From a virus: a stretch of 42,748 bases of DNA. The stretch lies in the UHGV virus genome UHGV-1372698; one strand, given 5' to 3'. Both the position numbers and the translations under genes were made by a program. Position 1 is the stretch's first letter. The number at the start of each line of letters is the position of its first letter. Of the stretch, positions 1 to 42,748 are shown piece by piece. Below the pieces are notes generated by a model. That model had not been told where the DNA came from and made no database searches. It was given only the letters and a program-made list of their open reading frames with translations.

Positions 1-112
1 TGATTTAGGGTGGTGTCTTTGTGGCAGGGTTGTGTCATTGTGGAATGGCGGTGTTTGTGGTGTGTGTTCGCCTCAATTCTCTTTCTTTCTTTCTCTTTGT
101 TGTGGTGTTCGG

Positions 113-146
113 GGTAGTGCGCGCGCAGCTCTGCGAGCACGCACGT
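113..146 (+). repeat. 34-bp direct repeat copy 1 (GTAGTGCGCGCGCAGCTCTGCGAGCACGCACGT), part of a ~100-bp CT-rich repeat unit
   Basis: Identical to 774-807. The two copies flank the HNH gene. Confidence 0.8.
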
Positions 147-259
147 TGTCCCCGAACACCATTGTGTTCCCCTTGTGTGTCTTGTCTTGTTCTTTGTTCT
201 CTTCTTCTCTTCTTTTTCACCATCCGCTTTTCTTTTGTTGTGGAATGGCGGTGTGTGTT

Positions 260-604
260 TTACCATGTGTTGGTGTGTTGTGTTGGCATGACGGCGATGG
301 GTAGTCTGTCTCTTTCGTCCTCGTTTTTTTGGTAGTGGCGTGTCCTGCCTTTGCCGTGTCTGCCGTTGCCTCGTCTGCTGTTGCATTTGGCGCAGAGGAC
401 TCGTCCGTTGTCCGGGTGATTGGATCCGCCTAGTGATGCTGGGATTATGTGGTCTGCTTCAGCGGAGTTGGGTTTGCGTTGTCCGTTGTTATTGTATTGG
501 AGTTTTACTCCGCATGCTGGGCAGTGTGTGATGCCCATTTGTTGTGCTCTGGCTAGTACTTGTTTTCTGAATTGTCTGTGTTCGCGCGTGCTTGTTCTGC
601 TCAC
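260..604 (-). CDS. HNH endonuclease (phage packaging-associated HNH)
   Basis: 114-aa ORF with classic HNH signature: CPACG...ADHIIPASLGG..N..LCAKCN. GTG start at 604 preceded by AGGAGG with 6-nt spacing. Sits across the non-coding region from the terminase genes, as in cos-type phages. Confidence 0.8.
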   Translation of the reverse strand: MSRTSTREHRQFRKQVLARAQQMGITHCPACGVKLQYNNNGQRKPNSAEADHIIPASLGGSNHPDNGRVLCAKCNSRRGNGRHGKGRTRHYQKNEDERDRLPIAVMPTQHTNTW

Positions 605-773
605 TGCTGTCCTCCTGTTGTTCTCTTCTCTTTCTTGTTGGTGTTAGGTGGTGGCGCGTCGCAGCGTCAGCGAGACGAGCGCCTCCACCGTCTAACATTA
701 CTCTCTGCTTCTTTTCTTCTTTTCGCGTCTTTCCTTTTCTTTTCGTTTCTTTTGTTTTGGAATGGCGGTGGCG

Positions 774-807
774 TGTAGTGCGCGCGCAGCTCTGCGAGCA
801 CGCACGT
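774..807 (+). repeat. 34-bp direct repeat copy 2
   Basis: Identical to 113-146. Preceded by a CT-rich tract and a GGAATGGCGGTG motif, as copy 1 is in degenerate form. Confidence 0.8.
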
Positions 808-1508
808 AACACGCCGCCGCCTTGTGTTCTGGGTTTGTTTTCGTTTTGTTATTGGTTGTGCATGTTGCGTGTATGCCGTCACATGTAATGCTTGTTGCAT
901 ACCACCACGACGGTATTGTTGCACCCACCACACACCGTTCGTCATTAACGGTCACCATGTTCACCATTGAACACTAATTACGTTATAACACATGTTCCCT
1001 AATTAGACACCGTCTAGCTGTGTTAGACAGTGTCTAATTCTAGTACTCTTTTAAGAGTATAGGTTGGGCCCAACACAGTGGCGAGCTCTTCGAAAACACC
1101 CGCGGCGTAACGCTCGCCTGCGTCGCTAGGGCTCCTCGGCGGCTACGCCGCGATCGTCTTCGACGATTCGTCTACTCGAGTGTAGCATACGAGGTCAAAC
1201 GCGGCAACCGAACCCATGCCGGCACACAAACTGCGACACAGACTATTCGTTGCAATACCAACAAAAACACTCTGGCACAGACTCTTGTTGTAAGGCGAAA
1301 AGTGTGACGACACGCACCAACATTGTAGTAACACAAAGGGGTGTTTTATCCCTAGAACGCTAGTTGCTAGCAAACAACCCACATGCGTAAAAAAAGTAAA
1401 CGGGGAGTGAACAAGGTGAACGAAAGGTTAACGGAAACTGTGAGAGGCCGTGCTGCGATGACGACACCGCACCCCCATCGCGCACCGCCTTTCCACAGTA
1501 GACACACC

Positions 1509-1557
1509 ACGACGGCGAGGCCCTACCTTCGACAAGGAGGGGGGCCTCGCCGTCGTC
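1509..1557 (-). terminator. hairpin (15-bp perfect stem ACGACGGCGAGGCCC / GGGCCTCGCCGTCGT, 19-nt loop) overlapping the stop of the minus operon
   Basis: Perfect inverted repeat read directly from the sequence. Confidence 0.5.
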
Positions 1558-1915
1558 AGACCAGTCGGGTCAGTGGGGCCGGGTGAAGCGGTGCAGCAGA
1601 GCGCGCGAGGCGACGTCCGCCCCCCTCATCGTCGACGGGGACGACGGCGACCTCGAGGATGGCGTTGGCAAGGTAGGCGCCCATAGCAAGGCGGGTGAGA
1701 CGAGGCCAAATGCGCGTGTCATCCATCGCGTACTCGTAGGAGTCGTCCCATCCGTCGGGGACGTCCGGCGGCTCGATGGAGCTGACGCCGCAGTCGTCGG
1801 CCACCTTGTGGAGGCTCCAGGGGTTGCCAGTGCGAGGCGCGCGGATACGGTAGACGGCGCCGAACTCGGCATTCTCGAGGGCGGCGTCCTCAGTGCGGCA
1901 GATGGCGGTGCTCAT
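1556..1915 (-). CDS. hypothetical protein; C-terminus looks frameshifted at a G6 tract (alternative stop at 1570)
   Basis: ATG at 1915 follows GGAAGGAAGGAG RBS. After the homopolymer at 1620-1625 the frame turns R/P/L-rich, while the adjacent frame (ORF 1570..1872) ends with the protein-like ...GADVASRALLHRFTRPH. Confidence 0.4.
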   Translation of the reverse strand: MSTAICRTEDAALENAEFGAVYRIRAPRTGNPWSLHKVADDCGVSSIEPPDVPDGWDDSYEYAMDDTRIWPRLTRLAMGAYLANAILEVAVVPVDDEGGGRRLARSAAPLHPAPLTRLV

Positions 1916-2267
1916 TTTCTCCTTCCTTCCCGGTCGGTTGGTCTGTCGCATTGTGAGGGTGGGGCGGATGGTTCAGTCGGCCAGCTCGGCCTTGACACGG
2001 TCGATCGGCCGCCGCAGTGCGACGTCGATCCGGCTCGCCGCCCCCCTCCCCCTCGAAGTTCCTGATGTCGTTCGTGGACTCGGTGACGATGTCGCGTGCC
2101 AATTGGAGAACCTCTGGAATATCCAGATCAATGGTGAAGAAGTTCACTAGCGCGTGCGCGTACTGGTGTGCGACCTCCTCGTTGTCTTCGACATAGCGGA
2201 GCATGAGGGCTGCCCTGGTTTCGACTTCGAGGTCGGGTGAGATGTGCGGAGTAGATGAGGTATCCAT
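1890..2267 (-). CDS. hypothetical acidic protein; C-terminus looks frameshifted at a C6-T-C5 tract (2041-2052)
   Basis: ORF divergent from the early promoter region. After the NFEGEGGG homopolymer the frame becomes R/P/H-rich, while the neighbouring frame encodes the protein-like ...SRIDVALRRPIDRVKAELAD* ending near 1977. Confidence 0.4.
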   Translation of the reverse strand: MDTSSTPHISPDLEVETRAALMLRYVEDNEEVAHQYAHALVNFFTIDLDIPEVLQLARDIVTESTNDIRNFEGEGGGEPDRRRTAAADRPCQGRAGRLNHPPHPHNATDQPTGKEGENEHRHLPH

Positions 2268-2352
2268 GCCCGCAGGATGACGCGGATGGGGCGGCAGTGC
2301 GAGCCCACAGAGCTCCCAGAGTCACTGAGACGCGGCTCACACGCGTTGGGGG

Positions 2353-2383
2353 TTGACAGCACCTCTCACCGCCCTTCTACAGT
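2353..2383 (+). promoter_or_regulatory. predicted early promoter: TTGACA (2353-2358), 19-nt spacer, TACAGT (2378-2383)
   Basis: Good -35 and a TANNNT-type -10 in the divergent intergenic region. Overlaps 30-bp repeat B. Confidence 0.5.
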
Positions 2384-2439
2384 AGACACGCCACGCCGAC
2401 TAAGGCGGCGTGCATGAAGAAAGAGAGGATGGGATACGA

Positions 2440-2877
2440 ATGGGCAACACGCTGGATGAAGGAATGCTCGTCCGACGCATGGACGTGCACAGGACTAACG
2501 AACTGCTGAACGGTCAAGGCTCGCACATTGCAATTCTGATCGAACACATGGACGGCACGGACTATGAGGTGAGCGTCAACGACAGAAGAAAGACGCCCGA
2601 ACATTTGACGACACTACTCTCCACTGTCACGCGTGGCGCTGACATGATGATCCGCGCCCTCGACATTCTCCGTGCTATCGGATACGTGGACGTGCGCCCC
2701 GTCGCGCTATTGGGCAGGGAAATCGTTTTTGGCCTGGAGCGCGTCACGCTTGAGGTCGAAATTATTGAGCACAGTGATGGCAAGGTCGACTGTGGTATCA
2801 GTGTTGCCGGCGTGGACCAGGGGAATGTTGAGGAGATTGGGGGTGTGTTAGAAGAGAAAGGCATTGACGTCATATGA
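2440..2877 (+). CDS. hypothetical protein (first early gene)
   Basis: In-frame ATG 10 nt downstream of the purine leader motif AAGAAAGAGAGGA. Lies downstream of the predicted early promoter. ORF continues to 2877. Confidence 0.55.
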   Translation: MGNTLDEGMLVRRMDVHRTNELLNGQGSHIAILIEHMDGTDYEVSVNDRRKTPEHLTTLLSTVTRGADMMIRALDILRAIGYVDVRPVALLGREIVFGLERVTLEVEIIEHSDGKVDCGISVAGVDQGNVEEIGGVLEEKGIDVI

Positions 2878-2935
2878 GATGGTGTGATGGGGTCTGGCAA
2901 TCCACCTAACGTGAAGAGTCGGGCGGCCGCACGTG

Positions 2936-2978
2936 GCCCATCACTCATCTGCTTTTCGTAGTGTTATGAGTGATGGGC
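2936..2978 (+). terminator. hairpin (13-bp perfect stem GCCCATCACTCAT / ATGAGTGATGGGC, 17-nt loop)
   Basis: Downstream of the 2440..2877 gene. No U-tract. Confidence 0.45.
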
Positions 2979-3150
2979 TGATGTGTCGGGAACCAACGCC
3001 ACCGATTGTGGTGGATGTCTCACCCCGGGGGTGTGGACAGGTGAGCGTCGGTGGCCCTAGAGTTAAGGCCATCGGGAGCAAGACAGCGGCCCGACGGGGC
3101 AGACGCCCCCGCAACACGACCAAGACCATCACAGAGAAAGAGAGAACACC

Positions 3151-3333
3151 ATGACCATGAGGCACGCGGCACCGAGACGCACTAATGTTGCGACCCGCCG
3201 CCCTTCGAAGCGGAGCGGCGAAATCATTCTCGCCGCCATCATCTACCTGACAGTGTCATGTTTCGCTGTGATCGGGACGCTTGGTGTCGTAGCGGCTATT
3301 TGGGTCCTGTGGGGGGCGCTCGGGGTACGGTAA
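3151..3333 (+). CDS. small membrane protein (one TM)
   Basis: ATG preceded by ACAGAGAAAGAGAGAAC leader motif. Hydrophobic C-terminal half (ILAAIIYLTVSCFAVIGTLGVVAAIWVLWGAL). Confidence 0.5.
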   Translation: MTMRHAAPRRTNVATRRPSKRSGEIILAAIIYLTVSCFAVIGTLGVVAAIWVLWGALGVR

Positions 3334-3381
3334 CCCGTAATTCTGATAGCACAAACACGAAGGAAGAGAAGAGGACGCACC

Positions 3382-3702
3382 GTGTTTTATGGCGCGCATT
3401 TCACCATTGACGTCACGAATTGGTCTCGGGGTATTTGGTTGGACGGCACCGTCCAGGTAATGGATGGGGAGGATATTCTTCTGTCCGATCGTCTCGTACC
3501 CGCCTATCTTCAGGAATTCCCGGACAACCGTCATTCCGTCAGTGAGGGATTGGCTTCCATGGTGGGCGTAGCGAAGATTTACGATCGCATTCTTACTCTG
3601 GCTGATGAGCATGGTCTCCATATTGACGAGGATGACCATTCGACTCTGATGGTGTCGTCTGGCGGGGCGAAGATTGGCAGCATGATGGTAGCTATGAGGT
3701 GA
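3382..3702 (+). CDS. hypothetical protein
   Basis: GTG start 6 nt after AGGAAGAGAAGAGGA. 106-aa ORF. Confidence 0.55.
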   Translation: MFYGAHFTIDVTNWSRGIWLDGTVQVMDGEDILLSDRLVPAYLQEFPDNRHSVSEGLASMVGVAKIYDRILTLADEHGLHIDEDDHSTLMVSSGGAKIGSMMVAMR

Positions 3703-3774
3703 AGCGGTGCCGAGCTGGACGTTGACCCGTTCTCGGGGGAGGATGTTTCGAGGGAGCCCATTTGGGACCACTTT

Positions 3775-4296
3775 GTGGGTGACGTCACCCATGATCCCGT
3801 TGTTTTGCATTCCCGCACTCCCGTTGAGGGTGTCGGCCTTCACGAGCCGGCGAGGCCGTTTACGCATTCCTTGCGGTTCCACGTTCACACGGAACCATTG
3901 GGTGAAATGGTGTTCGTTTCCGGTGAGGTCGCGTTGACCGAGGACAGTATTGAGACTCTCCAGTGGGGAACCAATATTGGTGTGATCCATGGTGGGAACC
4001 TTGCGGGTAGGGTGCAGGAAATGTTCGATCGTCTTGTTGTGGGCGCTTCGGTCATGGATGGTCTCGCTTCGGTGGCGGCCGCTTGTGGTATTACTCTTGC
4101 AATGGTGGAGGATTCTTTGATAGTCGCCTATTTCAATGGTGAGATTGTTGGGCAGATTGTTGGGGGCGCGAGCAGGAATGGTGTCGAGCTTGTCCCTAGT
4201 AGGCTGGGGTCTTCTGGCGAGTCGGACGCTGCGGATAGAGTGTGGGATGAGTTCTGTGCTCGAATCCGGGAGATTCCTGACAGTAAGATCGCCTGA
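3775..4296 (+). CDS. hypothetical protein (start uncertain)
   Basis: 173-aa ORF with GTG start and no clear SD. A 14-bp palindrome GGGTGACGTCACCC overlaps the start codon. A long antisense ORF covers this region but lacks leader motifs. Confidence 0.4.
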   Translation: MGDVTHDPVVLHSRTPVEGVGLHEPARPFTHSLRFHVHTEPLGEMVFVSGEVALTEDSIETLQWGTNIGVIHGGNLAGRVQEMFDRLVVGASVMDGLASVAAACGITLAMVEDSLIVAYFNGEIVGQIVGGASRNGVELVPSRLGSSGESDAADRVWDEFCARIREIPDSKIA

Positions 4297-4339
4297 TCTC
4301 ACCGCAATTCTGAGAAAGAGAGAAGGAGGAGAGGAAATT

Positions 4340-4831
4340 ATGTTGTGGTTTGAATATGATGGCCCCAACGATGAAGGGGTGACTGAGCGTGATACTGAGG
4401 TGGGGTTTATTCGGGAGAGTATGCCGTCTGCCACTTCCTATTATTACGATGATGCCGGTTTTACTGTCATTATCTGGGATACTAAGGCTGGCGTTATTGA
4501 AACGTACGTGTTTGATAATGGGAGGCCGACTGTGTGGTATTTCAGTCCGAAGAAAACAACGGCGGATGCATGGTGGAGGAGGATTTTCACCAAGGGTGAG
4601 AATACGGGCGTTGCGGCCAGGTGGGTTCGCAAGCATTTCAAGCGGCTTGAGATGAAAGAAGAGAATGCTCGTTGGGTGAATGATTTCATTCTTTGTCTGG
4701 AAGAAATGCGGGACAGCGGGAAAGGTTCGCCGACGTGGGAGTGTGCCCGGTCTGATGCCAGGGATAGGTTGGTTGATCTGTGTGATCTAGCTGGCGTGCC
4801 CGTGGAGGAGGTGATCGGCTCCGACATTTAA
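4340..4831 (+). CDS. hypothetical protein
   Basis: ATG at 4340 preceded by GAGAAAGAGAGAAGGAGGAGAGG. In frame with ORF 4136..4831. Confidence 0.55.
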   Translation: MLWFEYDGPNDEGVTERDTEVGFIRESMPSATSYYYDDAGFTVIIWDTKAGVIETYVFDNGRPTVWYFSPKKTTADAWWRRIFTKGENTGVAARWVRKHFKRLEMKEENARWVNDFILCLEEMRDSGKGSPTWECARSDARDRLVDLCDLAGVPVEEVIGSDI

Positions 4832-4896
4832 CCCCACGCCATTCAACACTAAACGGTCGCGTTCATCGCAATATTCAGGAAGAGAGAAACATTATT

Positions 4897-5178
4897 ATGG
4901 GTACAGTTTTCGGAGCGGTTGTCACTCAGGCGGTTCGTGAGTGGAATAACGACGGGCGCCGCCACGAGTTCAATGTGCATGCGCCCGCTCGCAAGATTTA
5001 CGATGGCGGCATCATCACTATCGGCAGCACCTGCCGTATCGTGGTCGCTGGCAACACGGTGAGGGCCAGGTCCATTAAGCGAAAGGGCGCCGCTATTCCT
5101 GTTGAGAGTGTTGGTGAGTTTGTTCGTCGCGCTTTGATTGTCGCGGCGAACCGCAGTAAGGCGGCTGGCATTGAGTGA
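4897..5178 (+). CDS. hypothetical protein
   Basis: ATG 8 nt after GGAAGAGAGAAAC. 93-aa ORF. Confidence 0.55.
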   Translation: MGTVFGAVVTQAVREWNNDGRRHEFNVHAPARKIYDGGIITIGSTCRIVVAGNTVRARSIKRKGAAIPVESVGEFVRRALIVAANRSKAAGIE

Positions 5179-5506
5179 CGTTACTGTCGATAGGGCGGTG
5201 TTCGCTTTCCTTGCTAGTTGTGTTGGCGATTTCGCCAAGTGGCCTCAGTGTTCGATCACCGCTTTGCATGGCAATAATGAGGGTGGCCGTCTTTTTGGAG
5301 TTCTTTTCAAGGCGACGGCCAAGAACCCTGACGATAGGACAGTCTTCAGGATTATTATCACGAAAGACGAGAGCTGGCGGGTTCGCGTCGTTCAGCTGTC
5401 GAATCATGTCATTTTGGATGAGCGTGACGCTGACCGGGGCACTATCGTTAGTGCCGTGAATCGTTTCGCGGAGCTGGCTGACATGAGGGAAGGCGAGGAG
5501 TCGTGA
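5171..5506 (+). CDS. hypothetical protein
   Basis: TTG start overlapping the upstream stop (ATTGAGTGA), in frame with ORF 5138..5506. Translational coupling likely. Confidence 0.4.
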   Translation: MSDVTVDRAVFAFLASCVGDFAKWPQCSITALHGNNEGGRLFGVLFKATAKNPDDRTVFRIIITKDESWRVRVVQLSNHVILDERDADRGTIVSAVNRFAELADMREGEES

Positions 5507-5814
5507 TTGACGACGAGCTGCGCCCCATCGTGACCGAATTCGTGGCGGAGATGCTCAATGATCCGTGCTGCGAATCCATTTTGTTGGACGTTAGAGAGGA
5601 TGCCAGGGTAGACAGTGATCTGCCCGCCCTCTACTTGGACGTAGCCGGGAAACGGTACGGGTACGCTCTCAACATTGTGGGAGGCGAGTATTCGGCGAGC
5701 ATTCGAGATCGCGACACGAATAAAACAATAACAACGGTAGAGAGAGGAAAAGGGGCATGGGAGCTTCAAGAGCTGCTCAACGAAATCAAGACAAAACTGT
5801 GGGAGGACAAATGA
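5503..5814 (+). CDS. hypothetical protein
   Basis: GTGA start/stop overlap with the upstream gene. 103-aa ORF. Confidence 0.5.
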   Translation: MIDDELRPIVTEFVAEMLNDPCCESILLDVREDARVDSDLPALYLDVAGKRYGYALNIVGGEYSASIRDRDTNKTITTVERGKGAWELQELLNEIKTKLWEDK

Positions 5815-6122
5815 TCAAGCTATTCGATTGGGAATTTCTGAAGCGTGTCACTGAGGCGTGCAAGAATTACGCCAGCAAGGGCGGGAATGATTCGCTCGGC
5901 CTGGAAGTAAGCGCCTGGAACAACAGCATTCACATTGTCGTCGCATCGGTTGGGCACCGGTTTATTTTCGAGGCGGATACTGTGCGCGGCTACAAGGCGG
6001 CGATCTTCGAGCAGACGAACCGGTATTGGGGCCCTATGTTCGACGTCGGCTACACTTTCGACGGCGACGCAATTCTTGAAACTTTCAATAGTTTTCTTGC
6101 CTATGCGGAGGAGGACAATTGA
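5811..6122 (+). CDS. hypothetical protein
   Basis: ATGA overlap with the upstream stop and GGGAGGA just upstream. An alternative ATG at 5757 follows AGAGAGAGG but would overlap the preceding gene by 58 nt. Confidence 0.45.
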   Translation: MIKLFDWEFLKRVTEACKNYASKGGNDSLGLEVSAWNNSIHIVVASVGHRFIFEADTVRGYKAAIFEQTNRYWGPMFDVGYTFDGDAILETFNSFLAYAEEDN

Positions 6123-7690
6123 GTGTCGAGAGGGTTGCGGATTACGAGTTCGCGTCCCTGTCGGGGAAAGTGCACTGTGATTGGTTCGTTGATAGGGTTG
6201 TTGACTATTTGCAGTCCAGGTCGCCGGAGACGCCGTCTCGTTTCTTGTGGACGACTTTCTTGACGATGGTGTCTGCCCCGTTGTCTGCGAGGACTCATTT
6301 GTCTGCGAGCGCGCAGAGTATGGTGCCGTTGACTTTGTACTCGCACTGCCTGGGTGCGTCTACTTTGTCGAGGAAGACCACGGCGCAGTCTTTGGTGCGT
6401 AGTTTTTTCGAGGATTGCGTGGGCGCGTTCAGATGGGATTCGTCTGGGCCTTTGGCGGCCGTGCAGGAGGTGGATTCGGCACTCCGCATGCTGTTCCGTC
6501 GTCTGGAGTCCCTGGAAAGGAAGGGCAGGCGTATTGATATTGAGGAGTATCGGACGGAGCGGGACGATATCAATAATCGCATCGCCGAGCTCGAGGCTGA
6601 TCGTAAGGATTTGCTGAATACTATCGGTAATAGTCCGTGTGAGCGGTCTCTTATGGCGAATGTTTTGTTCGGGTCTAATGTTACGGCTGAAGGCCTGAAT
6701 TTGCGGATGGCGCAGAGGCCTGGCGGGGCGTCTATTATGTTCGTAGACGAACTGCAGAACATGTATTCCGCGTCACAGGGGGAGGGTTATCGTAGTGGGC
6801 TCATCGGATTCCTGACCGACGTCTACTCGGGGAAAACGGTCGAGTCTGTGCGTGTCGGTGACGATGGCGTCAGACGGGCGGACAGCGGGAGAGTTCCTCA
6901 TTCTCTTGCTTTCTGCGGCACCGGAATCCTCGGCGACGTAGTCGACAATATGCCACAGTCTCTGTTTGAGACAGGGTGGGGGCCGCGCATTCTTTTCGCC
7001 TTGGATGAGGAGGACCGTCGGTCTGACCCGTCGTCTTTCGGATGGGTCACCAACAATGACCTGAACATGCATGGTGGTGATGGTTTTGTTGAGCATGTTT
7101 CCGAGTATATTTCAACAATGCTGGGTATGATGCAGTATGAATTCCGTGGCACTGTCACTTGCGCCACCGAGTTTTGGCCTGTCAGCACACCAATGGCCAT
7201 GACTGTGACTGAGTCGGCCCGGAATGTTTGGGTAGAAACAATGCGCGCCTGGTCTAAGGAAGCGGCCCGAGAATCGCCTTTCCAAAGAGCAGTACAAGCG
7301 GTCATTGATCGCATGGGGAATCATATTATGCGCGTGGCCGCTATTCTGTCTCTTTTCGAGCAGCAGATGAGCGTGTCCTCGTCCGCGGTTCGGAAAGCTT
7401 TCAGTCTGGCCTCCGATTTCTGGCTGCCTGACGCGTTGAAAATGATCGACTATGTTTTCGTTCCAGATTTGACGCGTATGGTGGATGATTTCAGTAGTAA
7501 TCCGCCGACCGAGACGCGCCTTTATCAAGTGCTGGAAGCGAAGAATTTGTCCCCTCGGAGCGTGGAGGAGTATCGTCAGTATATTCTTCGCCGGGGCGTG
7601 AAATTCCGTACGGAAGGGGCGATTGTGGACAGTGATCTCGTGGGGGCGATTCTGCGGGATCAGATAGCAGAACCGTCGTACAGTGAGTGA
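6119..7690 (+). CDS. large replication-associated protein, DUF3987-like (D5/primase-C-terminal-like) by motif resemblance
   Basis: 523-aa ORF. The segment IMFVDELQNMYSASQGEGYRSGLIGFLTDVYSGKT resembles the DUF3987 core. No canonical Walker A seen. Sits in the replication module. Confidence 0.4.
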   Translation: MSVERVADYEFASLSGKVHCDWFVDRVVDYLQSRSPETPSRFLWTTFLTMVSAPLSARTHLSASAQSMVPLTLYSHCLGASTLSRKTTAQSLVRSFFEDCVGAFRWDSSGPLAAVQEVDSALRMLFRRLESLERKGRRIDIEEYRTERDDINNRIAELEADRKDLLNTIGNSPCERSLMANVLFGSNVTAEGLNLRMAQRPGGASIMFVDELQNMYSASQGEGYRSGLIGFLTDVYSGKTVESVRVGDDGVRRADSGRVPHSLAFCGTGILGDVVDNMPQSLFETGWGPRILFALDEEDRRSDPSSFGWVTNNDLNMHGGDGFVEHVSEYISTMLGMMQYEFRGTVTCATEFWPVSTPMAMTVTESARNVWVETMRAWSKEAARESPFQRAVQAVIDRMGNHIMRVAAILSLFEQQMSVSSSAVRKAFSLASDFWLPDALKMIDYVFVPDLTRMVDDFSSNPPTETRLYQVLEAKNLSPRSVEEYRQYILRRGVKFRTEGAIVDSDLVGAILRDQIAEPSYSE

Positions 7691-8582
7691 TGTTTTCGGG
7701 GCGCGTTTTCCTGTGATGGTAGCGGGCAGTGTTCGCTCCGTCACAGGGTGGCGCGCCACTAGCGTAAACCTCAACGATTTCGCCGCACTGTGCGAGGCGC
7801 CCCAGAAATGTGAGAAGTATGATGCTCCAGCTTTTTTCGCTGGCATTCTTTCGGGGGGGAGGCGGCAGAAGAGGAATTTCGTGTCCCGGTCGGCGATTGT
7901 TTTGGATGCGGATCATGGGTCGCGGAAAGATTTTGTCGGGGATCGTATGCGGTCGGCGAATCTTGCCGGCATTGTGTGGGAGACGGCTTCGTCGTCTTTC
8001 CCGTCCCCAAGGTTTCGTGTCGTTCTGCCGTGTACTCGCAGCATGACGATAAGAGAGTGCGAGGTGATCGGCAGAACGTGCTTCAGTGTATTGAGGCCCG
8101 TGGCCCAGTGGGACGGGTCGTGCGCCGAGGCGTCCCGAGCTTTCTTTTTGCCGTCGCATCGTCTTGGGTTGAGGGTGCGTCATTGGCTCATTGATGGTGC
8201 CCGTTTGAATGTTGATAAATGGTTGGAGAATATTGGGTATGAGGAGAAGAATGATGATATTTCTTCGGTTTCTGTGCCCGATGGCGGTTATGGTGGTGTG
8301 ATTGGCGAGTTCAATTCAAAGTATGGGTTTAATGATCTCGTTGGTTTGTTTGGTTGGCCGTATGAGTCGGTGGGTAGGCGGTGGCGGTATGCGCGTGGCG
8401 GTGATACGGCGCCAGGTGTGACGATGCTGGACAGTGGTCTGGTCTACTCGCATCATGCGGATGATCCGCTCGCGGACGGGCGGGCGCACACGGCGTTCGA
8501 TTGTATGCGGTTGCTGGAGTGTGGCGGTGACGTGGGCATGGCTGTGGGGAGGGCGTTGTCTCTCCTCCAACTGGAGATGTGA
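7683..8582 (+). CDS. hypothetical protein, possible AEP-type primase-like (DxD motif)
   Basis: 299-aa ORF overlapping the upstream stop. IVLDADHG resembles AEP primase motif I; other motifs not recognised. Confidence 0.35.
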   Translation: MSDVFGARFPVMVAGSVRSVTGWRATSVNLNDFAALCEAPQKCEKYDAPAFFAGILSGGRRQKRNFVSRSAIVLDADHGSRKDFVGDRMRSANLAGIVWETASSSFPSPRFRVVLPCTRSMTIRECEVIGRTCFSVLRPVAQWDGSCAEASRAFFLPSHRLGLRVRHWLIDGARLNVDKWLENIGYEEKNDDISSVSVPDGGYGGVIGEFNSKYGFNDLVGLFGWPYESVGRRWRYARGGDTAPGVTMLDSGLVYSHHADDPLADGRAHTAFDCMRLLECGGDVGMAVGRALSLLQLEM

Positions 8583-8683
8583 GCGGTGTCACGCCCCTGT
8601 GGGTTGACGAGGGCGTGCACGGCCCGCCTATACTAGAGCCGTCACCGAGAGACGGTGACAGTACGAAGAGAAGAGAAGAGATT

Positions 8684-8896
8684 ATGGACACCATCGCTCG
8701 TCGCAGCACCCGGGACGACGTCATCATGTACGACATCATCCCTACACTTGACCAGATGGACGATTACGATGTTGCTGCGATCGCCGATGATGTGATCGGA
8801 CAGTACTTCTCCGCCACGGGCACCCCCTACTATGTGGTGGACGTTGACGAGGACGCCTACTGGGACGCCGTGCAGCGTCACGCCATCGCCCGCTGA
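8684..8896 (+). CDS. hypothetical acidic protein
   Basis: ATG preceded by AAGAGAAGAGAAGAGATT. Followed by a terminator hairpin. Confidence 0.5.
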   Translation: MDTIARRSTRDDVIMYDIIPTLDQMDDYDVAAIADDVIGQYFSATGTPYYVVDVDEDAYWDAVQRHAIAR

Positions 8897-8910
8897 CTGC
8901 ACACGCCGAA

Positions 8911-8942
8911 CCCCGTCCCGCTGGCAATGGCGGGGCGGGGTT
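8911..8942 (+). terminator. GC-rich hairpin (11-bp stem with one G-U wobble) after the 8684..8896 gene
   Basis: CCCCGTCCCGC-TGGCAATG-GCGGGGCGGGG followed by TTCCT. Confidence 0.5.
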
Positions 8943-9029
8943 CCTCATATCGGAAAGGAAAAAAGAGGGTGACATGTCTCGTGTTCACGCTCGCCATTTG
9001 TCTGCTAGTGATTGTTTGGACGAATTTCA

Positions 9030-10424
9030 ATGATTAGTATTCAACCCACGGTTGTGCAGGAAAGAGAAATCAATCGTACCGTCACCGCGATTCGGTGCGG
9101 TGGCGGTGCTTTGCTGGCGTGGGAGCCTGGCTGCGGAAAAACATACGGCGCCATCTGGATCACACAAAACCTTGATGCGGCCAGGCGGGTCATCATCGTG
9201 TGCCCGAAACGTGTCATTCCGTCATGGCAGACCAGTATCAAGATTATTACCGGTCAGGAAGCGAGAGTGCTGTCTCGCGCTACCAAGGCGGGGCGCGCCA
9301 ACATTGAGGGCATGTTGAACGGCGAGGATGGTTGGTGGATCATTAATTTCGAAATGTTGGTTTCCCTGGGAAAGGCGGTAGAGGCGAAGAAATGGCCGTC
9401 CGTTTCTTTCTCGAAGAAAGCGTTCGACATGGTGGTCGTGGATGAGGTGCACCGTATTGCGAATCATCGCACTCAGTCTTTCCGGGCCGTGAAAGCGTTG
9501 AAGTCGAGGTATCGTCTTGGCTTGTCGGGGACACCTGCCGGCAATAAACCCGTCAATATTTACGGTGTCCTCAAATTCCTGAACCCGGATAGCGTTGACC
9601 GTAGTTTCTACCGGTTTGCTGACGAGTTTTTTGTTTCTGAATTCAATCCTTTCGCGGCCTCTCGGTATGCCAGGATTTATGGTGGCGAAAAGACGCCCGG
9701 CGCTCTCCGTGATTCCGTGGGCGATGTTTGGTCTGCGATGCGGGGTGACGAGGTTTTCGGGGACCTTCCGCCCGTTAATGTTCAACGCGTCACCTGTGGG
9801 ATGCGGCGTGAACAGAAGAGAATGTATCGGGAGTTTGCGGATCATCGTTTAGCGATTATGGATGGTGGGGCCAGCGTTGCCTCGTCCGCCGCCGTTCTAG
9901 ACGGGCGCCTCAGACAGATTACTCTCGGACCACTGAGAATCGTGGACGATAGTGTCGAGTTCGAGGAGCGAGGGTCGTCGAAGATCGATGCCGCCCTTGA
10001 TATTCTGTCTGATCTTCCGTCGGACGAGAAGGTTATTCTATGGTGTCACTCGCGTAAATTTATGACGCCGTTGCGGAAACGACTGGCCGACGCCGGCTAT
10101 CAGAGCGTTGAGCTGTCCAGCGATTACCATGATGAGTGGCGGCAGTTTTTGGGGCCCGATGGACCGAGGATTCTTTGTGCCGTTATTGCGGCTGCTGCCG
10201 AAGGGATTGACGGTCTGCAGGATGTTTGCAATACTGAGATTTGGTTGAGTGAGGACAATAGTGTGATTTTGAATTTACAGGCGTCTGCCCGTTTGAATCG
10301 TAAAGGGCAGACAAGGAGGGTGAATCGTTTTCTTTTGCAGTGCGAGAATACTGTTGACGTGACGGCCGTGGAGCCCAGGTTAGCGGCAGGGTATGAGCGT
10401 CTGCGTGAGAGCGGCCTCATATGA
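9030..10424 (+). CDS. SNF2/RAD54-family DNA helicase
   Basis: Walker A EPGCGKTYGA, DExH box VVVDEVHRI, SNF2 motif LSGTPAGN, C-terminal motif VI QASARLNRKGQTRRV. ATG at 9030 overlaps (ATGA) the stop of a 19-codon upstream ORF with a strong SD. Alternative ATG at 9012. Confidence 0.8.
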   Translation: MISIQPTVVQEREINRTVTAIRCGGGALLAWEPGCGKTYGAIWITQNLDAARRVIIVCPKRVIPSWQTSIKIITGQEARVLSRATKAGRANIEGMLNGEDGWWIINFEMLVSLGKAVEAKKWPSVSFSKKAFDMVVVDEVHRIANHRTQSFRAVKALKSRYRLGLSGTPAGNKPVNIYGVLKFLNPDSVDRSFYRFADEFFVSEFNPFAASRYARIYGGEKTPGALRDSVGDVWSAMRGDEVFGDLPPVNVQRVTCGMRREQKRMYREFADHRLAIMDGGASVASSAAVLDGRLRQITLGPLRIVDDSVEFEERGSSKIDAALDILSDLPSDEKVILWCHSRKFMTPLRKRLADAGYQSVELSSDYHDEWRQFLGPDGPRILCAVIAAAAEGIDGLQDVCNTEIWLSEDNSVILNLQASARLNRKGQTRRVNRFLLQCENTVDVTAVEPRLAAGYERLRESGLI

Positions 10425-10452
10425 GATGCGATAGACGCCACGCCCACATGGG

Positions 10453-10482
10453 TTGCGCACACTGCCGTCACACGAATACAGT
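10453..10482 (+). promoter_or_regulatory. predicted internal promoter: TTGCGC, 18-nt spacer, TACAGT, ATG 7 nt downstream (leaderless)
   Basis: TACAGTAGA shared with the early promoter copy at 2378. Confidence 0.4.
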
Positions 10483-10489
10483 AGATGCC

Positions 10490-10741
10490 ATGAAGAAAGA
10501 AGCACACATCAGCTCGAACATTCATCTAGTACGACGCCGCATGACAGGCACCATTCGGGACATTCTCGTATCCGACGACAGCGAACTTGTCGGCAGGAAT
10601 TTCCTGACCGTCACCCCCGTGGACGACGGGCACTCAGACATTAACGTCATCCATGTCACGGCGGACAACATTAACATTGTACGCGGCATGGCCACCAATA
10701 ACAGCCTCGACATTTACGAACTCATTGCGACGGAGGAGTGA
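10490..10741 (+). CDS. hypothetical protein (probably leaderless)
   Basis: ATG at 10490 lies 7 nt downstream of a TACAGT -10 copy. In frame with ORF 10421..10741. Confidence 0.45.
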   Translation: MKKEAHISSNIHLVRRRMTGTIRDILVSDDSELVGRNFLTVTPVDDGHSDINVIHVTADNINIVRGMATNNSLDIYELIATEE

Positions 10742-10749
10742 AAAATATT

Positions 10750-10956
10750 ATGCGCATCACACAGGGCACCACGATTGATGAGATCGCCGGCCGCACCATT
10801 ATCCTTAAATGGCCGACACAGTTCGGCGTCAAGACAATGCAATTGCACGTGCCCAACATTCGATCGGAGAACATCTGGCGGATCCAATGCTATGCAGCCG
10901 TCATTTCCACGGCAATCGAGGAGCGGGCCGGCCTCACAGCAACCATCATCGAATAA
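10750..10956 (+). CDS. hypothetical protein
   Basis: ATG 10 nt after GGAGGAG. Alternative GTG start at 10738. Confidence 0.45.
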   Translation: MRITQGTTIDEIAGRTIILKWPTQFGVKTMQLHVPNIRSENIWRIQCYAAVISTAIEERAGLTATIIE

Positions 10957-11001
10957 CACACCACTAATCAACATTACAAGGAAGAGAGAGTAAAAACACT
11001 A

Positions 11002-11268
11002 ATGGGCGTCTACCTAGTGTGGGAATCGTCACAGAAGGGTGACTACCGGGTCTATTCGAATCTCGAGCAAGCAGCAATGCGGGCAGAAGAGCTCAACGGC
11101 ACCGTCTACGAAATCATGCCAGCCGGCGACGCAAGACTATTCTTCATTGAAGATATTGCGAGCGGGGACATTGAAGTTCACCGCGACGTCAGGGTCGCCG
11201 CCATCGCCGCAATTCAGGAAGGGGAGAAATTTGAATTTGAGCCCAGCCGCCGCAACAGCGGTCAGTAA
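11002..11268 (+). CDS. hypothetical protein
   Basis: ATG preceded by AAGGAAGAGAGAGTAAAAACACTA. Confidence 0.5.
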   Translation: MGVYLVWESSQKGDYRVYSNLEQAAMRAEELNGTVYEIMPAGDARLFFIEDIASGDIEVHRDVRVAAIAAIQEGEKFEFEPSRRNSGQ

Positions 11269-11980
11269 AGTTTTCGCCCCAACAGAACGCGACAAACAAA
11301 CGCGCATCGGCGTGAGCGAGATCGGAGACGATTGCGAACGGTGCATTGCCGACAAGCTCCTCGGAATCCCGCACAATAGCGGAAGTACGGGCGCCCCTCT
11401 GGCGCCTTTTCTCGGCACCGCGTTTCACGCTTTCGCGGAATCACGCACAAAAGCTGAGCCGAATGTTCTAGTGGAGCAGAGAGTAGAGGTATGTAATCTT
11501 GAAGAGTATGGGCGTATTTCTGGGAGTGTGGATCGTTTCGATATTGCGGCGGCGACGGTCCTAGACTGGAAACTACTCTCGCGGAAAAAGATTTCCGCAT
11601 TCAAGAAGAACGTCAAACGGGACAGTGAGTTGCCTCAGTTCGCTAACACGATAGCGGGCGCACAATTCCGTAAATACTACATTCAAATAATGCTCTACGG
11701 ATACGGCCTCACACTGCTCGGACATGAAGTGGCTCACTGTTCCATCGTCGCCCTTCCAAGGGACTGCAGTGTAGAGGTAGTGCCGGACAGTATTTGCGAG
11801 TTTTCTTTCCCATGGCGGCGGGATGTCGCGCTCGCGGCCATAGAGAGACTCCGAAACATTTGGGAGAGAGCAAGATCACACGACAGTGGTGTTGACAGTC
11901 TCCAATCGTCCCCTCTATGTTGGTACTGCTCACATGAGCGCCACACAGAAGCATTCAAAAACTACAATATGAACGGTTAG
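11237..11980 (+). CDS. Cas4-like / RecB-family PD-(D/E)XK exonuclease
   Basis: N-terminal Cys pair (DDCERC), catalytic-type motifs VDRFDI and LDWKLL, C-terminal Cys cluster (CWYCSH). TTG start 9 nt after GGAGA, overlapping the upstream gene. Gene pair with a Sak4-like ATPase is typical. Confidence 0.65.
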   Translation: MSPAAATAVSKVFAPTERDKQTRIGVSEIGDDCERCIADKLLGIPHNSGSTGAPLAPFLGTAFHAFAESRTKAEPNVLVEQRVEVCNLEEYGRISGSVDRFDIAAATVLDWKLLSRKKISAFKKNVKRDSELPQFANTIAGAQFRKYYIQIMLYGYGLTLLGHEVAHCSIVALPRDCSVEVVPDSICEFSFPWRRDVALAAIERLRNIWERARSHDSGVDSLQSSPLCWYCSHERHTEAFKNYNMNG

Positions 11981-11996
11981 GAGGTGAAAAATCATT

Positions 11997-12737
11997 ATGA
12001 CTTTCGAGGACACTCTCGCCCGTCTCGGAATGACGGTCGTGAACCCGGAGCAGAATAATCATTTCAACATGCTCATTCATGGTGTGAGTGGTGTCGGCAA
12101 AACATCACTTGCAGCCACGGCATCACAGGTGGACGACATGTCACCCGTCCTGTACGTTGATTTCGAATCCGGCACACTCCCGGTACGAGATTGGGGAAAC
12201 CCCGCAAACATCACTGTCGTGCATTGCGACAAGTGGGTTGATTGCGCCAATCTTTGCGACAATATTGCACGCAATCTTACAGAATTCCCATACAGGACAG
12301 TAGTGTTCGACACGCTGGACAAGTGTCAGGAACTTATCCTGACCCACTATGAGACTGTGTCGAATGACACGTGGACGAAATGGCGGGCAGTATACGATTC
12401 GCTGTTGAAGGCGATCAGCGTATTCCTGGACGCCCCCGACATTTCATTCATTGCTATCACGCATTCCGCACGCGAGAGCAGTGAGGTTACTGGGGAAGTT
12501 TTCATTGCGCCATCCTTCGAGGGGCAGAAATCTGGGCAGCGCATCCCCGCCCTGTTCAACTTCGTCGGCTACATGGAATGGGCGAACGTGGACAATGGGG
12601 ACGGGGAAGAAATCACCGTGCCAGTCCTATACACTCGCAAACCCAACGTTGTGACAAAACAACAGACGCTCGGGTTCCCGCCAGCAATGGGGAACCCGAG
12701 CATGACCAAGATTCACAATTACATCACTAGCCGCTAA
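11997..12737 (+). CDS. Sak4-like RecA-fold ATPase (AAA_24-type phage recombination ATPase)
   Basis: Walker A GVSGVGKTS near the N-terminus, Walker B-like VVFDTLD. GGAGGTGA RBS. Confidence 0.7.
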   Translation: MTFEDTLARLGMTVVNPEQNNHFNMLIHGVSGVGKTSLAATASQVDDMSPVLYVDFESGTLPVRDWGNPANITVVHCDKWVDCANLCDNIARNLTEFPYRTVVFDTLDKCQELILTHYETVSNDTWTKWRAVYDSLLKAISVFLDAPDISFIAITHSARESSEVTGEVFIAPSFEGQKSGQRIPALFNFVGYMEWANVDNGDGEEITVPVLYTRKPNVVTKQQTLGFPPAMGNPSMTKIHNYITSR

Positions 12738-12765
12738 CCAAAACATGAGAAGAGAGAAAACTATT

Positions 12766-12879
12766 ATGGCTAAGATCACTGTTACCGCCGACCGTGGTGT
12801 CTCCGCTGAGACTCTCGCTATCGCCGCCAACGCGATCAGGGAAGCACTCCACAGCAAGCCCGCCGACGGCGAGAACTGA
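12766..12879 (+). CDS. small hypothetical protein (37 aa)
   Basis: Not in the ORF track (<60 aa). ATG 5 nt after GAGAAGAGAGAAAACTATT leader motif, with in-frame TGA at 12877. Fills an intergenic gap. Confidence 0.3.
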   Translation: MAKITVTADRGVSAETLAIAANAIREALHSKPADGEN

Positions 12880-12929
12880 CCCAACCGCAATTCTTTTCGC
12901 CCACCACGATTCACAGGAGCACAATAATT

Positions 12930-13520
12930 ATGGCAACTGGCTTCAACTTCGGCACCGACCTTTCATCCCTGGAAGTCGCTACCGGCGGCGGCAATTTCGA
13001 GCCGCCCAAGCCCGGAAAGCACTCAGCATTCATCACTAAGGCTGAAATGACCACGTCCAAGAACGGCAGGCCGATGCTTGTCACCGATTGGATGATCGAC
13101 GGCGACGACGAGGACGCCGGAAAGGCCCTCACCGACCGCACAGTTTTCACTATCAACAAGAATGGGAAGACTTTCATCCATTTCAACATTCCGAAGTATT
13201 TCAGTGCCGCTGGTCTCTGGCCTGCCGACGCCAGGGAGCGGGCAGATCTTCTTTCACCGCAGAAGATCGACGCGACCGTGAAGAGAGTGTGCGAGAACCT
13301 GGAGGGCGCCCACGCAACATTGGTGACACGAATGAGTAAGCCCAGGCCTCGTCTGGACGATTACGGTCGCCCCGCATACGAGCAGGACGAGAACGGGATC
13401 ACAATCCTCGGCGAGGACGGTGCACCCAAGCCCGCTTTCTGGCCTCCAAGGGGAGAGATTTCTTCCATTGATTTCGAAGCCAAGAAAAATTCTGCGACCG
13501 CATCACCGGTAGTTTTCTGA
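12930..13520 (+). CDS. putative ssDNA-binding / recombination-associated protein (DUF669-like by position)
   Basis: 196-aa acidic protein directly after the Sak4-like ATPase, as SSB-like DUF669 proteins usually are. AGGAG RBS. Followed by a perfect 17-bp hairpin. Confidence 0.35.
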   Translation: MATGFNFGTDLSSLEVATGGGNFEPPKPGKHSAFITKAEMTTSKNGRPMLVTDWMIDGDDEDAGKALTDRTVFTINKNGKTFIHFNIPKYFSAAGLWPADARERADLLSPQKIDATVKRVCENLEGAHATLVTRMSKPRPRLDDYGRPAYEQDENGITILGEDGAPKPAFWPPRGEISSIDFEAKKNSATASPVVF

Positions 13521-13540
13521 CACACGCGGTCGCATGACTT

Positions 13541-13578
13541 GAATAGCGGGGGCAACATGATTGTTGCCCCCGCTATTC
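13541..13578. terminator. perfect 17-bp stem / 4-nt loop hairpin (GAATAGCGGGGGCAACA tgat TGTTGCCCCCGCTATTC)
   Basis: Immediately after the SSB-like gene. The TTG of ORF 13561 lies inside it. Confidence 0.6.
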
Positions 13579-13608
13579 AACCAAAAAGAGAGAAGAGAGA
13601 AAACACGA

Positions 13609-14664
13609 ATGATGCAACCTTCATACAAACTGTACAGGCTAGCCGCTAACAGATTGGAGCGGCTTCAAACAAGTGTCCCCAGCGGGGAGTTCCTTTTCCC
13701 TTCAGTGGATGATGCCCTAGAATGGTGCTTCACCTACTTGGAGATTCCCGAGGACAAGAAATGGCGTTTCGTGCGCCCCGACATTACCAAGCCAATCGCC
13801 CCGTGCAACCTTGACGTGGCACTAGATCATACGCCGGATATGCCGTATTTGCGCTACCATCGCAAAGCGAATGAGACGCTCATGCCGAGCCGTTCCTACA
13901 ACGATATTCGCCTCAATATTTGGGCGTGGCGAGAGGAGAACGGTGTGGATAATTTTGAGTTCGACGGCATGATGTCAGCTATCGAATGGTGCTACAACGA
14001 ATTCAACCCATCGGTTGTGTTCGAATGGGAATTCGCAACCGAGAACGGGGTATTTCGCCCTGGCGAAATCTCTATCATACGTACCAAGACAAGAAAGAAA
14101 GGTCGCAACCGCCGTATTCTCCATCCGGTCAAGCCAGTAAACAAGAACTTGACCGGGGAGGAGCCGGAAATGGTGGGACGCCGTTTTCGGCAGTGGGAGG
14201 TCACGTCCTCTGAGTACAGGTTCATGAGTGATCACCATAAGTATTTTCATATGCGTTGCGTGAATTGCGGGGAAGAGAAGTGGATTCGTGTCTCGCGTTT
14301 CAGTGGCGGCGAACCTGTGAATTGCCCGTGTACTAGCTCATCGCTTCGCATGTACAAGGAACTGCCGAAATGGCTCACCCCTTCACTCATGCGACGCATT
14401 TATGACCTGAAAAGATACATTCCGAAAGAGGACTTCCATTTCGATTCTCCACAGGATTGTGCAATATGGTGTTATAAGAATCTGCCTTTCCCGGACGACC
14501 CGGATACGCCGTGGACTCTGAAAAAGGGGCGAGGCAAGCCGATGGCGCCGGAGACACTGTGGCTCAAGGTAGACGGAGTGCGTTCGGATACGGTGAAGAG
14601 TATTGCTGCCGTGAACAAGTCGCGGCGAAGCCTACGAAAGACTAAGGGAGGAGGAAAGGCATGA
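13609..14664 (+). CDS. zinc-ribbon-containing hypothetical protein
   Basis: ATG preceded by AAAAAGAGAGAAGAGAGAAAACACGA. Contains RCVNCGEEKW...VNCPC. Confidence 0.5.
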   Translation: MMQPSYKLYRLAANRLERLQTSVPSGEFLFPSVDDALEWCFTYLEIPEDKKWRFVRPDITKPIAPCNLDVALDHTPDMPYLRYHRKANETLMPSRSYNDIRLNIWAWREENGVDNFEFDGMMSAIEWCYNEFNPSVVFEWEFATENGVFRPGEISIIRTKTRKKGRNRRILHPVKPVNKNLTGEEPEMVGRRFRQWEVTSSEYRFMSDHHKYFHMRCVNCGEEKWIRVSRFSGGEPVNCPCTSSSLRMYKELPKWLTPSLMRRIYDLKRYIPKEDFHFDSPQDCAIWCYKNLPFPDDPDTPWTLKKGRGKPMAPETLWLKVDGVRSDTVKSIAAVNKSRRSLRKTKGGGKA

Positions 14665-15146
14665 TGCAGCGGGTGATGGCCGTCGACCCTGGCAAGTCAA
14701 CAGGAATCGTCATCGGAGACTTCCACGACGACCATGAGTCCTCAATCATTCATGTTCAACAATTCAAGTATGAGCATTGGACTGCCAGCGTCTACGATAT
14801 TCTGGCCACACGAAACGAATTCGCCCCAGACATTGTCGTGTGCGAACGGTTCGACCTTCGACCAGGCAACAATTTTCTCGCAGATCTCACCCCAGTGAAA
14901 ATCAACGCCGTGCTGGAATGGGAGATCGGGGACATTATCTGGCAGACTCCTGCAATGGCAAAAACAACCATGCCCGACCACGTTCTGAAGTCTCTCGATT
15001 TTTGGCCCACCGGAACCGACGTGGACCAGCCGGATGCGGACGACGCGCGGGATGCGGGGCGTCATCTTTTCCTGTGGGCAGTCACCAAGCGCCATGACGA
15101 GGCCGTGATCGCCCGTATCGTCGGAGACGACGCGGAGAGACGGTGA
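14661..15146 (+). CDS. RuvC-family Holliday junction resolvase
   Basis: N-terminal MAVDPGKSTGIVIG and C-terminal DADDARDAGRHL, both typical RuvC motifs. Strong GGGAGGAGGAAAGG RBS, ATGA overlap with the upstream gene. Confidence 0.7.
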   Translation: MMQRVMAVDPGKSTGIVIGDFHDDHESSIIHVQQFKYEHWTASVYDILATRNEFAPDIVVCERFDLRPGNNFLADLTPVKINAVLEWEIGDIIWQTPAMAKTTMPDHVLKSLDFWPTGTDVDQPDADDARDAGRHLFLWAVTKRHDEAVIARIVGDDAERR

Positions 15147-15229
15147 ATGTTTCACGTGAAACATGCCCCCGTGTTTCACGTGAAACATTACTGCCCCCTA
15201 CCGGACAGTCGGCAGGGGGCAGTAATGTT
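15147..15229. terminator. bidirectional terminator cassette 1: two copies of palindrome TGTTTCACGTGAAACA (15148-15163, 15172-15187) plus a 16-bp-stem hairpin AACATTACTGCCCCCT / AGGGGGCAGTAATGTT (15184-15229)
   Basis: Between the convergent plus early operon (stop 15146) and the minus lysis cassette (stop 15246). Confidence 0.7.
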
Positions 15230-15245
15230 CTATGAATGACGGAGG

Positions 15246-15479
15246 TCAGGCAACCTTGTCCTCAGTAGCCTCACCCTCACCGGCGGCGTGACGGCCAGTG
15301 GCCGCGCCGGGGCGCGTGTGATACGTAGCCAGTGCCAGAGTCAGAGCACCGATAATCTGGGTAGCAGCGTCAGCGTACTGAGACGCCTGATCCGCGGAAA
15401 TAACATTGAAAGCGGCGAAAACACCGAGAACGGCGGTGAGCAGAGCGTAAAGCGCCTTACGGACCTCAGGAGTAAACAT
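15246..15479 (-). CDS. small membrane protein, holin-like
   Basis: 77 aa with a hydrophobic core (ALYALLTAVLGVFAAFNVI ... IIGALTLALA). Last gene of the lysis cassette. Confidence 0.45.
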   Translation of the reverse strand: MFTPEVRKALYALLTAVLGVFAAFNVISADQASQYADAATQIIGALTLALATYHTRPGAATGRHAAGEGEATEDKVA

Positions 15480-15488
15480 GTTTATGAA

Positions 15489-15857
15489 TCACCTCATAGA
15501 TTCCGGAATTTGAGGCTCAGTAGGGATTGAGTCCTCTTTATCCGATGGTATCAGAATTTTCAGGGACCTGCCCCAATCGATAACAGTATGTGCGAAAGAG
15601 ACGGCTTCCCACCATTTTACTTCTGCTCGCCGGCGACCGTCTTCTGCCAGGTCTGCTGCTCTTTCGGCGGCCGCAAGGCTGGCCTCCAGGGCGGTTACTC
15701 TCTCGGAAAGAGATCGGACGGTAATGTCCAGGATTGAGATCTGTTCCTGGTCTCTCGCGTTTTTGCGTTGCGTTATATTCGAGAATATTGTGCCGGTAAG
15801 GGCGGCCAAAGCTACTAGGGTGGCGTCGGAGAGGACATTGTTCAGGAAATTGAGCAT
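15489..15857 (-). CDS. lysis-associated membrane/coiled-coil protein (holin or spanin-like)
   Basis: Start moved to MLNFLNN because the 15920 ATG lies inside a 13-bp hairpin. N-terminal TM (LVALAALTGTIF) then coiled coil. Confidence 0.4.
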   Translation of the reverse strand: MLNFLNNVLSDATLVALAALTGTIFSNITQRKNARDQEQISILDITVRSLSERVTALEASLAAAERAADLAEDGRRRAEVKWWEAVSFAHTVIDWGRSLKILIPSDKEDSIPTEPQIPESMR

Positions 15858-15913
15858 CGTATATCTAATGTCCTCTATTGTGATTGCTGTTGTAGGGCTA
15901 CAATAGGTATTAT

Positions 15914-15960
15914 ATAACATTCCCCGTCTAGCGTCGTCATTGCTAGGCGGGGAATGTTAT
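15914..15960. terminator. hairpin of the same family (13-bp perfect stem ATAACATTCCCCG / CGGGGAATGTTAT, 21-nt loop with inner 5-bp stem) between two holin-like genes
   Basis: Read directly. Shares the AACATT-CCCC arm design with cassettes 1 and 2. Confidence 0.5.
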
Positions 15961-15967
15961 GTTTTAG

Positions 15968-16198
15968 TTACTTTCTGTGGAAGCCAGGATGGTAGCCGAC
16001 AGTCCGCATGAACCGCACGGTGCGCACGGTGGCCCAAAGAATGACTGCACCAACACACCACAAAGAATCGCGAGTCACATTCATGGTGCCATTAGTGAAA
16101 TCTTCATACACCATGAGCGCCGTGTTTGCCGTCACCATGACGGCCGCAAAAGTGGTAGCCACATAAAGCGACTTAGTCACCCTAATTTTCACTTTCAT
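15968..16198 (-). CDS. small 2-TM membrane protein, holin candidate
   Basis: 76 aa with two hydrophobic segments. ATG sits 7 nt downstream of a TATATAAT -10-like element. Confidence 0.45.
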   Translation of the reverse strand: MKVKIRVTKSLYVATTFAAVMVTANTALMVYEDFTNGTMNVTRDSLWCVGAVILWATVRTVRFMRTVGYHPGFHRK

Positions 16199-16290
16199 TA
16201 GATGGATTATATACCATCGCCCTCACGTCGATTCCTAGAGCTGCTAAGGAAGGAATGCAGGAAAACATGAGGGCGATAGTATTCTCTTGT
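16199..16290 (-). promoter_or_regulatory. predicted leaderless promoter for the holin-like genes, with an operator-like inverted repeat overlapping it
   Basis: TATATAAT lies 7 nt from the ATG at 16198. The inverted repeat is ATACCATCGCCCTCA (16211-16225) and TGAGGGCGATAGTAT (16268-16282). Region is AT-rich. Confidence 0.4.
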
Positions 16291-16369
16291 TGCACCGTCG
16301 GAACGCGTAGGAAAATATTTGTGTATTAACCAATAAAGCGGTACAAGGAAAGTATAGCACACAATAAAA

Positions 16370-16412
16370 GCAAGTCTCCGGACGATCTTTCATTGACCGT
16401 CCGGAGACTTGC
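16370..16412 (-). terminator. intrinsic terminator after the endolysin (15-bp perfect stem GCAAGTCTCCGGACG, then a T-tract on the minus strand)
   Basis: Minus-strand read: hairpin followed by CTTTTATTGTG. Confidence 0.65.
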
Positions 16413-16540
16413 TCTACCACTGTCACAGGAGATCACGGAGAGGGAAGAGAGTGAAGCTCTCCGCATGTCACATCTATCGTGGAACGACACTCAGCATAAT
16501 ACTAGCCGAATATGCCACGATAAAACACCAACATGTCGCG

Positions 16541-18049
16541 TCAGGAATTCTGCTCCGGAGCCGGAGCCGGAGACTCCGGAGTGGGAGTGGGAGACTCTGC
16601 GACACCATCATGCGCCTGCAAAGACGACGGCGTAGACACAGCCTTACGAATCTCGTTCACGGCACCATAAATCGCACCCGCCTCACGCACATTCTCCTGA
16701 CCAGGAGTCACAGAATGCAGAATCTGATCCACAGACGCGTGAATAGACTTAACCTCCTCATAGGTCGCCTTGGCGTACCAATTCATGTCACCCGCAAAGT
16801 GGTCCCCCGCCTTTCCACTACGGAAAAGATCACGAATCTCCCTGAGCAGATCAACGCCCTCGCTCATATCCCAAAACTCCTCTCCGGCGCCCCCAGACGG
16901 ACGACCATAATCATACCAAGACTTGCAACGATTACTGAAAAGAATCCCATAAGACTCATACGCGTCATACGGATTCCCTGAATTATACCGCGACCCAACG
17001 CGCTTCAACGCTTCATAGCTGTCGCCTTCGGCGTTGATAAGATCACGAAGAATACGACAGCCGACTTCAGCCGACTTCTCCGGCATCCACCATTCACGAT
17101 CCGGGTCATCAAAGAAATACCCCGGATACGTGATCTGCAACGGGCCGACACCGTTCGAGTTTTCGCCGTCTCGAATTGCCGCAAGGAATTCGCGGAAATT
17201 CTCCTCGGTCACTTCCTCACCGTGCGGGCCGGCGCCCCCAGCGTCGTGTCCGTAAATGTTCGCACCGCGTTCGCCGGTTTCCATCCACAGGCACGCCAAG
17301 GCTGCCCACCAAGGGCAATTCTCCGCATCGGCGGCCCTGAGAACGGCCTCCTGGATTGAAGAAAGGCGGTATGAGCCTGCAGCCTCGTGCCCGTTATCAG
17401 CATCGGTCCGCTTTCCGAAACGAATGCATGTGGACCACGAGGCCGCGACAGTCATCGGGTGACTACTGTACCGGACTACGTGAGTCTCGTAGCCGGTCTG
17501 ATCCCCCATCTGGCCTTCTGAAATGTCGCCATTCTCATTGATCCACGCCTCGGCGAGGAGGGGATCGCCCGCGTTGAATGAACCGTCGTCTTCGCGCACA
17601 CACATTGCGACATGGCCGCCGTCTCCGGTAGTTTTCAGGACCATGTCGCCGACATGGAATCCCCCCGACGGAGTAGACCCGTACCACGTGTCCCCGATAT
17701 CCATGAAACCGCGATTAGCGGCCAAAGAATTCAGAGTTTCGGTCCATGTTTCGCCGGTTCGCGGGAACATGATCGGGTCATCCCAGCCGGTTCCCCAAAC
17801 ATTGTGGAATGCAATATTGTAGGCGCCTGCTACGCCGCTACTGCAATCCATGTCGCCGGGTCCTGTTTTCCAGCCGGCATCATTGCTATTCCAGTAGCAG
17901 GTCCACCGGTTATCCTGGGCGTACCCGGTGCCCCCGTAGTCGCCTGTGGTGCACCAATATTTCATTTCCGACGCAGCGTATTCTGTGACGGAATCTGCCA
18001 ATTTTGCACCGCCTTTCGTAAAGGTTTTCGGTGGTCTTAATTTTATCAT
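16541..18049 (-). CDS. endolysin: CHAP peptidase + SLT-type lytic transglycosylase
   Basis: CHAP Cys/His (DCSSGVAGAY ... GHVAMC). SLT motifs (LWMETGERG, GPLQIT, YNSGNPY). Pro/Thr-rich C-terminal tail. Start placed at MIKLRPP downstream of a TTGACA promoter-like element; ORF extends to 18136. Confidence 0.75.
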   Translation of the reverse strand: MIKLRPPKTFTKGGAKLADSVTEYAASEMKYWCTTGDYGGTGYAQDNRWTCYWNSNDAGWKTGPGDMDCSSGVAGAYNIAFHNVWGTGWDDPIMFPRTGETWTETLNSLAANRGFMDIGDTWYGSTPSGGFHVGDMVLKTTGDGGHVAMCVREDDGSFNAGDPLLAEAWINENGDISEGQMGDQTGYETHVVRYSSHPMTVAASWSTCIRFGKRTDADNGHEAAGSYRLSSIQEAVLRAADAENCPWWAALACLWMETGERGANIYGHDAGGAGPHGEEVTEENFREFLAAIRDGENSNGVGPLQITYPGYFFDDPDREWWMPEKSAEVGCRILRDLINAEGDSYEALKRVGSRYNSGNPYDAYESYGILFSNRCKSWYDYGRPSGGAGEEFWDMSEGVDLLREIRDLFRSGKAGDHFAGDMNWYAKATYEEVKSIHASVDQILHSVTPGQENVREAGAIYGAVNEIRKAVSTPSSLQAHDGVAESPTPTPESPAPAPEQNS

Positions 18050-18255
18050 GAGCGCCTGAATGCGTCCGTAGCATATATAGGTACGTGCGCGCGCGTATAC
18101 CATACACACCCCAGCGCCTGTCAATACCTCACACACATTGATTTTGTGGGGTAGGTCACCGTCACGTAGGGTTGACCCACGGCACGCGGGAGAGCATGAT
18201 TAAGTCATCGGCAGGGAGGACAAGCCACCCAGCCGGGGATAGAGAGGACGAGACA

Positions 18256-18549
18256 ATGGCCACCACCGAGAACATCGCCACCGACACCGACATTGCCTAC
18301 GCCGTCGGCACCGCCGCCAACGCCTGGGGCAACACGGACTACTGGACAGACGAGACCGGCAACGTCATCGGCCTCAAGCGAAGCACCACCGACGGCGGCC
18401 AGACGCTCGGACTCCACGTGTGCGACGACGTCGTCTCCTGGGGACTCTGGCAGTACGACGCCGATGGATTCACCATCGTCCACGACGGACTCTCCTACCT
18501 GACAGACGAGACCATCGCCTACCTGGCCGATTGGTGGCTGGAGCACTGA
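18256..18549 (+). CDS. hypothetical acidic protein
   Basis: ATG preceded by GATAGAGAGGACGAGACA. Followed by a perfect 14-bp hairpin. Confidence 0.5.
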   Translation: MATTENIATDTDIAYAVGTAANAWGNTDYWTDETGNVIGLKRSTTDGGQTLGLHVCDDVVSWGLWQYDADGFTIVHDGLSYLTDETIAYLADWWLEH

Positions 18550-18561
18550 CACACACATAAC

Positions 18562-18595
18562 GGTGGTGGCCCGTCGCCCGTGACGGGCCACCACC
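18562..18595 (+). terminator. hairpin (14-bp perfect stem GGTGGTGGCCCGTC, 6-nt loop) after the 18256..18549 gene
   Basis: Read directly. No U-tract. Confidence 0.5.
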
Positions 18596-18635
18596 ACCCA
18601 CCATCACACACATATACTTTGAGGAGAGGATTACT

Positions 18636-19031
18636 ATGGCACGTCGTCGCACGGGATACGGATCATGCAAGACCACAGGAGGCGCCGTTTTCACTAATCT
18701 GAAGGGCACCAAGATTCATTTCCCCGCAAAGGGGTATGAGAAGGGCGAGAACGAATTTCGGGGTATCCCTGTTGAGCGAGTGACCGCTGTCGCAATTCTC
18801 ACTGGCGCCGACCTCGTGCAGGCCATTCCTGTTCAGCGGCCCGCCCTCGTCGGAAACGTTCGCAATGTTTTCATCCCCGAATGCGCCCACGATTCCTTCC
18901 TTGTGGTCTGTACTGAAGGGAACGTTTACCGAGTTTTCGATATCAGCGAGGAGGAGTTCGGGAACGCGCGTAGCCTGATCAATGATCTGCGTGAACTTCT
19001 CGGTGACGGGATCGAGTGGGTCAAAGCATGA
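18636..19031 (+). CDS. hypothetical protein
   Basis: ATG preceded by GAGGAGAGGATTACT. Confidence 0.5.
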   Translation: MARRRTGYGSCKTTGGAVFTNLKGTKIHFPAKGYEKGENEFRGIPVERVTAVAILTGADLVQAIPVQRPALVGNVRNVFIPECAHDSFLVVCTEGNVYRVFDISEEEFGNARSLINDLRELLGDGIEWVKA

Positions 19032-19216
19032 AATACCCGGCAATCCGCCGCATGGATGGGCGCGAGGACGAGGTTCGTCGCAAGACAGTCGAGTTTCAGG
19101 AGCACAAGAGGAATCGAGCGAAGAGAATCAAGAGCACGCGGCACACTAAGCGCACGAATTTCAATTACAGTGACGGTTGGACTAACCGTCTCATGGCAGA
19201 ACTGAACGGAAAGTGA
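19028..19216 (+). CDS. small basic protein
   Basis: ATGA overlap with the upstream stop. Lys/Arg-rich. Confidence 0.35.
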   Translation: MKYPAIRRMDGREDEVRRKTVEFQEHKRNRAKRIKSTRHTKRTNFNYSDGWTNRLMAELNGK

Positions 19217-19228
19217 GAAACAACTATT

Positions 19229-19519
19229 ATGTCTACTTTTTCGAGTGCCCCGCCGCCGCCTCAGCCTGCCCCGCCGCCGCCTCAGCCTGCCCCGCCGCCG
19301 CCCACATTGTCCGTTCCGCTCAGTGTGATGACGCCGCCGCGTCCCACGAATCGTTTCATGGCATGGCTCCGCAAGCCGAGATCCACGGGCGAAGGCATGG
19401 CAATGGGCGCGATCGCCCTCATCGTTGGAGTTATCGGACTGTCGTTGGCTTGGCGTGCTTTTTGGTGGCTTCAGGTGTTTTTCGCCTATTTCGCTACGGT
19501 CGGTACTCTCGGCAACTGA
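19229..19519 (+). CDS. membrane protein with N-terminal Pro-rich tandem repeat
   Basis: APPPPQP x2.7, encoded by a 21-bp tandem DNA repeat at 19247-19302. C-terminal TM (AIALIVGVIGLSLAW...). GAAAGTGAGAAACAACTATT leader. Confidence 0.5.
   Translation: MSTFSSAPPPPQPAPPPPQPAPPPPTLSVPLSVMTPPRPTNRFMAWLRKPRSTGEGMAMGAIALIVGVIGLSLAWRAFWWLQVFFAYFATVGTLGN
19247..19302 (+). repeat. 21-bp tandem repeat (GCCCCGCCGCCGCCTCAGCCT x2.7) encoding APPPPQP repeats
   Basis: Read directly, inside CDS 19229..19519. Confidence 0.8.
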
Positions 19520-19721
19520 GGTAGCGTGAATGATTGTGGACGTGGTGTTTTTGAAAACGGTTTGGCTGTACTTGCCGGACGGCAGTAAAGAGAGAATAAT
19601 AGCACAAACCGGCAGTGACAAGGGGATTAGTTTCGATTCTATTCATGGCGGTGTAGAGCGGAGACACTATTTCAAATATGACGAGTATTCTATTACTCAG
19701 ACAGAGAGAGGAGATTATATA

Positions 19722-20120
19722 GTGTCACCTGTAGATGATGAATATGCGGAGGATGATGTATACAAGAATGTCGTGTCTCACCCGTCACACTATGTGACCC
19801 TCGACCCCGAGCCCATCACTTTCATTCGCGACAAAGACTATCTGACCGGCAGTGCCCTGAAGTATATTTTCAGGGCCGGCCACAAGGATGGCGTTAACGA
19901 GAATGTTGACATGGGGAAAGCGGCGTGGTATCTGCGCGAACTCGTCGCAGAGCAAGGAGGCCAGACGGCGATCGCAATTCTGCGAAACGTCTGCTGGGAC
20001 ACTGTCGATAGACAACTCACCCCAAAGGATCGCGCCAGGGAAATCCAAAACCGGCTCATAGAGTTCGTGTCCGCCATTTACCACGATAGCCTCAACAACT
20101 ATATTCCAGAAGAGAGGTGA
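19722..20120 (+). CDS. DUF3310-family protein (T7 gp1.7 nucleotide-kinase-like family)
   Basis: HPSHYV..EPI.FI......GSALKYI.RAGHK......DMGKAAWYLREL matches the DUF3310 signature. GTG start 8 nt after AGAGAGAGGAG. ORF is open upstream to 19530, through a lower-GC stretch. Confidence 0.55.
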   Translation: MSPVDDEYAEDDVYKNVVSHPSHYVTLDPEPITFIRDKDYLTGSALKYIFRAGHKDGVNENVDMGKAAWYLRELVAEQGGQTAIAILRNVCWDTVDRQLTPKDRAREIQNRLIEFVSAIYHDSLNNYIPEER

Positions 20121-20584
20121 GCGTTACGGAGAATATTGTTAATATTGCTTTCGTTGATTTGGTGGAATTCAGGGGGAGGTGGGTGGCGACCGCGTTTATG
20201 CATGCCACCGACTGTGAATTCAGTATCAAAAGTAATTCTACCGATCCATCCACCACGATTCGCGAACTTATGCGCACCGTGCAACATGTTCAGGGAGTAA
20301 CACTTGCCTTGCGTTTATGGCGGGAAGGAAGGATCACTTTCACTAGGTGCACGCATTCGAATGAGATGGGCAAGTATGTGCTCACTTATAGTGACTCATC
20401 GGACGATGATGCGTACGTCTGTGCAATCGTGATGTCGGAGCGCGGTCGGGGCGCGATAGAAATCTTCCCGGGAGAGAGGCCTGCCCTTGCTTTTGAAGCC
20501 GAAGCAATTCTGCGTGATAAAGGTTATACGGTTCACATGATCGAGGAAAACGAAGACGGGAGACTATCGCGATGGCTACATTGA
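20117..20584 (+). CDS. hypothetical protein
   Basis: 155-aa ORF, GTG overlapping the upstream stop. Start uncertain. Confidence 0.4.
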   Translation: MSVTENIVNIAFVDLVEFRGRWVATAFMHATDCEFSIKSNSTDPSTTIRELMRTVQHVQGVTLALRLWREGRITFTRCTHSNEMGKYVLTYSDSSDDDAYVCAIVMSERGRGAIEIFPGERPALAFEAEAILRDKGYTVHMIEENEDGRLSRWLH

Positions 20585-21102
20585 GTGATTTCACTCTCCG
20601 ACGCAGAATCGATTGGGGCGAGCTTATCTCCGACTGGCAGAAGCCACTGTCTATTCAACCGGCGTCAGTAGAAGTGCGGCTAGACGAAAACATTATCGCC
20701 TACCGTCACGGTGACGAAAACATCACTATCGACGAGAATGGTTATAAACTGTTGCCGGGTGAGTTTATCCTCGCATCCACGCAGGAGAAAGTTAACGTTC
20801 CCGCCGACCTAGTAGCCAGGGTCGAAGGCAAGTCGTCATGGGCGCGACGCGGAATCCTCGTGCACGTGTCCGCAGGATACATCGACCCAGGATTCCAGGG
20901 AAACGTAACCCTGGAAATCGCTAACCTGCACTCCAGTAAATCCGCCCTCCTTTTCCCGGGGGATAGGATTGCGCAGATCGCTTTCGAGGACTTGGACAGG
21001 CCGGCCAGCATGCCGTACGGCACCAACGGTCTGGGTTCGCATTATCAGGGACAGGTCGGTGTCACACCGTCGGCCATGGAGGCGGATAATGCACAAGATT
21101 GA
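20572..21102 (+). CDS. dcd: dCTP deaminase (Dcd/dUTPase superfamily)
   Basis: ILAST.E.V..P......EGKSSWARRGILVHVSAGYIDPGFQGNVTLEIAN......GDRIAQI.F......YG......YQGQ.G.T.S is the Dcd signature. GGGAG RBS. Confidence 0.8.
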   Translation: MATLSDFTLRRRIDWGELISDWQKPLSIQPASVEVRLDENIIAYRHGDENITIDENGYKLLPGEFILASTQEKVNVPADLVARVEGKSSWARRGILVHVSAGYIDPGFQGNVTLEIANLHSSKSALLFPGDRIAQIAFEDLDRPASMPYGTNGLGSHYQGQVGVTPSAMEADNAQD

Positions 21103-21343
21103 CCGCCAGGAAATCGCGCTGACCATTGCTGGGGAATTGCGGGACACGATCACGCCGCCCCGCATTTCAGACCGCATGGGAGTTACCATCATTGACTCCC
21201 CATCGGGGAAAATCGAGGTCACCGATGATGGCGTTGCGGTGACGACGAAGCGCGGCGTCTCAGCGGGATGGACTCATAGGGATTCCTGTAGCCCGGAGCA
21301 TTCTGCGATGCGTTGCAGCCTACTTTTGCGGAGCGTCTCATGA
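21089..21343 (+). CDS. hypothetical protein
   Basis: ATG 7 nt after GGAGG, overlapping the end of dcd. In frame with ORF 20969..21343. Confidence 0.45.
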   Translation: MHKIDRQEIALTIAGELRDTITPPRISDRMGVTIIDSPSGKIEVTDDGVAVTTKRGVSAGWTHRDSCSPEHSAMRCSLLLRSVS

Positions 21344-21807
21344 CAGAGAATAAGCCAATGCAGGAGATTGAGCACGAGATCAGCCTCACACAGCTGTGGC
21401 TTCCGAAGCCCGACGTGTGCGACATTGACGAAGCACGCATGGCCGCTCGCCTGGAGTGGCACAACAACTATAAGGGCGGCAGTATTAACGTCACCGTAGA
21501 AAACGGCGACAGCGGAACTTACAGTAAATGGGTTATCTGTGGGTGGCCATTGAGCATTGTGGGCGTTTACCATGAAACAAGCGGCGAGAGCACATGCAAT
21601 CTTGCGCGCCGTCTAGCACGGCAATGGACTACCGTAGAGTGTGACGCAATCGCTGCCCGTCAATTCAGAGAGATCAACAATACGATTCACTCGATCCTGA
21701 ACTCACCATCGGTCACCGTTCAGGATGATGCGCGTTCCGACCTCATGGGCGTCCTAGATGATATTGCTCGCGAGCACGGAGGAGACTACCAACGCTTGGG
21801 ACTATAG
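21340..21807 (+). CDS. hypothetical protein
   Basis: ATGA overlap with the upstream stop. Last gene before terminator cassette 2. Confidence 0.5.
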   Translation: MTENKPMQEIEHEISLTQLWLPKPDVCDIDEARMAARLEWHNNYKGGSINVTVENGDSGTYSKWVICGWPLSIVGVYHETSGESTCNLARRLARQWTTVECDAIAARQFREINNTIHSILNSPSVTVQDDARSDLMGVLDDIAREHGGDYQRLGL

Positions 21808-21827
21808 TCTCTTGCGTCGGATGCGAA

Positions 21828-21882
21828 AACATTCCCCCTCACCACAGAAATCGTAGTGAGGGGGAATGTTTCACGTGAAACA
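21828..21882. terminator. bidirectional terminator cassette 2: 15-bp-stem hairpin AACATTCCCCCTCAC / GTGAGGGGGAATGTT overlapping one copy of TGTTTCACGTGAAACA (21867-21882), inverted relative to cassette 1
   Basis: Between the convergent plus accessory cluster (stop 21807) and the minus late operon (stop 21884). Confidence 0.7.
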
Positions 21883-21883
21883 C

Positions 21884-22873
21884 TCAAGCGCCAGGCTGCG
21901 GGGTCGGAGCCGCCTTCGCCTCCAACGCAGCAACACGCTCAGCCAACCCCAGGTAGCCGCCATGCCAAGCGATCACACGCTCCATAATCCAATCCGACGG
22001 AGGATTCTGATAGGGGTTCTTCTCTGGCACCCACTGGCCGCCCTCACCCTGCACCAGCTCGCCGTCGGTCACATACAAATGTGAGACGCCGAACGATGCG
22101 GCGCGGTCGATTACCTGCCGGAAATTCTCTTTCGTAACCCCGTGAATGACGTGCCACCACTTAGTGGAAGGTTGCGCACGCATCACATCATTCGCAATCG
22201 GGTTATTGGGGTCGTCTGTCAAATACTTGGCGGCGGTGTTCTCGAAGCTCATGCACACGTCGAAATCGAGCGCGCACACGGCCTCAGTAATATTACTGCC
22301 AGGGTTGATGGCGATTGTGAAATTCTTGCCGTAGGTGCGTCGAATTTCGCCGATGAGGTCACCGTACCATCCGACCCGTCCGGACTGGGCGCCCCAGCCG
22401 TTGATTACCTCGTCCAAGAATACGCCCTGGAAAAGACCATCATACTGGGATCGTAGGTTGGCGCACAGCTGCATAATGTATTCGCGCGTGAACTTGTCCG
22501 GGTCTGGCACGCCATTCCGGGCGGTGTCATCCTTAGCGAGTGACGCGACACCGTAGCGGGTAGGAATGTACCAAAGAATTCTCTTCGCCCCGGCCGCCTG
22601 GGCGCGCTGCGCCTGAGTAAGAAAATCATTGTCTTTGGCGGACCAATCACCGGTAGAACGGTTCATGATCACGTAGCCGAGCGCGTTCCCGTAAGCTAAC
22701 GTCTTGGCCCACTTTGAGACTTTTCCGGCCTGCCCCTCGTTGTAAAAATCGGGCCAGAAGTATGTGACGGGGGAGTAGTAGTGTCCGCCGACTGTGAAAG
22801 GCGAGATTGAGGAGAACAGTGGGGCGACCAGTTGGTCGACGCCGGCCTTAGTGTACCCAGTAATACTTGTCAT
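21884..22873 (-). CDS. putative TIM-barrel glycoside hydrolase (spherulin-4/GH114-like), tail-associated
   Basis: 329-aa last gene of the late operon, after the fibre genes. Motif impression only (YIPTRYG, DEVINGWG, hydrophobic/aromatic-rich barrel pattern). Confidence 0.35.
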   Translation of the reverse strand: MTSITGYTKAGVDQLVAPLFSSISPFTVGGHYYSPVTYFWPDFYNEGQAGKVSKWAKTLAYGNALGYVIMNRSTGDWSAKDNDFLTQAQRAQAAGAKRILWYIPTRYGVASLAKDDTARNGVPDPDKFTREYIMQLCANLRSQYDGLFQGVFLDEVINGWGAQSGRVGWYGDLIGEIRRTYGKNFTIAINPGSNITEAVCALDFDVCMSFENTAAKYLTDDPNNPIANDVMRAQPSTKWWHVIHGVTKENFRQVIDRAASFGVSHLYVTDGELVQGEGGQWVPEKNPYQNPPSDWIMERVIAWHGGYLGLAERVAALEAKAAPTPQPGA

Positions 22874-22882
22874 TGTGTTTTC

Positions 22883-23275
22883 TCACTCTCCGTAGGTCCA
22901 GGTAAGACCATCGTCACTGACGGTGATCTTGCCGGCATTGTCCTGGCCGCCGCCGCCGGGATTGCCAGGATCAGGGGTAGCGCCGCCATTCCATGCCGAC
23001 AGGGAGGTCACCTGCACGTCCCCCGAGGCCGGCAGCTCCGCCCCGCGCACTTCGCGCGCCCAAACGCCAGCGACATTCAGGACGATTGCCCATCGTCCGC
23101 CGTGACTGGCGTCTACCTCGACCTCGATCCTACCTTTGTCGTCAGCATCACCGCGCACCGGGGCGGGGACTGTCGTAATATTGTCGGACGTGTAGACGGT
23201 TTCGGGGCGGACGCTCATTGTGGCGTTGACTGTCTTGCCGGCGGCATTCACGACCGTTGCTATGACTTTAGTCAT
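22883..23275 (-). CDS. hypothetical tail/structural protein
   Basis: Start at MTKVIAT with GGTGA RBS; ORF open to 23296. Confidence 0.45.
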   Translation of the reverse strand: MTKVIATVVNAAGKTVNATMSVRPETVYTSDNITTVPAPVRGDADDKGRIEVEVDASHGGRWAIVLNVAGVWAREVRGAELPASGDVQVTSLSAWNGGATPDPGNPGGGGQDNAGKITVSDDGLTWTYGE

Positions 23276-23316
23276 ATTATTATCACCTATTTCCAATAGT
23301 GAACTATTTTTGTTGA

Positions 23317-24018
23317 TTACAGGTCAACGCGGGTCGCACCAAGAGTAGCCACCGTAAACACGGTCCCAGGGAAAACGCCGCCATCGTAATGCCAGTACGG
23401 GTCAGCACCATAGCTGCCCGCCGTAGTGTAAGCAACCCTATGTGAGCCGGCCTCTACGGAAAGGCGCCATTGCATATGGTGTGTCATGAACGTGCGATTG
23501 TACTGAATCTCGGTCTGCCAAATGCCACGATTATCGAGCTTGAACCCGAAGAAGTACGAGCCGACCGCCTTATCTTTCTCCTCCTCGGAATGATAATCCT
23601 CGTGCGCAATGCTCACACACACGTCAAGCGAGAACTCCATGAGACTCTTAATAGGCAGGGTAACGATACCGTCACCCCACGTGTAAGTGGCATGATCCGA
23701 GGTCGGACGTCCGCGCCCGTTCGTATTATCGCGGTGCCGATAAAGTACGCCACTGAATGAGTTCGCTGGGTTAATGTTGAATGCCCCGCCGTCACCCTTA
23801 GAGCCGTCGGCAGTGTACAGAATGTCGTCAATGATGAAAACGGCGGGGCGTGCCTTCGACACCGCCCCGGACGGCGCGGCCGCCAACATAACCCGCGCCG
23901 CGGCCACGGACGCCGCCGGCATAACCCTACCAGCGGAATCATCATACGCATCCCATGCCTCAATAAGGTTATCGTCTACCGTGGGGACGATACCGCCGGT
24001 CCACCTAGTATTAGGCAT
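23317..24018 (-). CDS. hypothetical tail fibre-associated protein
   Basis: 233-aa ORF between the fibre and the hydrolase-like gene. Confidence 0.45.
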   Translation of the reverse strand: MPNTRWTGGIVPTVDDNLIEAWDAYDDSAGRVMPAASVAAARVMLAAAPSGAVSKARPAVFIIDDILYTADGSKGDGGAFNINPANSFSGVLYRHRDNTNGRGRPTSDHATYTWGDGIVTLPIKSLMEFSLDVCVSIAHEDYHSEEEKDKAVGSYFFGFKLDNRGIWQTEIQYNRTFMTHHMQWRLSVEAGSHRVAYTTAGSYGADPYWHYDGGVFPGTVFTVATLGATRVDL

Positions 24019-24052
24019 ATTGTTTTCTCCTAAAAATATTGTTGCACAATCT

Positions 24053-25969
24053 TCAGTAGGTGAGCCAGCTAACCGTCATCTCGCCCCAATCCATAATTGT
24101 ACCCTCGTCAATATTCTGATACGTATAAAGCGCAATCCTGTCCCCGACATTCAGGCGCCTAACACCTGTCACCTGCAACGCAGTCCACAGACCATGGTTC
24201 AACGCGGCATACATGTAAACGCCGCGCTCAACATCATTGGGGCGGGCAACCCTCGTGCCGCCAACGTATCCTGCCCATGATGATCTGTACCATGTTGTGC
24301 CGTCTAGACGATAGAGCCCGCTCTGCGGAATAACGATCTCGACACCGTCTAGCTGCATTCCACCACGAACGATCTTCTCCTGCGCCCCGACCGGAACCTC
24401 CGTCCAATCATCTTTTTTAGTCCACAAATGAGCATTGTTTGTTGCCATGTGGGCGAAAGGCGGCTCCGTGAAAGTACGCCAAGACGAGGAGTGAGGCGAA
24501 GCCGACCCAGGCGGGTCATAGGACACACCATTCGTGTCCATGATGAGCTCGCCGCCCTGACGGTCGGTGATCTGTATTTTCGCCACGCCCTCGTCGTCGC
24601 GGAAAATATGCAGGCCGGAGGAGCGGCTCATTTTCCATGACACGTACATGGAATAAATGATTCCGAGCGTCATTCCCGGCGTGAAAACGTCGTTCGTGCG
24701 GGCACTAATGTAGAAAGGCGTGTCCGTGTCTTGAATCCACGTACCGTCGGGGAGCGTGAAATCGAATCTTATCTTCTGCCCGGCCGTCGCCTGCTCGTCA
24801 ACAGCGATGATTCTATTCTTGCCGATATTGATCGTGAGAATCGCGCGACCGTTCCACGACGGGGTGAAAAGAATATACCCCTCAACCTTGCCGACACCCT
24901 CACCGGCAATACCGTACGTTTTTGGTTTCGCAACAGCAATATCGTAGATTGCCATCTGCGCACCATCATTACGATTAGGGCGATCCCTGTCCGTCAGAAC
25001 GAATCGCGTGCCGCCCTCGAGCTTCTCTACGGTTGCGATTTTGGGGGACCAGATAGACTCCCAGAACTCATACTCGCTGCCGAGCCCGAAGCGAATGTTT
25101 TTCTCGCCTGACGTCGGCTCAGTGTCAACGAGCGAAAGCTCACCACCGATAAGCCGGTTACCGATGAGATCGCCGACGACTTTTGCCGCGTTGAATGTTG
25201 CGTTTCCAGCGGTCAGCATTTCCGTGGTGACTGACGCGAATGCTGCGATCTTGGCCCACAGTTCCCCGGACGCGTAAATGTTGCGTGCGGACACGGAACC
25301 GTCAGCGAGCGAGACGTTCCCTACGGACGATGGGACGAGAATGCTGCCGGCAACCATTGTCCTGGTCACCCACTGTGTGCCATCCCAAATACGCACATCA
25401 GTAATGTGCCCCGCATTGTCAGTGACATACCAAATCAACCCTGTGACAGGATTCTCTGGTGCGGTCTGGGCCACTACGGGAGGCCGGTTAGCTTCCGCAA
25501 TCTGAACAGCTTTCTCAGCGTCCTTCGCCGCCTTGTTCGCGGCACCTTCGGCTTTGTTAGCTCGGTCGCGAATGGCGTCGGCTTCTTTGAAAGCGCGTTC
25601 GGCGTCTTTTGCGGCCTGGCTGAGAATTTTGCCAGTGTGCCCGAGGTTCTCGACTTTCGCGCCGGAAGGCGGCTCAGCGATAGGGTCACTGATCTTGACT
25701 ACACGGCCGGATGAATCAATGATGACGAGTACACGGGCACCTATCCATGTGGCAATACCATCTGATTCACCAACAGCGTGAGAGGTCGGGTTACTGTAGG
25801 GGATACCTACTTCTACCCAGCCGGATGGAAGCGTGAAATCGGTGGCGGACGTGCCAGTGATTTTCCCGTACGTCCACGATACTGAGGATTGCTGAACAAT
25901 AACATTGTTATTGTTGCGCCCGCCGCCGTTTCTCGGCGCCGTGTCAAGCAATAGTGACGGTCTGACCAT
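24053..25969 (-). CDS. tail fibre / receptor-binding protein
   Basis: 638 aa. Ala/Lys-rich coiled-coil segment and a beta-rich C-terminal domain. Sits after the Dit/Tal genes. Confidence 0.55.
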   Translation of the reverse strand: MVRPSLLLDTAPRNGGGRNNNNVIVQQSSVSWTYGKITGTSATDFTLPSGWVEVGIPYSNPTSHAVGESDGIATWIGARVLVIIDSSGRVVKISDPIAEPPSGAKVENLGHTGKILSQAAKDAERAFKEADAIRDRANKAEGAANKAAKDAEKAVQIAEANRPPVVAQTAPENPVTGLIWYVTDNAGHITDVRIWDGTQWVTRTMVAGSILVPSSVGNVSLADGSVSARNIYASGELWAKIAAFASVTTEMLTAGNATFNAAKVVGDLIGNRLIGGELSLVDTEPTSGEKNIRFGLGSEYEFWESIWSPKIATVEKLEGGTRFVLTDRDRPNRNDGAQMAIYDIAVAKPKTYGIAGEGVGKVEGYILFTPSWNGRAILTINIGKNRIIAVDEQATAGQKIRFDFTLPDGTWIQDTDTPFYISARTNDVFTPGMTLGIIYSMYVSWKMSRSSGLHIFRDDEGVAKIQITDRQGGELIMDTNGVSYDPPGSASPHSSSWRTFTEPPFAHMATNNAHLWTKKDDWTEVPVGAQEKIVRGGMQLDGVEIVIPQSGLYRLDGTTWYRSSWAGYVGGTRVARPNDVERGVYMYAALNHGLWTALQVTGVRRLNVGDRIALYTYQNIDEGTIMDWGEMTVSWLTY

Positions 25970-25979
25970 GATGCCCCGT

Positions 25980-27053
25980 TTATTCTCCCAGTACCTCTAT
26001 GTCTACCCTCATTGTAGCGGACGGATCAGACAATGGGAGACTATAAGCCGCAACACGGCCAGCGATATGCTCACCCTGCTCGGTGATCGCGCCAACAATA
26101 TCCCCGACCTCGATACGGGCGTCCGGGATAATTGTCAAAGAGCGGGAAGAGCGGGAAGAAATATCCTGAATCATATATGTATCCGCAGCCTCGGATACTT
26201 CTCTCGCCGAGCTTGCGGCGCTGAATTCTTTGTGCGACGTAACCCAGCCGTAGCCGGCCGGTTCGTATGGCGGGTCAGTAATTTCTCGTTCTGCGGTCCA
26301 TCGTTCCTCTTGCTCGCCCTGAGCCCGCTGTTGTTTACTGCCGGTAACGTACCAGCGATTCGGGCGACGACCACCTGACCTCGGGGCGCGCGGAGCTTCC
26401 AAAAGGAAACCGGACTCATACGTGTAAATCTCGTCAGGCGCCGTCCTGTCGCGGAGCTTGAAAATGTGCAGCATCCCATCGGCGCCGCTACGAATACCGC
26501 AACCTCGCGATTCGACGAGTTTATAGATTGATTCGATTCGCGAATTTCCCCATTGCGTGGTGCGTGGGATGGGTGCGTCCCAGACGTCATCTTCCAATTT
26601 CACTCGCACATATTCCGCAAGCTCATTGGCTTCGGAGAGCAGGGTGGCGCCAGCGCCCGGGGAGGACGGCCACGGCCTCGGATTATCAGCAAGAATCTGC
26701 GTCAAATCCTTACAGGAAACATTCACCTTTTCCTTCGACACGGACCATTCCATGTTGACGAATTCGCCGAGCGGAATTTCCCAGTAGTCGCCGCGCCGAT
26801 TCTCATAGAGCGCGGTCACCATGGATCGCTGTCCGAAATTGTTGAGCGCATCCAATGGCCATTCCGGGACCCAAGACATTGGACAAGAGTAAGACAGGGC
26901 GCCCGGAACCTGGCGGTTCGTCGAGGACCATTCGACTTTTACTTCAGAGGCGGGTATTCCCGTTTTGAGGACTTCACCGCCACGAATGATATCGATTCTT
27001 GCGCCGATGCTGAGGCCGTCTGAAAGGGCGGCCAACGTGGGGCCGTTTCTCAT
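25980..27053 (-). CDS. tail tip protein (Tal-like)
   Basis: 357 aa, immediately after Dit. 4-nt overlap with the upstream gene. Confidence 0.5.
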   Translation of the reverse strand: MRNGPTLAALSDGLSIGARIDIIRGGEVLKTGIPASEVKVEWSSTNRQVPGALSYSCPMSWVPEWPLDALNNFGQRSMVTALYENRRGDYWEIPLGEFVNMEWSVSKEKVNVSCKDLTQILADNPRPWPSSPGAGATLLSEANELAEYVRVKLEDDVWDAPIPRTTQWGNSRIESIYKLVESRGCGIRSGADGMLHIFKLRDRTAPDEIYTYESGFLLEAPRAPRSGGRRPNRWYVTGSKQQRAQGEQEERWTAEREITDPPYEPAGYGWVTSHKEFSAASSAREVSEAADTYMIQDISSRSSRSLTIIPDARIEVGDIVGAITEQGEHIAGRVAAYSLPLSDPSATMRVDIEVLGE

Positions 27054-27829
27054 GGCATTCCCGCAATCATTTTACAAATCTCAATGTACGTGCGCGATTT
27101 CCATACCTTGTCGACTTCACGCCATTCGCCCCATGTGACACATGGGGCTGCCCCCCAGCCCGCGTGAGGGCCGACAAGCATTGGTGAATCTTCGGGGAGC
27201 TCATGCCATTTCACGTTCCACCGGATAATACCGTCTCCCGTGATCCTGGCACTGTCAACTTTGTCTACGGTGATGAATCGCGATGGGAGAACGTCGGCGG
27301 GGGCGCCGGGAGTAAGAATGAGAGGCTCCCGCTTCTGCAAGATTTCCCAAACATTGTTAACGTGTGATGGGTCGTCTAGGACGAATTGCCCACCTCCGGT
27401 GCGAGCTGCTTCTAGCATCGGCCACCTGGCAATAAGTGAGTTATATCTCGAAATCGGGGAGGACCATTCTCTTTTATCCTGGGCCTCCTCCCAGATGAGG
27501 CCGGGCACGGTACGCCCATTGAGACCACTCACCATGCCACGCCACCACTCCACCTCAGGGCGAGTCAACGTGACCGAGGAGTCACCCTGAGTATATTTTA
27601 TTGTGGTCCCCGGCACAGCGTATGCGTCTGAGAGGATCATTGTCACCGGCTCAGTCAGCTGGGGGCCCTCAAGCTCGCGAATCATTTTCGCCCTGCCGGT
27701 GAGAGGTCTTTTGTCGCGAGCCATCCCAGGAACAGCGAAAAGACGGTCCCCCGCGTAGACGGGCTCTTTGCCTGTGGCCATTATTGACGGCAGCCCAGTG
27801 TGTGCAGCAATCCATCCCGTAATTGGCAT
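27050..27829 (-). CDS. distal tail protein (Dit-like)
   Basis: 259 aa, directly after the tape measure gene. Positional call. Confidence 0.5.
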   Translation of the reverse strand: MPITGWIAAHTGLPSIMATGKEPVYAGDRLFAVPGMARDKRPLTGRAKMIRELEGPQLTEPVTMILSDAYAVPGTTIKYTQGDSSVTLTRPEVEWWRGMVSGLNGRTVPGLIWEEAQDKREWSSPISRYNSLIARWPMLEAARTGGGQFVLDDPSHVNNVWEILQKREPLILTPGAPADVLPSRFITVDKVDSARITGDGIIRWNVKWHELPEDSPMLVGPHAGWGAAPCVTWGEWREVDKVWKSRTYIEICKMIAGMP

Positions 27830-27856
27830 TATTATATGCTTTCCGTCATAATGGTT

Positions 27857-30800
27857 TTATCGGTTCATTCGGTCATAGTCTACTATGGCCGATGTTGCCT
27901 CTACTTGCATGCGGCCGACGAGATCATTGTCCACGTCTCGAATTTCGAGCACGTCAGGGCCGAGCGCACGATTCTCCAGGAGGCTGATCAGCTTATCCAT
28001 TTTCTCCCACTGGGCTGACGTGAAAACGGGCTCCGGACGGCCAGTCTTATTCTCGATCGTTGAGAGACCGGGCTGCAAGAAACCACCGTTATCGTATCGG
28101 AGATTCCCTGCGGACGGTCCACCGTAAATCGGGACCTCACGTACCGGGATACCGAATGTCGGCGCCTCAACCATCATTCCGTTACCGGAGGCGATAGCAA
28201 CGTGGTGAGCCGGATAACCCCAGAACAAAAGCGTTCCGGGAACCATGGGGTTACCGGGGGATGACATTGCCTGATATCCGGCCGCCGTGAGACGCGGCAC
28301 GTGAATGCCCATAGCATTGAGCGCCCAATAGACAAGACCAGAACAGTCGAGTCCGCCCCCCGGGGAGACGCCGCCCCAAACATACGGTGTACCGATAGCG
28401 CGACGCGCCGTATTCACTAGGTCGCCGGCAGCGGCACCAATAGCACCGATTCCACCACCGAATCCACTGACCACAGGCATGTGATCTTTAATCCAGTCAC
28501 CGAGCGCGTCAATGGTTTTATCAACGCCCGCTTTTCCGGCGTCGAAGAACGGTTTTGCCCCGTCTCCGCCCCACGAATCGAGAAGTTTGTGAACTGGAGC
28601 CTTGATGACAGTCTCAACGGCTCCGATCGGGTCGGAGAATATCGAGGATACTGCGTCGGCCGCGCCGGTAATCCAGTTAAGGGCAGCGGACGCGCCCTTT
28701 TCTACCGTCGACTTGACAGGATCCCAAATACCGCCAGGGGCGAATGCGGCATACCCCGCATCACCGCCAGGAATACGGTCCCCGTGCGCGGCGGCCCTAT
28801 TCATGGCATTCACCATTGCAGGCCCGCCAACCGCCTTCACCCATTCTGGCCGCATGATCGCTTCCCCACCGGAAAGCGCGAGCCGGCCACCACCATCGGG
28901 TGACACGAAATGGTAAATGTCACGCCCCGGAGAATATCCGGGCAGGACACCACCGGACGCGTACCCGCCAATCGTGGGAGCCTCAGGAAGACGAAGATCA
29001 AGAGAGAGCTTCTCCATCATTCCGTTAACAAGTTTCCGCAGCCCGTTATTGTAGACAGTGCCAATAACGAAATTAACAGGCTTGGCGGCAGCTTCCTTGA
29101 TTTTGTCCCACGCCGTCCTAACCCCGTCTTTCATCGTGTTGGCGGCGGCCACTACCCTGTCCCATGCGCTTGTAATTGCGGGAACAAGCGTGTTAGCAAT
29201 CCAATCTTTAACGATTTGGATTTCGCCCTTCAGAATGTTCCACGCGGAGACGACCATGTTTTTCAGCCAGCTGGTCCACGAAACAACAGTGTTCCAGGCG
29301 GCGCTGATCGTGGTGGCCGCACCCTGAATTACGGCGACACCCATAGTGACCGCAGCAATGATGGACGCGAATACAAACGCAATGATTCCGCCCAGAATTT
29401 TCGCACCCGTAGAGATTATCTCCCAGGCCACACTAATAACGGGTGCAGCGTAGGTTTGAATCCAATTCACCACAGGCTGCATAACAGCCCAAATACCATT
29501 CCATGTCGCCGACAGGGAGCCCCACATAATAGACGCAGTGTCTTTAATCGCGTTGAATGCTCCGACCACCCACGGCCATGCAATATTGTAGATCCAATCG
29601 ACGACAGGCTGAATAGTGGCCCAAATACCATTCCATGCCGCTGATATGGTGCCCCAAAGCGAGGACGCCGTGTCTTTGATCGTGTTGAACGTGTCGACTA
29701 CCCAGGGCCATGCCGTGTAGTAAATCCATTCGACTACCGGTTGCATGGCCGCTTGAATTGAGGTCCACGCGGCCTGAACCGTACCCCAAAGATTAGAGGC
29801 GGCGTCTTTGATCGTGTTAAAAGCATCTACCACCCACGGCCATGCCGTGTAGTAAATCCACTCGACCACTGGCTGCATAGCCGCCTGAATGGCGGCCCAC
29901 GCGACCTGAATATTAGACCACATGTTAGCGGCCGTATCCTTGATCGCATTGAACGCGCCCACGACCCAGGGCCAGACCGTGTTGTAAATCCAATCCGCAA
30001 CGGGCTGAATGGCGGTTTGAATGGCGGTCCACGCGATCTGAATATCGGCCCACATCATGGAAGCGGTGTCTTTAATCGCATTAAAGGCGCCGACCACCAT
30101 GGGCCAAATGTCGTTGTAGATTTGTGTGGCGACAGGCATGATTGCCGCCCAGATGGCGTCCCACGCCCACTGAATCGTGGACCAGAGCGCACTCACACCC
30201 CAGCTAATGGCATCCCATGCTGTAGTGAGGTACAGGGCAGCAACGTTGACAATCCAGTCGACGACGGGGCGGATTATGTCGCTGATCCCCTGCCATGCTG
30301 CGACCATCCCGTTCCAGACGATCATTGCGCCCGCGGAAATGCCGTCCCAGGCGGCCTGAAGGTTGGGCCAGGCAGTATTCACAATCCAGTCGACGACGGC
30401 TTGAATGACGGGTTGCATTCCTTGCCAGACGCTGACGATTCCGTTCCATACCCATTGGGCGCCGGCGACGATCCCGTCCCATGCCGCCTGAAGTGCGGGC
30501 CACGCGGTGCCGACGATCCAGTCAATGACCGCCTGAATGACGGGCTGTATTCCTTGCCAGACGGATACCATGACGCCCCACATCCACTGGGCGCCTGCCA
30601 CGATTCCGTCCCAGGCGACTTGCATGAGAGGCCATACGTTGGCGGCGAACCAATCTGCCACGGCGCCGGCTGCCGTTTTGATTGCTTCCCAACAGGAAAT
30701 GACGACGTTGCGGAATGTTTCGGAGTTCTGCCATGCCACAATGATTGCTGCGACCAATGCTGCGATAGCGATCACGACGAGTCCGATTGGGTTGGCGTCC

Positions 30801-32419
30801 ATTGCGGCGTTGAATGCCCACTGTGCCGCAGTCGAGGCGATTGTTGCAGTTTTGTGGAGGACCATCATTGCTGTGGCCCGCCCCCACGCGACCGCCTGCA
30901 TCGTGATCTGTGTCGTTGCACGTGCGATATTCGACAGGAATTCGCCGGCGTACATGAGGTTGAGCTGCGCGGTCTCGACCACGTCTCTGACTTTCGCCAC
31001 AGTCATTGCGTTAATGGCTGTGGTAACACGCCCGGCGACACCGGCTACGCCTTCCATGTCGTTCAGCCATTGCTGCATTGAGGACATGACCATGACAGCT
31101 TTCCATGCCGTAAACGCAGCCGCGATACTATACACCGCCACTTTACTATTGAGAATAGCGACGGTCAAGCTTTCCATGAATTGGACTAGGGTGCTGTTCG
31201 CGATGGTGCTGAGAGCGGTAGCAATGCCGGGGACGAGCGTCCCAACAATGAATTTGCCGAGCTCGACGAAACTGTTGCGCACGTTGGTGATGTACGAGAT
31301 GATTCCGGAGTCTTTGTCGAATCCGAAAATCGTCCCCGTGAAATCACCGGACAGAAGCAAATCTTTAAGATTCTTCAACGACGGAACGAGCGTCTTGTTA
31401 ATCCATTCCCCCGCGGCGGCGGCAGCATCGCGCATACGGAAAAGAAAATCAACGAAGCTCGAGTCTTCCTCGAATGAGAAGATCGGGCCCGTGAAATCAC
31501 CCTTGCGGATAACGCTGAAAGCATTCGTAATACTGGGGATGAACGAATTACTCACCCAGTTGAATACTTTCTCAAACCCTTTGCTCATGGCGTCAAGGGA
31601 TGCAGTGATCCACGGGAGTGCTTTTTCGGCGATTTCCTGCGCCCCGGTCACAAGGGTCGCCTTGAAATTCCCCCAAGCACCCTCCAAGGTTTTGGTGGAT
31701 GTAGCGGCCTCAATGGCCACGTCCTCCATACCGAGGTCAAGGATTGCCTGGTTGAATTCCTCGGCGGTGATCTCGCCTTTCTCCATGGCTTCCCGGAAAT
31801 TGCCGGTGTAGGCACCATTCTTTTTCATGGCTTCCTGCAATTTACCGGACGCGCCAGGAATGGCGTCGGAAAGCTGATTCCAGTTCTCGGTGGTGAGCTT
31901 TCCGGCGCCCGCGGTCTGCGTCATAACAAGGCCGACCGTTTTGAACGTCTGCGCGTTCCCGCCTGCAACGGCGTTCAGGTTACCGGCGGCCTCGGCGAGC
32001 TTATCGTAGCCCTTTACACCGTTGGATGCAAGCTGGGCGGTAATTGACTGAATGTCGTCGAGCTCATAAATTGTGCGGTCCGCGTAGGAACGTGTGCTTT
32101 TTGTGAGCGCGTTGATTTCGTCCGCACTTTTACCGGCGAATGCGAGAGTTTGCTTGAATTTGATCGTGGCGTCAGCAGCATTGAATGCTTCCTTTGCGAC
32201 GCCGCCGAACGCAACGGCGATGCCGCCGATGGCGAGTCCTCCGAGCGCGGCGCCGGCGACTTTGGCCACCGATTTGAACGCCCCACCAAGCCCGGACGTG
32301 ATCTTTCTCTCGGCCGGCCCGGTGTCAACGTTGCCGATTTCGCTATTGATACTTCGGGCGAGGCCTCGCATGGACGGGCTGATCTGAATCCATGCGGTCC
32401 CGAGATCATATCCGGCCAT
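27857..32419 (-). CDS. tape measure protein with C-terminal NlpC/P60-type peptidase domain
   Basis: 1520 aa. Long Ala/Trp-rich helical repeats. C-terminal DCSGLVYWALNAMG...HHVAIASGNGMMVEAP is an NlpC/P60 Cys-His arrangement. Follows G/GT. Confidence 0.85.
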   Translation of the reverse strand: MAGYDLGTAWIQISPSMRGLARSINSEIGNVDTGPAERKITSGLGGAFKSVAKVAGAALGGLAIGGIAVAFGGVAKEAFNAADATIKFKQTLAFAGKSADEINALTKSTRSYADRTIYELDDIQSITAQLASNGVKGYDKLAEAAGNLNAVAGGNAQTFKTVGLVMTQTAGAGKLTTENWNQLSDAIPGASGKLQEAMKKNGAYTGNFREAMEKGEITAEEFNQAILDLGMEDVAIEAATSTKTLEGAWGNFKATLVTGAQEIAEKALPWITASLDAMSKGFEKVFNWVSNSFIPSITNAFSVIRKGDFTGPIFSFEEDSSFVDFLFRMRDAAAAAGEWINKTLVPSLKNLKDLLLSGDFTGTIFGFDKDSGIISYITNVRNSFVELGKFIVGTLVPGIATALSTIANSTLVQFMESLTVAILNSKVAVYSIAAAFTAWKAVMVMSSMQQWLNDMEGVAGVAGRVTTAINAMTVAKVRDVVETAQLNLMYAGEFLSNIARATTQITMQAVAWGRATAMMVLHKTATIASTAAQWAFNAAMDANPIGLVVIAIAALVAAIIVAWQNSETFRNVVISCWEAIKTAAGAVADWFAANVWPLMQVAWDGIVAGAQWMWGVMVSVWQGIQPVIQAVIDWIVGTAWPALQAAWDGIVAGAQWVWNGIVSVWQGMQPVIQAVVDWIVNTAWPNLQAAWDGISAGAMIVWNGMVAAWQGISDIIRPVVDWIVNVAALYLTTAWDAISWGVSALWSTIQWAWDAIWAAIMPVATQIYNDIWPMVVGAFNAIKDTASMMWADIQIAWTAIQTAIQPVADWIYNTVWPWVVGAFNAIKDTAANMWSNIQVAWAAIQAAMQPVVEWIYYTAWPWVVDAFNTIKDAASNLWGTVQAAWTSIQAAMQPVVEWIYYTAWPWVVDTFNTIKDTASSLWGTISAAWNGIWATIQPVVDWIYNIAWPWVVGAFNAIKDTASIMWGSLSATWNGIWAVMQPVVNWIQTYAAPVISVAWEIISTGAKILGGIIAFVFASIIAAVTMGVAVIQGAATTISAAWNTVVSWTSWLKNMVVSAWNILKGEIQIVKDWIANTLVPAITSAWDRVVAAANTMKDGVRTAWDKIKEAAAKPVNFVIGTVYNNGLRKLVNGMMEKLSLDLRLPEAPTIGGYASGGVLPGYSPGRDIYHFVSPDGGGRLALSGGEAIMRPEWVKAVGGPAMVNAMNRAAAHGDRIPGGDAGYAAFAPGGIWDPVKSTVEKGASAALNWITGAADAVSSIFSDPIGAVETVIKAPVHKLLDSWGGDGAKPFFDAGKAGVDKTIDALGDWIKDHMPVVSGFGGGIGAIGAAAGDLVNTARRAIGTPYVWGGVSPGGGLDCSGLVYWALNAMGIHVPRLTAAGYQAMSSPGNPMVPGTLLFWGYPAHHVAIASGNGMMVEAPTFGIPVREVPIYGGPSAGNLRYDNGGFLQPGLSTIENKTGRPEPVFTSAQWEKMDKLISLLENRALGPDVLEIRDVDNDLVGRMQVEATSAIVDYDRMNR
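29480..30960 (-). repeat. in-frame tandem repeats within the tape measure gene (~40-45 aa units, WPWVVGAFNAIKDTAS...QPVV.WIY type, more than 8 copies)
   Basis: Repetition visible in the translated protein. Approximate nucleotide bounds. Confidence 0.6.
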
Positions 32420-32528
32420 TGATACCTCTCCGAAATCGTGTGTAGCGAAAATGGTTCACGCCAAGCAAACCGTTTTTCGTGTTTGTCTTGGCGTGAACCA
32501 TTTTACACTATCCGATTAGAAACGCGAC

Positions 32529-33250
32529 TCAGCTGCCGTATCGGGCAAGCCATTTCTCACCCTTAGCCTTCTGCGCCTTAGCGTGCTTGCTTGACACTTT
32601 GGGGTTACCGGTTTCCCGGTATCCTTCGGCCGGAGGTTTCGGCGCCTCAGGCCATTTATCTTTCTTGACGCCGTTGACGGCGAGCAATGTGGTCTGAATA
32701 TTGTGTGCTGACATTATTGTGGCGGCGACTTCGTCGGACCAGTATCTGTCTCCGCCTCGCGCCCTATCGAATGTTGACCCTGGCGGCAGGCCGCCGATGA
32801 GCGCCATTACCCGCCGCGGGGTTATTCTGCCTCGATATAGATCAAGAAGATCTGTGTTGTAGTATCGTTGCAGATCGGCTTCTATCTCCCACCCATACTC
32901 GCGGAGTAGTGGTGGGAGAATTGTCAGTTTCCCGCGCCCACCTCGGACACGATTGACTGCATAAAGTCGGTCACCGCGTCGATCGGAACAAGACCGTTCT
33001 CGTCCTCCAACGCGGCGTAGACCTCGTCCTTGTGGTCGCCTACAATGAGGCGGAAAAGTGGGAACGGATTGCCGGCGTCGAGGGCCTCGAATGCGCGGAA
33101 GTCCTCCAGTGCCTCCGGGGGAATATCGAACTCGACCCCCTCGTAGTCCACGTGGATCGGGTCACGCGTGGCTTCTGCCTTGGCGAGCCTGTCAGCCGGC
33201 GCCTTAGCTCCGGCGGCCTTTGCTTTACTCTTCGTATCCTTGTCAGACAT
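32529..33250 (-). CDS. tail assembly chaperone GT fusion product via -1 programmed frameshift
   Basis: G frame (32924..33250) ends GGG AAA C TGA. The heptamer GGGAAAC (minus strand, 32927-32933) is a canonical X XXY YYZ site. The -1 frame continues in phase into ORF 32529..32807. Confidence 0.65.
32924..33250 (-). CDS. tail assembly chaperone G
   Basis: 108-aa acidic protein between the major tail and tape measure genes. Confidence 0.7.
   Translation of the reverse strand: MSDKDTKSKAKAAGAKAPADRLAKAEATRDPIHVDYEGVEFDIPPEALEDFRAFEALDAGNPFPLFRLIVGDHKDEVYAALEDENGLVPIDAVTDFMQSIVSEVGAGN
32927..32933 (-). promoter_or_regulatory. -1 ribosomal frameshift slippery heptamer GGGAAAC, immediately before the TGA of G
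   Basis: Plus-strand GTTTCCC at 32927-32933, stop TCA at 32924-32926. Confidence 0.7.
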
Positions 33251-33306
33251 AATGGGTTGTCCTCAAAATTTGTTTTATAAGTGGGTGGGTTGTGTTTGTT
33301 TTGGAT

Positions 33307-33357
33307 CTTCCCCGCTATTCCGCGACAACCCATCCGAAACACGAAATAGCGGGGAAG
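33307..33357 (-). terminator. hairpin (13-bp stem CTTCCCCGCTATT / AATAGCGGGGAAG, 25-nt loop) after the major tail gene, likely an attenuator
   Basis: Typical position, between major tail and chaperone genes. Confidence 0.4.
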
Positions 33358-33366
33358 CATCATCCG

Positions 33367-33951
33367 TCAGGCGGGGAACAGGGCCTTGTGGTCGGAGTAG
33401 ATAATGTAATCGCCCAGCACGGAGAGATTGTACTCGTAGCCGGTGATCTCAGCCTGCTGGAAAGTGATCTCACCGCGTTCGCCGAGCTCCAGACGCGGGA
33501 AAACAATACGAATCTGCGCGCCCACGCCAGACACGTCGAAGAAATCGGCGACACCGCAGAGGAGCTTGACCTTACGGGAGGACTTGGCGGTAATCTTCAC
33601 GCCCTTGGTGGCGCCGCCGTCCTCGACCTTCTCACTGGTAGCGTCCAAATACCATGAAAGCGGGGCGAGCATGGTCTCCAGGAGAGTGGCGCTGAAAGTC
33701 GTCTCCGACGAGTCGAGGAATGTCTTGACGACGCCATGGCCCTGGTGTCCCTTGATCTTAGTGACGGAGTCGTCGGACGTGAGTTTGAAACCATCCTCAC
33801 TGATCCACCCCACGTTGGTGAGACCGGTCACGCCGGAGAGGTCCTGGGTGAGCGACGTGACCTTCTCACCGAACTTTTCGACGTAGTCGCCCAGCCAGAG
33901 CGCGTCATTGTCGGACGAGAAAATGAGTGCATTGTCAGCGTTAACAGCCAT
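33367..33951 (-). CDS. major tail protein
   Basis: 194 aa, upstream of G/GT. GGTGA RBS. Hairpin attenuator downstream. Confidence 0.6.
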   Translation of the reverse strand: MAVNADNALIFSSDNDALWLGDYVEKFGEKVTSLTQDLSGVTGLTNVGWISEDGFKLTSDDSVTKIKGHQGHGVVKTFLDSSETTFSATLLETMLAPLSWYLDATSEKVEDGGATKGVKITAKSSRKVKLLCGVADFFDVSGVGAQIRIVFPRLELGERGEITFQQAEITGYEYNLSVLGDYIIYSDHKALFPA

Positions 33952-33960
33952 TATTTTGTT

Positions 33961-34350
33961 TCACCTGTGTGCTGTAATTGTTAATGTTGCAGTCGCCCTC
34001 GCCTGAGACGTGTCCGGATCGGGCATTTCTATCGGATAGGATGATTGTACCATCACTATACCATCCTGATAGTTCGGCATAGTGTGCGCCACATTCACGG
34101 CCTCGCACGCGATTTTCATAGCCTCACCAGCCGACTGCGCGTAGGCGTCGATCGTCTCCAGCGCGGTGCAGAGTGCTTTCTTCGTGACGCCAGTCCCCCC
34201 CGTTGAGAGGACTCGAATGAATGCGGCGGGACGGTCCGGACTCTCGGGCCTGCGGGCCACGATCGGCACGCTCATGTGCGTGGACAGGAAGTCCATGAGT
34301 CGTTTCTTTATGTCCGGCACCGTGGGGGCGCGATCGTATGTTGGGCTCAT
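33961..34350 (-). CDS. tail terminator / minor tail protein
   Basis: Positional call: 129 aa between neck genes and the major tail gene. Confidence 0.45.
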   Translation of the reverse strand: MSPTYDRAPTVPDIKKRLMDFLSTHMSVPIVARRPESPDRPAAFIRVLSTGGTGVTKKALCTALETIDAYAQSAGEAMKIACEAVNVAHTMPNYQDGIVMVQSSYPIEMPDPDTSQARATATLTITAHR

Positions 34351-34601
34351 TTCCCGCCCCCCATTGCGCGGCCGATCGCACGTTCCAACGTGTGCTCTCT
34401 CATCTGTCTACGCATCGCAGCAATGGTGCGCGCTCTGACGTATCCGCGGGTACGATTTCCATGCGTCGTCTCACCCTCGAACCCCTGCCCTGCAGCGTTG
34501 GCTACGCGCCCCGTCTCCAATGCTACTGTCCGGGCTACGTCGGGACCGCGCAGAAGATCAGCGACACCGTCACGGTTGAGCTGGAATTTTACTTTCGGCA
34601 T
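34347..34601 (-). CDS. neck / tail completion protein
   Basis: Positional call. 84 aa, 4-nt overlaps on both sides. Confidence 0.4.
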   Translation of the reverse strand: MPKVKFQLNRDGVADLLRGPDVARTVALETGRVANAAGQGFEGETTHGNRTRGYVRARTIAAMRRQMREHTLERAIGRAMGGGK

Positions 34602-34930
34602 TATTCGCTCACCTTGTCTTCGTTGGCGCGAACTTGCACAACCATCCCTTTAGGGTATGGTGAAGGGCGGCCCTCTACACGGTATTCTATGCCGTCCACA
34701 ATGAGATGATCTTCGGCGGTCACGTCGATTGTAGTATTCCGCCAGTAAAGGGCGGCGGGCACTGTGACGGGCATTGCACCGGCACTGATCGGCTCAGTGG
34801 ACGTGGCCGGCGCAAACACCGCGGGCGGCAGAGCAACGTTCTCCCACTGCCCCGGCACGGGGTTACCGTACTGGTCTTTCGATGCCGGCCCTCGCCTACG
34901 ACGCGTGACAGGCACATATCCGGACAGCAT
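34601..34930 (-). CDS. head-tail joining (head closure) protein
   Basis: 109 aa. Position and pattern consistent with the HK97 gp10 type. Confidence 0.5.
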   Translation of the reverse strand: MLSGYVPVTRRRRGPASKDQYGNPVPGQWENVALPPAVFAPATSTEPISAGAMPVTVPAALYWRNTTIDVTAEDHLIVDGIEYRVEGRPSPYPKGMVVQVRANEDKVSE

Positions 34931-35415
34931 TACGGTTCCTGCCCGCTGATCGCGTTAATGTCTTCGATCAGCTGATCAGTGACGGACTGCGCATCATAAT
35001 CCTGTAGGAGGTCTACTTCGAACGCACCACCAGAGCCTCCGAGAGCGTCCTTTTCTTCGCGTTTCAGGTAGAGGCCGCCTTCAGGATTCTGATACGTAAA
35101 CTGATCACTAAACGGGCCGGTCGTGTGCGATTCTGACGCGATAATCCCGTGAGGCTCAGAGTAGATTCCGCCGCCACTGTCCGTGACGCCGCCAATGGCG
35201 TCTCCGCCCTGCATTGCACGGCGCACTACAGCGCACGCCACTCGCTTTCGCGTACGAGGGGTAGCAGACTCCCAGCGGGGACATTTCGACACAATGAGGT
35301 CGGTTGCGTCAGCGAGGAGTACGTCGGCGCGAATACGCTCATTGTCGGAGAGCGCCCGCCACCGAGCTTCCAGGTCTTCGACCGTGGCGAACGGAATAAT
35401 GTCGTCAGGAATCAC
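34930..35415 (-). CDS. head-tail connector / adaptor protein
   Basis: 161 aa. DLEARWRALSDNERIRADVLLADATDLI is typical of gp6/gp15-type adaptors. GTG start 8 nt after AGAAAGA. Confidence 0.55.
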   Translation of the reverse strand: MIPDDIIPFATVEDLEARWRALSDNERIRADVLLADATDLIVSKCPRWESATPRTRKRVACAVVRRAMQGGDAIGGVTDSGGGIYSEPHGIIASESHTTGPFSDQFTYQNPEGGLYLKREEKDALGGSGGAFEVDLLQDYDAQSVTDQLIEDINAISGQEP

Positions 35416-35621
35416 TTGGCAGTCTTTCTAGGGCGGCCTCGCCCCCGACGAGGAGCGGGCGCTGGCGGGGCAGTACGAGGGGAGGAGGAGGTGGGCTCGT
35501 CTACCCCGCCAGCGTCATCATTCTCAGGGTCGATTTCAGTGTATTCGTCTCCGAGCGCCACATTGTGGTCGTCTGCGAGATGGACAACAATGTCGTGGTC
35601 TCGGTGCTTGTAAGATCGCAT
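35412..35621 (-). CDS. small protein with C-terminal AT-hook-like RRGRGRPRK motif
   Basis: 69-aa ORF filling the 270-bp gap between capsid and connector genes. Weak RBS. Confidence 0.35.
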   Translation of the reverse strand: MRSYKHRDHDIVVHLADDHNVALGDEYTEIDPENDDAGGVDEPTSSSPRTAPPAPAPRRGRGRPRKTAK

Positions 35622-35689
35622 TTCCGGAATCGCCCCTGGGAAAAATTTGTTTTGAATGGGTTGTGTTTGTTTTCTTTACAGCAATTTTA

Positions 35690-36622
35690 TCAAGCGCCGA
35701 CCTTGGTCTTAATCGTCGCGAACTTATCCGGGAAAACGTACCAGGCGTACAGAATCTCGAGACGCAAAGCAATCTGGTTCCGACGCTTCAGGTCACCCTG
35801 ACCGTCCGGGTCACCGAAACGAATGATCTCGAGCGGCAGGGACCGCTGAATTCCCCAGCGAATGCCGTCGACGAAGTCACCAACAATGCCCTCGACATTG
35901 GTGGCGGCGGTCGCCTCGGGCTTGCCGGCGACAGTGTTTCCAGCGGCGGCCGGAAGGCCCATGAAATTGTCAATGTCGACACCGAGGCCGATCTGCGGGT
36001 AACGCGGCGTACCCGAAGGAGAACCGTCAGCATTCTTGGTCTGGAGGCTACCGAGCGCCCAAACGGCGGACGGCGCGAGCGCAAGACCAGTCGGCGTAAT
36101 AGGCGCGGCATTGTCGTTAATGAGCAGACCGGCGGCCTGGCGGATAGCCTGGTCCATCTCCGTAGTGCCGACCTCGACATTCTTGGTGGTGGAGGTCAGG
36201 TAGTTTGTCCACGCGTCGATAACGGCGCCGGTCAGCGGGTTAACGCGGTGGTAAAGGCCGAGGTCGAGGGCACGGGAAAGCGCCTCACTGCCCTTCTGGG
36301 CGAGCTGGTTGAGGACGTCCAGCTGATAGTCCTCATCGGCCCACTGGACCTCCTCGTTGAATCGCATAGTGACCTGAGCCTTGTGCGGCTTAGCGGTCAC
36401 ATAGCCGAACTCACCGGAGGTGGGAGCCTTCTCGGCGCCCTCGTCAACGAACTCAGCGCGCGGGAAATTATCGAAAGTGATAATGTCCACGTCGCCGAAA
36501 GTCATGGGGATTCCGCCGTTGAGCTTGGCGACGGTGGAAAGGGTCTGGGTGCGAGTAATGATCCCGTCGGCAATCTGCCGAGGCATGAGGACCTTCGCCT
36601 TGCCTGAATCAAACACGGCCAT
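35690..36622 (-). CDS. major capsid protein (HK97 fold)
   Basis: 310 aa, after the scaffold gene. AGAAAGAAACGGAAAT leader. Typical length and composition. Confidence 0.75.
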   Translation of the reverse strand: MAVFDSGKAKVLMPRQIADGIITRTQTLSTVAKLNGGIPMTFGDVDIITFDNFPRAEFVDEGAEKAPTSGEFGYVTAKPHKAQVTMRFNEEVQWADEDYQLDVLNQLAQKGSEALSRALDLGLYHRVNPLTGAVIDAWTNYLTSTTKNVEVGTTEMDQAIRQAAGLLINDNAAPITPTGLALAPSAVWALGSLQTKNADGSPSGTPRYPQIGLGVDIDNFMGLPAAAGNTVAGKPEATAATNVEGIVGDFVDGIRWGIQRSLPLEIIRFGDPDGQGDLKRRNQIALRLEILYAWYVFPDKFATIKTKVGA

Positions 36623-36681
36623 TATGGTTATTTCCGTTTCTTTCTAGTGTTTTACTTTTTAGAATAGCGGCTGGGATTATT

Positions 36682-37167
36682 TCAGTCGCCGGCGAAAACG
36701 TTCCGAGCGAATTCCGCAAGATTTCCGCCGTCATTGTCGGGCGTGGCTCCAGCCTGCGGAACAACGGGAGCAACGGACGGCTTAGCGTCGTGGAGTGCCT
36801 TGGCGATTGCGGCAGCATGAGCATTGATTTCATCCTCGGTTGTTCCTCGGATAAGATCGGCGCTGATGCCGTGTTCTGCGGCCGCGTTGGCGGACCATTC
36901 GCGGACTTTGGCGGCGGTTTCGAAGTCCGCAACCTTGGCTTTTAGGGCTTCGATTGTGGCGTCTTTGTCGCCGATTGCCTTGGCGAGTTCGTCTCGTTCG
37001 TTGGCGGCGCGCCTATTCTCTTTGGCGCGATTCTCCCATTTCCGGGACTCGCTCTTCCAGTCGATTTCAGGCTTACTAGCAGCAGTGTTGTCCCCATTCT
37101 TGGGGGCATTGTCGTCGTTAGTGGCGCTGGTGTCGGCCGGCGTGTCGCTTGCGGCGTTTTCGCTCAT
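36682..37167 (-). CDS. scaffolding protein
   Basis: Highly charged, Ala/Glu/Lys-rich helical protein immediately before the capsid gene. ATG after AGGAAA; ORF open to 37218. Confidence 0.6.
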   Translation of the reverse strand: MSENAASDTPADTSATNDDNAPKNGDNTAASKPEIDWKSESRKWENRAKENRRAANERDELAKAIGDKDATIEALKAKVADFETAAKVREWSANAAAEHGISADLIRGTTEDEINAHAAAIAKALHDAKPSVAPVVPQAGATPDNDGGNLAEFARNVFAGD

Positions 37168-37275
37168 TGGGCGTTTCCTGTATTTTGACCGTGCGGTTAT
37201 TGTGATATTTTCAGGCAACTATTTTGGGCTTTGCAGCCGTCCTTCAGTGACCTTTGCTTATGCATTGTAGCACAA

Positions 37276-38001
37276 TCATTCAATTGGTCGGGTGCGCCAT
37301 TCTGCGAGCTCCTCTTGGTGTGTGTCTATCCACGATGAGACAAGCTCGCGGTGGCGTTTGCGGCCTTTTTCAGTTTTGTGTCTTGCTGCGAGCGTGTATG
37401 CTTTTGCCGGCACTTCCCGAGAGGTCGGGTCCCATGCGGGGACCGCGACACATTTGCAATTGTCGTGCGCCCCGAATGATGCCGTCCCTTGTGACCGGTA
37501 GTAGCATTCGTTCATTGTGAGCATGACGCAGAAATTGCAGGCTCGTGGGTTGCGTGTTCGTCTTTCCCAGCCCATTGCTTCAGGGTCGGCCCATGTCATG
37601 TCCGCGATTTGCGAGCGGGCGCCGTCGCTGACGTATCGGATGAGCGCCCCGGTCAAATACGACAGAGCGATGTCTGGGGTTCCGGCGTACAGTGCTCCTG
37701 CACTGAATCTAACACTGTCGTCTATTTCGCCTTGTGGGGTGAGTGATGTTTGTACTGTGGGTGCGTCGCCGGGAATGTCTTGGTCGAGGCGCATGTCGCG
37801 GTACCATTCGTCGGCGATTGCGGCGGCCGCGCCCCCGTATTGGTCTACGAGGGCGGGCATGATTTCGAGCAGAAGATCGCGCGCGCGCTCAGGCCTTTGT
37901 CGTGCGGCGCGGGACCATAGTGTGTGTAAATCATTTTGGGCGAGTGTGGTGAGTGAGTCTATTGCTCGACCATATGCCCCGATTTCTGCGGTTGACAGCA
38001 T
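37276..38001 (-). CDS. head morphogenesis / minor capsid protein (MuF/gp7-like by position) with C-terminal Cys/His cluster
   Basis: 241 aa directly after the portal gene. C-terminal ACNFC...HDNCKC. Confidence 0.45.
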   Translation of the reverse strand: MLSTAEIGAYGRAIDSLTTLAQNDLHTLWSRAARQRPERARDLLLEIMPALVDQYGGAAAAIADEWYRDMRLDQDIPGDAPTVQTSLTPQGEIDDSVRFSAGALYAGTPDIALSYLTGALIRYVSDGARSQIADMTWADPEAMGWERRTRNPRACNFCVMLTMNECYYRSQGTASFGAHDNCKCVAVPAWDPTSREVPAKAYTLAARHKTEKGRKRHRELVSSWIDTHQEELAEWRTRPIE

Positions 38002-38009
38002 AATAAGTG

Positions 38010-39635
38010 TTAGTTTATTGGTGTTTTGGTGCCGCCGGGCAGTTTAATGTTGCGCTTAACCCTGTTCCTTGTATTGGGCGCATTATTAACACCCAGGTTA
38101 TTGCCGCTACCGTTATTGCCGTTATTGCCGGTATTGCGGTCGACATCGGCGGCATTACCGTCGCCGTTATTGTTGGCCGCGTCACTATTGTCACCGTTCT
38201 CGCCCTTCTCATCCACAGGGTTCTCGTTGTTCGTGGCGGCGAGAGCACGATCAAGCAACGACACCGCGTTCTTTTTACGATTCTCAGCGTTAATGTCTGC
38301 GAGATCGTCCTCGGTGAGTCCAGCACGCCGCATAAGAGTCTGCGACTCCTGCAACGACGGGAAAGCAGACACCATTTTAACCGCGAAATCGGCGGCAGAC
38401 GACGGCGAGGAATAGCGGGCGGGCGTCCACTTCACTGAAGTCTTCCACGACTCGGCGGGCGGCTCGTCGAGCTTGTCTCTGACCATAATAATGTTCTGCA
38501 GCGTGCGCCGCAATGGGGCGGTGAAAATACGCCACTGATACTCGGCTTCGTCCGCGAGCGCCGCCTCAGCCGCCTGCATCGCCTCGGCCGAGGCGGGGTT
38601 CTCCGCAAATACTCCGATAGCGGACTGGGGGAGGTTTGTGGCTGCACACAGATTCTGTGCCAGTTGACGGTACATTTCCAGGTGGGGGCTCATGGTCATT
38701 TGTGAGAATTGCCCGACCGACGGAATGTCGCCGTTCTCGTTCGGCTCAAGCACCTGCACGCGGGCCATGATTGCGGACCACCTGTCTTGGCCGGCGAAAT
38801 CTGCTCTTTCCGCGCCGAGCACGTACCGCTGCGGGGAGGAGAAGAATTCGGCGGACGTTTCCGCGCGGACCATCGTCCTCACCGCCGCATCCGTGAGATA
38901 GCGCACTTCACGGGTGATTCGTGAATGCCCCAACGGCCGATTCAGCTGCGGGTCGTAGCAGAGTGCTTCAACGAAAATGCGGTTGGGCGTATCTCCGAGC
39001 TTTTCGGCTTTCCAGCCGCCGCCGTTCTCTTTGGCGTCGATTCGCCAAATAGCGGTGGAAGTGTGCATGATGGCGCCGGCCGGCTGCCCGTATTTGTCGG
39101 TCTGATCGATTGTGAGGGCGGCTTCGATTATGCGACGCCTAGTGTCCCATAGTGCGGCGGACCATTCTGCGTCACGGGCCTGCACGACCACGGGCGGCTC
39201 GCCGATGGTCTCGTCCCCCCGCGTCACGGTTAGTAGTGAGAAAGAATGCTTGTACGCGGACGTTATTGCCTGCGCGAGATCAAGGTCGTAATTGTTTGCG
39301 GAGAGTATTTCGTTTGCTTCGAAAGCGTCGGGTGCCCCGTTTAGGGAGTAGCCCTCGAAAACGTGCCTCCTGGCGAGCATGGTGACGACTTTCTGAGGCC
39401 AACCCAACGCGGCTTTGGTGCGCGTCATTTGCGGCGGAATACTGATACCCAAATCCTGGAAAGCGCGGTGGCCATCATAGTAGACGGACAGCAGCTTGTT
39501 TTTGTTCGAGTGCTGCTGCCATTTCTGCCACAGTTGCAGGAATGTTGCCTGGTCTTCGTCGGGGAGTCCGGAAATGCGGGTCGGGGCCGGCGTAGCGTTA
39601 ACCAATCGCCCGTCGTCAGGATAAATTTCAGTCAT
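38010..39635 (-). CDS. portal protein
   Basis: 541 aa after TerL with ATGA overlap. N-terminal pattern typical of SPP1/phiC31-type portals. Asn/Gly-rich low-complexity C-terminus. Confidence 0.8.
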   Translation of the reverse strand: MTEIYPDDGRLVNATPAPTRISGLPDEDQATFLQLWQKWQQHSNKNKLLSVYYDGHRAFQDLGISIPPQMTRTKAALGWPQKVVTMLARRHVFEGYSLNGAPDAFEANEILSANNYDLDLAQAITSAYKHSFSLLTVTRGDETIGEPPVVVQARDAEWSAALWDTRRRIIEAALTIDQTDKYGQPAGAIMHTSTAIWRIDAKENGGGWKAEKLGDTPNRIFVEALCYDPQLNRPLGHSRITREVRYLTDAAVRTMVRAETSAEFFSSPQRYVLGAERADFAGQDRWSAIMARVQVLEPNENGDIPSVGQFSQMTMSPHLEMYRQLAQNLCAATNLPQSAIGVFAENPASAEAMQAAEAALADEAEYQWRIFTAPLRRTLQNIIMVRDKLDEPPAESWKTSVKWTPARYSSPSSAADFAVKMVSAFPSLQESQTLMRRAGLTEDDLADINAENRKKNAVSLLDRALAATNNENPVDEKGENGDNSDAANNNGDGNAADVDRNTGNNGNNGSGNNLGVNNAPNTRNRVKRNIKLPGGTKTPIN

Positions 39636-41125
39636 AGGAACAGTACTCCGCCGCCACGATCATTTCTATTATTGGCGTTTTCGATTTTATCATAAGGCCT
39701 GTAACGGGGCCGTCTTTTTGTTGTGCGTGCGGCCCACATTGCGAGCGTGCAGGCTTCTAGGCCGGCTACGGTGGCGCCGGGCGGGGCTTGTAGCGCCCAT
39801 CCGCCTGACGTTCCGATCGGGCGCGGTGTCGCGGACGCGGCCTCAGTCCGCAATTGCATGTCGTCCAAGTGCGTGATCGTGTTTTCGCGTAGTGAGGCGT
39901 CTAGCATGCTGTAGGCGTCTATGATTTGCGTGATCGTGGGTGTGATGATGACTTGCGGGCGTACTCCGATCGAACGGAGTCTTTCGATTGTGTCGCCGGC
40001 ACCGTATTTTCCGTCTACGATGATTTGCGCCCATCTGTCTTTTGTGTCCGCAATGTAGTCGATAATCCATTGTGTGCCTTCGTTCATGCGGCGGACGCCT
40101 TGGTGTGTGCAGAGTTCAACGTGTGTGGGCGTGTTTTGCTTGTGTCCTGCTCTGGCTAGGGCGCAGGTTGATCCGTCGGGTGCGAACCGAATGGCGGCGC
40201 ACCATCGCATGCCACTGGGAGTGTTTTCGGGCCGTATTGTGGCCGTGTTCCAGGCGACGGGGTCGATTGCGAGCTTGTCGTTGGCGCGGTCCCATATTCC
40301 GAGGCCTTCACGTCGGAATGATTCTTCCCCGAGCTGCCGCCGCATTCTTAGAATGGCGGACTCGGGGGTGCGGCGAGGGTATGATGGGTTTGCTTTTTCC
40401 CATTGTTTTCTGTCGTCGCTGTTAGCGTCGTAGTCGGCGGCCAGTTCGAGGTAGAGGCCGTCTTTTATTTCGCCTTGTAGGGCGAGGTTGCGGAATTCAC
40501 TGAAGGCTTCGGATGGGTCTTTTGGTTTTGGCGGTGTTCCGATTTTGATGATGAGCGGGTCGGGCGCCGTGTTTGTGGCGGGGATCATGTCGTCTAGTGC
40601 GGCTGCGCCGAGGATCTGGGCTTCGTCGAAGAGGATCATGTCTACGCCGTGGAATCCTCGTCCGAAGCCGCCTTCGCGGGCTCCGAAGAGAATGCGGGAC
40701 CCGTTGTTGAAGAGGATGGCTTGCTGCCCGTTTGCTTGACGTATCTTCTGGACGTATGGGGCGATTTCGGGTATTTGTGTCGTTCCTTTCATGTCGTTGA
40801 ATGTTTCGTCTGCGGTGCGTGTGCGGTGTGCGGTCCAGAGGACGAAGTAGTTGGGGTGGAGGGTGGCGAGTGCGAATGTGAGGCCGCCGATTGTGTATGT
40901 TTTGCCGACCTGTCTTGGGATGGATGCTTGGATTCCGTCGATGCTGGCGGCGTAGTGGCCGTCGTTTCGTTTTGCGAGGATTGCTTTGAGCCAGTCTTGT
41001 TGCCAAATGTCGAGGGGGTATTGCATTTCTTGGAGGCGGCGTTGGACTGGTGGCCAGGCGGTGTGTGTGATGTTTTCTGGGAGGGTGAGGTGGGCGGCGA
41101 TTTCGGATAGGTGTTTTTCGCTCAT
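39632..41125 (-). CDS. terminase large subunit
   Basis: Walker A IPRQVGKTY, Walker B DMILFDEAQ, C-terminal nuclease-like domain. 497 aa. Confidence 0.85.
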   Translation of the reverse strand: MSEKHLSEIAAHLTLPENITHTAWPPVQRRLQEMQYPLDIWQQDWLKAILAKRNDGHYAASIDGIQASIPRQVGKTYTIGGLTFALATLHPNYFVLWTAHRTRTADETFNDMKGTTQIPEIAPYVQKIRQANGQQAILFNNGSRILFGAREGGFGRGFHGVDMILFDEAQILGAAALDDMIPATNTAPDPLIIKIGTPPKPKDPSEAFSEFRNLALQGEIKDGLYLELAADYDANSDDRKQWEKANPSYPRRTPESAILRMRRQLGEESFRREGLGIWDRANDKLAIDPVAWNTATIRPENTPSGMRWCAAIRFAPDGSTCALARAGHKQNTPTHVELCTHQGVRRMNEGTQWIIDYIADTKDRWAQIIVDGKYGAGDTIERLRSIGVRPQVIITPTITQIIDAYSMLDASLRENTITHLDDMQLRTEAASATPRPIGTSGGWALQAPPGATVAGLEACTLAMWAARTTKRRPRYRPYDKIENANNRNDRGGGVLFL

Positions 41126-41128
41126 TGT

Positions 41129-41410
41129 TTAGATGCCGTCCCAGGTTTGTGTTTCGTTTGGAATGTCGGTGGTGTGTGTGGTGGTGTTTTCGTTTTGTGT
41201 GGTGGCGAGTTGGTCTGTGATTTGTATGAGTTGTGCGGTGAGTTTTGTGAGTGCTGTGTCGCCTGTTCTGGGGTCGTCTATGACGGTGGCGATTTTGTGT
41301 GCGAGTGCTTGGCGGATGAGTGTGGGGTTGTTTGTGTTTGTGGCGTCTGTGATGGGGGTGGGGCTGTTGGGTTCGTATACGGTGATTGTGGTGTTTGTGT
41401 GGGTTGTCAT
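41129..41410 (-). CDS. hypothetical protein; small terminase subunit candidate by position only
   Basis: 93-aa ORF immediately upstream of TerL. ATG lies 7 nt after a TATAAT element (leaderless-like). Thr/Asn-rich with a helical middle. Confidence 0.3.
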   Translation of the reverse strand: MTTHTNTTITVYEPNSPTPITDATNTNNPTLIRQALAHKIATVIDDPRTGDTALTKLTAQLIQITDQLATTQNENTTTHTTDIPNETQTWDGI

Positions 41411-41414
41411 GTCT

Positions 41415-41452
41415 TCTATTATATGTTGTGATATCGGTCATGTTTGGTGGGG
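41415..41452 (-). promoter_or_regulatory. predicted late-operon promoter (-10 TATAAT, plus-strand ATTATA at 41418-41423; leaderless start at 41410)
   Basis: TATAAT 7 nt upstream of the first ATG of the minus-strand late operon. Repeat array immediately upstream. Confidence 0.4.
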
Positions 41453-41548
41453 TTTTCCACAGGGTTTTCCACAGGTTTGGGAGTTTTCCACATGACGACG
41501 GTCACATTGTGGTGTGGGTTACTGGAGTTATCCACAGGGTTTTCCACA
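41453..41548 (+). repeat. five direct DnaA-box-like 9-mers: TTTTCCACA (41453, 41465, 41484, 41540) and exact TTATCCACA (41528), as two 12-bp tandem pairs
   Basis: Read directly. Matches TTATCCACA / TTWTNCACA. Located 30-130 bp upstream of the late promoter -10. Confidence 0.7.
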
Positions 41549-41933
41549 AGCAGGGAGGGATGGGCAGACCTTCGGGGTGTTCGCGGCCGGATGGGGGGAG
41601 GGGGAGTGGCCCCCATCACATGGTTTGTGTGGTGTGCGTCTCGTTTCATTGCGTCCCTGTCTTGTTTTGTGATGTGGGTCCCACTTTAAGGGATCCCTTA
41701 TGGCGTTGGGGCCCCCTTTGTGTTCGCCCAGTTTTGTTGCCATGGTTTTTTTGAACGCCATTGTTGTTTCACGCCTTTGAATGTTTTTGCGTGTTTTTGT
41801 AACATTTCTTTTGTTTTTATGTATTTTTATGCGTTTGTGTGTTTGTGCGTTGCGTGTTGCCTTGTGGCATGTGTTGGCACCATGCATGGTGCATGGTATT
41901 GGTGTGCATGTCATGCATCACATCATCGTCGTG

Positions 41934-42050
41934 TGTTCATCATCATGTTCATCATCATGTTCATCATTGATCATCATCATGTTCGTTGTTCATTGTTCAT
42001 TGATCAATCATTGAACAATAATTGTTGATCATGTTGATCATGATTGTTCG
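41934..42050. repeat. AT-rich iteron block: TGTTCATCATCA x3 (12-bp period), TGTTCAT x2, inverted TGTTCA...TGAACA, and four TGATCA palindromes
   Basis: Read directly. Lowest-GC stretch of the window. Confidence 0.6.
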
Positions 42051-42748
42051 TTAGTTGTGTGAACGTGAACGGTGTGAGAGTGGATGTGGATGGCGTCCGT
42101 CCTCCTCGGTGTGTCGTGTGGAATGGCGGTGGTGTGTGCTGCTGTCGGTCTGCTCAACCCAGTGTGTGTGGCCTGGCCTGTGCTCTACCTCCTCGGTGCG
42201 TGGTGAGTACTGCAGTTATGTCATGTCATGTTGTGTACTGTTCATTGCCGAGTGTGTGTGGGTGAGTGCGCGTCTGTGCTGTTCGTGTGGTGGGGCATCC
42301 TCTGTCTGCCCCCCTATCGTCGTGGTGGTGGGTGGGGCCATCGTGGATGGTGGGGTGGCGTGACGAGGCGGGGTGGCATGGTGGGTGAAGGGCGGGTGTG
42401 TTGCACTGACCTCCCGTCTGTACGTCAGTGTCCCCTCCTGCTTTGTATCGGCGCTCCCCTCATGTTCATTCGGTGGCCGTGTTGAAGGGCGGTGGTGGTG
42501 TGTGTTGTGGTGTCCCCGTCTTCGGATCGGGTCCTCCCATCTCATGTTGTGTCCGTTCCTCTTCTGCTCGTGTGTTGGTGTGTTTGTTGTGGGTGGGGAA
42601 GTGCGGTGGGGTGTGCTGCTTACAGTAATGGTGTTGGCGTAGTGGTGTGGTGTTGTGTTGTGGAATGGCGGCGGCGGGTGTTTGCTTCGTGTGAAGCTGT
42701 GTTCTACTTCTCTTCTCCCTGTCTTTGTGTTTGCTGTCACAGCATTGT

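Follow-up and report, generated by a model that had tools for sequence, protein, structure and literature searches.

Perfect consensus parS sites joined to terminator-like hairpins at the convergent gene junctions of an uncultured actinobacterial siphovirus

The window, that is, the whole stretch of 42,748 nucleotides analysed here, reads as the complete ~43-kb genome of an uncultured actinobacterial siphovirus. Among related contigs of 42-43 kb the starting point and the orientation differ, as would be expected if complete genomes had been assembled in circularly permuted form. Its large terminase is 49% identical to the terminases of Arthrobacter and Rothia phages, and its capsid protein is ~59-61% identical to the capsids of Brevibacterium and Actinomyces phages. 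A GC content of 54.5%, together with the metagenome origin, points to a host that is probably a non-sporulating actinobacterium. At the nucleotide level there was no match to isolated phages or to the plasmid collection, and an exact-protein look-up returned metagenome contigs only. Likewise, a search of species-representative bacterial genomes and of the plasmid collection gave no prophage or episome closely related to the phage, the best large-terminase matches in the bacterial genomes being 40% identical (Leucobacter). Life as a prophage or episome is therefore not supported by these searches.

The genes fall into blocks of alternating direction (Table 1). A plus-strand early/replication block ends in a RuvC-like resolvase gene and converges on a minus-strand lysis block, which is separated by a non-coding divergent gap of ~150 bp (~18104-18256, with one promoter-like match) from a plus-strand block of accessory and nucleotide-metabolism genes. 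The divergent promoters that the initial annotation placed in the middle of the unit are thus plausible. The accessory block in turn converges on the minus-strand structural operon, which extends from the terminase region down to position 21884 and whose last gene encodes a 329-aa protein, probably tail-associated given its place downstream of the tape-measure and minor tail genes. Other genes that could be recognised encode a helicase/primase, an SNF2 helicase, an exonuclease, an AAA_24 ATPase and an HNH nuclease. Neither Rfam nor tRNA matches were found in the window.

Table 1. Positions of the blocks, genes and sequence elements discussed in the text.
Feature	Position	Strand	Description
Early/replication block	~1383..15146	+	
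RuvC-like resolvase gene	14661..15146	+	Last early-block gene; stop 1 nt from parS1; phrog_1981, phrog_159
parS1	15148..15163		Perfect consensus chromosomal parS by exact match; present in 34/37 full-span relatives
parS1-parS2 spacer	15164..15171		8 nt, variable in sequence and length
parS2	15172..15187		Perfect consensus parS; last 4 nt form the base of the adjoining hairpin
Cassette-1 hairpin	15184..15229		20-bp stem, 6-nt loop, arms 95% complementary; between early/replication operon (+) and lysis operon (-)
Lysis block	15246..~18103-18136	-	Holin-like gene, two small genes, endolysin
Holin-like gene	15246..15479	-	PHROG holin matches
Endolysin	16541..~18103	-	531 aa; label from weak tblastn matches to annotated lysozyme/endolysin genes
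Accessory/nucleotide-metabolism block	18257..21807	+	PHROG matches; remainder unknowns
Nucleotide-kinase-like gene	19530..20120	+	PHROG match
dCTP deaminase gene	20572..21102	+	PHROG match
Degenerate parS position	21815..21831		Left of cassette-2 hairpin; reads CGTCGGATGCGAAAACA here
Cassette-2 hairpin	21827..21871		19-bp stem, 7-nt loop; between accessory operon (+) and late structural operon (-)
parS3	21867..21882		Perfect consensus parS; 5-nt overlap with 3' arm of cassette-2 hairpin
329-aa gene	21884..22873	-	Last late structural gene; stop 1 nt from parS3
Split-site hairpin	32448..32504		Inverted repeat upstream of tape-measure gene

The exact 16-mer TGTTTCACGTGAAACA occurs three times in this genome, as the sites labelled parS1, parS2 and parS3 in Table 1, and no further copy lies elsewhere in its 42,748 nt, even when up to three mismatches are allowed. 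By chance a mean of 0.17 copies would be expected, and 0 of 100 dinucleotide-preserving shuffles reached three. Each copy sits at a convergent gene junction and adjoins a GC-clamped hairpin of 19-20 bp, and the genome has only two convergent junctions in total, both of which carry parS and hairpin. These counts and coordinates agree with the initial annotation, which had described an exact palindrome in three copies, fused to hairpins at both convergent junctions. In cassette 1, the TGA stop of the RuvC-like gene (15144-15146) is followed by parS1, a short spacer, parS2, the hairpin and then the stop of the minus-strand holin gene (15246); in cassette 2, the stop of the last plus-strand accessory gene (21807) is followed by the hairpin, parS3 and the stop of the 329-aa minus-strand gene (21884). 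The order is mirrored, as had also been described, with the hairpins turned towards a central block of 6.56 kb (15246-21807) and the parS sites turned outward.

Traces of further sites accompany these three copies. The position left of the cassette-2 hairpin, degenerate here, is a second perfect or near-perfect parS in three relatives (L137, L151 and L170), in which the alignment shows cassette 2 to have the order parS-hairpin-parS. Since a parS flanks the hairpin left and right in these relatives, the AACATT/AATGTT ends of the hairpin arms can be understood as the outer bases of an extended parS palindrome of 20 bp. In addition, the inverted repeat upstream of the tape-measure gene has arms that correspond to parS half-sites with one mismatch (AATGgTTCACG / CGTGAAcCATT), separated by 31 nt. 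It is kept in close relatives, and at the corresponding position a perfect parS is found in L016, one of the related contigs. This hairpin is a possible relic or variant of parS, its membership of the set being uncertain.

By sequence, the 16-mer is the chromosomal parS on which ParB/Spo0J loads, and none of the three copies departs from the published consensus at any base: TGTTTCACGTGAAACA was used as the parS search pattern in the methods of PMC10197239, which cites Livny et al. 2007, and the same or near-identical sites are given for Bacillus, Caulobacter, Hyphomonas and Burkholderia in table 1 of PMC7022226. The same source gives 10 parS sites of the form TGTTNCACGTGAAACA for Corynebacterium glutamicum and three of the form GTTTCACGTGAAAC for Mycobacterium smegmatis, and its table also includes the parS of Streptomyces coelicolor. 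In line with this, the earlier suggestion that the palindrome suits a dimeric DNA-binding protein can be made more specific, as its sequence corresponds to a consensus ParB/Spo0J site. Compared with the centromere of the chromosomal ParABS system (tGTTNCACGTGAAACa), the phage sites are identical to the consensus shared by Firmicutes, Actinobacteria, Proteobacteria and others, and they show the same tandem clustering at about two helical turns. In contrast to the phage sites, which are carried by a virus, chromosomal sites lie near the chromosomal origin and usually near parAB. Thus, the element reads as parS and yet is not a chromosomal centromere, because it belongs to a complete phage genome without parA or parB.

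We then followed the sites through the close relatives of the phage. Homologues of the 531-aa endolysin identified 52 such relatives in viral contigs (lysin 94-98% identical), 37 of which cover both junctions in full. Every one of these 37 full-span relatives has at least one parS at each junction, with no more than one mismatch per site, so that the 16-mer does mark the strand-switch junctions in related genomes, where the initial annotation had proposed to look for it. The two-plus-one layout is kept in 34 of the 37, the other three having a single site in cassette 1, and in the single-site rows of the cassette-1 alignment it is parS1 that has been cleanly deleted. Altogether 103 of 111 sites among the full-span relatives are perfect. 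Nucleotide diversity is 0.025 in parS2 (39 aligned sequences) and 0.011 in parS3 (41 aligned sequences; 15 of 16 columns invariant and the sixteenth at least 90% conserved), as against 0.49 in the parS1-parS2 spacer, 0.55 and 0.57 in the hairpin loops of cassettes 1 and 2, and 0.19-0.31 in unconstrained intergenic flanks. The flanking genes are 86-91% identical in nucleotide sequence, with a diversity of 0.20-0.25 at third and 0.02-0.09 at second codon positions. The sites are thus under strong purifying selection, and the parS element is real, non-random and functional, its role in this phage being an inference.

The relatives differ in little else at these junctions. The number of parS copies per cassette is one or two, and the loss or gain of a copy within a cassette is the only structural variation, the positions being fixed in all 37 full-span relatives; the idea, raised in the initial annotation, that the cassettes are remnants of a recombination-active or mobile element finds no support. 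Because the spacer varies in length, giving start-to-start spacings of parS1 and parS2 of 22-26 bp, there is no fixed helical phasing of the tandem pair. More distant relatives have no parS: the sites are absent from a group of 66-68% GC with a 55%-identical lysin, from Rothia phage Spartoi and from Actinomyces phage LC001, as well as from a 40-kb circular Propionimicrobium phage record whose portal protein is 58% identical. The sites are therefore dispensable for a phage of this type. A link between parS and the absence of an integrase could not be drawn from this comparison, which is uninformative because the parS-less 66-68% GC group also lacks an integrase in the 21 kb sampled.

The hairpins are conserved in a different way. 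The cassette-1 stem has 96.5% of its alignment cells paired, with six pairs in which both partners have changed (a number that 0 of 500 shuffles attained), and the cassette-2 stem has 97.6% of cells paired, with three such pairs (attained by 1 of 500 shuffles). The compensatory pairs of cassette 1 include the AACATT/AATGTT base just outside the 16-mer. Since parS is nearly invariant and the stems change by compensatory substitutions, parS is constrained as sequence and the hairpins as structure, and each cassette is best described as two fused elements, a sequence-constrained site of the kind bound by a protein and a structure-constrained stem-loop. RNA folding z-scores are -7.1 (plus strand) and -9.6 (minus strand) for the 116-nt segment 15130-15245 of cassette 1, which includes parS1 and parS2, and -5.3 and -6.8 for the two strands of cassette 2. 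As had been noticed at the outset, arm ends of the form AACATT...AATGTT with runs of C and G are common to both cassettes (four matches to AACATT-N20-50-AATGTT in the genome against 0.08 expected); the same ends occur in a third hairpin (15914-15960), which is not accompanied by a parS.

Both cassette hairpins are stable GC-rich stem-loops between convergent gene stops, and they are most likely bidirectional factor-independent terminators. Their tails, AATGTTTC, AATGTTCT and AATGTTTT, contain too few T residues for a consensus terminator scan, which passed over both cassettes and picked out the hairpins at 15914-15960 and 16368-16414. In actinobacterial terminators, U-tracts are often missing. 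Here the parS half-site TGTTT supplies the T-rich tail of the hairpin. The stems resemble bidirectional intrinsic terminators such as phi29 TD1 in having a GC-rich stem-loop between convergent stops, an A-rich 5' and a T-rich 3' side, and compensatory substitutions, and differ from them in being unusually long (19-20 bp), with short T-tails that are partly supplied by parS. Of the boundary element originally proposed, the pairing of a terminator-like hairpin with a protein-type site seems to stand, whereas the generic element gives way to parS and ParB, a specific host machine.

Short of a very divergent binder, the phage has no parABS cassette of its own, since no ParA or ParB could be recognised. 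Searches of ~45 ORFs against Pfam, PHROGs and NCBIfam, which covered every unannotated ORF of at least 200 aa in the early and central regions, gave no recognisable match to ParB, ParA, an integrase or a repressor, and none to PF02195. Furthermore, the ParB signature GERRxRA and the ParA Walker box KGGxGKT are absent from all coding frames, no plasmid-type replication or maintenance gene was recognised, and two larger proteins of unknown function have no sequence relative among solved structures. This sets the phage apart from known phage partition systems. Actinobacteriophages with extrachromosomal prophages encode ParA and ParB themselves, and their parS consists of short repeats peculiar to them. 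The present phage resembles them in carrying centromere-like sites in an actinobacterial phage instead of an integration system; unlike those systems, with self-encoded ParA and ParB beside their own repeats, it has neither in recognisable form, and its site is of the host chromosome type. In P1 (parABS) and N15 (sopABC), which are temperate phages, the episome is segregated by a ParB-type protein that is self-encoded and phage-specific, whereas in the present phage no lysogeny functions were recognised.

The 16-mer is not confined to this lineage. A perfect copy is present in at least 120 viral contigs, with GC contents of 27-72%, as compared with three contigs for a composition-matched control palindrome with the same central CG, so that perfect parS is at least 40 times commoner in viral contigs than the control. 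Among the matches listed, there are at least 27 multi-copy loci with two to five parS copies each, and no ParB or ParA motif was found within the fetched part of any of the 27. Among the same listed matches, the contigs are unrelated to the window in gene content, except for one that shares a stretch of the tape-measure gene, and most of the sites fall within short intergenic regions, where tandem pairs at a distance of 26-60 bp are frequent. A scan of 22 multi-copy loci assigned nine to phi29-like podoviruses and showed other capsid types in the remainder. Intergenic placement of viral parS as a whole looks enriched. Hairpins, by contrast, were no more frequent beside 160 non-redundant parS sites in other viral loci than at 800 control positions, and convergent junctions were not preferred (13 of 68 intergenic sites, against ~16% expected). 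With no general excess of hairpins or convergent junctions elsewhere, the fusion of parS to a terminator is a feature of particular lineages and not a rule. These matches suggest that orphan host-type parS is much more widespread among phages than the searchable literature indicates.

A precedent exists in phage phi29, which is reported to have five host-type parS sites, bound by the Spo0J of its host, and for which Spo0J has been implicated in segregation of the genome into the prespore (PMC2731898). In its reference sequence we find four copies of TGTTTCACGTGGAACA, with one mismatch to the consensus, together with one weaker site. The stop of gene 16 is immediately followed by the site at 17243-17258, which ends 3 nt before an annotated bidirectional Rho-independent terminator (17262-17301), at the convergent junction of the late and right-early operons, in the same order as in cassette 1; a layout of parS plus bidirectional terminator thus appears to have arisen in two unrelated phages. 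Like the present phage, phi29 is apparently virulent, has no parA or parB and carries several copies of a parS of host-chromosome type. It differs in being a ~19-kb protein-primed podovirus of a sporulating firmicute, with a strategy coupled to Spo0A boxes and sporulation, and in having most of its parS sites inside genes. The present phage is a 43-kb actinobacterial siphovirus, presumably without any link to sporulation, and its sites are all intergenic, all at junctions and all perfect matches to the consensus. By analogy, it may be classed with phi29 as an orphan host-type parS phage that differs in phylum and virion type. Full-text literature searches found phi29 and its relative Nf as the only precedents, and no paper on orphan host-type parS in actinobacterial phages.

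Since the genome combines three perfect parS sites with no recognised partition genes, the ParB machinery used is probably that of the host. We consider it likely (with a probability of roughly 70%) that the phage offers host-type centromeres to the ParABS machinery of its host and, through ParB, probably to SMC. After injection or circularisation of the genome, the three sites would serve as nucleation points for host ParB dimers, which on binding CTP would form closed clamps and move several kilobases along the phage DNA, giving one or two partition complexes around the lysis and accessory block. The phage genome would then behave like an origin-proximal part of the host chromosome, being positioned and segregated by ParA and possibly compacted by SMC. 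The sites may lie at the convergent junctions because it is only there that RNA polymerase traffic ends, and with parS at the end of transcription the loading site would stay free of polymerase. For the phage, the likely gain would be that non-integrated phage DNA is inherited by both daughter cells during delayed lysis, in a carrier or pseudolysogenic state, as a non-sporulating counterpart of the Spo0J-dependent spore entrapment of phi29. This purpose is the weakest step of the proposal, because no genes for a non-lytic state were recognised and none of the bacterial genomes and plasmids searched yielded a close relative in prophage or episomal form.

The same sequence evidence would also fit a ParB sponge, in which many replicating phage copies, with three sites each, would titrate ParB-CTP away from the few origin-proximal host sites and so collapse origin segregation, SMC loading and division control to the advantage of the phage. 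With neither an integrase nor a repressor found, the phage gives the impression of being virulent, the 3-10 sites of host chromosomes such as those of M. smegmatis and C. glutamicum would be outnumbered by the phage copies, and variation between one and two parS copies per cassette fits a dosage effect. We nevertheless regard a sponge as unlikely, given that parB is listed as non-essential for the actinobacteria and firmicutes in the table of PMC7022226, which leaves no obvious gain within one infection cycle, and that only two to four sites are kept per genome where more would be expected of a sponge. It is quite improbable, in our judgement, that the cassettes act as a boundary or timer of the lysis block, with ParB bridging them, coating the 6.6-kb block and damping holin and lysin expression until copy number dilutes ParB. 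Spreading and bridging are established properties of ParB according to reviews, and the cassettes flank the block in mirror order, with a site on each side in 37 of 37 full-span relatives. Such flanking is, however, confounded with junction type, there being only two convergent junctions, and parS sites in phi29 and other viral loci are scattered, many of them inside genes, and do not bracket lysis genes. That chromosomal ParB usually has little effect on transcription also counts against a timer. The initial annotation had seen the cassettes as bracketing a 6.6-kb unit and possibly insulating the lysis module: the block is indeed flanked, but this is indistinguishable from cassettes that sit where transcription ends, and an insulator finds no specific support, as the cassettes simply occupy the only two convergent junctions.

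The conservation or enrichment data contradict three further readings, namely a binder encoded by the phage, a role of structure alone and a passenger without function. The genome has several ORFs without recognisable function, among them one for a 231-aa protein (4136-4831) and one, two genes before cassette 1, for a Cys-rich repeat protein of 352 aa (13606-14664), and these might specify a regulator whose operator coincides with parS. We give this very little credence: a chance match of 16 bases to a universal consensus three times over is negligible, no sites lie near promoters, and unrelated viral contigs of 27-72% GC, without any common phage protein, show an at least 40-fold enrichment of the 16-mer. 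A phage-specific operator is thus argued against, because unrelated parS phages can share only a conserved host protein. That the elements are terminator stem-loops or cruciforms without any protein partner might be proposed from the position of the sites at operon 3' ends, from the ability of parS1 and parS2 to pair as an 18-bp stem and from the small hairpin that each site can form. It is most improbable, since true hairpins tolerate compensatory change whereas the 16-mers are invariant in sequence, and since exact identity to parS would be left unexplained; moreover, the parS1:parS2 stem cannot be required, because three of the 37 full-span relatives have one site in cassette 1. As to host parS DNA picked up once and functionless in the phage, it is true that phages acquire host DNA and that more distant relatives have no sites. 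Such an origin is scarcely credible here, as what lies in the short intergenic regions of the phage is no host fragment but the 16-mer by itself, present in three copies at two loci and still invariant while neighbouring bases are saturated with changes.

Loading of host ParB on the phage sites, as in the preferred reading, would mean that a virulent-looking phage uses the segregation machine of its host with 48 bases and no genes of its own. The phi29 case, known until now in connection with sporulation, would thereby gain a counterpart in a different phylum and with a different type of virion. It is tempting to go further and to see in the mimicry of host centromeres a general and overlooked phage strategy, by which unrelated phages would take over ParB-CTP clamps and so gain access to ParA and SMC, entering a plasmid-like carrier state in non-sporulating hosts without lysogeny genes, and in which, in the present phage, a loop bridged by ParB might couple the timing of lysis to copy number. 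We offer this broader view as a tentative speculation, possible but doubtful. A perfect parS site in a contig is not in itself proof of chromosomal origin, though such sites are used to locate origins in metagenome bins. Phages that bear parS would provide natural tools and tests for how ParB loads and spreads on small replicons and recruits SMC there. Finally, if the proposal is true, the phage would be able to persist in dividing cells without lysogeny, which would bear on carrier states and pseudolysogeny in human-associated Actinobacteria.

Perfect copies of the parS palindrome, the 16-bp consensus loading site for chromosomal ParB/Spo0J, occur well beyond this genome. Among the viral contigs of IMG/VR at least 120 carry one (L001-L120), spanning a GC content of 27-72%; a control palindrome of matched composition occurs in 3. 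Two to five copies are present per locus in 27 of L001-L120, and in some of these loci three to five sites lie inside 1 kb of mostly non-coding DNA (see the table for example parS loci). No ParB or ParA motif was found within the loci bearing these three- to five-site arrays. The phi29 record (NC_011048.1) also holds parS sites, which carry no annotation there, and one parS lies at a convergent junction, between the stop codon of gene 16 and an annotated bidirectional terminator (parS and terminator together span 17243-17301), in a layout that is the same as that of the window.

Features of the window genome and example parS loci in other viral contigs.
Feature	Coordinates	Strand	Details
HNH endonuclease gene	260-604	minus	enclosed by the strand-asymmetric region 1-950 / 41000-42748
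Inverted repeat, 16 bp	1001-1039		AATTAGACACCGTCTA / TAGACAGTGTCTAATT; inside a roughly 430-bp divergent gap between leftward and rightward operons
Hairpin, GC-clamped	13539-13580		19-bp stem; between co-directional genes; folding z-score near -9
Hairpin, GC-clamped	15914-15960		as above
Hairpin, GC-clamped	16369-16413		as above
352-aa protein gene	13606-14664	+	two genes upstream of cassette 1 (parS1, parS2 and hairpin)
Hairpin with parS half-site arms	32448-32504		immediately upstream of the tape-measure gene
Inverted repeat, 40 nt, imperfect, AT-rich	41965-42046		CATTGATCA-like and TTGTTCATTG-like units; just past the terminase-side small genes
parS locus, L021	2657-3444		IMG/VR
parS locus, L061	10535-11462		IMG/VR
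parS locus, L073	240-961		IMG/VR

Long perfect stem-loops are unusually abundant in the window genome, and a consensus terminator scan called two of the three hairpins between co-directional genes (15914-15960 and 16369-16413). The 352-aa protein encoded near cassette 1 contains three similar modules with Trp/Cys, plus a CxxC...CxC cluster, and had no match in Pfam, PHROG, NCBIfam or the sequences of solved structures. At the two ends of the window, 1-950 and 41000-42748 show a strong strand asymmetry, with a T/G-rich plus strand and an AT skew of about -0.5; short motifs recur here (GTGGAATGGCGGTG near positions 39, 239 and 757), and a direct repeat some 35 nt long, GTAGTGCGCGCGCAGCTCTGCGAGCACGCACGT, has its copies near 113 and 776. 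This region may be involved in packaging or regulation. The inverted repeat of the divergent gap is a candidate operator for a regulator, and for the AT-rich one a role as origin or packaging signal is possible.

Uncultured actinobacterial phages of two more groups (L173-L195 and L266-L280) have a genome plan in common with the window; one group has genomes of 34-35 kb with 66-68% GC and a lysin 55% identical, and other phages among them have a tape-measure N-terminus 63-70% identical. No parS was detected at up to three mismatches in the fetched sequence of L173-L195, or at up to two in the roughly 6 kb searched per contig of L266-L280. In some of these contigs (L267-L269, L273-L276 and L278) a hairpin precedes the tape-measure gene. 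The arms of the window's own tape-measure hairpin, AATGgTTCACG and CGTGAAcCATT, are parS half-sites with one mismatch, separated by 31 nt. Close relatives keep this hairpin, and in L016, a contig whose tape-measure gene is related, a perfect parS occupies the corresponding position (7762-7777). The hairpin could represent a fourth parS, either split or decayed.

Follow-up and report, generated by a model that had tools for sequence, protein, structure and literature searches.

The virus genome UHGV-1372698, of which the whole stretch of 42,748 nucleotides was analyzed (referred to here as the window), carries within less than 100 bp five copies of a 9-mer that resembles the binding site of DnaA, the bacterial protein known as a replication initiator and transcription factor. 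The question that this locus raises is which protein reads these boxes and during which step of the phage cycle. A preliminary description, made from the sequence alone, had offered three readings: an origin of replication dependent on the DnaA of the host, a cosB-like array of binding sites for the small terminase, or upstream activator sites for late transcription. Judged by sequence comparison, the array is a real and conserved set of DnaA-type boxes, and it belongs to the left cos flank rather than to an origin.

Sequence and layout of the array

A scan of the 42,748-bp window gave six matches to the motif TTWTCCACA, compared with 0.55 expected, and none of 100 shuffled sequences had six. 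Five of the six copies are packed into the 96 bp between positions 41453 and 41548 (starts at 41453, 41465, 41484, 41528, and 41540, all on the plus strand); the remaining one, at 13944 on the minus strand, is solitary and compatible with chance. The array is composed of one TTATCCACA and four TTTTCCACA copies, all in the same orientation. The repeat finder showed that the true unit has 12 to 13 nt (GGGTTTTCCACA) and forms two tandem pairs, with the members of each pair 12 bp apart, plus one lone box. Paired boxes are separated by a gap of 3 bp and are found only in direct orientation. Both the motif scan and the repeat finder agree with the boxes as first described, namely, one exact and four variant copies in direct orientation with two 12-bp pairs, and the distance to the TATAAT, given then as 30 to 130 bp, measures 29 to 125 nt. 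The coordinates of the boxes and of the surrounding features are collected in Table 1.

An open reading frame on the minus strand (41419-41649) overlaps the array. A coding role was considered and rejected, because this frame has the physical end of the genome inside it and the relatives differ there by indels of ca. 31 bp, a length not divisible by three. A search of the window for structured RNAs and tRNAs found no Rfam family and no tRNA.

Table 1 Features of the array and its surroundings (window coordinates; numbers with a plus sign in the last column are distances from the left end of the packaged genome)
Feature	Position	Strand	Description
HNH endonuclease	260..604	-	Right end of the genome
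Portal	38010-39635	-	
Large terminase	39632..41125	-	49-50% identical to its counterparts in Rothia phage Spartoi and Arthrobacter phage MrSmee
93-aa small-terminase-like protein	41129..41410	-	phrog_1459 "terminase small subunit," the family of gene 1 in Spartoi and MrSmee
TATAAT -10 element	41418-41423	-	7 nt before the ATG (41410) of the 93-aa gene
Box 5	41453..41461	+	TTTTCCACA; +106; end 29 nt upstream of TATAAT
Box 4	41465..41473	+	TTTTCCACA; +94; first of the promoter-proximal pair
Box 3	41484..41492	+	TTTTCCACA; lone box, +75
Spacer, box 3 to cos-proximal pair	41493..41527		Conserved; in relatives, short inverted repeat TCACA-A-TGTGA
Box 2	41528..41536	+	TTATCCACA, perfect E. coli-type DnaA box; +31; 3 bp from box 1
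Box 1	41540..41548	+	TTTTCCACA, which is TGTGGAAAA on the phage forward (-) strand; +19 to +27
First 18 nt of the packaged genome	41549..41566	-	TGCCCATCCCTCCCTGCT; C-tract common to the left ends of related cos phages
Candidate 11-nt 3' cohesive-end segment	41567..41577	-	CCCCGAAGGTC
Right-end cos flank	41578..41625		G/C-rich inverted repeat; conserved in relatives

The array starts 18 bp from the left end of the packaged genome

In the related contigs, the sequence runs on from one end of the window into the other, with a genome of ca. 42.7 kb, so the window is a circular permutation, presented in reverse orientation, of the genome of a cos phage. The host, by inference, is probably Rothia. 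At the DNA level, the region 41100-42748 showed no similarity to cultured phages, and a homolog search with the small terminase retrieved only close metagenomic relatives.

The left end of the packaged genome is window position 41566 (minus strand), 18 bp from the outermost box. The mapping used 60 IMG/VR loci that encode a small-terminase-like protein 72-100% identical to that of the window, 41 of which have the upstream flank cut by the end of the contig. Among these 41, eight start exactly at TGCCCATCC / TGCCCATCCCTCCCTGC and one starts a single base earlier, one has an Illumina adapter tail (CTGAACCGCTCTTCCGATCT) fused directly to the end base T, and 13 break inside the array. As for the other side of the cut, the contigs L131 and L179 are fold-back chimeras that reverse direction after CCCCGAAGGTC, and the right end of Rothia phage Spartoi is similar (CGAACA followed by CCCCCCGGCGAT); together, the fold-backs and the Spartoi right end suggest an 11-nt 3' overhang at 41567-41577. 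HNH endonucleases of the kind encoded at the right end of this genome assist cos cleavage in HK97-like phages.

With the end 18 bp from box 1, the boxes extend from +19 to +114 and the ATG of the small terminase is located at +157, so that the array takes up the ca. 140 bp that separate the cos nick from the promoter of the small terminase, which is the position of a cosB. The location of the boxes upstream of the TATAAT was thus correctly described, but the interval first assigned to them, between the packaging region and the late promoter, is actually the one between the cohesive end (41566/41567) and the promoter of the small terminase.

Box positions are fixed and box number varies by pairs

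The five boxes occupy fixed positions (+19, +31, +75, +94, and +106) in the 45 related IMG/VR contigs whose left end is complete. The number of boxes is five in 13 of them, seven in 24, and six, eight, or nine in seven more. Extra boxes come as whole pairs located ca. 31 bp apart, with many contigs having one or two extra pairs, and the spacing alternates between 12 and 19 bp, resulting in a 31-bp period of about three helical turns. Alignment columns are invariant at 40 of 45 positions within boxes versus 39 of 80 outside, and the distance between the last box and the -10 element is constant (27 to 29 nt) in the relatives examined, arrays with extra pairs included. The comparison with related phages that had been proposed as a check therefore finds fixed positions in all 45 contigs and a number of boxes between five and nine.

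The 45 orthologous arrays contain 295 boxes, of which 219 are TTTTCCACA, 69 are TTATCCACA, two are TTGTCCACA, and five are singletons, i.e., 290 correspond to TT[T/A/G]TCCACA and, apart from the five singletons, all the variation is found at the degenerate position 3. The boxes of the window fit the DnaA consensus TT[A/T]TNCACA, as five perfect TTWTCCACA copies, and TTTTCCACA or TTATCCACA accounts for 288 of the 295 orthologous copies. A point against recognition by DnaA is that the actinobacterial protein is reported to prefer TTGTCCACA, and a G at position 3 is present in only 2 of the 295 boxes of the window lineage.

The same box pair is found beside bacterial dnaA genes

The exact 21-mer formed by a box pair (TTTTCCACAGGGTTTTCCACA) is present in more than 120 bacterial genomes belonging to many phyla. 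A DnaA homolog was found within the 8-kb stretch around the 21-mer in 26 of 120 genomes, mostly at no more than 0.5 kb from the pair, although these cases are not independent, because a few related acidobacterial groups dominate them. As a rough estimate, with genomes of a few Mb, 8 kb would include dnaA by chance in ca. 0.2% of cases. The identity as DnaA was confirmed by Pfam for three of the 26 proteins. Near dnaA, 23 of the 26 pairs show TGTGGAAAA on the coding strand, the same as the array of the window. The window itself gave no match when its six-frame open reading frames were searched with an HMM of DnaA domain IV for a phage-encoded DnaA-like reader.

The 21-mer was also retrieved from at least 119 IMG/VR stretches, 67 of them unrelated to the window (31-70% GC), and many of these 67 have further TTATCCACA or TTGTCCACA boxes alongside. 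Its context in unrelated viral contigs is mixed, including terminases, helicases, a methylase, an integrase, a baseplate gene, and some coding repeats, and the 21-mer gives no single function across all phages.

In a separate search seeded with the repeat unit of the window, tandem pairs were found in 89 Microbacterium phage records (344-364 nt from the left end in Judebell, the one examined), at the start of Klebsiella Przondovirus records or close to it, as well as in microviruses and cyanophages.

Boxes beside cos in other phage lineages

A second lineage carries comparable arrays at its genome ends. In the unrelated contig L005, six boxes precede a TerS-like gene at the very end of the contig. 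Its relatives (L405 to L411) have a TerS-like protein of phrog_226 and a large terminase of phrog_9, both without significant similarity to the proteins of the window. Three of the seven contigs of lineage 2 begin at, or not more than one base from, CCCTTCTCGCT. The array consists of four to eight TGTGGA[A/T/C]AA boxes in pairs spaced by 3 bp, extending from 32 nt inside the end up to the TerS gene and oriented with it, and position 3 is A, T, or G both within and between arrays. Among the one-mismatch variants, changes at position 5 are the commonest (6 of 17; TTATACACA, TTATTCACA, TTTTGCACA, and TTTTTCACA), and there are none at positions 6, 8, and 9. Positions 3 and 5 are those at which DnaA tolerates substitutions, in contrast to the CACA part of the box.

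The Arthrobacter phages Tiff81 and Seahorse, whose large terminase is a distant relative of that of L005, have four boxes (TGTGGATAA-ccc-TGTGCACAA-cc-TGTGGATAA-gcc-TGTGGATAA) just past the HNH gene, at a distance of 45 bp from the right end, so that the Tiff81 boxes are on the other side of cos compared with those of the window. On the strand that encodes the downstream TerS, the box sequence is TGTGGA.AA in each of the three phage lineages. As the same boxes with the same degeneracy are found beside cos in two unrelated terminase systems, a shared host protein is a simpler explanation than two convergent terminase specificities.

Cultured relatives of the window phage have TTTTCCACA as well, at nt 19 to 24 from the left end, in Spartoi, MrSmee, AbbyDaisy, MargaretKali, Propionibacterium freudenreichii phage G4, and Rhodococcus phage Sleepyhead. 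All of these code for a phrog_1459 small terminase, and the orientation of their box is opposite to that of the window. Given this inversion and the location of the Tiff81 boxes across cos, no single box geometry is conserved, which is another point against the DnaA reading. The statement that all three initial readings would be unusual for an actinobacterial phage was wrong with regard to the motif, since it occurs at this place in cultured phages of Rothia, Arthrobacter, Propionibacterium, and Rhodococcus.

The recurrence at cos also bears on the idea of a datA-like sink, in which the five to nine boxes of each phage copy would titrate the DnaA of the host and shut down host initiation or DnaA-regulated genes. 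High-quality paired boxes whose number varies by whole pairs are what such a sink could look like, and similar pairs are scattered in many unrelated phages (by helicases, a methylase, or an integrase, and in microviruses and cyanophages). However, titration leaves unexplained both the fixed positions with respect to the end and the promoter and the recurrence on the cos side in three lineages, and we consider it extremely improbable as the function of the array.

The flanks do not resemble an origin of replication

Another use of DnaA boxes would be as the DnaA-binding part of a host-DnaA-dependent origin, which here would be completed, across the ligated cos, by an AT-rich tract and iteron-like repeats. 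The clustering of five to nine boxes in one orientation would suit an origin, and the plus-strand boxes point to an AT-rich tract (ca. 41740-41850) and to iteron-like palindromic repeats (41920-42050) that are 190 to 500 bp off, with the repeats more than 370 bp from the boxes. Plasmid origins such as P1 oriR and RK2 oriV combine DnaA boxes with iterons, and the replication genes of this phage (DUF3987, SNF2, and AAA_24) include no recognized dedicated initiator. Against this, there is no adjoining AT-rich unwinding element and there are no DnaA-trios: the GC-rich cos (41549-41625) borders the array on one side and the promoter on the other, and AT-rich DNA is reached only ca. 190 bp away, across the nick. 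In the cultured relatives that also have a box there, the noncoding DNA around cos amounts to only ca. 100 bp, too little for an origin, and the arrays of lineage 2 and Tiff81 also lack AT-rich flanks. Besides, DUF3987-type primase-helicases usually act at their own origins. An origin is thus very unlikely, mainly because no AT-rich unwinding region is adjacent. What stands of the DnaA reading first proposed is the identity of the boxes, backed by the consensus, the 21-mer at dnaA genes, and the variation at position 3, while the origin attached to it is not supported, for lack of an adjoining unwinding element or DnaA-trios.

The small terminase as a candidate reader

The position of the array raises the alternative that the terminase itself reads the boxes and DnaA is uninvolved. 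The array would then be a classical cosB made by multiplication of a TerS element of the clade (an A/T-tract plus CCAC), with the likeness to DnaA boxes being inherited or incidental. One argument in its favor comes from HK97, whose small-terminase site has been mapped to +15 to +29 and consists of a C:G pair and a required A-tract that is read by shape, with A:T to T:A swaps tolerated (PMC11331095). The left end of HK97 has CCCGA and then TTTTTTT at +19 to +30 (...AACCCGATTTTTTTAG), and box 1 of the window, at +19 to +27, has AAAA at +24 to +27. In all nine phrog_1459 phages examined, this part of the left end has a C-tract and a T-run (an A-run where inverted), and in the related phrog_1459 actinophages there is a single T-run plus CCAC(A) element at +17 to +29. 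As this is the position of the HK97 site, the +20 element may be the terminase site throughout the clade, occupied here by box 1. In mycobacteriophages and several metagenomic relatives (L383-L394), the element keeps the T-run and departs from the DnaA consensus (TTTTCCACC in TM4, TTTTTTCCCAAC in SirPhilip, inverted CTGGAAAAAAA in Pinnie, TTTTTCCCGTTCAC in L393, and TTTTTCCCACG in L386), a lineage-wise drift as expected of a phage-encoded reader.

The protein that would have to do the reading fits this role poorly. The small terminase of the window has no K or R in its first 30 residues and only four in total, with a pI of 4.55, and is devoid of the basic N-terminal arm in which most members of the phrog_1459 family have 5 to 10 basic residues. 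A profile search of the TerS family against the PDB matched designed coiled coils only and no related solved TerS, and the AlphaFold model of the window protein (two helices, pLDDT 53) was too poor for a fold search. With low confidence, the protein is predicted to be merely a helical hairpin, without a recognizable DNA-binding domain. Furthermore, the box motif does not covary with TerS, as the divergent protein of the window, only 16-23% identical to family members, goes together with perfect boxes, while the closer family members of TM4 and FlagStaff go together with deviant ones. Recognition by the terminase is also difficult to reconcile with the same boxes and the same degeneracy in the unrelated phrog_226/phrog_9 family and with the identical 21-mer at dnaA genes. 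On balance, we regard it as possible but somewhat doubtful. The cosB-like reading of the preliminary description is consequently strongly supported in its position, with the end 18 bp from the outermost box, and not supported in the reader that it assumed, an acidic, armless 93-aa protein, given that the boxes also accompany an unrelated terminase family.

The adjacent promoter

From the TATAAT located 7 nt ahead of the ATG, it follows that transcripts of the first structural gene should be leaderless. A strict scan of 41300-42100 for sigma-70 promoters and terminators detected no full promoter, because the -35 is weak, and no terminator; the promoter call is based on the perfect TATAAT at that distance from the ATG and on its conservation in relatives. 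The boxes could therefore be sites of DnaA-dependent control, as repressor or activator, of a leaderless terminase/structural promoter, with their closeness to cos being incidental, since this promoter sits at the end of the genome. They would cover ca. -42 to -138 from the inferred start, and the steady 27 to 29 nt between the last box and the -10 element makes the late-transcription reading first proposed a possible one. The dnaA promoters are classically autoregulated by DnaA, and the TGTGGAAAA orientation of most dnaA-near pairs, together with the common orientation relative to TerS in the three phage lineages, is in line with a role in transcription. Nevertheless, in the cultured relatives with a single box, no promoter can be recognized in the interval from the box to gene 1 (positions 21-29 hold the box of MrSmee, whose gene 1 begins at 51), the scan did not find a full promoter in the window either, and promoter control leaves the arrays at 20 to 50 bp from the nick in three lineages unexplained. 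As the sole function of the array, it is quite unlikely.

A proposed role for DnaA at cos

The explanation that we find best, and put forward tentatively, is that host DnaA binds the array and that the resulting complex helps or gates the start of packaging and the adjacent late transcription. The identity, clustering, phasing, and conservation of the boxes, their position with respect to the end and the promoter, and their recurrence are seen directly; from them, we infer the binding of DnaA and its effect on the terminase and RNA polymerase.

The process could be as follows. Domain IV of the host DnaA would bind the box pairs on circular or concatemeric phage DNA, and as pairs 31 bp apart are separated by three helical turns, all of them would be on one face of the helix. 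A nucleoprotein stretch of ca. 100 to 160 bp would form in this way, beginning 18 bp from the nick, and would mark and shape the packaging-start side of cos, the role that the R-sites and IHF have at lambda cosB. The large terminase, the HNH nuclease, and the acidic, armless small terminase would assemble at the DnaA-marked cos. The same complex would cover the upstream region of the leaderless promoter of the terminase operon, so that late transcription and packaging would both be tied to the availability of DnaA.

Comparison with known systems

In lambda, cosB is formed by the sites R3-I1-R2-R1, recognized by gpNu1 and the host factor IHF. The array described here is similar in having short repeated protein-binding sites, in more than one copy, between the cos nick and the small-terminase gene, and in the participation, as we propose, of a host DNA-binding protein in the architecture. 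The differences are that these are canonical DnaA boxes in one orientation instead of terminase-specific repeats, that the proposed factor is DnaA and not IHF, and that the small terminase has neither a winged helix nor any other recognizable DNA-binding domain. With HK97, the window phage shares a cos, probably also with a 3' overhang, the HNH endonuclease, and an A/T-tract element 15 to 30 bp inside the left end, but HK97 has one site compared with the five to nine boxes found here, and its TerS has basic N- and C-terminal arms and a basic tunnel, in contrast to a protein with four K/R.

Clusters of the same 9-mer consensus in a single orientation are also found at oriC, dnaA promoters, datA, P1 oriR, and RK2 oriV, and the 21-bp pair itself is present beside dnaA. 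Unlike these, the array has no adjoining unwinding element, DnaA-trios, or internal iterons, and sits at a packaging site.

The nearest precedent is the box pairs in the terminal repeats of T5. T5-like phages have eight DnaA boxes, "in pairs separated by 3 bp," in the injection-stop (iss) region of the terminal repeat, which were argued not to be an origin; they lie on inverted repeats (IRC/IRD) ca. 6 to 9 kb from the end and were proposed to halt DNA injection at the membrane (Davison, bioRxiv 10.1101/866236). Both cases have noncoding, 3-bp-spaced box pairs near a phage terminus, and in both the function is a proposal. However, the T5 boxes are in inverted repeats within long terminal repeats, whereas those of the window are direct repeats at cos ends without a long terminal repeat, 18 bp from the end that is packaged first. 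No report of DnaA or its boxes at a phage cos site came up in literature searches on the motif, on phages of Rothia, on the small terminase of HK97, and on DnaA boxes in connection with cos, terminase, or actinobacteriophages.

Implications for actinobacterial cos phages

The array has only ca. 140 bp, and among the phages of this group are a cultured one of Rothia and easily handled ones of Arthrobacter, which makes the idea directly testable. If the terminase turned out to read the boxes, the array would be a natural multisite version of the recently solved recognition mode of HK97. To our knowledge, actinobacteria do not have the IHF that lambda uses at cosB, and the array bears on the question of how actinobacterial cos phages build a packaging-initiation complex without it. 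A more far-reaching version of our proposal, which we consider rather unlikely as a whole, is that a set of these phages would depend on DnaA as a cofactor to recognize cos and initiate packaging, with DnaA being the counterpart of IHF and possibly a replacement for a lost TerS arm. Titrated by replicating phage DNA, DnaA would then time packaging and late transcription, and this arrangement would have arisen in at least two unrelated terminase lineages.

Left ends of phrog_1459-type cos phages

All the cultured cos phages of the phrog_1459 type (named after the small-terminase-like protein) that we compared (L186, L187, L312, L313, L315, L321, L314, L318 to L320, and L325) share a common left-end plan, in which some 6 to 10 nt are followed by a C-tract, 3 to 6 nt, a T-run (or an inverted A-run), and then CCAC(A). 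The T-run or inverted A-run together with CCAC(A) lies at +17 to +35, the same place as the small-terminase site of HK97 (+15 to +29 from the left end), and has the same A-tract character (PMC11331095). We found no description of this left-end plan in the literature.

DnaA boxes in other phages

Box arrays at genome ends are also present in a second phage lineage, with a terminase unrelated to that of the window. In its members, L405 to L411 (IMG/VR relatives of the viral contig L005), the contig end is followed by 32 nt, four to eight paired DnaA boxes, and a TerS-like gene, and one of them, L408, carries extra boxes beyond the junction as well, some in each orientation. The arrays of the phages Tiff81 and Seahorse (see the table) directly follow the stop codon of a gene for an HNH endonuclease, and the right cohesive end is 45 bp away. 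As in these two phages, L403 has TGTGGATAA directly 3' of an HNH gene, and its left side contains TTTTCCACA at about +20.

Some contigs carry foreign or duplicated sequence: in L129, the phage end is fused to an Illumina adapter tail; L131 and L179 have inverted fold-back duplications at the end; and in L002, a box pair is followed by a Nextera adapter. These are assembly artefacts, that is, record errors in public viral contigs, and they serve as evidence for termini.

Tandem DnaA-box pairs with 3-bp spacing were also found in other cultured phages, among Microbacterium, Klebsiella, microvirus, and cyanophage records. The 89 Microbacterium phage records match, with Judebell as the one examined, Przondovirus records start with TTGTGGATAACCCTGTGGATAAC, and several Microviridae have box pairs in intergenic regions. 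In L009, a headful-type phage that is unrelated, two converging blocks of DnaA boxes, about ten boxes in all, lie at the junction of the small (phrog_4102) and large terminase genes (about 1560 to 1900), a typical location of a pac site.

Features located in the window and in phage records
Feature	Sequence	Position	Remarks
Direct repeat, exact, 33 nt	GTAGTGCGCGCGCAGCTCTGCGAGCACGCACGT	window 114-146 and 775-807	both inside long GC hairpins
Inverted repeat, 16 nt	AATTAGACACCGTCTA / TAGACAGTGTCTAATT	window 1001-1039	94% complementary, 7-nt gap
AT-rich iteron-like repeats	TCATGTTCAT, 4-5 copies; ATCATTGATCA, 4 copies	window 41920-42050	
Imperfect palindrome, 40 nt		window 41920-42050	together with the iteron-like repeats
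Four DnaA boxes		Tiff81 (L309) 50439-50482	12-bp phasing
Four DnaA boxes		Seahorse (L316) 56390-56433	12-bp phasing
Tandem box pair		Microbacterium phage Judebell (L311) 344-364	within 577-bp non-coding left end
Tandem box pair		Klebsiella phage 175002 (L412) 2-24	

Base composition and the region next to cos

The coding strand is very A+C-rich at 39632-41410 (minus-strand genes), which explains both the T/N/P/H-rich proteins, such as the TerS N terminus MTTHTNTTITVYEPNSPTPITDATNTNN, and the long spurious same-strand ORFs (e.g., 40497-41441). Metagenomes, many of which seem to be of human oral origin, are the only known source of this phage lineage.

About 2.2 kb separate cos from the early-region inverted repeat (41578-42748 plus 1-1000), with an HNH gene (260-604) as the sole gene. 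This stretch shows an extreme strand skew (GC skew to +0.36, AT skew to -0.56) and contains five of the eight copies of TGGAATGGCGGYG in the whole window, for which 0.22 copies would be expected; it had no match in Rfam. The inverted repeat, at the edge of the early region that is transcribed leftward, looks like an operator.

The iteron-like repeats and the palindrome, 370 to 480 bp from cos, are kept in the relative L146. They might serve as an origin belonging to the phage itself or as a further packaging signal.
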